From NCBI GenBank assembly GCA_002269645.1, contig NIVC01002783.1, positions 1 to 64,000 of the forward strand: a stretch of DNA of 64,000 bases, written 5' to 3'. The notes beneath the pieces were generated by a model, which worked only from the letters and a program-made list of their open reading frames with translations, was not told where the DNA came from and made no database searches. The translations under genes were made by a program, and so were the position numbers. The number at the start of each line of letters is the position of its first letter. Position 1 is the stretch's first letter. This DNA comes from Macrostomum lignano (taxonomy: Eukaryota). Of this stretch, positions 1 to 64,000 are shown piece by piece.

Positions 1-3000
1 GCATCGCCGTTGTCTGTCTTTACCTCATCGTAATAGTCTGGGCCAGGCGCAAGGACGAGCGCGACCTCATCCAAGTGGGCATTGTGCCGCTCATCGACAA
101 TTACCCGGCAGATCCGTACCGGTAAATTGCTTGTTGGGGCTGGTTGCTATGATCAAAATTTGTAACTTGAAGAGCAGTGCCGGATTAAAAAGTTCTCAGT
201 TTGGAGATTTTACGAGTATTCCAGGCAAAGTAGCAATTGTTATCCTTTTGAACTGGGATGAAATGTAACTGTGGTTATAGTTCACGATTATTTATCTTGA
301 CTCTGCCTTGATATTGTAGATTGTCAAGAAATATTATATTTTAAACTTTGGGAGAAAATGATCACAACTCACATAACATAAGAGAACCCATAAAACGCAG
401 TGACGGAGGCATCCTGCTGTACAACGCGGAGATGCGGATGTTGACAGTTGGCGGTTGGACTCGTGCTCAGCTGCAAATTAGACCCATCATCATGCACCTT
501 CACAACTGGAAGATCCACTTGTCGCCCAACCTAGTCAGAAAGTCCTGCCTGTTGCTCACCTTCCAGGGTCCGCCCTTGACCCATCGACACGTGGACTGTC
601 TGCCGTGCAATGCAGCCAACGGGGGCTGAATATTTACGCTCAATCGCGCAGCGAAGCTTCCCATCTAACGCTCCCTGGCGAGCTTAGGGCTGCATATTTT
701 GCTGTTTACGTCACTGCTAGGAATCAGAAAAAACCCACAATTCAGCTCCAGCTCGTAAGGTATCTATAGTTGACAAAAAAAACTGTGATTACTGAAACAC
801 CTGCTCCGCAGGTACGAGCTCACCTTCTGGACTGGCAATCAGCGAGGTGCGGGTACCACTGCGAACGTGTGCTTCATTCTGACTGGCGAGAGCTGCGAAT
901 CGGGACGCCGGCCACTGAACACTCCGATTCGGCCGGTGCTGTCCAAAGGCAGCGTGGACACATTCCACATGACCACACCGCACAGCCTTGGCCGGCTTTC
1001 TCACCTGAGAATCTGGCACGACAACAGCGGCTCGGATCCCTGCTGGTACCTCAGCCGGGCGATGATCGTGGACCAGCAGACCGGGGAGAAGTACCACTTC
1101 ATCTGCAACAGGTGGCTCTCGTGCGCAGAAGACGATGGCATGGTATGGATAAAAACCAAAGATTTCTCGATAGATTGCAGACAATTTTACTGATTTTAGT
1201 AAAACCCATGATTTACTTTTGAGGCGAATATGAGTAGACCCGGATATCCACAAAACGCTTTGCTTGCAGTTGAGTTGTAGTCGCACCTGTCTGTACTCTT
1301 TCTAAAACTTTTTTCGCACTATCCCCAATACTACATTCGAATGATCAAGAGCTGCTTGGTTTTAAATGTCCAGCTTCACCTATTAGATTTACTTTATCAA
1401 ACTGCCAAACCACCATCAAGGTTGAACGCGTGTTTCCCGTAGCCTCCGAGGAGGAGCTGCGCGCTTTTAATGTGGTGTTCTGGAGCAAGGCGCACGTGGG
1501 CATGCGCGACGGTCACCTGTGGCTGTCGGTGGTGACCAGGCCGGCTAGGAGCCGATTCAGCCGAGTGCAGCGGGCCACCGCCTGCCTGGTGCTGCTCATG
1601 AGCACCATGATGGCCAACATGATGTACTTCGACCAGACTAAGTACGTTGAGAGTCCGCGAATAGTGGAGATCGGCACCGTGAAGCTCACACTGAACAGCC
1701 TCTACGTTGCCACGGTGTCCACGCTGGTCATTCTGCCAATTAACTTGCTAATCATCGTACTGTTCAAGTACCGCAGAGTCCGCCACTATGCCGCTGGCAA
1801 AAGCGAGGGCGGTTCGAAACCGGGAGCCGCTGACGCGCGTGAGGCGTCGAATAGACGACAGAGTCTGCGGCGCGAGCTGCTGCTGGCTTTGTACAGCGAG
1901 TTCAACACCGGAGACGATTACTGGCAGCCGGAGGTGACGCCGCCGCCTACCGATCCAACCAAGCCGCTGACGCCGGCTTCAGCTCTCTCGGCCGGACAGT
2001 CGGCGGCCACTCCGCAGCAGCTGGAGTTGGTTGACCTGGCCGAGTCCCAGCAGCAGCCGGAACAGCCGGAACAGCCGGCCAGCTGCTGCCGTCGTCTGGC
2101 ATCTGCTGTGTGGCCGCTGCCGTGGTGGTCGCACTACGTTGGCTACGTGCTGTCCTTTGCCAGCGTGGCCGCCTGCGTCTACCTCATGGTGGAGTTTGGC
2201 GGCGTCCTGGGCGAGAAGAAAACAGCAGAATGGCTGGCCGCGATGGCCGTCACCGTGCTGGAGTCCGTGCTGCTTGTGCAGCCAATCAAGATCGCTTTGG
2301 TCATCCTGTTCTATGCTCTGATCTTCGGGAAGGTCAGCGAGGACGAGGACGAGATGATGCAGGAGCTTGAAAAACGCGGCGTGCCGAAAATTCACGAGGT
2401 CCTGCCGTTGCGCGACGCCTCCAACCTGCAGGCCATGCGGCAGTTCCTGAGATCGCTGGCAGTGCCGACAGCTCCGAAGCCGCACGTGCTCCAGCAGATG
2501 CGCAAGCTGAGGTGAGCGCGCCGAATCACGTAGCACTTTGCATACTCTGCTCCGTGCGACCAAGGGGGCTCTAAAGTCTACAAAATCAAGAATGTTTTAG
2601 AAAGTTAAAGCAGTAAGGAATGGATGAATTGAAGTATGGTTAGTGGACTTGAAAGCTTAATGGGATTCTTGAGCACGTTTGCAATCCGACATTTTAGACT
2701 CCGAGAGAAGCAGCTGGACGCCATGATCAGAGACGCCATATTCTACCTGATCTTCCTCACCATCCTCGTCCTGACTGCTTACACCAACACGGACAGCAGG
2801 GCCTACCTGCAAAACTCCAGCCTGCAGGGCATGCTGCTCGAAGCCAGTCACCTGGCTGAGTCGCGGCTCTCCAAGGGAGCGATCTATTCGATTGATCAGG
2901 TGAAAACCGCGCCGGACTTCTGGCAGTACCTGAACAACACGGTCGTCCCCGCACTGTACCCCATGGCGTGCTACAACGGCAAGGCCTGCGGCATGCTGGC

Positions 3001-6000
3001 CAGCAATCTGGTTGGCGACTTTGCCGACTATCTGGTTCGGCAGCCGCGGCTTCGCCAGCTGCGCCTGAAGCCGGAAGCGGCGTGCCGTGTTGCTGGAGTA
3101 TTCGCCGACTCCGTGCCCCCGTGCATCGAGGATTACGAACTCGTTTACGATGACGAGCGCGCCTACCTGCCAGGCTGGCTGCTTCGAAACGGATCAGGTA
3201 GATGCTGCTCAAGTCCATTAGGACACCCGACAATTTTTAGTGCTATTTAAAGTGTAATTCTGCGAAACGAGAAAGTGTGGTGGTACGAGTCTACCAAGCT
3301 GTGGCAGTAAAAATTAAAAAAAAATGTGGCAGAAAATTGGCCAGAATTGGGACAGAGAGTGTACATGCCTGACGACTAGAATGTCAGGGCCGCTATACAC
3401 TGTGTGAGCGTGGATAAGTGCGTGTCTGCGTACAGTATTGGCGCTTGCATGTGCTGTCGTCAGCGCTGGTTGTTGGACGATGTCGCAGAAGACAACCTTC
3501 CTGCAGTTATTAATATTATTAATATTGGCATACGTATCTTCTACCTAAATTACCTAGTTTAAAACAGAAATTTTGAAAAGCCTCGCGTATTCTCTTTCTT
3601 TCTCAGCCGGGCCGGCCTACTCAGAGTGGAGCTACACAAGCGCCCTGGACTCTCTGGGCGTGCCCCTGGCCGGCCTGCTCGCCACCTACTCAGGCGGTGG
3701 ATACTCAGCTTACCTTGGCGACTCTCGTTCGAGCGCCAGCGGCGCCATCAAAAACCTGTCCTCGCTGCACTGGCTGGACCGGCTGAGCCGCGGCGTCGTC
3801 CTGGAGCTGCTGCTGTACAACCCGGCCAGCAACCTGTACACCTACGCCAGCCTGCTGTTCGAAGCCTACAGGGGCGGCGGCTTCGTGGCCAATCCGAGCA
3901 TCCGCACCATCCGGCTGGACCGCTACAGCGGACCGGAGGCGCTGCTGTACGCTCTGCTGGACCTGGCCAGCCTGCTGCTGGTCATCGCCTTCATCGTCCG
4001 GGAGGCTCGGGCTCTGTGGAGGAAGCGGTGGGCCTATTTCCAGGTAAATTGGAAGCTGTTGTACAGGTATGGAATACAGTTTGCGGATCTGGGATGGTTT
4101 CAGGTAGCTTGCTTGTAGATGTATGACATTGGATAGTGTATGGGATGGAATAGAGTAGATGGGGATGGGATAGAGTAGATGGGGATGGGATAGAGTAGAT
4201 GGGGATGGGATAGAGTAGATGGGGATGGGATAGAGTAGATAGGGATGGGATAGAGTAGATAGGGATAGGGATAGAGTAGATGGGGATGGGATAGAGTAGA
4301 TGGGGATGGGATAGAGTAGATAGGGATGGGATAGAGTAGATGGGGATGGGATAGAGTAGATGGGGATGGGATAGAGTAGATGGGGATGGGATAGAGTAGA
4401 TGGGATGGGATAGAGTAGATGGGGATGGATAGAGTAGATGGGGATGGGATAGAGTAGATGGGGATGGGATAGAGTAGATGGGGATGGGATAGAGTAGATG
4501 GGGATGGGATAGAGTAAATGGGAATGAGGATAGAGTAGATGGGGATGGGATAGAGTAGATGGGGATGGGATAGAGTAGATGGGGATGGGATAGAGTAGAT
4601 AGGGATGGGATAGAGTAGATGGGGATGGGATAGAGTAGATGGGAAGGAGGATAGGATAGATGGGGATGGGATAGAGTAGATGGGGATGGATAGAGTAGAT
4701 AGGGATGGGATAGAGTAGATGGGGATGGGATAGAGTAGATGGGGATGGGATAGAGTAGATGGGGATGGGATAGAGTAGATGGGGATGGGATAGAGTAGAT
4801 GGGGATGGGATAGAGTAGATGGGGATGGGATAGAGTAGATGGGGATGGGATAGAGTAGATGGGGATGGGATAGAGTAGATGGGGATGGGATAGAGTAAAT
4901 GGGAATGAGGATAGAGTAGATGGGGATGGGATAGAGTAGATGGGGATGGGATAGAGTAGATGGGGATGGGATAGAGTAGATAGGGATGGGATAGAGTAGA
5001 TGGGGATGGGATAGAGTAGATGGGAAGGAGGATAGGATAGATGGGGATGGGATAGAGTAGATGGGGATGGGATAGATTTGTGTTGAGTCTAAAATAAACA
5101 TCGCTTTGGTGAAGGTCCATATATGTACCTCGAAAACTTCACTAAAATGTTCCAAATTAACAATGCCTTTCACAAAAATGACACCAGGACCAGTTCAAGT
5201 GCCTAGACATCTGCCTGCTGCTGTTCTGCACAGCCGAGGTGGTTCTCTACCTGGTGAAGATTGCTGTGCAGCAGGCTTTGGCCAGCTTCATGCAGGCCAA
5301 CTCGGACAAGTTTATCGACTTCCAGTGGCTGATTGTGTACGATGAGGTACGGAGTTTGGCCTGAGCTACCTGAGTTTATAGAGATATGAGAGCATCTACT
5401 TGAGTTTGTAGACATATGAGAGCATCTACTTGAGTTTGTAGACATATGAGAGCATCTACTTGAGTTTGTAGACATATGAGAGCATCTACTTGAGTTTATA
5501 GACATATGAGAACATCTACTTGAGTTTGTAGACATATGAGAGCATCTACTTGAGCTTATAGACATATGAGAGCATCTACTTGAGTTTGTAGACATATGAG
5601 AGCATCTACTTGAGCTTATAGACATATGAGAGCATCTACTTGAGTTTGTAGACATATGAGAGCATCTACTTGAGTTTGTAGACATGAGAACATCAACTTG
5701 AGTTTATGGAGATAGGTGTATCTACCTGAGATTACTGCCAACTCCGAACCCGCAGATCAACCAGGTGTTCATCGGCATCATTGTGTTCCTCTTCACCATT
5801 CGGTTCCTTCGCCTGCTCAACTTCAACCGTCGAGGAGTTCTGCTGCTAGAGGTGCTGAAAACCGCGACTAAGCCGCTGCTTACTTTCGGCCTGATGGCCG
5901 GCCTTCTGTTTGTAGCGTTCGTGCTGGCCGGCCACCTGCTGTTCGCCTGCTCGATTCGGGAGTTTCGAAGCTTCACCGCGGCTGCGGAGGCGCTGAGCAT

Positions 6001-8211
6001 CCTGGCTACTAGTGAGGCTCACTGGCAGATGGAGCTTGAGGGTGGGGCTACTAGTGAGGCTCACTGGCAGATGGGGCTTAAGGGGGGGGGGCTACTAGTG
6101 AGGCTCACTGGCAGATGGGGCTCAGGGGGGGGCTACTAGTGAGGCTCACTGGCAGATGGGGCTCAGGGGGGGGGGCTACTAGTGAGGCTCACTGGCAGAT
6201 GGGGCTCAGGGGGGGGGCTACTAGTGAGGCTCACTGGCAGATGGGGCTCAGGGGGGGGCTACTAGTGAGGCTCACTGGCAGATGGGGCTCAGGGGGGGGG
6301 CTACTAGTGAGGCTCACTGGCAGATGGGGCTCAGGGGGGGCTACTAGTGAGGCTCACTGGCAGATGGGGCTCAGGGGGGGGCTACTAGTGAGGCTCACTG
6401 GCAGATGGGGCTCAGGGGGGGGCTACTAGTGAGGCTCACTGGCAGATGGGGCTTAAGGGGGGGGGGGCTACTAGTGAGGCTCACTGGCAGATGGGGCTCA
6501 GGGGGGGGGGGCTACTAGTGAGGCTCATGCACTGGCAGATGGAGCTCAGGGGGGGGGGGCTACTAGTGAGGCTCACTGGCAGATGGGGCTCAGGGGGGGG
6601 GCTACTAGTGAGGCTCATGCACTGGCAGATGGAGCTCAGGGGGGCTACTAGTGAGGCTCATGCACTGGCAGATGGAGCTCAGGGGGGCTACTAACAAGGC
6701 TCATTAATTTAGGCCAACAGTCACAAGAGGGCCAGACTATGAGGACAAGAACCTCACCCCTTTGCCTGTGGAAAGCTCTGTCAATGATCAATTGTATAAA
6801 TATTATAAGCACCATTTACTACAAGTAAACGTGAACTGCGGGCACCTTGACTCGAGAAGCTTCCTGACACAGCGCTCACAGGGTGTACAGCGGCCCTGGC
6901 TAGACCCCAAAGTTACTTTGGCTGCGTGCGGAATCGAACCCGGGTTCTTTAACGTAGCAGTCGGCCGCGTTAACTACTGATCTGCTCTAGTAGTGCGAAC
7001 GAGCATCACTGTTATTTTTTGTGTTAGATCAAGTTTACTGCCCTACCCCCAACTGCAGACAGCATGGAGTTCAAAAGCCTGTTCTCAGACGGAGGCGGCC
7101 TGGCCATGCTGTTCTTCTTTGCCTTTATGCTGTTCGTGTGCCTCACCCTGCTGAACGTGTTCGTTGCCGTCATGATCAACTCGTTACGCTGCGTCCGCCA
7201 GAACTGGCTCGCCGACCCGGAGAAGTACGAACTAGTTGAGCACTTTGCCAGCCGCATCCGCTGGCTGCTCGGCTGCTCGGTCAGGCACGGCCACCTGCGC
7301 CACATTGATGCCGACTATCATTATCGCAAGGGTGAGCAGTGGTCATTGAGCACTGCTGGTGGCTCGGGTGCACTTCAGATTTATTAAATATAGACTTTTT
7401 ATGTAGCCTCATTCATCATCTAACAGATGACTCAGGTAGACTTTCAAACTTGCTGTAGTTTTCTCAGCTCACATTTTCTTGGGAGTCTTAAAGTCTCTTC
7501 ATTGATCTTTAAGTGCTTCGGGTAGGTTTTCAGGTAGTCCTTTCTTGATCTTTAAGGGTAGACTTTTAAGTAGTCTCTTAATTGATTTTTAAGGGTAGAT
7601 TTTAAGGTAGCCTCTTCATTGTTACTCTGGGTTAGACTTTCAGGTAGCTTCGTTCATCTTCTGGGGTAGAATTTCAGGTTGCCTCTTCATTGATATTCTG
7701 AAGTAGACTTTCAGGTAGCCTCTTCATTGATATTCTGAAGTAGACTTTCGGGTAGCCTCTTCATTGATACTCTGGGGTAGACTTTCAGGTATCCTCTTCA
7801 TTGATATTTTGAAGTAGACTTTTAGATAGCCTCTTCATTGATACTCTGGGGTAGACTTTCAGGTATCCTCTTCATTGATATTCTGAAGTAGACTTTCAGG
7901 TAGCCTCTTGATTTACATGTATCTTTAGATGTTTCATTCAGATTATCTGGTAGCCTCTTCTCCATTTCTGATCTTCAGCTGCCATCGAAGATGCACAGGC
8001 TGAAGGTAAACAATCCCTACACCCTGCATGCATACATGCACTATATCCTCCATCTATTTACCAAATTGCAGGCAGCGAGCAGGTAGAGGAGGACTTCGAG
8101 GAGCTGAACCTGCGCATCCTGCAACTGGAAGTCATCCTTGGGACGGCCAACGCGCAGTGGAGACACCGCACCGAGGATGACGCGGACCCGAGGCGGAAGA
8201 TCTACATGTGA
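1..8211 (+). CDS. PKD1-like: Polycystin-1-like (PKD1/PKD1L/PKDREJ family) membrane protein, 3' part; 5' end lies outside the window
   Basis: Exons joined with consistent phase and GT-AG: <1-121, 812-1142, 1421-2511, 2698-3197, 3607-4043, 5188-5346, 5756-6011, 7059-7331, 7979-8005, 8072-8211 (TGA 8209-8211). They encode TM1 (LYLIVIVWARRKDERD), a PLAT domain (YELTFWTGNQRGAGTTANV...LRIWHDNSG...CNRWL), HLWLSV...SRFSRVQR, a TOP/polycystin domain (VRQPRLRQLR, YSGGGY, WLDRLSRGVVLE), the channel TMs (LLNVFVAVMI) and a short acidic coiled-coil-like tail. Exact paralogue not assignable. Confidence 0.93.
4141..5075 (+). repeat. 20-bp G-rich minisatellite (GGGGATGGGATAGAGTAGAT)n in a polycystin intron
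   Basis: About 46 near-identical units read directly; source of the spurious ORFs 3705-5120 and 4100-5173. Confidence 0.97.
5365..5705 (+). repeat. 30-bp minisatellite (TGAGTTTGTAGACATATGAGAGCATCTACT)n
   Basis: About 11 units filling most of intron 5347-5755. Confidence 0.96.
6004..6693 (+). repeat. ~42-bp minisatellite built from an exon end plus 5' splice site (GGCTACTA|GTGAGGCTCACTGGCAGATGGGGCTCAG(G)n)
   Basis: 16 copies of CTACTAGTGAGG counted; the first overlaps the coding exon end at 6011. G-run length varies between units. Confidence 0.95.
6790..6990 (-). mobile_element. Putative tRNA-derived SINE
   Basis: Minus strand has a perfect B-box GGTTCGATTCC (6930-6940) preceded by a tRNA-like GACTGCTA loop, then ~130 bp body and an AT-rich end. 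No full cloverleaf; boundaries approximate. Confidence 0.45.
7430..7965 (+). repeat. Degenerate 37-bp minisatellite (GTAGACTTTCAGGTAGCCTCTTCATTGATATTCTGAA)n
   Basis: Clear units at 7700-7910, degenerate flanks; ends just before the acceptor at 7978. Confidence 0.85.
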
Positions 8212-8660
8212 TCGCAGAGAGACCGCAGATTAACATAGGAATTTCGATTTGAATTGATTAGTTACTCTAAGTAGCAAGGACATTTTACCGGATTTTTTAA
8301 AAAAAAACTCTTTTTTAAGAGAATAATGCTATGAAACTTTGCTATGCAATTGAAAACTTAAAAAACTTTCTGCACAACAAACGGAAAGTACTTCTCTTAT
8401 CTCGAATTATAAATACTTTTAGTACTATCTTGACGCTATAATTGGTATTTTTTAAACAAAACAGAGGGAATTTCTAATTTTGAATCTAAACCAATAAAAA
8501 ATTAAATACTCAATGTCTAAATTTTTCTTTTCGGCAATAAACACTGTTTCTTAACTCTATTATTCTAACTAGCATTATAATTCAGCTCACTTCGACTTTT
8601 ATTATTTTTTTGAGAGCAAATACGAGCTAGCATCATAAATTAATCAAATTGCACACGCGG

Positions 8661-8910
8661 CCGCCGTCCACCTCACTCCACCGCGACCCTCCTCACACCG
8701 AGGCCACCCTTCTCACTCCACCGCTGCCCACCTTACACTGCCTCCGCCCACCCCAATCCGCCGCCACCCTCCTCACTCCGCCGCCCACCTCACTCCGCCA
8801 CCCACCTCACTCCGCCGCCCACCTCACTCCGCCGCCCACCTCACTCCGCCACCCACCTCACTCCGCCGCCCACCTCACTCCGCCGCCACCAACCTCACTC
8901 CGCCACCCAT
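8661..8910 (+). repeat. C-rich ~17-bp tandem repeat (CCTCACTCCGCCGCCCA)n
   Basis: Read directly; lies between the convergent polycystin and TMEM45 3' ends. Confidence 0.88.
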
Positions 8911-10162
8911 GTCAAAAAAAATTTAAACCAGACTATATAAAGTGAATAACTCGACAATGAATACTGGTAATAATCGATAAGATATACGGCACACAATATT
9001 AGCAGTATAATATTATATTTAAGGATCAGTAAACACTGATAATAAAAATAAAAAGCTGCACACCAATAAAAGCACAGACTAGCTGATGAAACCTGATCAC
9101 CAAGTAAAAACGCCAAAAACAAGAACAGGAAAAATCATGCAATTGGGTTAAAAAAAGACAAAAAGCCAGACTAGACTAGACTAGACCGCACTGTGAGCTA
9201 GGGGGGGGGCTGGGCTTAGCTATGAATAGATGCGGAAGACGACATCCAAATACGCGCGTCAAAACAAATATGAGTATATACTACTGCCAAGGAGTAAACT
9301 GCGCACAATAAGCTAGAAATTTGAAGAGTAACAATATAATATTCGGCATAGTATTTAATCTAATATTGCAACAAAAAGATGAAAGCTTATACAAGGATAA
9401 ACAACAAATTTAAAGGAAGCATTCGGGGACAAGATTGAATATCGCCATCACCGCGTTTAGCAATACAACAAGGCGCTGGAGAAAATTTCACACGCAGAAG
9501 TTCAAATAAAAAACTCTGCGTCTTCTAAAACTTCAATTAAAAAAAATGCACTATACAATATAGAAACAAAAGGTTTGCTCCAATTGTATAAAAATCAAGG
9601 AGGACAACAATACACAGCGATTAAAAAATGATCAACAACACAATACAAAAACATTTCTAGTATTTGTTTTGGTTTTGCAAGTGTACGTTTATAGTTCTGA
9701 TGTTAAAATTAGATATTACTGCGTACATTTGAGTTAGTCTATTGAGGGTAAATCCTCATACCATGTTACTTACACTGTGTCTATTTTTAGCAACACGATG
9801 CGCAATTTTGCGCATCTATTTTTAGTAACAAGCGATGTACATCTGTTTAACTATACACACAGTGATAATTCAGCCAATCAAGTCTGAGCTAGTGTCTATG
9901 GTCAAGAATTGTATTAGACCAAGCCAGCTGTTAGGGGCTAAAAGATAATCAAGTAGAGAATTTCAAAGCAAGTATTCTGGCAACAGAAACTTCATCGCTG
10001 ACAAGTGCTGATTTTTAACAAAATTATCCACTTGATTGGCTGTGTGATAAATCCTAGACTTCTAGTATATTGTAGTATTGTCTATCTTCTTATCAATTAT
10101 TTCACAAATTGTTGTGTCGACCTCTCACTATCGGACCTCCTTGACAGCTCAGATCAGAGTCG

Positions 10163-13100
10163 CTAGTCGCTATCCTCGTCATCATCATCGACTCCAACGC
10201 CGCTGGCGCCGCCGCCTCGGCCGCTCTGTCCGTCAGATTTAATCAGCCGCTCCATGCTGACCTCTCGCCTATCACCGCCGTCCATAGGACCCCGGCGAGC
10301 GTGATAGCGGCTGATGAACATGGCCAGGCACAGGGCAAATATGAATATGGCCAGGCCGTGCCAAGCGAATATCACAGTGGCCAACATGATGCTGTCGTGT
10401 TCAGCTTTTGTTAATTGGAATTGGCGAAGCCACGGTACAGGCGGGTAGAGCATTGCGCCTACCTGCGATGTGATTAAAATTAATTAATAGCTTTCTGTGT
10501 CGCCAAACTCCGGCATACAAGACTTCACAATTAGCAATCCTGTCCGCTCAGGGTTTATTTCTTCTCTCATCTCCTCTTTCCTCTTAGGGGGTAAAGTTCA
10601 GTATTAAAGCTCTATAGCATTAAAGCTCTGTGTATGTAGCATTCTAAAGTAACAGTTTTCACACAAGGGTTGATCGTGCAAATCCATGTAATACAGATTA
10701 ATGATCAATGTAAAAATCAAGGACGACTTAAGTAGAAGGACGGGAAACATCGTTTCTTAGAAAATTTTTGAAGGCACTTTTTCCCGAAAAAATACACTAC
10801 GGAGATAGGAAATTTTCATTTTTTGAGCACAAAAATTGCTATTACTTTTGATAGGAGGCAGATCCAGTGTTCATCTTTTGATATATTGTGCCTTTTTTAT
10901 TGCTCTATCGATATTTATAAAGCTTTTCGTTCAGAAAATTTTACGTATTATTTTAGTATCTGTGGGTGCAGCCCATATCCAGGGAATCCTATTGGCTCGC
11001 TTGAATTGGCTATTGCCTACTGGTAATGAGTAGCGTTGATTTTGACTACTGATCTTTTTGAACCAAATATATGTCCTGTTCGGTCGGTAGTATCAATAGA
11101 TTGGTTCTAGCAAAATACTCTCCTTTTTCTCTCCTCTTTCCAAGAATCCTACGAATCCTATGAAAACACTTTTTGCCTCCCTTACCCTTCCAGCCAGCTG
11201 GCAGTCGCTTTGCTATTCAGGACCCTTGGACTGGTCATTGCGGTATTTGGGTGTTGTCTTATTTGTATTTCAAACTGACTCGTGGTGGTAGCCTCCGATT
11301 CTTTTTAACGCGTGTTCTTGGTTGTGGGCCACGTCGAGGAAATGAGTTTCGGCGTGCGTATTTTTGCCTACGACGCTTTGCAACACAATGCTTTGGTTTG
11401 CATGGGTGCTTGCGCCTGTGCAAACCGGCTTTAGTGATCAGCCCGGCCCTTGCGGTCTCTGTGCATCTGTGTGGCCCCCACCCGGAGTCACCGCTCTGGT
11501 CCTACGCCGATGGAAGTGGCGGCTTGCGCCTGCTGACTGGGAGGCACCTGGACTGCTTCCTCCGTGACAAGTTTGCCGCAGCCGGCGTTCGACCAGGATC
11601 TTACTCCGCGCACAGTCTGCGACGAGGAGGAGCTATCTGGGCGTCTGTGCTAGGCCTCCCAGTGTCTGATATCATGCACATTGGTGACTGGAGAAGTGAG
11701 GCTGTGCAGCGTTATCTCCCCCAGTTTCACCAGACAGCGGAGGCTGCTGTGACTTTTGCCGGTGGTGTCTCTGCTTTGTTTTAGCTCCCAGCCTTCTGCT
11801 TTTGATCGCTTGCTCGCTTTGGGTTTGGAGGTCGCTTATTCGCTGTGCGCCTCCCGCGCGTTGCTCGCCAATTGTCTCAATGTGTCTCTTTGTGTCTGGC
11901 TGGTCACTAAGTGTTGCCTTTATTCTTGTAATGCAGAAATACATCGAAAAGTTTTTTGGCCAACTTGGTTGATTGAAATTAAGCTCTTTTCTTCCGTTCT
12001 TTGTGGGTGCGGTGCAGTGTAGACTGTATAGCTAGAATTCCCGTAGAATACCCTACCATTTGGTTTGGTACCTTAATATTTAATTTGTAATTGGAAAATG
12101 TGCAATTGAAAATTGGGGTATGTAATATTTTTACTGCCGTAGAGCGCATATGCGTCACTTAGAATTAATGAAAATCGCATTTCGCATTTACAACAACTCT
12201 ATTTTGCCTACTTGAGTTAGTAGAGAGTTTAGCGCTAACACAACGACTCTTGGACGACTGGTCCTGCCTCAAAAGTCGCCTCTACTACGTGGCATTTCAG
12301 TCGTTTGAGTTGTTGAAAATTCACAAGAGTCACACCAGGGTCGCTAGAGTCACTAGTGAGTTGATTGCAATGACTCTTTGCGATTCTTGTCACGGTATCC
12401 TTTTTCAACGGGCTGTGCAGTACCCCCAGTTTTGCCCACAGTTACTAAAATAACCAGATGGGCCACTCAGGCATGGATACTTAGTGGAAAGGCGCGGTTG
12501 GGGGGTTTAAGCTGGGGGGATAAGAGCCAATAAATGAGCCTTGGCTTTAAAAATACATTAAAATGCTTCTGTTTAACTTACCACTGAACTGAAAGTAGCC
12601 CAAATGTGCTGAGTGGCCCATCTGGTTATTCCAGTATCTGTGGTTTTGCCTGGCTAATTTGGGTAGATCGATAACAAACGCGATCAGCAGTCTCGTACCT
12701 GGATAAACCAGCTGCCCTGTAGGGCGGTGAAAAAGCAGCGGGCCAGGGCTGGCAGCGGAGACCGGGGCCTGCGCAATTCTAGCAGCAGTGCCAGCACGCA
12801 GCACCAGACTGTGTACACCAGCAGGGTGTGCAGGACCACGTCAATCTGAGATAAATTATAGATGGATTCAAGTTCTCACTCTGTTCAGATTCCTTTCGCG
12901 GAGATGGAAATTATTAATTGGCTGTATGAAGTCTTCTATCTGCTTAGTGTAGTCTGACATTGTCAAATTTACGGTTTCTGAAGGCTTAGTGTAGTCTGAC
13001 ATTGTCAAATTTACGGTTTCTGAAGGCTTAGTGTAGTCTGACACAGTGGCGTAGCCAGGGGGGGGGGGGGGGGGCTGAGGCCCCCCCCCCAATCGCCTGG

Positions 13101-14252
13101 GGGGTGGGGTTGGGCGCGGCGGATACCAAAAACCAGGAGGCAATTGAGTTCCGCGGCGCCAAAATGAGTGCCTGTGGCGCCAAATGAGTGCCTGCGGCGC
13201 CAAAATGAGTGCCTGTGACGCCAAATGAGTGCCTGCGGCGCCAAAATGAGTGCCTGTGGCGCCAAATGAGTGCCTGCGGCGCCAAAATGAGTGCCTGTGA
13301 CGCCAAATGAGTGCCTGCGGCGCCAAAACGAGTGCCTGTGACGCCAAATGAGTGCCTGCGGCGCCAAAATGAGTGCCTGTGGCGCCAAATGGGTGCCTGC
13401 GGCGCCAAAATGAGCACCTGCGGCGCCAAAAGTGGCAATGGCATAAGGCATGGCCAGCCAGACCAACCCGGCCCCGCCCCCAATTGAAATTCCTGGCTAC
13501 GCCACTGGTCTGACATTGTCAAATTTATGGTTTATGAAGGCTTAAGTGTAGTCTGACATTGTCAAATTCATGGTTTATGAAGGCCTAAGTGTACTCTGAC
13601 ATTGTCAAATTTACGGTTTCTGAAGGCTTAAGTGTAGTCTGACATTGTCAAATTTACGGTTTCTGAAGGCTTAAGTGTAGTCTGACATTGTCAAATTTAC
13701 GGTTTCTGAAGGCTTAAGTGTAGTCTGACATTGTCAAATTTATGGTTTATGAAGTTCATGTTTCTTGGTGTCAGGACACGAACACTCATAGTGTTTAAAA
13801 CTACAAAATGCCCGACATCTAACCTGAGTGCGGCCGTGCAGATGGAAGGTGAACAGGATGGCCTCTACGCAGAAGGCCATCAGGCAGACCGCATAGTCTG
13901 TGCCAGGCGGCAGCGGGGCTTTGCAATGCGCCAGGATGTCAACTAAGCCCGACATGGCAAAGCAGGCGTACATGGTGGCGTGCTGCCCATTGCCAAAGAA
14001 GGTGAATTGGCGATTTTCAAATGCAGTTACGAGCTCGGCTGTAAAGCCGATGCTGCAGCAGATCATTTTTATAAAGCCCTCTAAGGGCAGACGGACGCAG
14101 CAGCAGCAGCAGGGATAAACTACAGTGGACCGGTAGGCCGGGCCCCGCCTGTACTTGGCCCTGTAGTAACGGCTGAGCACGGAGTAGAGCCACCACAGCG
14201 CAAATAGCAGGAAGAATGCGCCAGGCAGCAGGTGGCCTAAGAATGTGCCCAT
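10163..14252 (-). CDS. TMEM45: TMEM45 family (DUF716) multi-pass membrane protein, 291 aa, 3 exons
   Basis: complement(join(10163-10462,12699-12845,13824-14252)); all junctions phase 0 and GT-AG. Family motifs: MGTFLGHLLPGAFFLLFALWW, GQHATMY, LFTFHLHGR, IDVVLHTLL, LQGSWFIQ|VGAMLYPP, MLATVIFAWH. Confidence 0.93.
11173..11784 (+). mobile_element. Truncated tyrosine recombinase of a DIRS/Ngaro-like (or Crypton) element in TMEM45 intron 2, antisense to the host gene
   Basis: C-terminal YR motifs PLWSY...YSAHSLRRGGA (His codon 11611)...GDWRSEAVQRYL (catalytic Tyr codon 11713). The N-terminal half of the ORF looks decayed; no RT/RNase H recognised. Confidence 0.8.
12453..12626. mobile_element. 174-bp MITE with 18-bp perfect TIRs, flanked by TA
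   Basis: ACCAGATGGGCCACTCAG (12453-12470) and CTGAGTGGCCCATCTGGT (12609-12626); TA at 12451-12452 and 12627-12628. Confidence 0.75.
12941..13755 (+). repeat. 42/43-bp minisatellite (GTGTAGTCTGACATTGTCAAATTTACGGTTTCTGAAGGCTTA) interrupted by a MITE
   Basis: Units at 12941-13043 resume at 13508-13755. Confidence 0.92.
13044..13507. mobile_element. 464-bp hAT-type MITE with an internal 20/21-bp repeat
   Basis: Perfect 16-bp TIRs CAGTGGCGTAGCCAGG / CCTGGCTACGCCACTG and 8-bp TSD GTCTGACA (13036-13043, 13508-13515). Internal (GCGGCGCCAAAATGAGTGCCT)n at ~13155-13430. Confidence 0.92.
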
Positions 14253-15482
14253 TTCTTTGCTCTGCTGTAGCTGAATCAGTGCAGAGGGTTGAAATTTTGG
14301 GTAGATTTGTTTGAGCTTTTGGCATAAAACGTCAAGATAGACACCTTTTGGGAAAGTTGGGAATAGCTTGACTTCAAATACTTTTATTGGTAAAAAAATA
14401 GTTCCCTAGCTTAAAATAAAATGTTTAATGACCTTGGGACATTGATATGCACTTTTGCTAGTCTGTAGATTTGTCTGCTTTCTTTACTGCCTAATTGAAA
14501 TTTATCTGATAGGGGAATCTAGGTTTCATTATGGATAAATTGTCTACTTAAAATTTATCTTAAATTGGAATCAATTTTACTGGAAACATGATATTTCTTT
14601 TTAGACACAATAAGTACTTTCCATGAAGCCCTATTGTAGCTAATGGCACAATCATAGAACATGTTTAGAGCCTTCAAATTTACATTGCATAAAACCCTCT
14701 ACAACTTAATTAGTATATGCTGGGTTTAATGCCAGAAAAATGACAAGACCCTGTTTGTACATTGGGTTTGTGCACAAATACAAAAATTGTTATTTGGCAC
14801 AATGTTTCTACTATGTCATTTATGCCAGGATATACCTTAAAATATGCAAAAAATAGTAAGATCCTTGTTATATGCCAGGAAATCCTAGCATACATATTGC
14901 CTTCCAAACTATGGTAATCTGATTATAAATAAGATTATTTATAGGATGATTATGAAATCTTTAAAGATTTTGAAAATTTAAATTTAAATCTTCAAATTTG
15001 AAACACAATATGACTTCTGTTACTTATAATTATATTAATAATCTTTATAGGCCTATTCCTAGTCTATATATAGTTTTTTCCTAGATCTGCTATGTTGTGT
15101 ACAATGGAATATACTTTGATATATGCTAAAAAATGGTAAGACCCTTGTTGTACTCATATATCAGGATCCTAGCATACACGTCACTTTCTAAATTATGGTC
15201 TAATCAATCATTGTATTGGATCTAAGGCAATGAACAGAGGCATAGGCCTAGCTAAGGGGGGATACTAAGGATATGTCCCTTCCCTTAAAGGTAAGAAACT
15301 TTTTATCACATTTATACCTTTATACCACTAAAAATTATTATTCTTTTAATTTAGCATATGTAGCATATACTTACTATTATAGTGGCTTAGCCTTATGATA
15401 TTGTGTTCTAATCAAAAAGTGTTAGAATTTCTGTTTGTAATTTAGAGGCTTAAATATAATTGCAATACTTTTTAGGTAATAT

Positions 15483-16443
15483 GAAAGAAGTCCAAAAAGC
15501 AACATGTGGTTTTTTCAATGTGTTTTGTATACCAAGGTGCATCATCAGATATATTGTTTGAAACAAAAGATGTAAGTGAATTTATAAATTATTTGTCAAT
15601 GAAATGTATGTAGCTGGTGAGTAATTATTTTGTATGTACAGAGTAGTAGGAGGTTGATAGTCTGTAGGGTAAGAAATCCAATAGGCAAAAATAGGCAGAT
15701 TTCTACTAATAGGTAGAAAACAAAATATAATTGAATGAGCACTGGTTACAACAAGGTCAGTGCTCTTTCACTCAGAATACATGGACAACATGGCCTGCAC
15801 CACTGTGTTAGAGTTGCATATTAAGGGTGGGCAACTGGTTTTTTTATGTACAAGGCTTCTAAGATCTTGAGCTTATGATCAGATGGGCATTGATCAATGA
15901 TTTTAAAACATTTTTCAAGTATACAATTAGAGCAACTTTTACATTCCAAAAGGTGGGTTTGGATGGCCAACAGTTTGAGCCAGTGCTCCCTGGTTCTAGT
16001 GTGCAGGTGTCTTTTGGTCTTCCCCACATAGGAGATACTCTGGTCAACAGAGCAATTGAAACAGTAGACAACACCTGCACATAGAGCATGGGGTACATGT
16101 GACTTTAACCAACCAACAAAACTGCCAACTTTGGAAGAGCAGAAAATGATACAAATTTGGCTGTGGAATAATTTTCAAATCCTGTTTTTGAAGGTGAGAG
16201 AAGCTTATTCAATTATATTTTGTTTTCTGCCTATTGGTCTTTGCCCTGCCCTATAGACTATCAACCTCCTACTACTCTGTATATACAATATACTTATTCA
16301 CTAGCTACATATGTTTCATTGACAAATATTTTATAAATTCACTTACTCACACATTTTGTTTCAAACAATATATCTGATGATGCACCTTGGTCTGCAAAAT
16401 GCATTGAAAAAACCATGTTGATTTTTGGATTACTTTTTATTTG
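15483..16443 (-). mobile_element. Penelope-like retroelement remnant: GIY-YIG endonuclease C-terminus between ~200-bp inverted arms
   Basis: Minus strand ~16135-15821 reads SKVGSFVGWLKSHVPHALCAGVVYCFNCSVDQSISYVGKTKRHLHTRTREH...FKIIDQ...KILEALYI, then frameshifts into QLPTLN. Inverted arms ~15490-15693 and ~16222-16430; 10-bp direct repeat TAGGTAATAT at 15473-15482 and 16444-16453. Confidence 0.82.
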
Positions 16444-16768
16444 TAGGTAATATAATTTTTTAGAACTTTAATAACTTAACTCGGAACTTTTCTAATATAA
16501 TGATACTTTGCTGAAATATTACTTATATGATTTGCTAAAGCATTATGCCATTGCATTACTTTGTTTGACAAAAAAATCATAGGCTTACCCTTTGAGTTAA
16601 AACTAAAGTGTGTTTATAGATAAAAATTAGGCCCCTAGGCATAATTCACACTTTAATAGAAGGCATTGTATTTAAAAGGGCTAATAAAACATGTTTTTTA
16701 GGAAGCAAAATTTGTGCATTAGTATTAGGTCTTATAATATAAGCATTTAATTTTTAAGTTTAAATTTT

Positions 16769-18723
16769 GGCAGTTGTTATTTGTCCAGTGACTGGACGAA
16801 TAGCCTTTTTGCTATTTGTCCGGTTAAATTGCTAACACAAATATCTTAGGCCTATTTGTTTCATGATGAATATTCTAGATTTTTTTAGACCTTTTCTCAT
16901 ATAAAGCAGTGTATTCAATTTGGCATAATTTGGTATATAAGACACACACTAGTATAACAATATAATAATCAAGACACGAGTAAGAAGTCTTTGAAGTCTA
17001 GGAATATTTACCCTTGTGGTTTTTATAAACTACATATTTTAGCATTATCAATTTAACCGGACAAATAACAAAATGTCTATTTGTCTGGTATTAACTGGAT
17101 GAATAGGAAAGCATGGTCAGGATAGGGGGTCCAGTGAGAAAATTTTTTTTTCGAAATCCAAATTTTTAATCATGCCATGTTGTAGTCCTGGATGTTATGA
17201 GTGAAATGACACCAAACTTTTGAAAATTGATCAAGTAATAAAAAAGTTATGGAGTTTTTTGTTTCAAAAAAATGGTGTTTTTTCCCTATCTCAAATACAC
17301 TAAAAACTGTGCCATTTTTGGGCAAAAAAGCATGTTTTTTGCAGTAAAATGTCTGTAACTTTTTTATTTCATAACCAATTTTTGTGTTTTAGGTGTTATT
17401 TTGTAGCTTTTGGTTACCATAGCATTTTCTAATATTTTTGTACATATATACCATTCTATAAATGCAGATATCTAGGGATTAAGACAAAAAAGATGAAGCA
17501 AAAAAATTTTTAGGAGTACCATTCTTTGGCTTTGTCATGGTATACTTACCATTTACCTTATTTTTATTATTGTCATATCAAAGCAATACTTGTATACTAT
17601 AATTGGTAAGATTCTTATCTTCCTACTGCTAGTAGTATGCAAATGATCGACCATTATTTTAATGAAAATGGGTCTTCCAAAGTACCACTCTAGATGTCAA
17701 TGGTGTCTAAAAATCTATGTAGCTCATGTCAATCTTAACCTGTTGAAAATGATAATGTGACAAGAGTCGCTAAAAAGTATGGAATTAGATGTACAGATTC
17801 GTATGAAGCCATTTGACCACATATATATAGCTGTATATATTGTATAGAGGGTACAGTGGGCCCTACTATACTGTTTTGCAAAAAAAGTGCATGCAGCAAT
17901 TCCCCTTCATCTTTTCAACCCCTTGCTGTACATTTTCCTATCTCCGTAATGTATTTGCATGTATGCCTGCACCAATGTTGAGAATTTTCACCTAGTGCGG
18001 CAAGGGCTAGTGGAAATCGCTTTTAGGACAAAATATATGACCAATGTCCCTACCATTTGGTGAAAAAAACTCGCGGTCGACTCTTTCCATTTTTAAAAAA
18101 AGTTCGATTTTCATGTTTCTAATGGGGATTTACATGTATTTTGCCCATTTCTGGTAAGCACACTGCGGCAAGGGTTAGAAGCATCCTGTTTGGCGTAACA
18201 GGTTCTTTTTGTCACCAGAAGTAAGTGGAAAAAAGAATTAGGGAGTCGACTCATTCCATTCAAAAGTTATGGCCATTTGAATTTTTCGATGTACATGTAC
18301 ATGTACATGTACATTTTTTTGGGAAAATTTTTTCAGCCAAAATGGTCTGCATAATGATCCCTCAATCCAATGTGCATGCATTTTTGATAGTTTTGCACTC
18401 ATTCAATGAAAACTGGAGCTGCCTGACCCCATATTTTTCTCCAATTTCGGCACAGTTTTAAAAATGTACAAAAATGTACACCATGTTTCACAGTCTGCAA
18501 CTTTCTTGTCGTATGTACTACACACACAAGCAATATGTTGTTTGAAAGATCTACTTGTCTACTTTCCAACAAATGTAAGATCGTTGCAGTGTGTCACTTA
18601 TTTCAAAAGTTATAGCCACAGAAAGAAGACCACTTTTTTGCCATTTTCCCTTCTGCACAAGCCAAAAACAGGCTCACTGGACCCCCTAGTCAGGATCCAG
18701 TAACTGGACAAATAACAATTGCC
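16769..18723. mobile_element. Mutator-like MITE (outer element of a nested pair)
   Basis: TIRs GGCA(G/A)TTGTTATTTGTCCAGT(G/T)ACTGGA at both ends; 9-bp TSD TTAAATTTT (16760-16768, 18724-18732); subterminal TATTTGTCCRGT motifs. Confidence 0.82.
17123..18688. mobile_element. 1.57-kb non-autonomous TIR element nested in the Mutator-like MITE
   Basis: Perfect 16-bp TIRs TAGGGGGTCCAGTGAG / CTCACTGGACCCCCTA; 7-bp direct repeat GTCAGGA (17116-17122, 18689-18695); no transposase ORF recognised. Confidence 0.85.
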
Positions 18724-18734
18724 TTAAATTTTAT

Positions 18735-18915
18735 GCTTTAATCAATTAATCATATATTGTTTGACAAAACAATATAATTTTTATAAAATTTTAAATTTTA
18801 TCTTTTATATTTTATATTTATCTATTTTATATTCTTTTATATTTTATTTATATTTTATTTAAATATTTATAAATTTTATATTTTATATTAAAATTATAAT
18901 TTTATAATTATAATT
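18735..18915. repeat. AT-only low-complexity tract
   Basis: Almost exclusively A/T (TATATTTT-like). Confidence 0.8.
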
Positions 18916-21900
18916 TTGACTTTTTCTAGTGGCATGGACATAGCTAGGATTTTCATCTTGGGAAAAGACTATAAGCCAAAGCCAGAACACAACACTCATT
19001 ATCAATATCATTATAACATAGCCCAAATCAAGTGATATACACTAGGCCTCCTCAAACTCAAACAAGGCAAGTATTAGTTCCTAGACAACAGTGATTTCAT
19101 AACACACGCACACGTAATACAATGATATGGAAAGAGGCAGCAGGCACGCACACTGCAATGCAGGCAGGCAAATGTAAGTCATTGACTCATTAGTTAGTGT
19201 TAGTGTACTGTCTGTACTGACTGTTACACATTGTAAAAGTTCAATTCGGATCGTTTCTTATAAATTTGTTTTCTTTTTGTTTTTAAAAGAATTTCTAAAA
19301 ATAGAAATTACTACGTTTTATAATATTAGAAGAAATTAAAATCTATTTATGAAAGCGTTATTGTAAATATTATTTGTGTTAAACTACTATTAATCATTAC
19401 TGTTGGTATTTTTTGTTTCTTTACCCTGTTTTCTACCCGGAGTTAAAAGTGGAAATTTAGCACACGCAAATTATCAATTTTCAGCGACGACAATAATGAG
19501 CTATTGTATATTATGAACTACTTCCCTTTAACCGCAAGTTGCGAAAGCTTTTTGTGCATGTACATGTATGTACGTGTATGTACACATTAGATGGAACATT
19601 AGATAGAACGCTGCCTAAAAGAAAACCACACTGATTCGTCGGGTGAAATTCTCATTAAGCTCAATATACAGCAGCTAATTCGACACAAATGGTGCATTTG
19701 TAAGATAAAATATTACAGTACTGCAAATCGCAAATGCAATTATGATTGCATACGAGCACTTCAGCTGGAGAAAAAGCTATAAGTACATTTTTTAAGGGAG
19801 TAATTGATCATATGCATGTATAGTGACGGAGTAGTAGTATAATGTTCGAATTGTTCATAAATGTGTATGCATGTACATTGTTGCACCACGCTAAATGTAT
19901 ATACAGTAATATAAAATTTAAAATATTAATTAAATAATCACTTAATTGAAAGGCTGAGCATTCAAAGAAGCTCCTATATTATATTTACTATCATCAAGCA
20001 ACCTATATATTTGTGGTGTCTCGATAGACTAACACAGGAAAACAAACGAGTAGGCCTACTTAGGCAGGTAAGACTTTTGCCGGAAAAACAAGAACAAGAG
20101 CTCCCTTAGGACAACCCGCGCTTATTTTGACATCCAACAATAAATTATTACACGATCAATAAATTAGAAACCCCAAAATGCCACGTGATTCCAAAATACA
20201 TTATACGAATGATTTATGAACTGCACTACTTTAAGTAGAGTAGTAAGAAAAAAATACCCCTTTTAGTTAGTCAGAAAAACGGCCCTTTTACGGGCTCCTT
20301 GCCACGACACAACAATATACTCGTATCCTACATAGCTGGCATAGTAGTGCAGCAGAAGTCTACAAAATGCTTTATTTGGTGTTTTTAGCATTAATGTAGC
20401 TCATATAATAAAAAATTGTTAACTTATCTTGCGAATTGGGCCAGACTGGAGTCTGTACGAGTATAATACATTTGCAAGCAGAGCTCAGAGAACTTTAATG
20501 CCACCAACCAAACAAGACTTAAGTATAAATTCTTGTCTTTTTCTATACTTGTGATCCTCGTACATGAATGTATATATTTCAAGAAGCTGCAGTACTTGAC
20601 ATATACATGCATGTTAAACTTCGTGGTCCAATTACTAATTCACGTGCCTGCTCACAGCACAGTACCATAATCCTGGAAAACCCTGGCAACACTAAAAGTG
20701 ACATTACCGAGCAAACAACGTTTATGTCTGCTTACACAATCCTTCTGACTTGGAGCTGAAAGTTCTTTCTGACCACGTGGCGCATGCAAATATCCTGTGT
20801 GCATATGTTGGGTCCGCGCTTATACGAGCGTATCGAGTGACAATTCAGGATTAAAGCTTGCTGCAAACGCTTCGGTCAAATCATAGTACAGTAAACATTA
20901 TGAATTGCAGCGGTATTTGAGGTTCCGGCTGTTCCATGGGTTGCACACATACACACGCACACATACTGTAAGTGGAACACTATACGCATTAGGTTTGCCA
21001 TCTGGACCATATAAACGCATCAAAACGCGAATGGGAGAGAGCGAGTTTAATGATTTATAACGTTGCGCCGCTACTGCTGTACTATAACTGCATGGGTAGA
21101 GATTCTGGTAACCCAAGGGGAGATACTTGCCTTATAGTTTTCCTTTCAAAAGTTTTTGCACGCGCGAGGCGGTCCACCCTAGCAGCTGTCTTTCCTTATC
21201 GCCGTGCCATAGATACCAACCCCCGAACTTGCCCGTGCCTTCTCCCTTTGGCGCGCCTCTCTGCCAGGATGCATTACGATTGTCTAAGCCTGATCCTCAT
21301 CCTCAGGAGTCTGGGGGTGGAGGGGGGCGCAGACGGCAGGCTAAGCTGAAACCACTGGGCACTGGCAGCCCTCCCCTCTGCAAATCCAAGCTATAGATAG
21401 ATTGGCCGGGAAAGCCTCAGACCTTGGCCAGCCAATTGAAGAAGGCTCCATGCCACTCTTCCCACCCGGCCCTCCAAACCACCAGTTGGGGGGAATGAGG
21501 CAGTGGGAAAGTTTCGATAGCTATTACGATTAAAAAGAGGATCCGAGTTTTGCGCAGACATTACGTCCCGCCCGGTTGCAGCAATTCACAGCTGCAGCGA
21601 CCGCCAACTGAACTCGGAATGAAGCCGATGGACGACAAGGACATCTGCGACTATCGTGAGTGGCGTGATGCTTGCTGTTTCGTCAGCTTTATCGAGCTTC
21701 TGGGCACCGATAGTTATAACTGATTTCCGAAGAGTTCGGATGTCAAAAAAACTTGAAATTACACCACACCTCCTTAGCGAGGTTTCCAAACTGAGTTTCA
21801 ATTTCACCCAACATGATTCTCGTGGAGTTTCTGTCAAAAAATAACCAGGCGACCGTTAGTAGTCGACCCACATCAGCGAGGAGGCGGAGCACGCACAAGT

Positions 21901-21919
21901 ACAGAGGCGCGAAAGCAAC

Positions 21920-22205
21920 CCATTCACAAGGACCACTGTAGCCATTCACAAGGACCACTGTAGCCATTCACAAGGACCACTGTAGCCATTCACAAGGACC
22001 ACTGTAGCCATTCACAAGGACCACTGTAGCCATTCACAAGGACCACTGTAGCCATTTGCAAGGACCACTGTAGCCATTTGCAAGGACCACTGTAGCCATT
22101 TGCAAGGACCACTGTAGCCATTCACAAGGACCACTGTAGCCATTCACAAGGACCACTGTAGCCATTCACAAGGACCACTGTAGCCATTCACAAGGACCAC
22201 TGTAG
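21920..22205 (+). repeat. 22-bp minisatellite (GCCATTCACAAGGACCACTGTA)n
   Basis: About 13 units. Confidence 0.95.
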
Positions 22206-23399
22206 TATAACATAATTTAAAACTGTAAGCTAGAAAAGATACACTACGTAGATAATTATTACATTAATTGATCTGGAGCAGTGAAGATTACAATTCTTTT
22301 AATTTCGCAAGCACTACCTGCTACTCTGTTGTATTTAATACAGCTAATTTGTGTCATGAAAGTTCCATTTTCATATTACTTTCTTCAGAAGCTCAAAGTT
22401 GCAAATGCCCACAAGTGGCATTAGGCGAAAAAAAATTCTTTTGTTCCTTCCTGAATCAATTATATTTGTAATAAAAGTGTTGCATTCAGATACTCTTAAG
22501 TCATGATGGTATGATTAGTTCCTATGTGCATATATACACATATATAAAGAAATGGTAATCTTCCCTGGGCCAAATCAAATGCAATCATTGATTATGTGAT
22601 GATATAAATGATTTGTTTCCTATCTTTGCAGTGTGTTTTTCAGGAAATTGGCCTTTAAAAAGTAGGATTAATCAGAATGATCAGCCATAAATCTATCTCT
22701 AATTTTCAGTTCACAAGTTGACTGGAAAAGTTTACTGTAGTTTCTATAAAATTCACCCGTCAAAAGTGCAGGCATTTCTGCGAAATTGTCTCGCTCCGTT
22801 CCACTTTGTCGCCGTTCTTTTTTCTGGCGCTGTTCTGGCTTCGAAAAGCGGGGGCAAAGATAGCCAGATCCGAAAGGCTTGACGACATCCTCGCGGTGTC
22901 TCCTTTCGTTCTGTCTCCGTCTGCCTATCTTTCTTAGTTTCTTCAGTTTACCTTCTGTGGGGGGGGCACATTTTGCCTCCCTCTCAGCGGGGGAAGGCAG
23001 CTGAGAGGAGTTTATCAGGCGGAGTCAGCTGCCTGGCTTCGGGGCTTGAAGGTTCTTAGGAAGTTTGTTGTTCACTTTCTCTTCGCGTCTGTCTTTAGCT
23101 GCATAAATTTTTGGGTCTCTCAGCGATTAGCCTAAATGCGCGGGAGCTCAGCTTGGCTCCCGTGCAGCAATCAATTTCTACCTTGATCTGTGCGCGCCTA
23201 TTAAACCATCGTAATACATTAGTAATACCTTCCACTGCGCCCTCACGCGGCTGAACTAGTCTGGCGCAGAAGGCAGAGCCCTAATCGTTGCTAAGTAGCT
23301 TTTAAATCACTTTGGCCCTAAGGTTGGTCGAAATGCTTCTTAGATAATTCTGCTTTTGGAATGTTGGAGATGCTGCGACTGTAAAATGTGGCTTGAGTT

Positions 23400-23805
23400 A
23401 GCGGTTGAGTTGCTGAGGCTGAGTTGCTAGGGGTGAGTTGCTGAGGCTGAGTTGCTGAGGCTGAGGCTGAGTTTCTGATTTCTGAGTTGCTGAGGCTGAG
23501 TTGCTGAGGCTGAGTTGCTGAGGCTGAGTTGCCGAGGCTGATTTGCTGAGGCTGATTTGCTGAGGCTCATTTGCTGAGGCTGAGTTTCTGATTTCTGAGT
23601 TGCTGAGGCTGAGTTGCTGAGGCTGAGTTGCTGAGGCTGGTTGCCGAGGCTGATTTGCTGAGGCTGATTTGCTGAGGCTCATTTGCTGAGGCTGAGTTTC
23701 TGATTTCTGAGTTGCTGAGGCTGAGTTGCTGAGGCTCATTTGCTGAGGCTGAGTTTCTGATTTCTGAGTTGTTGAGGCTGAGTTGCTGAGACTGAGTTGC
23801 TCTTG
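23400..23805 (+). repeat. 14-bp-based compound repeat (GCTGAGGCTGAGTT)n
   Basis: Read directly, with TTTCTGA variants. Confidence 0.92.
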
Positions 23806-24419
23806 TTTGAATGGTTCGCAAAAAGGGCCGTAATGCCGTAAAAAGCTTTCTTCTTTAAAGTCAAACCGTCCAGATTTTGATATTCTAAATTAGGAATGTC
23901 GCCAAAGATACCGCGAGTGCTTTACCATCCGCAATGACGATTGAGCTGAGACTGCTGCGGGGGCCCGGCTTATGGCATATTGCATGGCTGGCGAGCTTAA
24001 GCAAAGCGAGCTGATTGAAGACACAAAAGGAAAGCCTCCCTGCGCCCTGTTCCTGGGGTGATGCAGATGTTTGACGAACCAAGCTCTGCTGCTTCTGCTG
24101 CTGCTGCAGCTGCTGCCACAAATCCTTCAAAGAGAACGAGTCCTGACAGGTGCTTCCCCTGTCCGCCCGCGTCGCCAGCTGATTTTCAAGTCAAGATGAA
24201 GTCCGTCGCAGCAAAAGTGAATTCACGTATAAATAGTTTGAAAGAGGAAGAATTGACGGCTTGACCGTGCATGGACTAAACACAGGGAACTGTTTGGGAA
24301 GTCCCGCAAGATTGGGCAGCATGCAGCAGCCGCAACAGCAGCAACGGATCGGCAAGTACTGCTCAGTTTATGGCCTCATCATGCTGGTGCTTAATGTGTC
24401 AGCAGCAATATAAATCATT

Positions 24420-24734
24420 GAGCCACTCACCCACTCGAGTCAGTCAGTCAGTCAGTCAGTCACCCAATCACTCAAGTCAGTCAGTCAGTCAGTCACCCAA
24501 TCACTCAAGTCAGTCAGTCAGTCAGTCACCCAATCACTCAAGTCAGTCAGTCAGTCAGTCAGTCAGTCAGTCAGTCAGTCAGTCAGTCAGTCAGTCAGTC
24601 AGTCAGTCAGTCAGTCAGTCACTCACTCACTCACTCAAGTCAGTCAGTCAGTCAGTCAGTCACCCACTCACTCAAGTCAGTCAGTCAGTCAGTCACCCAC
24701 TCACTCAAGTCAGTCAGTCAGTCAGTCAGTCAGT
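24420..24734 (+). repeat. Interrupted (CAGT)n microsatellite
   Basis: Read directly. Confidence 0.95.
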
Positions 24735-25189
24735 AATTTAGACTTCCCCAGCTCACCCAAGCGGTAGAAAACCTAGGAGAAATCGAGTTTGGCCCCGAAA
24801 TCCCACGGGGTTGCTGAAAAGTGCCGCGGAAGTGATTTCTAGGAAACAGTCTCAATTCTCTTACCGGCCTGCTAAATTGACTCTGCAGCCGAAACTGATG
24901 ACTGAAGGTCTCGGATATTTTCCGTGGAAACAGGGGTCGTTTATCAGACCTAACTAGCAATCTAGTGCGGCCCCCCTTCGGGGCGCCCAATAAGAAAGGA
25001 GCAAAAATAGTTCATGGAAAACAATAAAAAAACACATTTTCTTAAACACTAATTCCTTCTTCACATTTTAAAAATCACCTTATTCGTGTAAAATTGTCAC
25101 GGACTAAGATGTTTGCAAAATTAAAAAATCACTTTTTCTCTAAAATTAACAAACAGTCAACAAAATATCGTTTCCCTAAATAGAAAATA

Positions 25190-25570
25190 TTCCCAAGACA
25201 GCAAGCAACCCCCTCCAAAAGTGAACAATCGCAGATAGCAAGCATCCTCTAATGCTCATAGCAAGAATCACCACTGAAAGCAAGCATCTGCAGATTAGCA
25301 AGCACCCCCCAGATATTATAGAAGCATCCACCCAGATAGCAAGCATTCTGCAGATAGCAAGCACCCCCCAGATATTATAGAAGCATCCACCCAGATAGCA
25401 AGCATCCTGCAGATAGCAAGAATCCCTAAATAGCAAGCATCCTGCAGATAGCAAGAATCCCTGAATAGCAAGCATCCCTGGATAGAAAGAATCCCATGCA
25501 TGTAGCCAGTACCCCCTCTCCCAAATAGCAAGTATCCCCCCTCGAGAGCAAGCATCCACGAGACAGCAAG
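25190..25570 (+). repeat. Degenerate repeat (AGATAGCAAGCATCC core)
   Basis: Recurrent ATAGCAAGCA motif with variable spacing. Confidence 0.75.
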
Positions 25571-25689
25571 TAGCTAGTGCAAATGTTACTTCCGCTAATG
25601 CAATAATCGCTTTCTCAGGTTGTGCAACAATCCACGTCTCAGCGAGCGCAATAATCTCTTTTTTAGACAGCGCAGTAATCAGCTTCTCA

Positions 25690-28362
25690 GCTAGTGCAAT
25701 AATCCTTGGTTTATTAATAGCAATAATCCTTGATTAATCAAGTGCAATAATCCTTGGTTTATCAAGTGCAATAATCCTTGGTTTATCAAGTGCAGTAATC
25801 TTTGGCTTATAAAGTGCAATAATCCTTGGTTTATCAAGTGCAATAATCCTTTGTTTATCAAGTGCAATAATCCTTGGTTTATCAAGTGCAATAATCCTTG
25901 GTTTATTAAGTGCAATAATCCTTGGTTTATTAAGTGCAATAATCCTTGGTTTATCTAGCGCAGTAATCCTTGGCTTATCAGGTGCAATAATCCTTGGTTT
26001 ATCAAGTGCAATATTTGTTTATCAAGTGCAATAATCCTTGGTTTATCAAGTGAAATAATCCTTGGTTTATCAAGTGCAATAATCCTTGGCTTATCAACTG
26101 CAATAATCCTTGGTTTATCAAGCGCAGTAATCTTTGGCCTATCAAGTGCAATAATCCTTGGTTTATCAAGTGCAGTAATCCTTGGCCTATCAAGTGCAAT
26201 AATCCTTGGTTTATCAAGTGCAATAATCCTTGGTTTATCAAGTGTAATAATCCTTGGTTTATCAAGTGCAATAATCCTTGGCTTATCAACTGCAATAATC
26301 CTTGGTTTATCAAGTGCAATAATCCTTGGTTTATCAAGCGCAGTAATCCTTGGCCTATCAAGTGCAATAATCCTTGGCTTATCAAGTGCAATAATCCTTG
26401 GTTTATCAAGTGCAATAATCCTTGGTTTATCAAGTGCAGTAATCCTTGGCCTATCAAGTGCAATAATCCTTGGTTTGCCAAGAGCAATAATCCTTAGTTT
26501 ATCGAGTGCAGTAATCCTTAGTTTTCCAAGTGCAGTAATCCTTGGTTTATTAAGAGCAATAATCCTTGGCTTATCGAGTGCAGTAATCCTTGGTTTGCCA
26601 AGAGCAATAATCCTTGGTTGATCAAGTGCAATAATCCTTGGTTTATCAAGTGCAATAATTTTTGGTTTATCAGATGCAATAATCCTTGGCTTATCAACTG
26701 CAATAATCCTTGGTTTATCAAGTGCAATAATCCTTGGCTTATCAAGTGCAATAATCCTTGGTTTATCAAGTGCAATAATCCTTGGTTTATCAAGCGCAGT
26801 AATCTTTGGCCTATCAAGTGCAATAATCCTTTGTTTATCAAGTGCAATAATCCTTGGTTTATCAAGTGCAATAATCTTTGGTTTATCAGATGCAATAATC
26901 CTTGGCTTATCAACTGCAATAATCATTGGTTTATCAAGTGCAATAATCCTTGGCTTATCAAGTGCAATAATCCTTGGTTTATCAAGTGCAATAATCCTTG
27001 GTTTATCAAGCGCAGTAATTTTTGGCCTATCAAGTGCAATAATCCTTGGTTTATCAAGTGCAGTAATCCTTGGCCTATCAAGTGCAATAATCCTTGGTTT
27101 ATCAAGTGCAATAGTCTTTGGTTTATCGAGTGCAGTAATCCTTAGTTTTCCAAGTGCAGTAATCCTTGGTTTATTAAGAGCAATAATCCTTGGTTTATCG
27201 AGTGGAGTAGTCCTTGGTTTATTAATATCAATAATCCTTGAATAATCCAGTGCATTAATCCTTGGCTTATCAAGTGCAACATTCTTTACTATCAAGTGCA
27301 ATATTCCATGGCTTATCAAGTGCAATAATCCTTGGCTTATCAAGTGCAATAATCCTTGGTTTATCAAGTGCAATAATCCTTTGTTTATCAAGTGCAATAA
27401 TCCTTTGTTTATCAAGTGCAATAATCCTTTGTTTATCAAGTGCAATAATCCTTGGTTTATCAAGCGCAGTAATCCTTGGCTTATCAAGTGCAATAATCCT
27501 TGGTTTATCAAGTGCAATAATCCTTGGTTTATCAAGCGCAGTAATCTTTGGCCTATCAAGTGCAATAATCCTTGGTTTATCAAGTGCAGTAATCCTTGGC
27601 CTATCAAGTGCAATAATCCTTGGTTTATCAAGTGCAATAATCCTTGGTTTATCAAGTGTAATAATCCTTGGTTTATCAAGTGCAATAATCCTTGGCTTAT
27701 CAACTGCAATAATCCTTGGTTTATCAAGTGCAATAATCCTTGGTTTATCAAGCGCAGTAATCCTTGGCCTATCAAGTGCAATAATCCTTGGTTAATCAAG
27801 TGCAGTAATCCTTGGCCTATCAAGTGCAATATTCCTTGGTTTATCAAGTGCAATAGTCCTTGGTTTATCGAGTGCAGTAATCCTTGGTTTTCCAAGTGCA
27901 ATAATCTTTGGCTTCTTGAGTGCAGTAATCCTTGGTTTGCCAAGAGCAATAGTCCTTGGTTTATCAAGCGCAGTAATCTTTGGCCTATCAAGTGCAATAA
28001 TCCTTGGTTTATCAAGTGCAGTAATCCTTGGCCTATCAAGTGCAATATTCCTTGGTTTATCAAGTGCAATAGTCCTTGGTTTATCGAGTGCAGTAATCCT
28101 TGGTTTTCCAAGTGCAATAATCCTTGGCTTCCTGAGTGCAGTAATCCTTGGTTTGCCAAGAGCAATAGTCCTTGGTTTATCGAGTGCAGTAATCCTTGGT
28201 TTTCCAAGTGCAGTAATCCTTGGTTTATTAATAGCAATAATCCTTGGCTTCTTGAGTGCAGTAATCCTTGGTTTGCCAAGAGCAATAGTCCTTGGTTTAT
28301 CGAGTGCAGTAGTCCTTGGTTTATTAATAGCAATAATCCTTGGCTTATCGAGTGCAGTAATC
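25690..28362 (+). repeat. 24-bp minisatellite (AGTGCAATAATCCTTGGTTTATCA)n, ~2.7 kb
   Basis: About 110 units, with a degenerate lead-in from ~25575; source of the LLHLINQG/ALDKPRII/KCNNPWFI pseudo-ORFs. Confidence 0.97.
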
Positions 28363-28429
28363 TAAGTGTTTTTATTTAGTCCTTTAATAAAACCTTTTAA
28401 TAAAAAATTTTACACTACTACTTTTAAAC

Positions 28430-28500
28430 TACTTAGATTCGAACCTAGGTCGCTGCATTAGCAGTCTGGTCTGTTCAGCTCTAGGCTAGCTCTCATCGAA
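28430..28500 (-). mobile_element. tRNA-derived SINE-like head
   Basis: Minus strand TAGCCTAGAGCTG (A-box-like)...GACTGCTAAT...GGTTCGAATC (B-box, 28436-28445). Confidence 0.4.
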
Positions 28501-28899
28501 GTTATCAGTGATGTTGTACCACTTATATAATTCAACACTCACACCAAGTCAGGTAGAGTAAAAAGTCTCACGAAGCAGTTATGACATAATCAATTTCTTA
28601 GGCAAGTCAGTACCAGTGTCTATGAAAGTTTACAATATGGTTACGTAATATAAATTCAGTACTGCGCTATGCTTTCACACTCAAAGCTGTGACGCAATTC
28701 AATTGAGTGTCAAATTCAGCCAGTACACAGACGATAAATAAAGTGTATTGTGATGCAATCTATTTCAGAATCAGAATTCAACCAGTCAGTTTTTCTGCTA
28801 GCATTCTTACGATGCATTTCAAGTCGAAAGAGCTGCTTGACCTTCGCAAAAAAGCATGTTTTTCGAATATTTAATCCCTTTAGCATCAAGCAATTTCTT

Positions 28900-29110
28900 A
28901 GCCACGATGCATGTACTGTCACGGGAAAATTTCTGATCGAACAGTGCAAGTTCGAAGAAAATCGGTTGAGCCGTTTTTGCTAAAATCGATCACACACACA
29001 CACACATACACACACACACATACCGACAGACCATTTTTAGTATATGGACTAATGTTTTCTGTAGCGGCTACTGCCACAAGTAGGGTGTATCGGACATGGC
29101 TACTATAACA
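28900..29110 (+). mobile_element. Possible non-autonomous Helitron/Helentron (HINE/DINE-like) 3' part
   Basis: AAAATCGGTTGAGCCGTTT + (CA)n + GACAGAC + TTTTTAGTATATGGACTA. The same TTTTTAGTATA(G)TGGACTA motif recurs at ~49720, followed by a CCCCC-TTT-GGGGG hairpin. Confidence 0.35.
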
Positions 29111-29204
29111 CTGTGACGGGACAAATAAGAGCGAGGTTTTACCCCCGCTTCTCTCTCTCTCTCTCTGCTCCCAAACTGCATCGCATCCCTCCTTCATACC
29201 TGCT

Positions 29205-29360
29205 CAGGGATTGGCCCAACCCAATAGGAGGCTGAGATTGGCAAGGATTGGAGAGAATCCCTGGGAGGCTGGGGATAGATAGCGGGGGGGGGGACAAGGC
29301 GGCCCGGGCAGTGAGGGCCGGAGGACGATAGCGAGACAATCCAGTTGATAAAAAGCGGAC
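29205..29360 (+). promoter_or_regulatory. Candidate promoter of stomatin exon 1a (CCAAT-box cluster)
   Basis: ATTGG at 29210, 29237 and 29247, CCAAT at 29221, then a G-run and GATAAAA (~29348), all 140-280 nt before ATG 29488. Confidence 0.35.
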
Positions 29361-29487
29361 TCGAGTCCCAAGTGTTTATCTTAGCACCCGAGCTGAACAA
29401 TGCCACTGGGCATTGGGCCGCACCATTCGTCATAACGTCGGCGCGTGTTAGCAGCTCCATAGCCTCACTCCGACTGCACCGATCGCC

Positions 29488-29563
29488 ATGGCGCCAGAGG
29501 CCAAGCCGGCGCACACCAGGATGAGAAAGTACTCGGTCGTGGATCCGCAGATCGACCTGCTCA
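29488..29563 (+). CDS. Stomatin candidate alternative first exon 1a ([25 protein letters not shown])
   Basis: GATCGCCATGG Kozak context, donor A|GTAAGT, phase 1 matching the exon at 50066. Confidence 0.62.
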
Positions 29564-32500
29564 GTAAGTTCGGGGGGGGGGAGAGCACACACTGGATTAC
29601 TGATGAGTCCCCAGGGTCTATTGGTTGTCAAGGCTTGACGTGAGTTTGACGCGCAGTCGGAGCCAGGAGGGCCATGGGGTGTCTTGAGAAGCGACACTGC
29701 ATAATTAATAAAAGATCGCTCAGGACAAGCTGTCTTGAGCAGGTCTTGCTGAGTGCATTGTTAGCATTAGCTTTAATTGTGTGCGTGTGAATGAGTAATC
29801 TTCTCCCTCAAAACCCTCATCGCACCTTCCGGCCCTACCTATGTCTCTCTCTCTCTATCAATTCCCATTTTCCATAAGAATATCACTATGCCTGTCCTCT
29901 TTTAACCCCCGAGAGCGAGTCGTGCCGCACACACACACATTTTTCAGGCTTCCTTCTTTGTGCCGCTGACATGCAGCCAACAGCCACCCACCCTTTGTGT
30001 CGCTGTTCCTTGCTCGTACAGTGCTTATAGAATGCGCCGTTGCCCGTGGCGCAGATGCAGGAGCACAAGTGGGCACAGTCGTATCGATTCTCATCTTGCT
30101 ATGTATTTTTTATTATTTATAGCTATAATATTAACGGCTGCATGCGCCTGCTTCCGCTGTCTTGCTCTGGGCCGCCGCATGCAGTCGTAAAACCAACAGC
30201 GATGGTGGCCCCAGAAATGAGAGTAATAGAATTAAATTGTCTGTCAATTGGGGCAAATTAGTAATAATCCAAGTCCATTTCCTGTCCGCTATGCCCCACT
30301 CTGTATTTCTGATGCGCATTCGTAATTCGGTGAGATGTGTTTGCTAATGAAGGCCTGCCAACCAACACGGCGTAGAGCGCGTGCGAAGTCTGCGCGAATC
30401 GTATTTGCACACACGATGCCTTGCGGCTTCACTGTTGCCTAAGTTGCGTCAGCACGCAAAGCTTCCCTGGGAAGAAGGAAAAAACTGACTATAATAATTA
30501 TTCATCCAGAGTATCCAGGGCATTCGAAAAACCCCTAGAAAATCCCCAGATTTCGACCGTCCCACCTGCTGGACTCTCAAAATTTGTCATCGGTTAAGTT
30601 TCTTCAACTGAGCCGCGTAGGCTAGATCTTGCCGGATACTCGAGAACCTGAACCCGTGCTCGCAAAACCGAGCAGACATTTCCCAGCAGCTGCGTCCTGC
30701 GCCCACCTCCCTGCATGTAGCTCGACAGCTACTTTCTCCGCTTGTCTGTCTCTGCCTCCCTCAAATTTCTATTTTATTACTGGGTAGGCAATAGAGACGA
30801 GGAAAGAAGGAGAGAGAGACAAGGCAGACAGCGAATGCTCAGTCTCCGTCTCTACGCTGTAAATGATGATGAAGTGCCGCAGCTGCATTCCGAGCATGCA
30901 ATGCTTTACTCTGCAGTTGCAGCGGCAGGGGAGGAATGTTTTGCAGTTTTCATTTTCCTAGAATGATGGCCGCCCGGCTGGGACGGTCATTAAGCCAATA
31001 TTTTAATGCTGTGGGAGGAGAAGCTGCACGGACTGGGTAGAGAAGGCGGAGTGGAGTGGCAGGGAGGAATAGGAGAACTTTTCCCCCAGGAATCGGCCTT
31101 TTGGCTGCAGTCGGGGCCAATGCCGGCCTGCCTGCCTCATTTGCTTATTGCAACCATTTCCAGGGCGTAGGGGATAAACTTTCTCTGGGCTGGACAGCGA
31201 GACCACTTTTAGAAATGATGGGCCATGATAATCGAGAGCCACACTTGGCCTGACTCAGAGTGCTTCTTCTAATCCGCTTTCTATGGCACTCATGTGCCTG
31301 CCCAGTTTGCCCTATTCTCTGCCTGGCTCTTAACTAGAAAAATGCTTATAGTGAACAAGTCTGAAGTTGCAGCTTCACGCGTTCGAAATGTACCCGGACT
31401 CTCGTTTCTGTGGGTCAATAAGTTGTTTGCCACTTGCCTTCATCGCTGAGAAGTCCGAACCATAGAAGTGACTGTCAGTGACTGAACAGCCGCAAAGAAG
31501 TGACTGTCAGTGACTGAACAGCCGCATAGAAGTGACTGTCAGTGACTAAACAGCCGCATAGAAGTGACTGTCAGTGACCGAACAATCGCATAGAAGTGAC
31601 TGTCAGTGACCGAACAATCGCATAGAAGTGACTGTCAGTGACCGAACAATCGCATAGAAGTGACTGTCAGTGACCGAACAATCGCATAGAAGTCACTGTC
31701 AGTGACTGAACAGCCGCATAGAAGTGGCTGTCAGTGACTGAACAATCGCATAGAAGTGGCTGTCAGTGACTGAACAATCGCATAGAGGTGACTGTCAGTG
31801 ACTGAACAATCGCATAGAGGTGAATGTCAGTGACTGAACAATCGCAAAGAAGTGACTGTCAGTGAATGAATAGTCGCAAAGAAGTGAATGTCAGTGACCG
31901 AACAATCACATAGAGGTGACTGTCAGTGACTGAACAGTCGCAAAGAAGCGAATATCAGTGACTGAACAATCGCATAGAGGTGACTGTCAGTGACTGAACA
32001 GTCGCAAAGAAGTGGCTGTCAGTGACTGAACAGTCGCATAGAAGTGGCTGTCAGTGACTGAACAATCGCATAGAAGTGGCTGTCAGTGACTGAACAATCG
32101 CAAAGTGACTGTCAGTGACTGAACAGTCGCAAAGAAGCGAATATCAGTGACTGAACAGTCGCATAGAAGTGGCTGTCAGTGACTGAACAGCCGCATAGAA
32201 GTGGCTGTCAGTGACTGAAAAATCGCATAGAAGTGGCTGTCAGTGACTGAACAATCGCATAGAAGTGACTGTCAGTGTCTGAACAGCCGCATAGAAGTGA
32301 CTATCAGTGACCGAACAATCGCATAGAAGTGACTGTCAGTGACTGAACAGCCGCATAGAAGTGACTGTCAGTGACTGAACAGCCGCATAGAAGTGACTAT
32401 CAGTGACCGAACAATCGCATAGAAGTGGCTGTCAGTGACTGAACAGTCGCAAAGAACTGACTGTCAGTGACTGAACAGCCGCATAGAAGTGACTGTCAGT

Positions 32501-35500
32501 GACTGAACAGCCGCATAGAAGTGACTGTCAGTGACTAAACAGCCGCATAGAAGTGACTGTCAGTGACCGAACAATCGCATAGAAGTGACTGTCAGTGACC
32601 GAACAATCGCATAGAAGTGACTGTCAGTGACCGAACAATCGCATAGAAGTGACTGTCAGTGACCGAACAATCGCATAGAAGTGACTGTCAGTGACCGAAC
32701 AATCGCATAGAAGTCACTGTCAGTGACTGAACAGCCGCATAGAAGTCACTGTCAGTGACTGAACAATCGCATAGAAGTGGCTGTCAGTGACTGAACAATC
32801 GCATAGAAGTGGCTGTCAGTGACTGAACAATCGCATAGAGGTGACTGTCAGTGACTGAACAATCGCATAGAGGTGAATGTCAGTGACTGAACAATCGCAA
32901 AGAAGTGACTGTCAGTGAATGAATAGTCGCAAAGAAGTGAATGTCAGTGACCGAACAATCGCATAGAGGTGACTGTCAGTGACTGAACAGTCGCAAAGAA
33001 GCGAATATCAGTGACTGAACAATCGCATAGAGGTGACTGTCAGTGACTGAACAGTCGCAAAGAAGTGGCTGTCAGTGACTGAACAGTCGCATAGAAGTGG
33101 CTGTCAGTGACTGAACAGTCGCATAGAAGTGGCTGTCAGTGACTGAAAAATCGCATAGAAGTGGCTGTCAGTGACTGAACAATCGCATAGAAGTGACTGT
33201 CAGTGTCTGAACAGCCGCATAGAAGTGACTATCAGTGACCGAACAATCGCATAGAAGTGACTGTCAGTGACTGAACAGTCGCAAAGAAGTGACTGTCAGT
33301 GACCGAACAATCGCATAGAAGTGACTGTCAGTGACTGAACAGTCGCAAAGAACTGACTGTCAGTGACTGAACAGCCGCATAGAAGTGACTGTCAGTGACT
33401 GAACAGCCGCATAGAAGTGACTGTCAGTGACTGAACAGCCGCATAGAAGTGACTGTCAGTGACCGAACAATCGCATAGAAGTGACTGTCAGTGACTGAAC
33501 AATCGCATAGAAGTGGCTGTCAGTGACTGAACAGTCGCAAAGAAGCGAATATCAGTGACTGAACAATCGCATAGAGGTGACTGTCAGTGACTGAACAGTC
33601 GCAAAGAAGTGGCTGTCAGTGACACAGCCAGCCAAATGCAGCCATGCAGAGCTGGCAGTTACCAGGCAAGCCAAGACCGCTAGGGAGGCAATCTGGGCCA
33701 AGAACAAGGGCAGAAACTGGGGCTCAAAACTGAATTTAGGAGATGGGATTCACTTAAAAAATTCAATTTAAATCGGCAGAATACGCTCGTACGTCGCTTC
33801 TGGGAATGCGAAATCTGCATTTGAGCGTCTGGAGAAATCTGGCTTGGGAAAATGATAAGAGATGAAGGCTGACCCACCCCCCACCCCACTGCCTGCCTGC
33901 CTGCCGATTTATCGGACATGACAGCGAGGGCATCCCGGGATTTGCATAGTAACTACAGCTGGCTGCTCCCCAAGCCCCCTCGTCTGGAGAGCTGAGCTTG
34001 GCGCTTTCGCTTATTTTGAATTATTCAAGTTTATTAGGGACGGACCAGTGGGCCCGAAGCATTGGCGTACAGGCCTCGGGCCGTGCAATAAGGCAGCCTG
34101 CAGTTGCAGTGCGCCACGCCAATAGATAAGAAAGTTCATGCGCCATCTCGCTGCCTGCCTGATACTGCATGGCCCAACCCTCTACATTCGAGAGCAAATG
34201 GCAAAAACTAATAATCTCATTTTGGGAGCTGGGGCACGCCACCGCTGGGAAACAGTTGCCTCTAAGATCGAATTGTGCGGATTATATGGCCCCGACAGTC
34301 TCCAGGCACTCCAGGCACTCCTGTGCTGCTGCTGCTTCATGGTCATTCGATTTGTTCGAGAGTAGCTCCGACTCGATTCGGTTTTTGACGCGCGCAGACA
34401 CGCCAGGCTGATGGCCACTAAACAGCAAGCCGCAGTGCACTACTAGCCTTGCATTCGAAAACTACTGAATAAAACCGAGATTCAGACAGGGTTTGCGTGG
34501 CAAAAGTTCTTTTTTTCTACGAATTTCTAATAGCAAAAATGCTATCAACAGTACCTTCTGACTGCAGATCTACATGGATAGATCAGAGCTCTAGCTGTAA
34601 TAACTGCAGATCTACATGGATAGATCAGAGCTCTAGCTGTAATAACTGCAGATCTACATGGATAGATCAGAGCTCTGGCTGTAATAACTGCAGATCTACA
34701 TGGATAGATCAGAGCTCTGGCTGTAATAACTGCAGATCTACATGGATAGATCAGAGCTCTAGCTGTAGTGACTGCAGATCTACATGGATAGATCAGAGCT
34801 CTAGCTGTAATAACTGCAGATCTACATGGATAGATCAGAGCTCTAGCTGTAATAACTGCAGATCTACATGGATAGATCAGAGCTCTAGCTGTAATAACTG
34901 CAGATCTACATGGATAGATCAGAGCTCAAGCTGTAATAACTGCAGATCTACATGGATAGATCAGAGCTCTAGCTGTAGTGACTGCAGATCTACATGGATA
35001 GATCAGAGCTCAAGCTGTAATAACTGCAGATCTACATGGATAGATCAGAGCTCAAGCTGTAATAACTGCAGATCTACATGGATAGATGCATATTAAGATC
35101 AATTATAACTGCCTCGCATGCAGTCCGTTTCCTTCTCAAACTGACTGAAACTAACAAAGCAAGTTTGAACAGAAGCCGCGGAAGCAGATGCAAGGGGCAG
35201 GCAGTGAAAATTGCCAGTCTGTGAAGGGAAGCCGGGCGCAGGCAGGCAGGCAGGCAGCGGGCTGATGGTAATCCCCAGCAGGATTAAATAATGGCTGTCG
35301 GCGAGAGCAAAGAAGCAGAAATTTCCAGCTGCGGAAGGGGAAAAGTTGGGAAGTGACTTGCCGAGGCAGGGTGATGGGCTCACCTCTCCGTCTTGCCTCA
35401 GGACGATTAAAAACCCAGGATGAAGGGCAGGCAGACAGCCAGCAATTCCCATCGAACCAGCTGGGAATTCGCCGCTTCTTTCCGTTTTCCTTTGTTGCCA

Positions 35501-38500
35501 CCCCGGCCTTAATTCCCTGGCAATGAAATCTCGTTCCATCTATAAAAGTGGCAAGTGAAGCGAGCCGAGAGAAGTAGGCGAAAGCAGAGGCAAGGACCGG
35601 GTGTGTGAAAAGATTTTTTTGGGAAATCAAAAGGTGAGAGAGAGAGACAAAAAGGGGACAAAATCCCCTGGGTGAAGGGGATTTTCTGCTTAGTTAAGCG
35701 CCAGACGTTCAACGTGGACCAAGCTTTGAGCTCAATATTAATTGCTCAATATTTTATCAAGGACTACTAGACTATGCCATAACGAAGTGTTTTTAGTGGT
35801 CCTTGTGTTCAATAGCGCTTCGCCATGACGCATTTCATGAATGAACTCATTGTGTGTTGCAAGTTGAAAATTGAAAAAACGCTATCGTAGCAGGCTTTAT
35901 AAAAGTGGGATCCCAGCATTTTTTCATACAATGGATTCCCCCGAGCAGACGATTCAGCAACAGGATTCCCCCAATAGGATTCCCCCAATGGCCCCGAACA
36001 GAGGATCCCCCAATGGGATTCCAACGAGCAGTGGATTGCCACAATGGAATTCACCCGAGCAGAGGATTCCCCCAATGGGATTCCAACGAGCAGAGGATTG
36101 CCACAATGGGATTCACCCGAGCAGAGGATTCCCCCGATTGGATTTCGCCTAGCAAAGGATTCCCCCAATGGGATACCCCCGAATAGAGGATTACCAAAAT
36201 GGGATTCACCCAAACGAAGGTTCCCCCAATGGAATTCCCATGACAGGAGGATTCCCCCAATGGAATTCCCATGACCGGAGGATTCCCCCAATGGATTCCC
36301 CCGAACAGAGGATTACCACTGATAGGATTGTTAGAGGAGAATTTCTTTAATTATTTATAATTCTCAGGTATAGAGTTTTCTTTGCAAAGCTAAATTGTGT
36401 TTGAAAAAATCGACATTCCCGAATTTCTTATTCATTAATTATGAAATTCAAGATGAGGGCACAGGTGAATGGGAAGAAAAGTTATTGTTATTAGAGAATT
36501 TGAATTAGCCTTCAAATCCGTTATGTCCGCCTGTAAGTCAATCCAATGTTTCTCCACTATTTATCTAATTCACGCTAGCAGGGTCAGAAAAGTCAGTCTC
36601 TATGTAAATAAATTCATATAATCGAAGTTTTTATAATCATGTACGGCAACTGCGAGGTGCTAGCTAATACATAATCATCATAAATAATTTGTGCAGAGGC
36701 CCACCGGGTCTGGATTTATGGCAGCCGCCTCGTTGGCTATGAAAAGGGGATTTATTATTATATTTTTTATTCCCGCTGCCGGTGTCCTGCCTCAACCAAC
36801 CCCCCCCCCCCCAGCTGCCCTCGACGTGATCAGAAAGCGTCAGAGAGAGAGAGAGAGAGAGAGAGACCCCAAATCATTTTCATCATGAAATGAAGTCGCC
36901 AGCTAGGAGGCAGAGTTGGGGAGGCGCACAGGCCATTGTAGGGTGCCGCATTGACGCCAAAGCAGTTGCGAGAAGGCGGAGAGCGCTCGGCTCCCCCTTG
37001 TCCGACTCGATCGAGAGCAGGTCGGTCTCTCTCTCTCTCTCTCTCTCATTTTGCGCTGGGCAACTACTAGCTCGAGGGCGGAGCCTCGCCCTCGCCCTCG
37101 CCCTCAGCGCCGTGATTGATGGCTCTCCCGACGCCATGGGCCTGCTGTCACCATGATTCCCTTTAATATACGCTCGGAGCAGCTCTCCTGCTGCTCTCTA
37201 TGCATCCTTGACTCTTTCAGTGCGTGTCTCCTGTCTCTGCGCTCCAAACTTCTCTCTCTGTTTGACAACGATGTGTTTGCAGCTTGTTGATGAGGCTGTT
37301 GATGTCTGATGCTACACTGTGTAGGGCCTGGATTTAGTACACGGCATGTATCTAGATAGAATTACATAGATTTTATGAGTAGCGCTAGAGAGATAATAGG
37401 AATGAATTCAGGGCTATTAATTGGGGCAGCAATTATCAAAATTGATGCACTAGAGCAGTCATTAAGTGAAACTCGCGCAAATCCGGTATGAAGTATGGAT
37501 TTTTTTTAAACTGAATTAGCAACTCTTTTTTATAGTATATAATGCGACTGACTTGTGTGACAATCTGAATGGCTTAGCTATGTCGCTACCAGCTAGCCAG
37601 TTTTCTGGGGGCTGCCGCCAACCCAGGGGTCGGCAAACTTACTTGAAGGATCAGATTGAGAATCTAGCGCATGACTGCGGACCAGAGGAGGGGAGAGAGG
37701 TGAGGGAATAGAGAAGAGAGATAAGTGGAGGACTCGAGGAAATACAGGAGAAGAGAGGAGAGGAGGGAGAAGAGAAGGGAGAGAAGGGTGGGGAGAGGAG
37801 AAGAGAGGAGAGGAGAGGAGAGAAGGAAGGGAAGGGAGGGGAAAGGAGAGAAACGAGAGAAGGGAGAGAAGGGAGGGGAGAGGAGAGGAGAGAGAAGAGA
37901 AGGGCGAGAAGGGAGAGAAGGGAGAGGAGACGAGAGGAGAGGAGAGAAGGGAGAGAAGGGAGGGGAGAGGAGAGGAGAGGAGAGAAGGGAGAGAAGCTAG
38001 AGGGGAGAGGAGAGGAGAGGAGAGAAGGGAGATAAGGGAGGGGAGAGGAGAGAAGGGAGATAAGGGAGGGGAGAGGAGAGAAGGGAGATAAGGGAGGGGA
38101 GAGGGGAGAAGGGAGATAAGGGAGGGGAGAAGAGAGGAGAGAAGGGAGATAAGGGAGGGGAGAAGAGAGGAGAGAAGGGAGATAAGGGAGGGGAGAAGAG
38201 AGGAGAGAAGGGAGATAAGGGAGGGGAGAGGAGAGGAGAGAAGGGAGAGAAGGGAGGGGAGAGGAGAGGAGAGAAGGGAGATAAGGGAAAGGAGAGGAGA
38301 GAAGGGAGATAAGGGAGGGGCGAGGAGAGAAGGGAGATAAGGGAGGGGAGAGGAGAGGAGAGAAGGGAGAGAAGGGAGGGGAGAGGAGAAGAGAGGAGAG
38401 GAGAGGAGAGAAGGAAGGGAAGGGAGGGGAAAGGAGAGAAACGAGAGAAGGGAGAGAAGGGAGGGGAGAGGAGAGGAGAGAGAAGAGAAGGGCGAGAAGG

Positions 38501-41500
38501 GAGAGAAGGGAGAGGAGACGAGAGGAGAGGAGAGAAGGGAGAGAAGGGAGGGGAGAGGAGAGGAGAGGAGAGAAGGGAGAGAAGCTAGAGGGGAGAGGAG
38601 AGGAGAGAAGGGAGATAAGGGAGGGGAGAGGAGAGAAGGGAGATAAGGGAGGGGAGAGGAGAGAAGGGAGATAAGGGAGGGGAGAAGAGAGGAGAGAAGG
38701 GAGATAAGGGAGGGGAGAAGAGAGGAGAGAAGGGAGATAAGGGAGGGGAGAAGAGAGGAGAGAAGGGAGATAAGGGAGGGGAGAGGAGAGAAGGGAGATA
38801 AGGGAGGGGAGAGGAGAGAAGGGAGATAAGGGAGGGGAGAGGAGAGAAGGGAGATAAGGGAGGGGCGAGGAGAGAAGGGAGATAAGGGAGGGGAGAGGAG
38901 AGGAGAGAAGGGAGAGAAGGGAGGGGAGAGGAGAGGAGAGAAGGGAGATAAGGGAGGGGAGAAGAGAGGAGAGAAGGGAGATAAGGGAGGGGAGAGGAGA
39001 GGAGAGGAGAGAAGGGAGAAAAGGGAGGGGAGAGGAGAGGAGAGAAGGGAGAGAAGGGAGGGGAGAGGAGAGGAGAGAAGGGAGATAAGGGAGGGGAGAG
39101 GAGAGGAGAGAAGGGAGAGAAGGGAGGGGAGAGGAGAGGAGAGAAGGGAGATAAGGGAGGGGAGAGGAGAGAAGGGAGATAAGGGAGGGGAGAAGAGAGG
39201 AGAGAAGGGAGATAAGGGAGGGGAGAAGAGAGGAGAGAAGGGAGATAAGGGAGGGGAGAGGAGAGGAGAGGAGAGAAGGGAGAAAAGGGAGGGGAGAGGA
39301 GAGGAGAGAAGGGAGAGAAGGGAGGGGAGAGGAGAGAAGGGAGATAAGGGAGGGGAGAGGAGAGGAGAGGAGAGAAGGGAGAGGAGAGCAGAGAAGGGAG
39401 ATAAGAGAGGGGAGAGGAGAGAAGGGAGATAAGGGAGGGGAGAGGAGAGGGGAGAGAAGAGAAGGGCGAGAAGGGAGAGAAGGGAGAGGAGACGAGAGGA
39501 GAGGAGAGAAAGGAGAGAAGGGAGGGGAGAGGAGAGGAGAGGAGAGAAGGGAGAAGAGGGAGGGGAGAGGAGAGAAGGGAGATAAGGGAGGGGAGAGGAG
39601 AGGAGAAAAGAGAAAGGAGAGAAGGGAGGGGAGAGGAGAGGAGAGGAGAGAAGGGAGATAAGGGAGGGGAGAGGAGAGAAGGGAGATAAGGGAGGGGAGA
39701 GGAAAGAAGGGAAATAAGGGAGGGGAGAGGAGAGGAGAAAAGAGAAAGGAGAGAAGGGAGGGGAGAGGAGAGGAGAGGAGAGAAGGGAGAAAAGGGAGGG
39801 GAGAGGAGAGGAGAGGAGAGAAGGGAGATAAGGGAGGGGAGAGGAGAGAAGGGAGATAAGGGAGGGGAGAGGAGAGGAGAGAAGGGAGAGAAGGGAGGGG
39901 AGAGGAGAGGAGAGAAGGGAGATAAGGGAAAGGAGAGGAGAGAAGGGAGATAAGGGAGAGGAGAGGAGAGAAGGGAGATAAGGGAGGGGAGAGGAGAGAA
40001 GGGAGATAAGGGAGGGGAGAGGAGAGGGGAGAGAAGAGAAGGGCGAGAAGGGAGAGAAGGGAGAGGAGACGAGAGGAGAGGAGAGAAAGGAGAGAAGGGA
40101 GGGGAGAGGAGAGGAGAGGAGAGAAGGGAGAGAAGGGAGGGGAGAGGAGAGGAGAGGAGAGAAGGGAGAGAAGGGAGGGGAGAGAAGAGGAGAGGAGAGA
40201 AGAGAGAGAAGAGGAGAGTAGAGAGAAGAGAAGGGCGAGAAGGGAGAGAAAGGAGAGAAGGGAGAGAAGGGAGGAGAGAGGAGAGAAGGGAGAGAAGGGA
40301 GGGGAGAGGCTAGAGAAAAGAGAAGATATGAGATTAGAGAAAAGGGAGCTGAGAAAAGACAAGCCCTGAGCGGGCCGGATTGCTATTATGAAGTTTCAAA
40401 GGACCCGAGGGCCGGATAGAGAGGCTTCGCGGGCCGGAGTTCGCCAACCCCTGCACTAAGCCCCTGATGTCGCCCGGGTGACCAGGGTGTAAATTTTCTC
40501 CGACTTTCAAAACGTCAGGCTCCTGATGAACAGCAATGCATAGAGCTTGGCTTAACCAAGAACAGTAGCCCACTGAGAAAGAAAAAAAGAATAGCTATAC
40601 GCGCATAATTCTACTCATAGCGGTGCATTAAGACTTTTTTCATTATATTGTAAAAAGCTAAAAGCTAAATTCAGTTTATAGAGAACGCGAAATGAGCGGG
40701 GTGGGTAATTTTTCTGGCGGCGCAATTTCTGTTCCGCGGAGAAAGTTTTTTCTTGCATTGCCTCGAATTTTGAGCATCCACCACCCGCTCTGAGCTGGGA
40801 GGCGCTGGTGATAGCGGACTCCGCCACGACAGGATAACTTGCATCGCGAGTCGTCTCCGGCATTCCCTTGGGCGTCGTATTTCAGCGCTCAGCAGTTCGG
40901 GGTTGGGTGGAGGCCTGGTTGGAGTCGCGCGAAGCCAGGCTGCATTTAAAAGCCCGTCAATTATTGACACCGAGCTCGAGCACCCCTGAAAACCACTGGC
41001 CATGTTGCCCTGAGTATTATTCGTGTCTAGACAAAGGCATACAATTTATTTCGCTGAGTTCTTGACAGTTGAGCTGCCTGCTGGGCACGCATTGGAACAG
41101 AAGTAGGCAACTGTCAGCTGCAGTCGGTCTTACAAGTGGCATTGGACGCGATCACTAAAAAGCCCACGCACCGCGTTGAGTTGAGAATAGTTTTTGGCTG
41201 GGACACGCGGTCAAAACGACGCTCTTGGAGACCGTTGTGTCTAGGAAAACTTGCGAGAACTCACATGGACAAATATGGTAAGCGGAGCTTCAGTTTAATA
41301 AAAATTAGACTGCAATGTACAGTCAGGTTACCCTGAAAGTACGAACTTCTGCAAGCCGGCTGCTGAAAAAACCAATTTTCGCTTAGAAGAATCCTTAAAA
41401 GTATAATACGTGGAGCCACCGTGAATAGAGTACTTCATATATCTTTATTGATATGACGCCATCTTTATGACACCACTTAGTGCCTTAATCTGGAGCTCTC

Positions 41501-44500
41501 ACTCGCACGTCTTGAATGCGCATCCAGATGGAGTGAAAAACCTCTTGTTGGTTCACGCATCCAGATGAAGTGAAAAGCCTCTTGTTGGTTCACGCATCCA
41601 GATGGAGTGAAAAGCCTCTTGTTGGTTCACGCATCCAGATGGAGTGAAAAGCCTCTTGTTGGTTCACGCATCCAGATGGAGTGAAAAGCCTCTTGTTGGT
41701 TCACGCATCCAGATGAAGTGAAAAGCCTCTTGTTGGTTCACGTATCCAGATGGAGTGAAAAACCTCTTGTTGGTTCACGCATCCAGATGGAGTGAAAAGC
41801 CTCTTGTTGGTTCACGCATCCAGATGGAGTGAAAAGCCTCTTGTTGGTTCACGCATCCAGATGAAGTGAAAAGCCTCTTGTTGGTTCACGCATCCAGATG
41901 GAGTGAAAAGCCTCTTGTTAGTTCACGCATCCAGATGAAGTGAAAAGCCTCTTGTTGGTTCACGCATCCAGATGAAGTGAAAAGCCTCTTGTTGGTTCAC
42001 GCATCCAGATGAAGTGAAAAGCCTCTTGTTGGTTCACGCATCCAGATGGAGTGAAAAACCTCTTGTTGGTTCACGCATCCAGATGGAGCTAACAACCTCT
42101 TCTTGGTTAACGCATCCAGATGGAGCCAACAACCTCTTGTTGGTTCACGCATCCAGATGGAGCTAACAACCTCTTGTTGGTTCACGCATCCAGACGGAGC
42201 TAGCAACCTCTTGTTGGTTAACGCACCCAGATGGAGCTAACAACCTCTTGTTGGTTCACGCATCCAGATGGAGCTAGCAACCTCTTGTTGGTTCACGCAT
42301 CCAGATGGAGCTAACAACCTCTTCTTGGTTCACGCATCCAGATGGAGCCAACAACCTCTTGTTGGTTCACGCATCCAGATGGAGCTAGCAACCTCTTCTT
42401 GGTTCACGCATCCAGATGGAGCCAACAACCTCTTGTTGGTTCACGCATCCAGACGGAGCTAGCAACCTCTTGTTGGTTAACGCACCCAGATGGAGCTAAC
42501 AACCTCTTGTTGGTTAACGCACCCAGATGGAGCTAACAACCTCTTGTTGGTTAACGCACCCAGATGGAGCTAACAACCTCTTGTTGGTTAACGCACCCAG
42601 ATGGAGCTAACAACCTCTTGTTATTTCACGCAACTACTAGCGCGTAGATGGAGTTAAAAATCTTGTTTGTTCCAGCCCCACCGAGCCAGTAAATTTTTAC
42701 TCGTAGCAAAATTTTTAGCGAAAATCATATTTTTCGATGGTCTATTGCTGGATTTGAAAACAGGAAAACAGTTCTGCTCCAAGCACCCTGTTGGAGAACT
42801 AAGGTTGCTGAACTGTGTGTGTGTGTGTGGGTGTGTTTGCTAGAGGGTTAGAGTCAGCAATCTTGCAGAAACTTGATGTTGCGGATTAGCTCTCAACTTA
42901 ATCTGCTGCAGCTATGCAGCCAGTGCAGCCTATTCTATGTTGAGCTTTCCCTCGCTCAGCACTTCTCACTTTCTCTGCGTGAAGCTCGCTGCTCTAATTC
43001 AGCTCAGTTCATGCGCTGCCGATCAGAGAGAAACCAGCTGCCCCCGCAAGTATCTCTTTGATTTTGATTGACAGCTATGCGCCCCAGTTGAGTCCTGGCA
43101 GTTCAGCCAAGTGAATGCGAGATCTTCGATCCGTCTGAAGCGCCATTCTGCGCTTCCGCCTGCGCCAACAAAGAAGCAGCGGCAGAAAAGAAACTTTCTG
43201 AGTGCGAAATCAGCAGGTTTCAGCCTCTGCGCCTCATCTTTGCCAGGATAGTGAGGAGTTGCCATGCGGGCGGCCGCACAGAGGACAGAATGCCGGGGCG
43301 GGAGAGGGCTCGCATGGGGGAAAGTTCAGCTCACGTCGCCACTCAAGACTGGCTGTGAGGATCGGCAGGGGGTCGCCGATACCCCAGCCCCGGAGTAATT
43401 TAAGCATTAAGCCACTAAAACATACTGGGAAGGCTGGAATGAGCTTAGAGTGGCTCAGAGAGAACGGGGGCGGGTTGAGTCAATGCTGTCCTAGCAACAG
43501 CCATGATAGTGCTCTGGGATATGGAGCTCATGCTCAGAGTGAGTCGAAGTTGAAGCAGAGTTCCCTTCTTTACCATATAGCCGAAGTAGCTGCAGAGGAA
43601 ATCATTTTGCCCGCGTGGCCGGGGCATTTTTTAGAGACATTGTCAAAGCCCATACTTATCATTTCGTATGCTGCTTATTCCCTCTAATCCCCCCAACTCC
43701 CCCCCCCCGATTTGCAGTCGAATGAATCAGAATACAATGATCTATCTTATTAGAGTGGGCCAAACAGACTAACTCTGATATGAGATGCATTTCAATATTC
43801 CAGCAACTCCCGCCTCTCTTCTTTCAGAGCCGCGGTTGGGGGCGGTGGGGCAGTAAATTAATTGGTCCAACCTCATCAGCACTTGGGCAAAAAACCTCTT
43901 TCCCCCCATGGAGCATTAATTTCAGATGAATTGGTTCTGCAAATACGCGTATGTGGCTAAAAAGAGGAGGACAGACTGATGGGGACAGGTGAGTAAGTTT
44001 GCGCACACCCAGGGAACGCAGCTGAGTCCCCGTGTGACCTCCTCTTCCTCCACTGCGGCGGCAGCTGTTTCCAAAGGAAAAACAAGATCGCGTTTTTCTC
44101 CAACAATTATCTTTTTTTCTGCCCTCCCCCCTCTCTTGACGACCGCGACTTGCGTGAGCGCCCACTGGGCGGGGAGTGGGTTCCGCGGAGAGGAGCGCAG
44201 CAGTTTAGGATCACGTGACAGGAAATCGGAGCAATAGCGCGTTAGTGCAGGTGGGGAGGACGGTGGCCGCTCTGTGCCCGCTCCTCCGGACATAACTTCC
44301 CCCCCCCAGAATGGCTTGAGTCTTTGCCTCGCAACTCTCCCTTGTTCTGCCCCACCCATTTTTGGTCTCCCCTCCTCTCCACCTGAGCGATAGGGGAGTC
44401 AAATGCAAGGAAATCAAATTCCAGAAAAAATGGCTCTTCTGCCGCCCTGCTGCTGCTGCTGCTGCTACCGCTGGCGCACTTCAAGAAGAGACTCCACAGC

Positions 44501-47500
44501 AGCGGCAGTCCCGGCCTTCTCTGTCTCTCGCTTTCTCTCCCAGCCAACTGGGTGCCGAGGCGGCCGCCCCTGTCCTTCTCTCCCACCCAGCCATTCCGGC
44601 CACCCGGCAGATCCCCCTAAATCCTCTCAAAAGCAAGCACTAGCCAAGGCTGAGTCGATTCAGCCCAGGAGCAGCAGGCGAAGAACAGTTTAGAAGCATT
44701 TCTTCTTCTTTTTTCCGCCTAAAAAAGGAGTTAAGGACCCGTCTTCCTATACTCCAGTCACCGCCTCACGGGGAGGAGGCAAGTGTCACGGGCGACAAGG
44801 ATTTTCTTCCTGCATGCAAAGCATGGCCAGCGTTGAGCCAAGTGAGCCGTCACACCAGCAGGTGCCGGTCATGGGCCCCATGCGGGTCGGCAGCATGCGC
44901 AAGCAGCAGCAGGGCAGTCCGAGGGATTACGGTGAGTGAAGGGCGGCGAGAGAGCGGTCTCAGTCCGAGTTTGCTGTTGATTTTGAATATCAACGGGCTA
45001 TTCGTGATTTTCAACAGTCATTCACCTTTAGATCATCGCTGGTTTATCGCACCTTTGCGTATTGTCTCCTCAAAGTGTCTATTGCAATTAGCATTTGTCT
45101 ACTCCAGGTGTCTATCGCTATTAGCATTTGTCTACTCCAGGTGTCTATCGCTATTAGCATTTGTCTACTCAAGGTGTCTATCGCTATTAGTCACTTACTT
45201 CCTCAAAGTGTCTATCGCTATTAATCATTTGTCTACTCCAGGTGTCTATCGCTATTAGTCATTTGTCTACTCAAGGTGTCTATCGCTATTAGCATTTGTC
45301 TACTCCAGGTGTCTATCGCTATTAGTCATTTGTCTACTCCAGGTGTCTATCGCTATTAGCATTTGTCTACTCAAGGTGTCTATCGCTATTAGTCATTTGT
45401 CTACTCCAGGTGTCTATCGCTATTAGCATTTGTCTACTCCAGGTGTCTATCGCTATTAGTCATTTGTCTACTCCAGGTGTCTATCGCTATTAGCATTTGT
45501 CTACTCAAGGTGTCTATCGCTATTAGTCATTTGTCTACTCCAGGTGTCTATCGCTATTAGCATTTGTCTACTCCAGGTGTCTATCGCTATTAGCATTTGT
45601 CTACTCAAGGTGTCTATCGCTATTAGTCACTTACTTCCTCAAAGTGTCTATCGCTATTAATCATTTGTCTACTCCAGGTGTCTATCGCTATTAGCATTTG
45701 TCTACTCCAGGTGTCTATCGCTATTAGTCATTTGTCTACTCCAGGTGTCTATCGCTATTAGCATTTGTCTACTCCAGGTGTCTATCGCTATTAGTCATTT
45801 GTCTACTCCAGGTGTCTATCGCTATTAGTCATTTGTCTACTCCAGGTGTCTATCGCTATTAGTCATTTGTCTACTCCAGGTGTCTATCGCTATTAGCCAC
45901 TTATTTCCTCAAAGTGTCTACCACTCTTAGCCACTTGTCTCCTCAAGGTGTCTATCGCTATTAGCCATTTGTCTACTCCATGTGTCTATCGCTATTAGTC
46001 ATTTGTCTACTCCAGGTGTCTATCGCTATTAGCATTTGTCTACTCCAGGTGTCTATCGCTATTAGTCATTTGTCTACTCCAGGTGTCTATCGCTATTAGC
46101 ATTTGTCTACTCAAGGTGTCTATCGCTATTAGTCATTTGTCTACTCCAGGTGTCTATCGCTATTAGCATTTGTCTACTCCAGGTGTCTATCGCTATTAGC
46201 ATTTGTCTACTCAAGGTGTCTATCGCTATTAGTCACTTACTTCCTCAAAGTGTCTATCGCTATTAATCATTTGTCTACTCCAGGTGTCTATCGCTATTAG
46301 CATTTGTCTACTCCAGGTGTCTATCGCTATTAGTCATTTGTCTACTCCAGGTGTCTATCGCTATTAGCATTTGTCTACTCCAGGTGTCTATCGCTATTAG
46401 TCATTTGTCTACTCCAGGTGTCTATCGCTATTAGTCATTTGTCTACTCCAGGTGTCTATCGCTATTAGTCATTTGTCTACTCCAGGTGTCTATCGCTATT
46501 AGCCACTTATTTCCTCAAAGTGTCTACCACTCTTAGCCACTTGTCTCCTCAAGGTGTATATCGCTATTAGCCACTTGTCTTCTCAAGGTGTCTATCGCTA
46601 TTAGTCATTTGTCTACTCCAGGTGTCTATCGCTATTAGTCATTTGTCTACTCCAGGTGTCTATCGCTATTAGCATTTGTCTACTCCAGGTGTCTATCGCT
46701 ATTAGCCACTTATTTCCTCAAAGTGTCTACCACTCTTAGCCACTTGTCTCCTCAAGGTGTCTATCGCTATTAGCCACTTGTCTTCTCAAGGTGTCTATCG
46801 CTATTAGCCATTTGTCTTCTCAAGGTGTCTATCGCTATTAGTCATTTGTCTACACCTGACCCTACTTCAGCTCTCTCCCCTGAGTCAGGTTTGCTGAAAT
46901 ATAGTTAGTTCAAACCAGTCTGTGACAGGAAGATGCCAAAACAGTTCAGCATTGACTGCTAGATCTAGCTATCGAGATTGTAACAGCCAGCAGTTCAATT
47001 CACACTCACAGAGAGTGGTCCCTCCGATTCTTTTAGTGTTGATTGAGCCGTGAATTATTTAATCGGCCATTGGAGTTCCCTCTCTCTCTCTATCCCTCAT
47101 TTTCTGGATATCGCGCGGAGCAATGGGTTTTCTTGATCCCCCCAGCGACTGCCTCCGCTACAGTTGCGGCGAGATAAAAGGCTATGGGGAGAGAGCGGGA
47201 AGTGTCGCTGAAGTCGCCGACTTCGCCCGACCCCCTGTTGCTGCAAACTGTGCGAAGCCCCCTTGACGCAAAAACACGCTCTGTCACTGCACTCGCATTT
47301 TATAATGGAATATCAACAACTTCATTTTTGTTCGACCACGCTGAGCAGTGCTCAAGGGAGGGTTCCCGCTTGGCCGGGGCGTGCTATTCCCTGTTTACTT
47401 TCTTTGCATCAAAATTCTGTTTGAAGTTGGAACAGAATCTGCTTCAACTCCCGAATCTTCAACGCTTTTATCAGTGGCGCATGCGGGCATCTCTCCCAGT

Positions 47501-50500
47501 AGGTTCAAAACTCGGCTTCTAGCTGAAATTTGCTTTGGTTGCTGCTTTTAGTAGTGAATTAAGTGAATAAATTCAGTGGTGTAGCTCGGACCGAAGCTGA
47601 TTCTATTTAAGTCTATTAGTCAATTGGAACAGCTAATAAGGTTCTATGATCAGCCAATTAAAAGTTTATGATCAAGCAATAAACAGTTTATGATCAATCA
47701 ATAAACAGTATTTTTTCTAATCAATCAATAAACAGTTTAGGATCAATCAATTAACAGTTTATGACCAGTCAATAAACAGTTTATGATCAATCAAGATTAT
47801 GATGATTTATAATAAATCAATAAACAGCTTCGGATGAATCAATAAACAGCTTCGGATGAATCAATAAACAGCTTCGGATTAATCAATAAACAGTTTATGA
47901 TCAATCAATAAACAGTTTAGGATCAAGCAGTAAACAGTTTATGATCAATCAGTAAACAGTTTATGATCAATCAATAAACAGTTAAGGATCAAGCAGTAAA
48001 CAGTTTATGATCAATCAGTAAACAGTTTATGATCAGTCAATAAACAGTTTAAGATCAAGCAGTAAACAGTTTATGATCAATCAGTAAACAGTTTATGATC
48101 AGTCAATAAACAGTTTAAGATCAAGCAGTAAACAGTTTATGGTCAATCAATAAACAGTTTATGGTCAATCAATAAACATTTTAGGATCAAAAAATAAAAA
48201 GTTTATGATCAGTCAATAAACAGTTTAGGATTAATCAATAAACAGTTTATGATTAGTCAATAAACAGTTTAAGATCAAGCAGTAAACAGTTTATGGTCAA
48301 TCAGCAAAAAGTTTAGGATTAAGCAGTAAACAGTTTATGGTCAATCAGCAAACATTTTAGGATCAAGCAGTAAACAGTTTATGGTCAATCAATAAACATT
48401 TTAGGATAAAAAAATAAAAAGTTTATGATCAGTCAATAAACAGTTTAGGATCAGCCTATGCTCAGCCTAGAATCAATATGAAGCAAAGGACAACCAATTG
48501 TCACAACAAAAATCACCCCAGAGACTTATCGCACAGTGAAGCGTGCTCTCCCACTATCGATTTGCTCAGTAATTAATTGGCAGCCACGTATTTCGGCTGT
48601 GCAAGCACCGTCTCTCGGTTCAAGGCACTCTGCAACGATTGGCCCCACTTACTTTTGTTAGCACAACTGCTTTTCAAAGTGCCATCCAGCTGAAGAGGCA
48701 AAATGACTGGCACATTGGCCGGTGTCGTGTGCAATATAATCTTAGTTTTTCGATTTCCTATTGCTATTTCTATTTTCTATTACCACGTCTCTTCCACCCC
48801 TTCTCCCGTCTCCTCCGCCCCCTTCTTCCATCTCCTCCGCCCCCTTCTTCCATCTCCTCCGCCCCCTTCTTCCGTCTCCTCCGCCCCCTTCTACCGTCTC
48901 TTCCGCCCCTTCTCCCGTCTCCTCCGCCCCTTCTTCCGTCTCTTCCGCCCCCTCCCGCCTCTTCCGCCTCTTCTCCCGTCTCTTCCGATCCCTTCTCCCG
49001 TCTCTTCCGCCCCCATCTCCTGTCTCTTCCGCCCTTCCTCATTCTTCCGCCCCTTCTCTTGTCTCTTCCGCCCCCTCCTTCCATCTCTTTCCACCCTCCT
49101 TGCACCTTTTCTCCCTTCCATACTACTTAGTTATCAATAATAGGGAGCGAATTTATAGTTGATAATTTATAGTTGTATTGAGTTTCTACAGGGAAGTTTA
49201 TTAAATAGAATGTAGATGGGAGTTTCTACACCTGTTTTCACTTGTCGCTCGCAGCAGGTGTTGGGCTGCCAATCTGCCAGATCGCCTTAGCCTTAGCACT
49301 GGCCTTAGCTTCTTGGACCCAAGCCGTGGGCAAGCGAAATTGGATAAGGGATAGGGCCAGACCAGCTGTCCAATCATATGGCAACCTCATCGATTTGCCC
49401 AGAGTTCAATCCAAAGTCAGAGCGAGAAGTGCAGAAGCTAGTATAAATATGTGAGGCCCGCTCTCTAGAACAGCGAGCCTTCTAAAGTGACAAATACTAA
49501 ACGATAGAACAAATAAAGCTGCGAGACAATAATGCACGCCGCCGCCATGCGAAGTAGAGAGAAACCGCCAGCCACAGGACCTCTGAGTGATCCCAGTGAG
49601 CTCTTTGGGAAGCTTTATTACAGCTGAAGATAGACACACTTTTATGTGCTATTTAACTTGTATTTTATCTATTTTCTCCAGATAACTACATGTTAAAATC
49701 TGTAGATAGAGACAAACCGTTTTTAGTATAGTGGACTAGCACACTCCCCCCTTTGGGGGTTGGCCTTAATGAAATCTTGACGTTGCAAATATTATTTAAA
49801 ATTATATCACTGCGCTAAAAATAGCTAGAGAGCACTTTAATAAAGCTACAAAATTATTCACAATGGTACGATTGGAAAAAGATTAGATGGACACATATAA
49901 ATACGAGTATACTGGGACAGACAGACAGACAGACAGACTAAGACGGCACGAAGATACGACTACTTTCAAATGCTTATAGTTCAATCCTAACGGAACAAAA
50001 TTCCCGAGACTTATTAACACGGGAACAGTGCCTATAATACCCCATCTCTCCATTGCCCACCGCAGGCCAGCAGCGGGACTCCCAGGGCATGGGATTCTGC
50101 GGTGGCGTCCTCATCATCCTGTCGTACGCGCTCATTGTGGTGACTCTACCGCTGTCATTGTGCCTCTGCATCAAGGTAAGCACAAACTAATAAGACTTCC
50201 AATTTAGCTCTATAAATAGCTTAGAAACATATTATGATTTTATTGAACCGAGATACTGAGTGAGTGTTAAAGGAATTCGTGGGCTATATGAAAATTAACT
50301 GTCTGGGTTTGGTTTCAATTAAATTTTCAATATCAGATAATCAGCGAAACGATTCCTAAAAGCCGATAGCACTGAAAGCTTGTTATGGTTGGGGCAGGTG
50401 CTGGCAGCCCACAGATGGACTGGGGAGGTGCTGGCAACACACAGATGGACTGAGGAGGTGCTGGCAACCCACAAACGAATTGGAAAATGTGCTGGCAACC

Positions 50501-53500
50501 CGCAGATGGACTGGGGAGGTGCTGGCAACCCACAAACGAATTGGAAAAGGTGCTGGCAACCCGCAGATGGACTGAGAGAGGTGTTAGCAACCCACAGATG
50601 GACTGGGGGAGGTGTTAGCAACCCACAGATGGACTGGGAGAGGTGCTGGCAACCCACAAATGAATTAGAAAAGGTGCTGGCAACCCGCAGATGGACTGAG
50701 GGAGGTGTTAGCAACCCACAGATGGACTGGGGAGAGGTGTTAGCAACCCACAGATGGACTGGGGAGAGGTGTTAGCAACCCACAGATGGACTGGGGGAGG
50801 AGCTGGCAACCTGCAGATGGACTGGGGAGGAGCTGGCAACCCACAGATGGACTGGGGAGGAGCTGGCAACCCGCAGATGGACTGGGGGAGGAGCTGGCAA
50901 CCCACATATGGACTGGGGGAGGAGCTGGCAACCCACAGATGGACTGGGGGAGGTGTTAGCAACCCACAGATGGACTGGGGGAGGTGTTAGCAACCCACAG
51001 ATGGACTGGGGGAGGAGCTGGCAACCCAAAGATGCGCTACACTGAAGCAACCCCGTTTTAGCGCGCATCATCAGGTGCAGAGCTACCAGTAGGGAAATCG
51101 ATGCTACCAACCCAAACCTTCCCACTCTGACCAGGTGGTGGCCGAATACGAGCGGGCCGTGATCTTCCGCCTTGGTCGAATACTCGAAGGCGGCGCCAAA
51201 GGCCCCGGCCTGTTCTTCATTGTGCCCTGCATGGACATCATTCGCAAGGTGGACCTGCGCACAGTGACCTTCGATGTGCCGCCGCAGGAGGTGAGCAAGC
51301 TTCAACTGGTTGCTAATTGCGAAAGCTAGGACCCCCAAAGACAACTAAAATTTGACAGGACGCCAGACCATGGACAACAGTAGCAAACGACAGGCCATGG
51401 TTTTTATGTCAATTGTCTGAAATATGATTAATAAGTGTTATTAAAGGTATGCCACAACGGGGATCGAACTCAGGTCTTATGGCGCAATCGATGCATTGAG
51501 CATCTGGCCAAGGTTACAAAAATAGCTGACTGGACTAACTTCTGGGGTTTTTAGCGGTCACAAAAATAATAGCAGCGCGAGTGGCTATTTTCTGAAATAG
51601 CAAAGCCAATCAAGGCAGTTCAGTTCTATAAAGTGAGGATAAATTTCCCGAAGGGCGCCGCTCTGCGCTGGGGTAATTGGATTTCTTATTATTCATTGTT
51701 TCGCGGCGAGCGCCTCATGAGGGAGGGGCCGCCGGGCTTCGGCCCTCAGTGTCGGAGCGAGTCGGCCGGTCGCGTGCGTGGAGGGCGGGGACTCCGCATT
51801 TCTGTCTTATTTTTCTAATCAATTCCGCCGCTGGCAGACCGGGGCTGGCCAGGCGGGGGGGGGTCGCTGGGAAGGAGGATGCAGGAAGGTACGCCAGGGA
51901 AGTCTGGAAGAGGGCGGAGAGGGAGAGAAAATGAAGAGAGCACTTCAGGATTCAGGTGAGTAGGATTTGTCCCAGAGTCTAGGGTCTGACTACTCCTGAA
52001 TATTTACAGAAAAAATGCATTAAAAAGCCAGCGCAAAAACGTCTCCATCCCAGGCGTTGGACAAGTATGGAGCGTCGAATTTGGTAAAAAGAAAGCAAAG
52101 CCGATCAGGCTGGCTTTTTGGTTGGCTGACGAACTAACAGAGACGGGAGTGATAGAATCACATTGCGGACACACTGTAGCTGTGTTTGCTTGCATAGGCC
52201 GCACACTGACTGATGATGAGTCCGTTCAGAGATGCTGGGGTGTCAGCACAGTAGTGATGGAGCTTTGCAGTTTGCGCACATCTTCATCCTGCTCTATAGT
52301 GCGGCCATTTTGGGCTTACTGGCTGGGATGACCCCATCTCCCAGAGTCTAATCTCCTCATTATTCCGCATCTCAATTACCACCTAGGCCATCCCGCGCCT
52401 GTGACCAGAATCACCATCCCTTCACCTTCCCAAATCCCAAATGGGAATTATCTTGTTTCTCGCCTGTCGTCCCTTCATGCAACACCGATCCATTAATCGG
52501 GTCAGGCCTTCCTCCTTTGACCCGGGACCTCTCAGTCTGCCGCGTTAATCTGGGCCTCTCAAGTGTGAGCGACGAGTGCGTGAATGCAGCCCTGTCGTCC
52601 GTCGTCTTGTGCAGCGCGTCGCGATGATGGACGGATCTAAGGGGCTGGGTGAGAGGCGGGCAGGGCTGTACCACACCGAGTGTTCATTTTGCCGTGACGC
52701 ATTCTCTTTATGATTTATCATATTTTTTTCACCGCAATGAGTGCAAGATGATTTTCAGTGCATGCTTTCTATTCAAGTGGAAATGCTTGCAATATTCTAA
52801 GAATCCTTGACTTTGTCTGTCCGGTGCAGGTGCTCACGAAGGACTCTGTCACGGTGGCCGTTGACGCGGTCGTGTACTACAGAATCTACAACCCAGTGAT
52901 CGCCGTAACTAATGTTGAAGACGCGGACAGGTCCACCCGCCTGCTGGCCGCCACCACCCTGCGCAACGTGCTGGGCACGAAGAACCTGTCCGAGATTCTG
53001 TCGGAACGCGAGAGCATCAGCAACATGATGCAGGCGAGTGCTCAGGAATTGTGCTTGCCATTTCTCATGCCTAATAATGCCATGTTGAATTGAGCTCAAA
53101 GAGGTGCTGCTCTCAGTCTCAAAGAGTTGCTTTTGCGTTTTTTGCTACATTGCATCGCTAAAACTGTCGGGTCTGGCAGCAAATCGGTCTGTTGCTTGAG
53201 GCAAAAAGTGAAACAGCGAAGGCATTGCAGTCTACTGTATCTACACGCATTCTCATGCTTCCTACTCAGCTCTCACGGCATCCCTGCCTCAGGCTGAGAA
53301 AGCGCCCACTGAACTACTGTAGTGTGTAGCATTTTTCTTGGCGCGAAGTGCCTGTCTGTGCCTCAGTCCGCATCGCTACTATGCATGGATCCGCCTGGCA
53401 ACTCTACAAACTAAAAGCGAAATGCACAAAAAGCAGACAGGCGGAAAGAAGGGGCAGGGCATGCAGGGTGAGAGGCAACGAGGAAGCGGCGATGATGAGG

Positions 53501-56500
53501 AAGAGCAGGGCAGCTGGGAGGGCGGCGCAGAGGTGGCGGCGCGCGGCGTCAGCTGGTGCCAGGAAGGCTTGTCAGCTTTGCGTGACTGATGCTGAGCAAA
53601 CATTGCCCTCCCCGGTCATCTGCTGGCCACCACCCTCAGCCGCAGCTGCAGGGTGCATGGAAGATTGCCTTTTTAGTGACGGTCAAACTGCGCTACCCGC
53701 CAGCCGTCCAGCCATCAGCACCAACTTTTCTGATCATGAAAAAGTGTCGGGGGAAAGTTTATCCCGGACCTTCCGTCCGCCGCCTCTCCGACCGAGTAAT
53801 TTAATTTTTTTTCACCTCACTTCTCAGTGCTCAAACAGTAGTCCTGCTGCAGCGTTTCAGTGTCCAGTCCATCTCCTTTTTCAGCTTGTCAGTCACACGC
53901 AAGCTAGCCAGTCCAATTTAAAGCCCAGTCAAAGCTCCAATCCATCGCGTCTGAGAACAAATTGGTTGCATGCGGCTCAAAGCCGGAGGCGCCACACTCC
54001 GTGTTCAATTTCCTGAACTGGGCCGCCAGCATCCGTTTTCAGACTGAAAGTGGGTGTTAACCAGGAAATTTGCCATCAAAGACGTCCTGCCTTTTTTGCT
54101 GCCTTTGCTGGGGAGGCCAAAATTTATTCTTTGCCTTGATTTTACCGCAACAGGCCAATTTTCTTGCTTGCTTGATGCTTTTGAGACAGGCTCAGTGTAG
54201 CAGCACTCGCTTAAGTGAATTTTTTCTGCATTATCTAGAAAGGAAGCAATAAAGTATGTTTTGTTTGTCATATTTGTGTCCGAAGTGATATTTTCCATCC
54301 ATATTCATCTAGATACTAGCTCGTAAACTAGGGGATTCACCTGATAGCCTTGACCTTCATGACTCACTTGATAGCCTTGACCCTTCCTGACTCACTTGAT
54401 AGCCTTGACCTTCCTGACTCACTTGATAGCCTTGACCTTCCTGACTCACTTGATAGCCTTGACCTTCCTGACTCACTTGATAGCCTTGACCCTTCCTGAC
54501 TCACTTGATAGCCTTGACCCTTCCTGACTCACTTGATAGCCTTGACCCTTCCTGACTCACTTGATAGCCATGACCCTCCCTGACCCTCTTTCGATTGCCA
54601 TGACCCTCCCTGACCCTCTTTCGATTGCCATGACCCTCCCTGACCCTCTTTCGATTGCCTTGACCCTCTCTGACACTCTTTAGATTGCCTTGACCCTCTC
54701 TGACACTATTTCGATTGCCTTGACCCTCCCGGACCATCTCTCGATTGCCTTGACCCTCCCTGATCATCTCTCGATTCCCTTGACCCTCCCTGATCATCTT
54801 TCGATTGCAATGACCCTCCTTGATGATCTCTCGATTGCCTTGACCCTCCCTGATCATCTTTAGATTGCCTTGACCCTCCCTAACTCTCCCTCGATTGCCT
54901 TGACCCTCCCTGACTCTCCCTCGATTGCCTTGACCCTCTCTGACACTCTTTCGATTGCCTTGACCCTCCCTGACTATCCCTCGATTGCCTTGACCCTCTC
55001 TGACCATCTCTCGATTGCCTTGACCCTCCCTGACCATCTCTCGATTGCCTTGACCTTCCCTGACTCTCCCTCGATTGCCTTGACCCTTCTGACTCTCTCT
55101 CGATTGCCTTGACCCTCTCTGACACCCTTTCGATTGCCTTGACCCTCTCTGACCATCTCTCGATTGCCTTGACCCTCTCTGACACCCTTTCGATTGCCTT
55201 GACCCTCTCTGACCATCTCTCGATTGCCTTGACCCTCCCTGACCATCTCTCGATTGCCTTGACCCTCTCTGACACCCTTTCGATTGCCTTGACCCTCTCT
55301 GACCATCTCTCGATTGCCTCGACCCTCCCTGACTCTCCCTCGATTGCCTTGACCCTCCCTGACTCTCCCTCGATTGCCTTGACCCTCTCTGACACTCTTT
55401 CGATTGCCTTGACCCTCCCTGACTCTCCCTCGATTGCCTTGACCCTCCCTGACTCTCCCTCGATCGGCTTCACCCTCCCTGACCATCGAATGCCATCTTG
55501 ACTAGGCCCGACTCTGTGGACACAAGATCAAGCATGTAGCGGCCAGTTGGCCAACAAAAGTCTTCATCGAACTCGATGGAGGGCACCCCCATCGCCCGAA
55601 TCTGTTTGCAATTCTAGGCCATGCTGGATGACGCCACAGACCCCTGGGGTGTCAAGGTGGAGCGAGTTGAGGTGTAAGTCTCAGACACTTTGATTCTATT
55701 AATTTTAACTCGACGCCCCTCCCGCCCCTCCCACTTTTCCTATTTTTTCCTTCCGACGGCTGACGCAACTCGCAGGAGTCCCTCGACGACGCCACAGACC
55801 CCTGGGGTGTCAAGGTGGAGAGGGTCGAGGTGTAAGTGAAAACGATCTGGACTGCTGACCCTCGAAGGCGTAGGGAAAGCAAATTCTGAGCTGCTATTTT
55901 TGTCGCTTCTGTGGGGAAATTCGGGGCGAGGGGATGATATTAGCGACACCCGGCTTGTCGGTGGCGGCTTTCCTGCACTGCACTGGCTGGCATTGCACTG
56001 TGCTTCACTGGTGGCGGCACGGCGCGTTCGCGGTCTGGTTAATCTCTGTTTACTGTTTATGAATACTCGATTATTGATGTAGTGCTGGAAAATGTGCGAA
56101 TTTGTGCCCTAGTTTCAAATTCTTCATACCTTCAGAGTGAACTAGAGCTGATCAGTATAGGTCACTCTAATATCTAGTGTCAGAACGAACTAAAGCTGAT
56201 CAGTATAGGTCACTCCAATATCTAGTGTCAGAACGAACTAGAGCTGATCAGTATAGGTCACTCCAATATCTAGTGCCAGAGTGAACTAGAGCTGATCAGT
56301 ATAGGTCAGTATGTCACTATGATTAATAGCTAGTGTCGGAGTGAACTATAGAGCTGATCAGTATGTCACTATGACTAATAGCTAGTGTCGGAGTGACCTA
56401 CAGTTGATCAGTCCAATAGCCGTTATCGCAAATTCGATTTCATTTTCAAATTTAGAAATCGCACTCATTGTAAACCTTTTTCCATCGGATATTAACCTCA

Positions 56501-57947
56501 TTTAGTGTGCAACTTTCCTCTTGCTTTTATAATTTGCTTCAAAATTGAGCAGCAATTTAGTTACTGATCAGTTAAAAAATTGCACATTTTATACAGTTTC
56601 AGTAAAACAAATTGAACGAAAAAATCCGGAAAATTTAGCGCTGTTATATCCCATAGCAATCGACAGAGTTTCGTGCTATTTTAAACACCTTCCTCTCCAA
56701 CTGTATGTAGCTGCTATTGCTGATGCCTGCGCCCAGCATGCCACAGGACTGACTGGCGGCCTGTAACTGACGCTGCTTATCCAGGAAGTCCGAAGCACCA
56801 TTGCTGGCTTTTTCTTTCTTACCAAGCTGTTTGTTGTTGCTGCATTGAGCCAGAGAATCTGTATCCTGACCACCTATATTCAAAGCTTCTATTCTTTTCA
56901 TCAAACACATTTTAAGCTTCTCCATCCAGTCATGCACTCAGTTTTTTTTGCACTTTCCTTTCTCGCTTCTCTATTTACTAGAGCTCACGGTCTCCATCAG
57001 TCAGTCGCCCAGCTTCCTCCCCGGGGCCCAGAGGAGGAGGGATAAGTGGAGAGGAGGGAGAGGGGAAAGTGTAGAGAGTGGCAGGCCAAGGCTGCACCGG
57101 CGTCTGCGACAAACTCCTTCCAGCCGCAGTAGCCGGCGGCCCGGTTTCCCGCTCGCTCTTTTTTTTCCTATCCTAGCCGACCGCTCGCCTTCGCCCGTCT
57201 GTCCGCACCGCCCCGCCTCCGCCACTCCGCATTCCAGCAAAGATGTCCGACTGCCAGTGCAACTGCAGCGGGCCATGGCTGCCGAGGCCGAGGCTGCGAG
57301 AGAGGCTCGCGCCAAGGTGAGAGCTGGGTCTGGGGCTGGGGCTGGGGCTGGGGCTGGGGCTGGGGCTGGGGCTGGGGCTGGGGCTGGGGCTGGGGCTGGG
57401 GCTGGGGTTGGGGCTGGGGTTGGGGCTGGGGCTGGGGCTGGGGCTGGGGCTGGGGCTGGGGCTGGGGCTGGGGCTGGGGCTGGGGCTGGGGCTGGGGCTG
57501 GGGCTGGGGCTGGGGCTGGGGCTGGGGCTGGGAGTTTGGATCTGGACAGGGGGCTGGGCTGAAGTGTACGGCTCGGTTGAGAGGAAAAATGAGCTGGCAA
57601 AGCAGCCCAGAAACAGTAATCAAAAAATCAATAATCAGAATGAAATAGTCCAGAAAGACTACAGAAGCTGCTATAAAACTTAATCGGGAAACAATTCTCT
57701 TGGATTGATTAACAAAGTCAGCAAAGCGAGAGCCGAACCGACAATTCAGGTGATCGCAGCTGAGGGCGAGCAGAAGGCCTCCCGGGCCCTGAAGGAGGCC
57801 GCCGACGTCATCAACGAGTCGCCGTTCGCGCTGCAGCTGCGCTACCTGCAGACGCTCAACACGATCTCGGCCGAGAAGAATTCCACCATCATATTCCCGC
57901 TGCCTCTGGAGATTCTGTCCAACTTCATGCACAGGCCGCCTCTGTGA
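29488..57947 (+). CDS. STOM-like: Stomatin / MEC-2-like SPFH (band 7) protein, multi-exon, alternatively spliced (~283-306 aa)
   Basis: Common exons 50066-50175 (hydrophobic hairpin [27 protein letters not shown]), 51135-51290 ([15 protein letters not shown]...[14 protein letters not shown]), 52830-53033 ([19 protein letters not shown]...[16 protein letters not shown]), 55618-55673 or 55776-55831 ([15 protein letters not shown]), 57238-57316 ([26 protein letters not shown]) and 57750-57947 (VIAAEGE...LQLRYLQTL...[11 protein letters not shown]). Phases are consistent. The first exon is 29488-29563, 44814-44931 or 49547-49595. Confidence 0.95.
31460..33622 (+). repeat. 32-bp minisatellite (AGAAGTGACTGTCAGTGACTGAACAGCCGCAT)n
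   Basis: About 67 units; rare variants recur at ~1053-bp spacing (31864 and 32917). Confidence 0.97.
34558..35085 (+). repeat. 42-bp minisatellite (ACTGCAGATCTACATGGATAGATCAGAGCTCTAGCTGTAATA)n
   Basis: About 12.5 units; produces the [14 protein letters not shown] pseudo-ORF 34497-35096. Confidence 0.96.
35925..36320 (+). repeat. Degenerate repeat (GAGGATTCCCCCAATGG core)
   Basis: Recurrent motif with ~20-bp spacing. Confidence 0.8.
37624..40453. mobile_element. hAT/Charlie-like MITE whose interior is a 2.6-kb purine tract
   Basis: TIRs CAGGGGTCGGCAAACT (37624-37639) and AGTTCGCCAACCCCTG (40438-40453), 14/16 match; Charlie-type GCGGGCCGGA subterminal motifs at 40368-40437. No matching TSD found. 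Confidence 0.55.
37690..40335 (+). repeat. Homopurine (G/A) compound repeat, ~2.6 kb
   Basis: Units such as GGGAGATAAGGGAGGGGAGAGGAGAGAA, with very few pyrimidines; source of the 903-aa LSSP pseudo-ORF. Confidence 0.97.
41515..42625 (+). repeat. 37-bp minisatellite with two sub-types
   Basis: GCATCCAGATGGAGTGAAAAGCCTCTTGTTGGTTCAC up to ~42080, then GCATCCAGATGGAGCTAACAACCTCTTGTTGGTTCAC. Confidence 0.96.
44814..44931 (+). CDS. Stomatin candidate alternative first exon 1b ([39 protein letters not shown])
   Basis: In-frame ATGs at 44814 and 44823, donor G|GTGAGT, phase 1. Confidence 0.68.
45065..46855 (+). repeat. 33/34-bp minisatellite (GGTGTCTATCGCTATTAG(T)CATTTGTCTACTCCA)n
   Basis: About 53 units starting ~130 nt after the exon 1b donor. 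Confidence 0.97.
47640..48455 (+). repeat. AT-rich 22/23-bp minisatellite (AATAAACAGTTTATGATCAATC)n
   Basis: Degenerate units read directly. Confidence 0.92.
48785..49115 (+). repeat. Pyrimidine-rich repeat (CTCCTCCGCCCCTTCTTCCGT-like)
   Basis: Read directly. Confidence 0.88.
49547..49595 (+). CDS. Stomatin candidate alternative first exon 1c ([16 protein letters not shown])
   Basis: GCCGCCGCCATG context, TATAAATA at ~49442, donor A|GTGAGC, phase 1. Confidence 0.6.
50392..51030 (+). repeat. ~30-bp G-rich minisatellite (GCTGGCAACCCACAGATGGACTGGGGGAGGT)n
   Basis: About 20 units in intron 50176-51134. Confidence 0.94.
51450..51515 (-). mobile_element. tRNA-derived SINE-like head
   Basis: Minus strand TGGCCAGATGC (A-box-like)...GAGTTCGATCC (B-box-like). 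Confidence 0.3.
54335..55490 (+). repeat. 27-30-bp minisatellite whose unit drifts along the array
   Basis: TTGATAGCCTTGACCTTCCTGACTCAC changes to TCGATTGCCTTGACCCTCTCTGACCATCTC; ends ~130 nt before the first duplicated exon. Confidence 0.95.
55618..55673 (+). CDS. Stomatin mutually exclusive exon A ([19 protein letters not shown])
   Basis: TTCTAG| acceptor, |GTAAGT donor, 56 nt, phase 0 to phase 2. Confidence 0.88.
55776..55831 (+). CDS. Stomatin mutually exclusive exon B ([19 protein letters not shown])
   Basis: CTCGCAG| acceptor with CTGAC branch candidate at 55760-55764, |GTAAGT donor, 56 nt, same phases as exon A. Confidence 0.85.
56135..56410 (+). repeat. ~48-bp minisatellite (GAGCTGATCAGTATAGGTCACTCCAATATCTAGTGTCAGAACGAACTA)n
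   Basis: About 5 degenerate units. Confidence 0.85.
57324..57532 (+). repeat. (GGGGCT)n hexamer repeat immediately after a splice donor
   Basis: About 35 units starting 7 nt after the donor at 57317. Confidence 0.97.
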
Positions 57948-58278
57948 TGGCCGGGCCTGAAGGCGAATCTCAGCGCAGTTGACGAGCGAGCTGTGTTAAA
58001 AACGAACGCAGATGAACCTTAATAATCGTGTAAATTCACAACTGTTTTGCACCGTGGGGGGCCACCAACTGTATGCATGTTAAATAGCGACGGAACTGAA
58101 TTCGCCACCTCATCAAAAGTACATCCTTCGCTTCACAGCAAAATGCTTACTTGCCCCCCATTCTGATGCTCTCATCATGAATTGTCTGATCCAATGAACC
58201 CGAATTCACGATTCTGCTGATCGGCAAGCACATTGCAACTTACGAACGTTAAGCTTCTCCACCTCTCAATAAGTCGTC

Positions 58279-58284
58279 AATAAA
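58279..58284 (+). terminator. Candidate polyadenylation signal of the stomatin gene
   Basis: AATAAA ~330 nt after the stop codon, followed by a T-rich stretch. Confidence 0.4.
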
Positions 58285-58444
58285 GTTAATTTTTTTTTAA
58301 GAACAAGGAAGCGAGCTACTCGCTTATACTTATATTTTATCTCTGAAATAGGAATAATAACAACCAAAAAAGTCAAACTTTGTAAACTCAGTTGTTCCAC
58401 TTTTATGCAATTCCTTTCCACTTGGTAAAGTCAACCACACTCCA

Positions 58445-58842
58445 TCCCTGTGTGCACTCCCACAGCCACCCAATCCAAGGTTCGCCGTCTCCTCTTACCC
58501 CACAACCCCCACCTCACTCTATCCTGTGTACACTCCCACAGCCAACCCAATCCAACGTTCATCGTCTCCTACCCTCAGACCCCCACCTCACTCTATCCTG
58601 TGTACACTCCCACAGCCAACCCAATCCAACGTTCATCGTCTCCTACCCTCAGACCCCCACCTCACTCTATCCTGTGTACATTCTCACAGCCAACCCAATC
58701 CAACGTTCACCGTCTCCTACCCCCAAACCCCACCTCACTCTATCCTGTGTACACTCCCACAGCCAACCCAATCAAACGTTCACCGTCTCCTACCCCAAAC
58801 CCCACCTCACTCTATCCTGTGTACACTCCCACAGCCAAACCA
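58445..58842 (+). repeat. 74-bp C-rich minisatellite
   Basis: About 5.5 units (ACCTCACTCT at 58511, 58585 and onward). Confidence 0.93.
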
Positions 58843-60188
58843 ATTTACAACCAGAAAAATAACGAAAGAAAACAGCAGAAAATGAAAAATGTGCTAAAGG
58901 CAAAGCGTTTCAGTTGCTGATAATTTCCATTCGCTTTGAGCTCGTCATTCTGACTTATTTTTAAAATGACAATGATGATGAGATAGAGAAGCTGGAAGAA
59001 CGATCATCTATTTAGATATCTGTATTATTGTCGGAACAAGAAACTTTTCTGCGCATGCCTATCCTGATGTGTTTTTTCTATAGCAATGGTATTAGTAGCC
59101 GTCTGATCCAAGGACTTCTTAATTAAACGATACTTAGTCGTCCTTGGTCTGGACATTTTAACTAATTATATTTTCTCGGGCAAAGTTTTAAACTATTCAT
59201 AAAATTATTGATTAACCGATGTTAACAATTTTTGCATACAACAAACCATACGTGAGCATACATGAGTGAGTACAGTCACAAGAGTAAACTGGACTGGCGA
59301 AAATTGCTGTGCACTCTATATTTACTATCTGAAAAAGTACTCAGATATTTATAATGCAGCTTATTTACCATTGTCAGTTTTCTATCCTATCAATTTCATT
59401 TTGCTGTCACTTTTCTGGAATCGAGCAAGTCTACCTTAGTACCCGTATGTACTCCTTTGAAGTCAATCAAAGCAGCTCCTTGTTTTAATCTTCTCTTCTT
59501 ACCCTGATGCAGTTGTAAGCAGCAATAGTTTTTGTGACCGCCCCTTCTAATATTTTAAATCTCATCTGCTGCTCCACCGAACCAATAACCTAGTGCTTAT
59601 CGGTTTTCACATTTTCCAGAAAGAAACATGTCGCTGTAAAATTCAAAAGAAGAAAAAGCATTGGTTACCAAAAAATAAATACACATTACCCAAATCTCTT
59701 GCTAATAAAACAATACAACTGACTTGCGGGGCAGCACTTGAACCCAGAATCTGCAGGCAAGCGCTGCAGAGCCGAACGGAGCCTCAGAAAATATGCCGAG
59801 TTCTTCGATGCGTGAAAGCCTTCTGCTCTGCCCAGCCCCCCCCCCACGCTACTGTGCCCATGGCATTGGCCCGTCCCCAAGGGGCAGCCTTCGACTTCCT
59901 TTCTGGGCGCAGCAGGGGAGAAGCATCGATGATTGGGACATTGGTAGGAATATTCGACCACAGTATTGGAGAGCAGACTCTGCTTGGCTGTTGCTTTAAA
60001 ATCCTAAGTCTTAAAAATAGCTGGTCTGCTTGTAAGGAGGCTTAGAAACGTCCAGAACGGCAAAATATTCTGTTGAATATATGAGAAGTCTCTCTACGCA
60101 GTGCAATGGTTTGAGTCCATCAGAAATCCGTGAACTAGTACAGGGAATTGCATACAACAATAAATACATGTAGCACCACCCAGCTGTA

Positions 60189-60530
60189 TAGCATTTTGCA
60201 AGCTAGTAGAGCTTATGGACAAACAAATGAATTCAATATAGAAAAAGCGCATGCACTTTTATCCTCCATGCTTGTTATTGTCTATGGTAAAAACTGTGTC
60301 AAATTGTCAAGCGAATGATGAATCCTTTAGGCACACATTTAAGCTGGAAATCAGAGAAGACGCACAGAAGGTGCTTAACGTGCGCTCAAATGATTCAATC
60401 GTTTCAAGATTTGACTCAGTTTTTACCATAGACAATAACAAGCATGGAGGATAAAAGTGCATGCACTTTTTCTATATTGGATTCATTCGATTGTTCGTAA
60501 GCTCCACTACATGCAGCTTGCAAAATTCTA
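60189..60530. repeat. Long inverted repeat / foldback element
   Basis: 71-bp core arms 60234-60304 and 60409-60479 pair with 2 mismatches; pairing extends more loosely to 60189 and 60530. Confidence 0.85.
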
Positions 60531-61820
60531 CGTCTTGTACTCGTATTATCGCAAGTATCCGCATTTATTTAATTCAACAATAATAGCAATTTCAGTTACG
60601 AGTGCAACTTAACCGCAGTCATATTGTTGACATCTGTGCAGGTACACTGCAACTGCTAGCTGGGGTACCAGACTCCTGCACTGATGCACGGCTTTTCTCT
60701 ATACGTATAGAATTTGATTCCACGGTGGATGAATGCAGCTCAATGCTGAAGAATATTGGCACTTCTGTTACAGTTTAGCTAACGAGTACGAGTAATTCTG
60801 ACTTCTTCTTTGCCAGCCTATTTCCTTGTTGCTTCTGCTTTGAAAAAGACACAAAAAGACCGGCGCAGGGGATCGGGGATCCGCAGTTTCTACTGGAAAA
60901 TTTCCTCGAATCGTCGTACTTCGGAAAAATTTCCGAAGCTTTTAGCCTTTAGGAAGCTCGAACCCTTGTCCTGGGGCGGTGTTGTACATGTATGCGAATG
61001 TTCTTCAAATTTATAACGTTGCGAATACTTGATTTTCTCGATTAGCCAGGGGAAGCTTTTTTCTGGTTTTTATATCCAGCCTTGATATACCAACTTCGAA
61101 ATAAGAGTAGCTACGAACCTGCTTTTTCCTATGGAAAAGACTTCCATTTGTTAGCTAGTAAAGGCTCGCATATTGTAGGAGCACATTCAATTATATACAC
61201 AACGAACTTGAATCCCTGTCCTCCTGTACGCTCGTACAATGGTTGTCGCATAGAACGACAATTAGGCCTGACATGCAAAAGTCATCACAGGTCGCTTAGC
61301 CAGCGTGGCGATCAAATCCTTCCTTGGTCTCGTACGTCATCGAGCTACTTTTACTGTAGCTCTTATTTCATAAACTCGCACTAGTAAATGTCTTAAAACG
61401 ACACACTCGTAACACAGGTAATGCAAAACTTCATAAAGACACCAATTCGACTTTGGAGGGCCGCAGATTTCACGCACCAGCCTCGTGGCACATGTGGAAC
61501 TATCAATTTTGGAAAGCTCACGCTTCGATGGGCCCTAAATAATAGATGCGTGCAGTCCTGAAGTGATTGTTATTTGCACAGCGTCCAGGTGACCCGCAAA
61601 AGCAGATAAGCTTATATGACTAATCCAACTCTGGATTTGCTGCCACCAGTCAGAAATTATTGCAAACTTAAGCGACAAAACGGCAAACAAGAACAGATAA
61701 GCTTGGTTATCGATGGGTAAACTAAATAAAATGCAACGACGCTGCGATTTCGCGTTCCATGCGGCCACAAAAGACCCGTTTTCATCTATCGCCAATGCCA
61801 GGAACGTCTTGAAATCGTCC

Positions 61821-62909
61821 ATGTTCTCAGAAGCCAGAATGAGCAGCCAGTACGACTTGGACAACAACCTGGCTGTGCAGCTGCACTTCTACTCGCATCT
61901 CATCGCCTTCCCCATCCTGATCATTCTGGGTTCCGCCCTCAATACAGTCTGCATCGTGGTCATGCTCAAACAGAAGGTATTTCCTCCCTCAGCCAGCGCC
62001 TTCATGCTCTGGATCAGTTTCAACGACCTCCTCGCTCTTCTGTTGAAGGCTACAACCCATTTCCTGGAGGAGTTGGCCAGCTACAATGCAGACTGGTGGC
62101 CTTACCAACGAGGTTCGTTGAAGAACTCCAGCCTCCTGGCCTGTCAAGCGTACATGGCCATCACTTACTACTTTCTCTGCGGATGTCCGTTCTACCTAGC
62201 CGGCCTCACCTTGCAACGACTGCTCATCACTCTATTTCCTATTCGTCGGCCATCTGTGCGAGTCTCAATTGCTGTACTAGTTGTGCTCACCTGCGTGGCA
62301 CTAACTTTTCCGGTATTTCGCATCGTGCTGGTGGACTATCAACCGGACTCGAATGCGCCCTGCAACCTAACGAGCTTTGACAGTCCCATCACCAAAGCAT
62401 TCTATTATTACCAGACTGTTTTGTCTAATCTGTGCATATTTGCCTTTCTGCTATTCGGCACCGTGTGCATCTCTGGCGTGCTGTACTGTCGACGGCCCAC
62501 AGGACGGACACGCACTACTCAGCGCGTGTCTCGCACTCTTCTGCTGATGAACTTCAGCTTCTTAATCACCTACCTGCCTGTGGGTGTCTACCAGTTGGTC
62601 ATGGTCAGTATTGGCGGGGAGCCTAACAGTCACAGGGTATTATTTGGCTTCCTAAACTCAATAATGTACCTGAACTTTGCTTGCAACGGTCTCAGCTATT
62701 TGGCTAGTCAGCGGTTTCGCACCTGTGCAGTTCAGTTCTTTAGTAGTGCATGCGGCTCTTCCAGCGGAGCGCGTAACGGCTGCTGTTTGTGGCGATGCGT
62801 CACGGCTATGCGAGGACGACGAAGTCCAGTGGTCTCACCGCCCGACTGCTCGGCAAAATGCACTGCCTATAGCCAGGAACCCCATCACGTCCATGATATG
62901 ACCTACTGA
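61821..62909 (+). CDS. Intronless orphan rhodopsin-class (class A) GPCR, peptide/chemoreceptor-like
   Basis: Seven hydrophobic segments: GSALN (TM1), FNDLL (TM2), ACQ (Cys before TM3), LTLQRLLITLFP (DRY position), CNL in ECL2, LITYLP (TM6), NFACNGLSY (TM7), Cys-rich tail. The start could be 61821 or 61839; the ORF-track start at 61713 is probably upstream of the true start. Confidence 0.9.
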   Translation: MFSEARMSSQYDLDNNLAVQLHFYSHLIAFPILIILGSALNTVCIVVMLKQKVFPPSASAFMLWISFNDLLALLLKATTHFLEELASYNADWWPYQRGSLKNSSLLACQAYMAITYYFLCGCPFYLAGLTLQRLLITLFPIRRPSVRVSIAVLVVLTCVALTFPVFRIVLVDYQPDSNAPCNLTSFDSPITKAFYYYQTVLSNLCIFAFLLFGTVCISGVLYCRRPTGRTRTTQRVSRTLLLMNFSFLITYLPVGVYQLVMVSIGGEPNSHRVLFGFLNSIMYLNFACNGLSYLASQRFRTCAVQFFSSACGSSSGARNGCCLWRCVTAMRGRRSPVVSPPDCSAKCTAYSQEPHHVHDMTY

Positions 62910-64000
62910 TTGACGAGCAGCGCATCTAAAAGCAGACTGAACTGCTACATGTACTTTGCATACAGGTAACTCGTAAAATAAACGCGAAGCTATCTACTTG
63001 TGTTTGGTCTGCGTGTCTGCACATTGATTCAGCGACATTCTAACCCCGATTTTTTTCTGTACAATCCAATATAGTAAACATGCTTTTGGTTAATCATGCT
63101 GTAAAGTTCAAAAGTTGCATTCCTGACTCCCTAAAGCAAACTGTTTGAATTGTAATTTGTAGCTGTAATATGCCATTTAAACGGAATGCCTGTATCAACA
63201 AGAAGATCAAGCCACTGCACACCGATGCCTTTGAGCGCGTATGTGCATGTATGTATGTAACGGTGGCTATAGGTACAGGTGGAATAAAATATTTTTTTAA
63301 ATTTACGTACATGACTAGACTGCACAATGACGAAATGATTAAACCCAATATAATTTACACTGCATAATGTTTCTAGGAATGTTGACTTTCTCAGGTTCAG
63401 GTTAATTTTATTTAGAGTGTCAATGTGGTACATAGTTTCGGCCTGTAGCAATAGCCGCCAATGCATTATCCCCATCCGGCACTATAGGTACACGGCCCTA
63501 GCTTTCTCACGCACAAACTTACTATTAATGTGGCGAATGATTGCAATCAACATGAGAAGTTACATTGATGAAATATATGTTGTGTGGAATTCGCAAATTG
63601 GGGATAACGATTCTCATATTGAATTGAATTGCATGCATACAAAATACATGTGACCTTTATTTTATAATATTTGAAAAGTCGTAAATTGCCATTTTAAATA
63701 ATGAAGTTTAAAAAAATCTTTAAAGAAAACTAGAACGTTGGGTTAAAGTTAGAAGAAAACTTAACTTTTAAACCATGAAAAGGGGTATAATAAGTTATAA
63801 TGTTTAATACAAAAGTGCATAATCACAGCTGGTCACATGTTTCCAAGAAAGCAAAACCAATTTCTGCATTTTAATACGAGCTTATTGTTCCTTTTACAAG
63901 GCACAAGACTAGTAATAGAAAGTAGAGTAGTATTATCCTATAAACCCAGCACATACTAATATTTGAAATTTATCCTTTTTATATGTGGTGCATGCAATTG

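Follow-up and report, generated by a model that had tools for sequence, protein, structure and literature searches.

A probable mutually exclusive exon pair from an old tandem duplication within the SPFH domain of a Macrostomum lignano stomatin/MEC-2-like gene

What does a flatworm gene do with two near-identical 56-nt exons that lie side by side, and does each of its transcripts take exactly one of them? Stomatin-family proteins, which include MEC-2 of nematode touch sensation, form 16-subunit membrane domes enclosing channels and transporters, and how members of the family adapt to different partners is poorly understood. In the window (the whole stretch of DNA analyzed here, the first 64 kb of Macrostomum lignano contig NIVC01002783.1), a stomatin/MEC-2-like gene carries such a pair, exons 5a and 5b, within the region encoding its SPFH domain. 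We consider it likely that the two are mutually exclusive alternatives that arose by an old tandem duplication.

The gene extends over positions 29488-57947 of the + strand (Table 1). Its protein matches the SPFH/Band 7 profile Pfam PF01145 with E = 9.6e-40 (136.9 bits; cut-off 23.6) and, over query residues 4-259, human stomatin chain 9wkz_A with E = 1.9e-121, and the top-ranking homologues carry stomatin, MEC-2 or band 7 names. By sequence, the gene falls within the stomatin subfamily of SPFH (Band 7) proteins, predicted hairpin, coiled-coil and C-terminal strand included. The gene model surrounding the exon pair, made up of exons 2, 3, 4, 6 and 7, is coherent. At the 5′ end, exon 1b is the first exon of the annotated model BOX15_Mlig019436g1, whose locus is identical to the window, while candidate exon 1c is homologous to the first exon that the paralogues use and occurs in no model of the window gene. 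The donor of exon 4, 5′ of the pair, is GC rather than GT (CAG/gcgagt, 53034-53039), the paralogues having gtgagt; this GC donor had gone unmentioned in the first-pass annotation of the locus. The Q/AM junction between exons 4 and 5a is borne out by the transcript-derived proteins P0002 and P0003.

Table 1. Positions in the window of the coding exons and other features of the stomatin/MEC-2-like gene (a slash marks the exon-intron boundary)
Feature	Position	Strand	Remarks
Alternative first coding exon 1a	29488..29563	+	Phase-1 donor A/gtaagt; tblastn with P0002 N-terminus, 100% identity
Alternative first coding exon 1b (...SPRDY-G)	44814..44931	+	Phase-1 donor G/gtgagt; tblastn with P0003 N-terminus, 100% identity
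Candidate alternative first coding exon 1c	49532..49595	+	Donor A/gtgagc; tblastn with P0004 N-terminus, 76% identity, E = 4e-9
Exon 2, juxtamembrane segment and intramembrane hairpin	50066..50175	+	
Exon 3, SPFH domain (...FDVPPQE)	51135..51290	+	
Exon 4, SPFH domain (VLTKDSVTV...ESISNMMQ)	52830..53033	+	GC donor
30-nt minisatellite, about 39 copies	54343..55483	+	Fills much of the intron 5′ of exon 5a
Exon 5a, 56 nt	55618..55673	+	Copy in both annotated models (P0002, P0003) of the window gene
Intron between 5a and 5b, 102 nt	55674..55775	+	
Exon 5b, 56 nt	55776..55831	+	Conserved in the paralogue, whose annotated transcripts include 5b
Exon 6, start of coiled-coil CC1	57238..57316	+	
Exon 7, last coding exon (...FMHRPPL)	57750..57947	+	Stop TGA 57945-57947

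Exons 5a and 5b are identical at 46/56 nucleotides and at 17/19 residues, and their proteins differ in the exon's first two residues only, which are AM in 5a and ES in 5b. What the first-pass annotation had read from the pair itself was borne out: both copies have intact AG acceptors (ttctag/ and ctcgcag/) and gtaagt donors, the synonymous differences that it had listed are all present (CTG/CTC, GAT/GAC, CGA/AGG and GTT/GTC), and the flanking introns are dissimilar in sequence. The likeness of the two exons is not due to chance, since a 33-nt exact core common to both gives, on its own, a blastn E-value of 1e-13; in the window this identical core looks like the product of gene conversion. The copies are adjacent between the same constitutive exons, exon 4 (ending at 53033) and exon 6 (starting at 57238), and both enter in phase 0 and leave in phase 2. 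The frame shift that had been claimed for transcripts with both copies or neither was also recovered: with both, a stop is reached at 57751-57753, and with neither, a few codons into exon 7.

We found 5a and 5b together in four contigs. Besides the window these are L003, a copy of the window locus at 98% identity, whose 5b is identical to window 5b and whose stretch from exon 4 to exon 6 is 43 nt shorter in total, and L001 and L009, which are 94-97% identical to each other and represent a diverged paralogue. An assembly artefact is ruled out by this occurrence of the pair in four contigs, the diverged paralogue among them. Pairwise CDS comparisons of the paralogues gave dS values of 0.83-1.0 with dN/dS of about 0.01-0.02, and the introns of paralogue and window are unalignable, with no detectable similarity. 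Window 5b and L001 5b differ by nine synonymous and no non-synonymous changes, and the corresponding 5a exons, first two codons excluded, by five synonymous and no non-synonymous changes. The neutral probability that nine of nine changes are synonymous is about 2e-6, given a synonymous-site fraction of about 0.23. The AG acceptors and GTAAGT donors of both copies are likewise conserved in the paralogue; synonymous-only divergence together with intact splice sites rules out a fresh duplication or a dead pseudo-exon. Within L001, 5a and 5b differ at 15/54 bases (pS 0.87), and the exon duplication is therefore older than the paralogue split. With the pair kept in a paralogue at a CDS dS of about 0.8 and with synonymous-only divergence of 5b, the earlier suggestion of purifying selection on both copies stands, and these comparisons support an old tandem exon duplication of which both copies are held by purifying selection. 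Adjacency, equal length and phase, homology, intact splice sites and purifying selection, which are among the features that mark mutually exclusive exons from tandem duplication, were all found at this locus. The third paralogue, L002, is without 5b, which shows that at least one copy of the gene can do without the second exon; the pairwise dS values among the three genes (0.83, 0.94 and 1.01) are too alike to tell a loss of 5b in L002 from an origin before the duplication.

Gene models speak to the use of the two copies. For the window gene, both annotated models carry 5a, an exact-sequence look-up in the protein collection of the ES versions of P0002 and P0003 gave no match, and querying with the C-terminal half of isoform B recovered ES in paralogue models only. 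Among the latter, the ES exon is in P0006 and P0121 and an NM exon is in P0005, an independent UniProt model; outside this exon, the annotated paralogue proteins P0005 (NM) and P0006 (ES) are the same. Rather than being predicted ab initio, the GenBank models derive from RNA-seq processed with StringTie and TACO, and TACO was run with --isoform-frac 0.75, which we read as dropping minor isoforms (PMC5730564); because of this setting, the missing ES models for the window gene are weak evidence. The L001 and L009 ES models do not count as independent, given the 94-97% identity of the two contigs and the multi-mapping of reads that was permitted. Neither copy is included in two UniProt models of the window gene, probably owing to the GC donor of exon 4. 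Annotation can fail on such exon pairs either by collapsing them to one isoform or by mis-modelling them.

The same models could be read to mean that window 5b is retained but unused and that the paralogues split the work, the window-type gene always using 5a, the L001-type gene mostly 5b, and L002 having lost 5b, with no switch inside the window gene. Such a partition fits the presence of 5a in both annotated window-type models and of 5b in both GenBank L001-type models, as well as the lack of 5b, lost or never there, in L002, and gene duplicates are known to divide splice forms between them (PMC4417111). In window 5b, however, the AG and GTAAGT sites are intact and the frame is open; the exon shows no amino-acid change relative to L001 5b despite the nine synonymous changes, and is identical in L003. 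Moreover, the 33-nt tract that it has in common with 5a suggests ongoing sequence exchange rather than decay, and the annotation appears to keep dominant isoforms only. We regard a split of this kind as unlikely, and infer that 5b is used in the window gene.

The search among orthologues that the first-pass annotation had called for revealed that the homologous exon is also duplicated in gastropods. In Babylonia areolata and Haliotis cracherodii, the same 56-nt exon, with the same phase and boundaries, is present in tandem between the same neighboring exons. The details differ: the gastropod variant copy lies upstream, 0.8-4.4 kb away, whereas the Macrostomum variant lies downstream, 102-263 nt away, and the gastropod variant differs at 5/19 residues (A to C, VK to IR, V to I/M), whereas the Macrostomum copies differ at the first two only. 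The flatworm and gastropod duplications are most likely of independent origin. Biomphalaria, Schistosoma and Spirometra have one copy of the exon, and a search with a 90-residue query around the gastropod variant exon returned short, mostly environmental fragments only, which are uninformative on how broadly that variant has been annotated. The statement that no such switch is known in stomatin holds for the literature, in which we came across no description of mutually exclusive exons for any stomatin, MEC-2 or band 7 gene or for Macrostomum; it does not hold for RefSeq, where isoforms X1 and X2 of Babylonia areolata are already listed with this exon as their sole difference.

Mutually exclusive exons from tandem duplication are a known kind of arrangement, represented by SCN alpha-subunit exons 5a/5b, ATE1 exons 7a/7b and 29 exon clusters in 27 C. 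elegans genes. The Macrostomum pair has in common with them its adjacency, equal length and phase, separate splice sites, predicted proteins that are alike but for one short homologous segment, and purifying selection, and differs from them in its location in a flatworm stomatin-family gene, in the two-residue difference alone, and in that its exclusivity is deduced from the reading frame. The 5a/5b pair is real and, as an instance of alternative splicing, probably of an ordinary kind. Another frame-enforced exclusive pair is FGFR2 IIIb/IIIc, in which exon length is not a multiple of three and double inclusion or skipping leads to a premature stop.

If the Macrostomum exons are mutually exclusive, each transcript would carry exactly one copy, 5a or 5b. 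Double inclusion or double skipping would shift the frame and yield a truncated protein lacking the coiled-coil and the C-terminal oligomerization parts, so that such transcripts are predicted to be non-productive. Frame enforcement is thus the same as in FGFR2-type pairs, with the difference that both premature stops of the Macrostomum gene fall at the start of the last exon, exon 7; since they lie in the last exon, classical exon-junction-dependent NMD is not expected to act on the aberrant transcripts. This position also bears on the idea that the pair mainly regulates the amount of stomatin through non-productive transcripts, the two-residue difference being nearly neutral. A length of 56 nt does put every pattern but single inclusion out of frame, and the proteins do differ only at the exon's two least conserved positions. 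The last exon is nevertheless a poor place for stops meant to trigger NMD, and a gastropod variant with five amino-acid changes has been kept in both Babylonia and Haliotis. In addition, ES is exactly conserved between paralogues whose dS is about 0.8 or higher, and 5a has kept its xM; this conservation argues for selection on the protein difference. Control of dosage as the main role of the pair therefore seems to us very unlikely.

How one copy might be chosen over the other was approached through the introns and splice sites. Under the mutually exclusive reading, the choice would probably be made by trans-acting splicing factors that act on the very different 3′ splice-site regions of 5a and 5b. 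U12-type incompatibility, as in JNK1, was rejected: the donors (GTAAGT/GTGAGA or GCGAGT) and AG acceptors are U2-type, and none of the donors fits the U12 consensus. Steric hindrance, as between alpha-tropomyosin exons 2 and 3, would require the 5b branch point to lie too near the 5a donor for 5a-5b splicing. Within the 102-nt intron, a candidate branch-point-like TTAAC (A at 55708) is located 35 nt from the 5a donor and is followed by a polypyrimidine tract at about 55716-55754 (19/20 pyrimidines), and the sole acceptor-proximal candidate, CTGAC (A at 55763), lies 12 nt from the AG with no pyrimidine tract downstream. The same intron of L001, by contrast, is 263 nt long and shows no similar layout; a steric mechanism would then not be shared by the paralogue, and we think it unlikely to explain exclusivity.

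Competing RNA structures of the docking-site and selector type known from Dscam1 or 14-3-3 zeta would be a further route to exclusivity, and the first-pass annotation had suggested inspecting the flanking introns for them. Within the introns, a 22-mer at 55945-55966 shows 73% complementarity to the identical core common to the two exons, and tandem duplication can create competing structures (PMC6071210). An inverted-repeat search and RNAduplex comparisons with shuffled sequences nonetheless found nothing above chance in these introns. The same 921 nt contain ten further inverted repeats of like quality, the introns of the paralogues have no conserved element in common, and exon-intron and intron-intron duplexes in the window and L001 are no stronger than shuffled ones, with nearly all |z| below 2 and a most extreme value of -2.1. 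Competing RNA structures are a very unlikely basis for the choice.

Having considered the splicing of the pair, we turn to the protein. Exon 5 is predicted to encode the last SPFH2 helix from its midpoint onward, together with the greater part of the final beta-strand leading into coiled-coil CC1. In the AlphaFold model, the variable residues 179-180 lie inside helix 170-188 (pLDDT about 90), which is followed by strand 190-201 and a long helix, 204-246. By alignment to human stomatin cryo-EM chains and residue count, the exon corresponds to human stomatin residues 176-194. Residue D183 of human stomatin is salt-bridged to R14 in the N-terminal loop, and its equivalent follows the first variable residue by seven positions, or about two helical turns. 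The dipeptide had been described as adjoining the conserved W-G motif, but it sits in mid-helix in SPFH2, 8-9 residues before W-G; the accompanying claim of a charge change is correct, ES adding an acidic residue. Across animals, these two positions are the exon's most variable. Given that only two surface residues differ, the functional difference between the two proteins may be small, and the change would amount to a fine adjustment of the SPFH2 surface. In principle the swap might tune oligomerization or the choice of channel partners, as the first-pass annotation had proposed. AM appears to be of the ancestral flatworm xM type, and ES to be derived.

A conserved pair that changes two residues on the SPFH2 helix near the docking site of the N-terminal loop would mark a surface that evolution has adjusted, and the gastropod duplication of the same exon points to the same SPFH2 surface. 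The N-terminal peptide of the window gene is variable as well, with two annotated and one candidate alternative first exons. One may speculate that the exon's first residues are a recurrent tuning point on the helix facing the N-terminal-loop docking groove, that the independent flatworm and gastropod duplications match different N-termini or client channels, and that in Macrostomum the choice between 5a and 5b is coupled to that of the first exon (1a, 1b or candidate 1c), a proposal that we hold to be quite unlikely. In a variant of it, ES would keep the ancestral xS state seen outside flatworms, and the duplication would then be much older than Macrostomum. Transgenesis and RNAi are available in M. 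lignano, which makes exon-specific tests feasible.

Two other invertebrate systems invite comparison. In C. elegans, splicing of mec-2 depends on MEC-8, and its isoforms differ in function between cell types (PMC8934639). The mec-2 variants concern the C-terminus and comprise a short and a long form and a 2.3-kb cassette exon, whereas those of Macrostomum lie inside the SPFH domain and form a probable exclusive pair. In the decapods Penaeus and Macrobrachium, compared by annotated isoforms, the stomatin orthologue band 7 protein AGAP004871-like varies in one short homologous SPFH segment and has many alternative N-termini; the variable segment differs from the one encoded by Macrostomum exon 5. 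Gene models of Daphnia and Timema contain two of the decapod-type variable segments in a row, and in certain gene models of arthropods and rotifers duplicated segments follow one another within a single protein.

The exon pair is real, and the main interpretation put forward in the first-pass annotation, that both copies are under selection and that one is expected per transcript, holds. The top protein matches of the gene that carries the pair are Macrostomum lignano Band 7 proteins; its product contains a Band 7/SPFH domain (PF01145, E = 9.6e-40) and aligns to cryo-EM chains of human stomatin with E ~1e-121. Two of its protein models, P0002 and P0003, match isoform A, the 5a protein, with 100% identity and differ at the N-terminus only. 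Since the P0003 locus is 100% identical to window positions 38814-63947, with the same coordinates, the window is the start of NIVC01002783.1 in assembly Mlig_3_7. The gene model is coherent, and the protein with a single exon 5 copy aligns end to end with stomatins. Three first coding exons, scattered over 20 kb upstream of e2, encode differing N-terminal peptides and have phase-1 GT donors compatible with the phase-1 acceptor of e2. With first exons from 29488 onward, the gene spans at least 29488-57947. Numerous N-terminal variants are also annotated for the orthologues of molluscs and crustaceans.

Coding features of the stomatin-like gene (window positions)
Feature	Position	Strand	Remarks
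First coding exon	29488-29563		annotated alternative
First coding exon	44814-44931		annotated alternative
First coding exon	49532-49595		candidate; used by no model of this gene
e2	50066-50175
e3	51135-51290
e4	52830-53033
Exon 5a	55618-55673	+	56 nt; AG before, GTAAGT after
Exon 5b	55776-55831	+	56 nt; AG before, GTAAGT after
e6	57238-57316
e7	57750-57947

The sequence bears out the earlier description of 56-nt twins with intact acceptors and GTAAGT donors: the copies are separated by a 102-nt spacer, share 46 of their 56 bases, and each leave their final codon to be completed by the downstream exon. It had also been claimed that including both copies or neither breaks the frame, and this is correct, as double inclusion produces a TGA at 57751-57753 and double skipping a stop a few codons into e7. 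Since the premature stop falls within e7, the last exon, in both aberrant patterns, NMD that depends on exon junctions is not expected to act. The resulting products would lose the coiled-coils and C-terminal strand, which cryo-EM work reported to be necessary for oligomer assembly (bioRxiv 10.1101/2025.08.30.673307). Two UniProt models of the gene, P0012 and P0161, omit 5a and 5b and read through the e4 donor (…|KDVRLP…). This donor is GC (CAG|gcgagt, 53034-53039) in the window and in a 98% identical copy (L003), whereas GT stands at this position in both paralogues and in five other species; the skipping of exon 5 thus looks like a misprediction due to the GC donor.

We compared the gene with four further M. 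lignano loci. L003, the 98% identical copy, has the same 5a/5b pair, also with a 102-nt spacer. The paralogue L001 carries a 5a encoding NM as its first two residues and a 5b encoding ES, 263 nt apart, and L009, ~94-97% identical to L001, has the same two types. Another paralogue, L002 (NIVC01000556.1 15501-21010), has a single exon of the 5a type (NM) without detectable trace of 5b; either 5b was lost or this locus branched off before the duplication, alternatives between which the three similar pairwise dS values do not discriminate. The window gene has diverged from the paralogues to a CDS dS of 0.83-1.0 (dN/dS ~0.01-0.02), and their introns show no detectable similarity beyond a few exon-adjacent bases. 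All nine base differences between the window and L001 copies of 5b are synonymous, an outcome with a neutral probability of ~2e-6 at ~23% synonymous sites. The 5′ ends of the exons sort by type (5a, GCC/AAC/AAT-ATG-CTG-GAT; 5b, GAG-TCC/TCA-CTC-GAC), and 5a and 5b of L001 differ at 15 of 54 bases (pS 0.87), which together indicate that the duplication is older than the split of these paralogues. These results uphold the first-pass view of purifying selection on both copies rather than a fresh duplication. A 33-nt core (55630-55662 and 55788-55820) is nonetheless identical between 5a and 5b in the window, where codon differences number 0 of 11 in the core but 4 of 5 among the other shared codons (Fisher exact P = 0.003). 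Over the same 33 nt the L001 copies show seven differences, and the window core is probably, judging from these sequence patterns, a gene-conversion tract.

Protein models provide evidence for the use of each copy. ES is present in P0006 (BOX15_Mlig004665g1, L001) and P0121 (BOX15_Mlig017186g1, L009), while P0005 (UniProt A0A1I8HZJ1), which stems from another annotation, equals P0006 except that NM replaces ES. Given that BOX15 models were built from RNA-seq via StringTie and TACO plus a de novo transcriptome, and not ab initio (PMC5730564), they indicate that 5b is spliced in and 5a skipped in the paralogue; the ES models of L001 and L009 do not count as independent evidence, as multi-mapping reads were allowed and these loci are near-identical. 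The TACO setting was --isoform-frac 0.75 (PMC5730564), which we take to drop minor isoforms. For the window gene, P0002 and P0003 both carry 5a, and ES versions of them are absent from the protein collection; the conservation of 5b suggests that this copy is used here as well.

By alignment and residue count, exon 5 corresponds to residues 176-194 of human stomatin, in which S176-T177 match the variable dipeptide. Among ~120 animal stomatins, this dipeptide (SS, TS, TM, AM, NM, ES and others) is the sole freely varying part of an otherwise almost invariant exon. An AlphaFold prediction for the ES paralogue has a mean pLDDT of 72, rising to ~90 around exon 5; in it, residues 179-180 lie within helix 170-188, followed by strand 190-201 and a long coiled-coil helix, 204-246. 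D186, equivalent to human D183, comes seven positions after the first variable residue, and we infer that the two share a helix face. Within the human hexadecamer, a salt bridge links D183 to R14 in the N-terminal loop, and F19 slots in between SPFH1 and SPFH2 (bioRxiv 10.1101/2025.08.30.673307). Because the alternative first exons encode the N-terminal segment, a link between N-terminus choice and exon 5 choice is a concrete hypothesis.

As to how exclusivity might arise, U12 incompatibility was rejected as not applicable to the splice sites around 5a and 5b. Docking/selector RNA pairing in the flanking introns, a proposed check, gained no support: in the window and in L001, the strongest duplexes between exons and introns or between introns did not exceed shuffled controls (nearly all |z| < 2), and an inverted repeat of the exon core at 55945-55966, with 73% over 22 nt, belongs to a set of 11 similar matches in 921 nt. 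Steric hindrance could possibly separate the copies in the window gene, where the 5a donor is followed at 35 nt by TTAAC and then by a strong pyrimidine tract, but the 263-nt intron of L001 contains no equivalent arrangement. The paralogues do have acceptor contexts in common, t-rich and ending ttctag for 5a, c/g-rich and ending cgcag for 5b; in our preferred, conjectural mechanism, splicing factors would recognise the two acceptors differentially.

The same exon is duplicated in gastropods. RefSeq isoforms X1 and X2 of Babylonia areolata differ in exon 5 only, one of them reading TSLDECTDPWGIRVERVEI, and its genome has two 56-nt exons in tandem between the equivalents of e4 and e6. In Haliotis cracherodii a variant of the same type, SCLDECTDPWGIRVERVE, precedes the canonical exon, so the gastropod pair is older than the split between Babylonia and Haliotis. 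A decayed third Haliotis copy, ISCDDTSSPWGPWVESVN, follows 145 nt after the canonical exon (locus L007, ~92440-92495) and has neither AG acceptor nor GT donor. Biomphalaria, Schistosoma mekongi and Spirometra each have one exon 5 copy. As gastropods and Macrostomum do not agree in variant position, spacing or substitutions, the simplest reading is that each duplicated the exon independently. Decapod crustacean isoforms vary in a different SPFH segment, of which Daphnia and Timema gene models carry two consecutive versions. Models from Daphnia magna (P0122), Timema podura (P0126), Papilio xuthus (P0092), rotifers (P0008, P0015) and Brugia pahangi (P0009) contain an SPFH segment twice, consecutively and in frame; these may be strung-together alternative exons or assembly duplications.

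Tandem-duplicated mutually exclusive exons are already a well-known phenomenon. Our literature search found no paper on such exons, either for the stomatin family or for Macrostomum; C. elegans mec-2 splicing affects the C-terminus (PMC8934639). The earlier remark that no such stomatin switch was known therefore stands for the literature but not for RefSeq, which lists the Babylonia isoforms, and public databases already hold both protein forms for the paralogue and for Babylonia. Interest is added by the repeated duplication of this exon in another phylum, the proximity of the variable residues to the N-terminal-loop docking site of recent structures, and the experimental tractability of M. 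lignano.

Downstream of the stomatin gene, an intronless 402-codon ORF (61701-62906, + strand) shows weak similarity to the rhodopsin-family 7TM domain (PF00001, E = 2.6e-4, 21 bits, short of the 30.5 cut-off) and may be a GPCR gene; at a comparable position, the L001 locus has a called gene of 413 residues with no Pfam match. Minisatellites with periods of 20-74 nt crowd the window over its entire length (e.g., 4142-5076, 25693-28362, 31461-33623, 41519-42632, 45062-46853, 50390-51034, 54343-55483 and 58434-58844), many of them within the stomatin gene introns, and the e6-e7 intron contains (GCTGGG)35 at 57323-57532. At 37746-40309, ~2.5 kb of the + strand is nearly pure purine, with units such as GGAGAGGAGAGGAGAGAAGGGAGAGAAGGGAGG; GC skew reaches 0.98 and AT skew 0.91 over 38001-40000.
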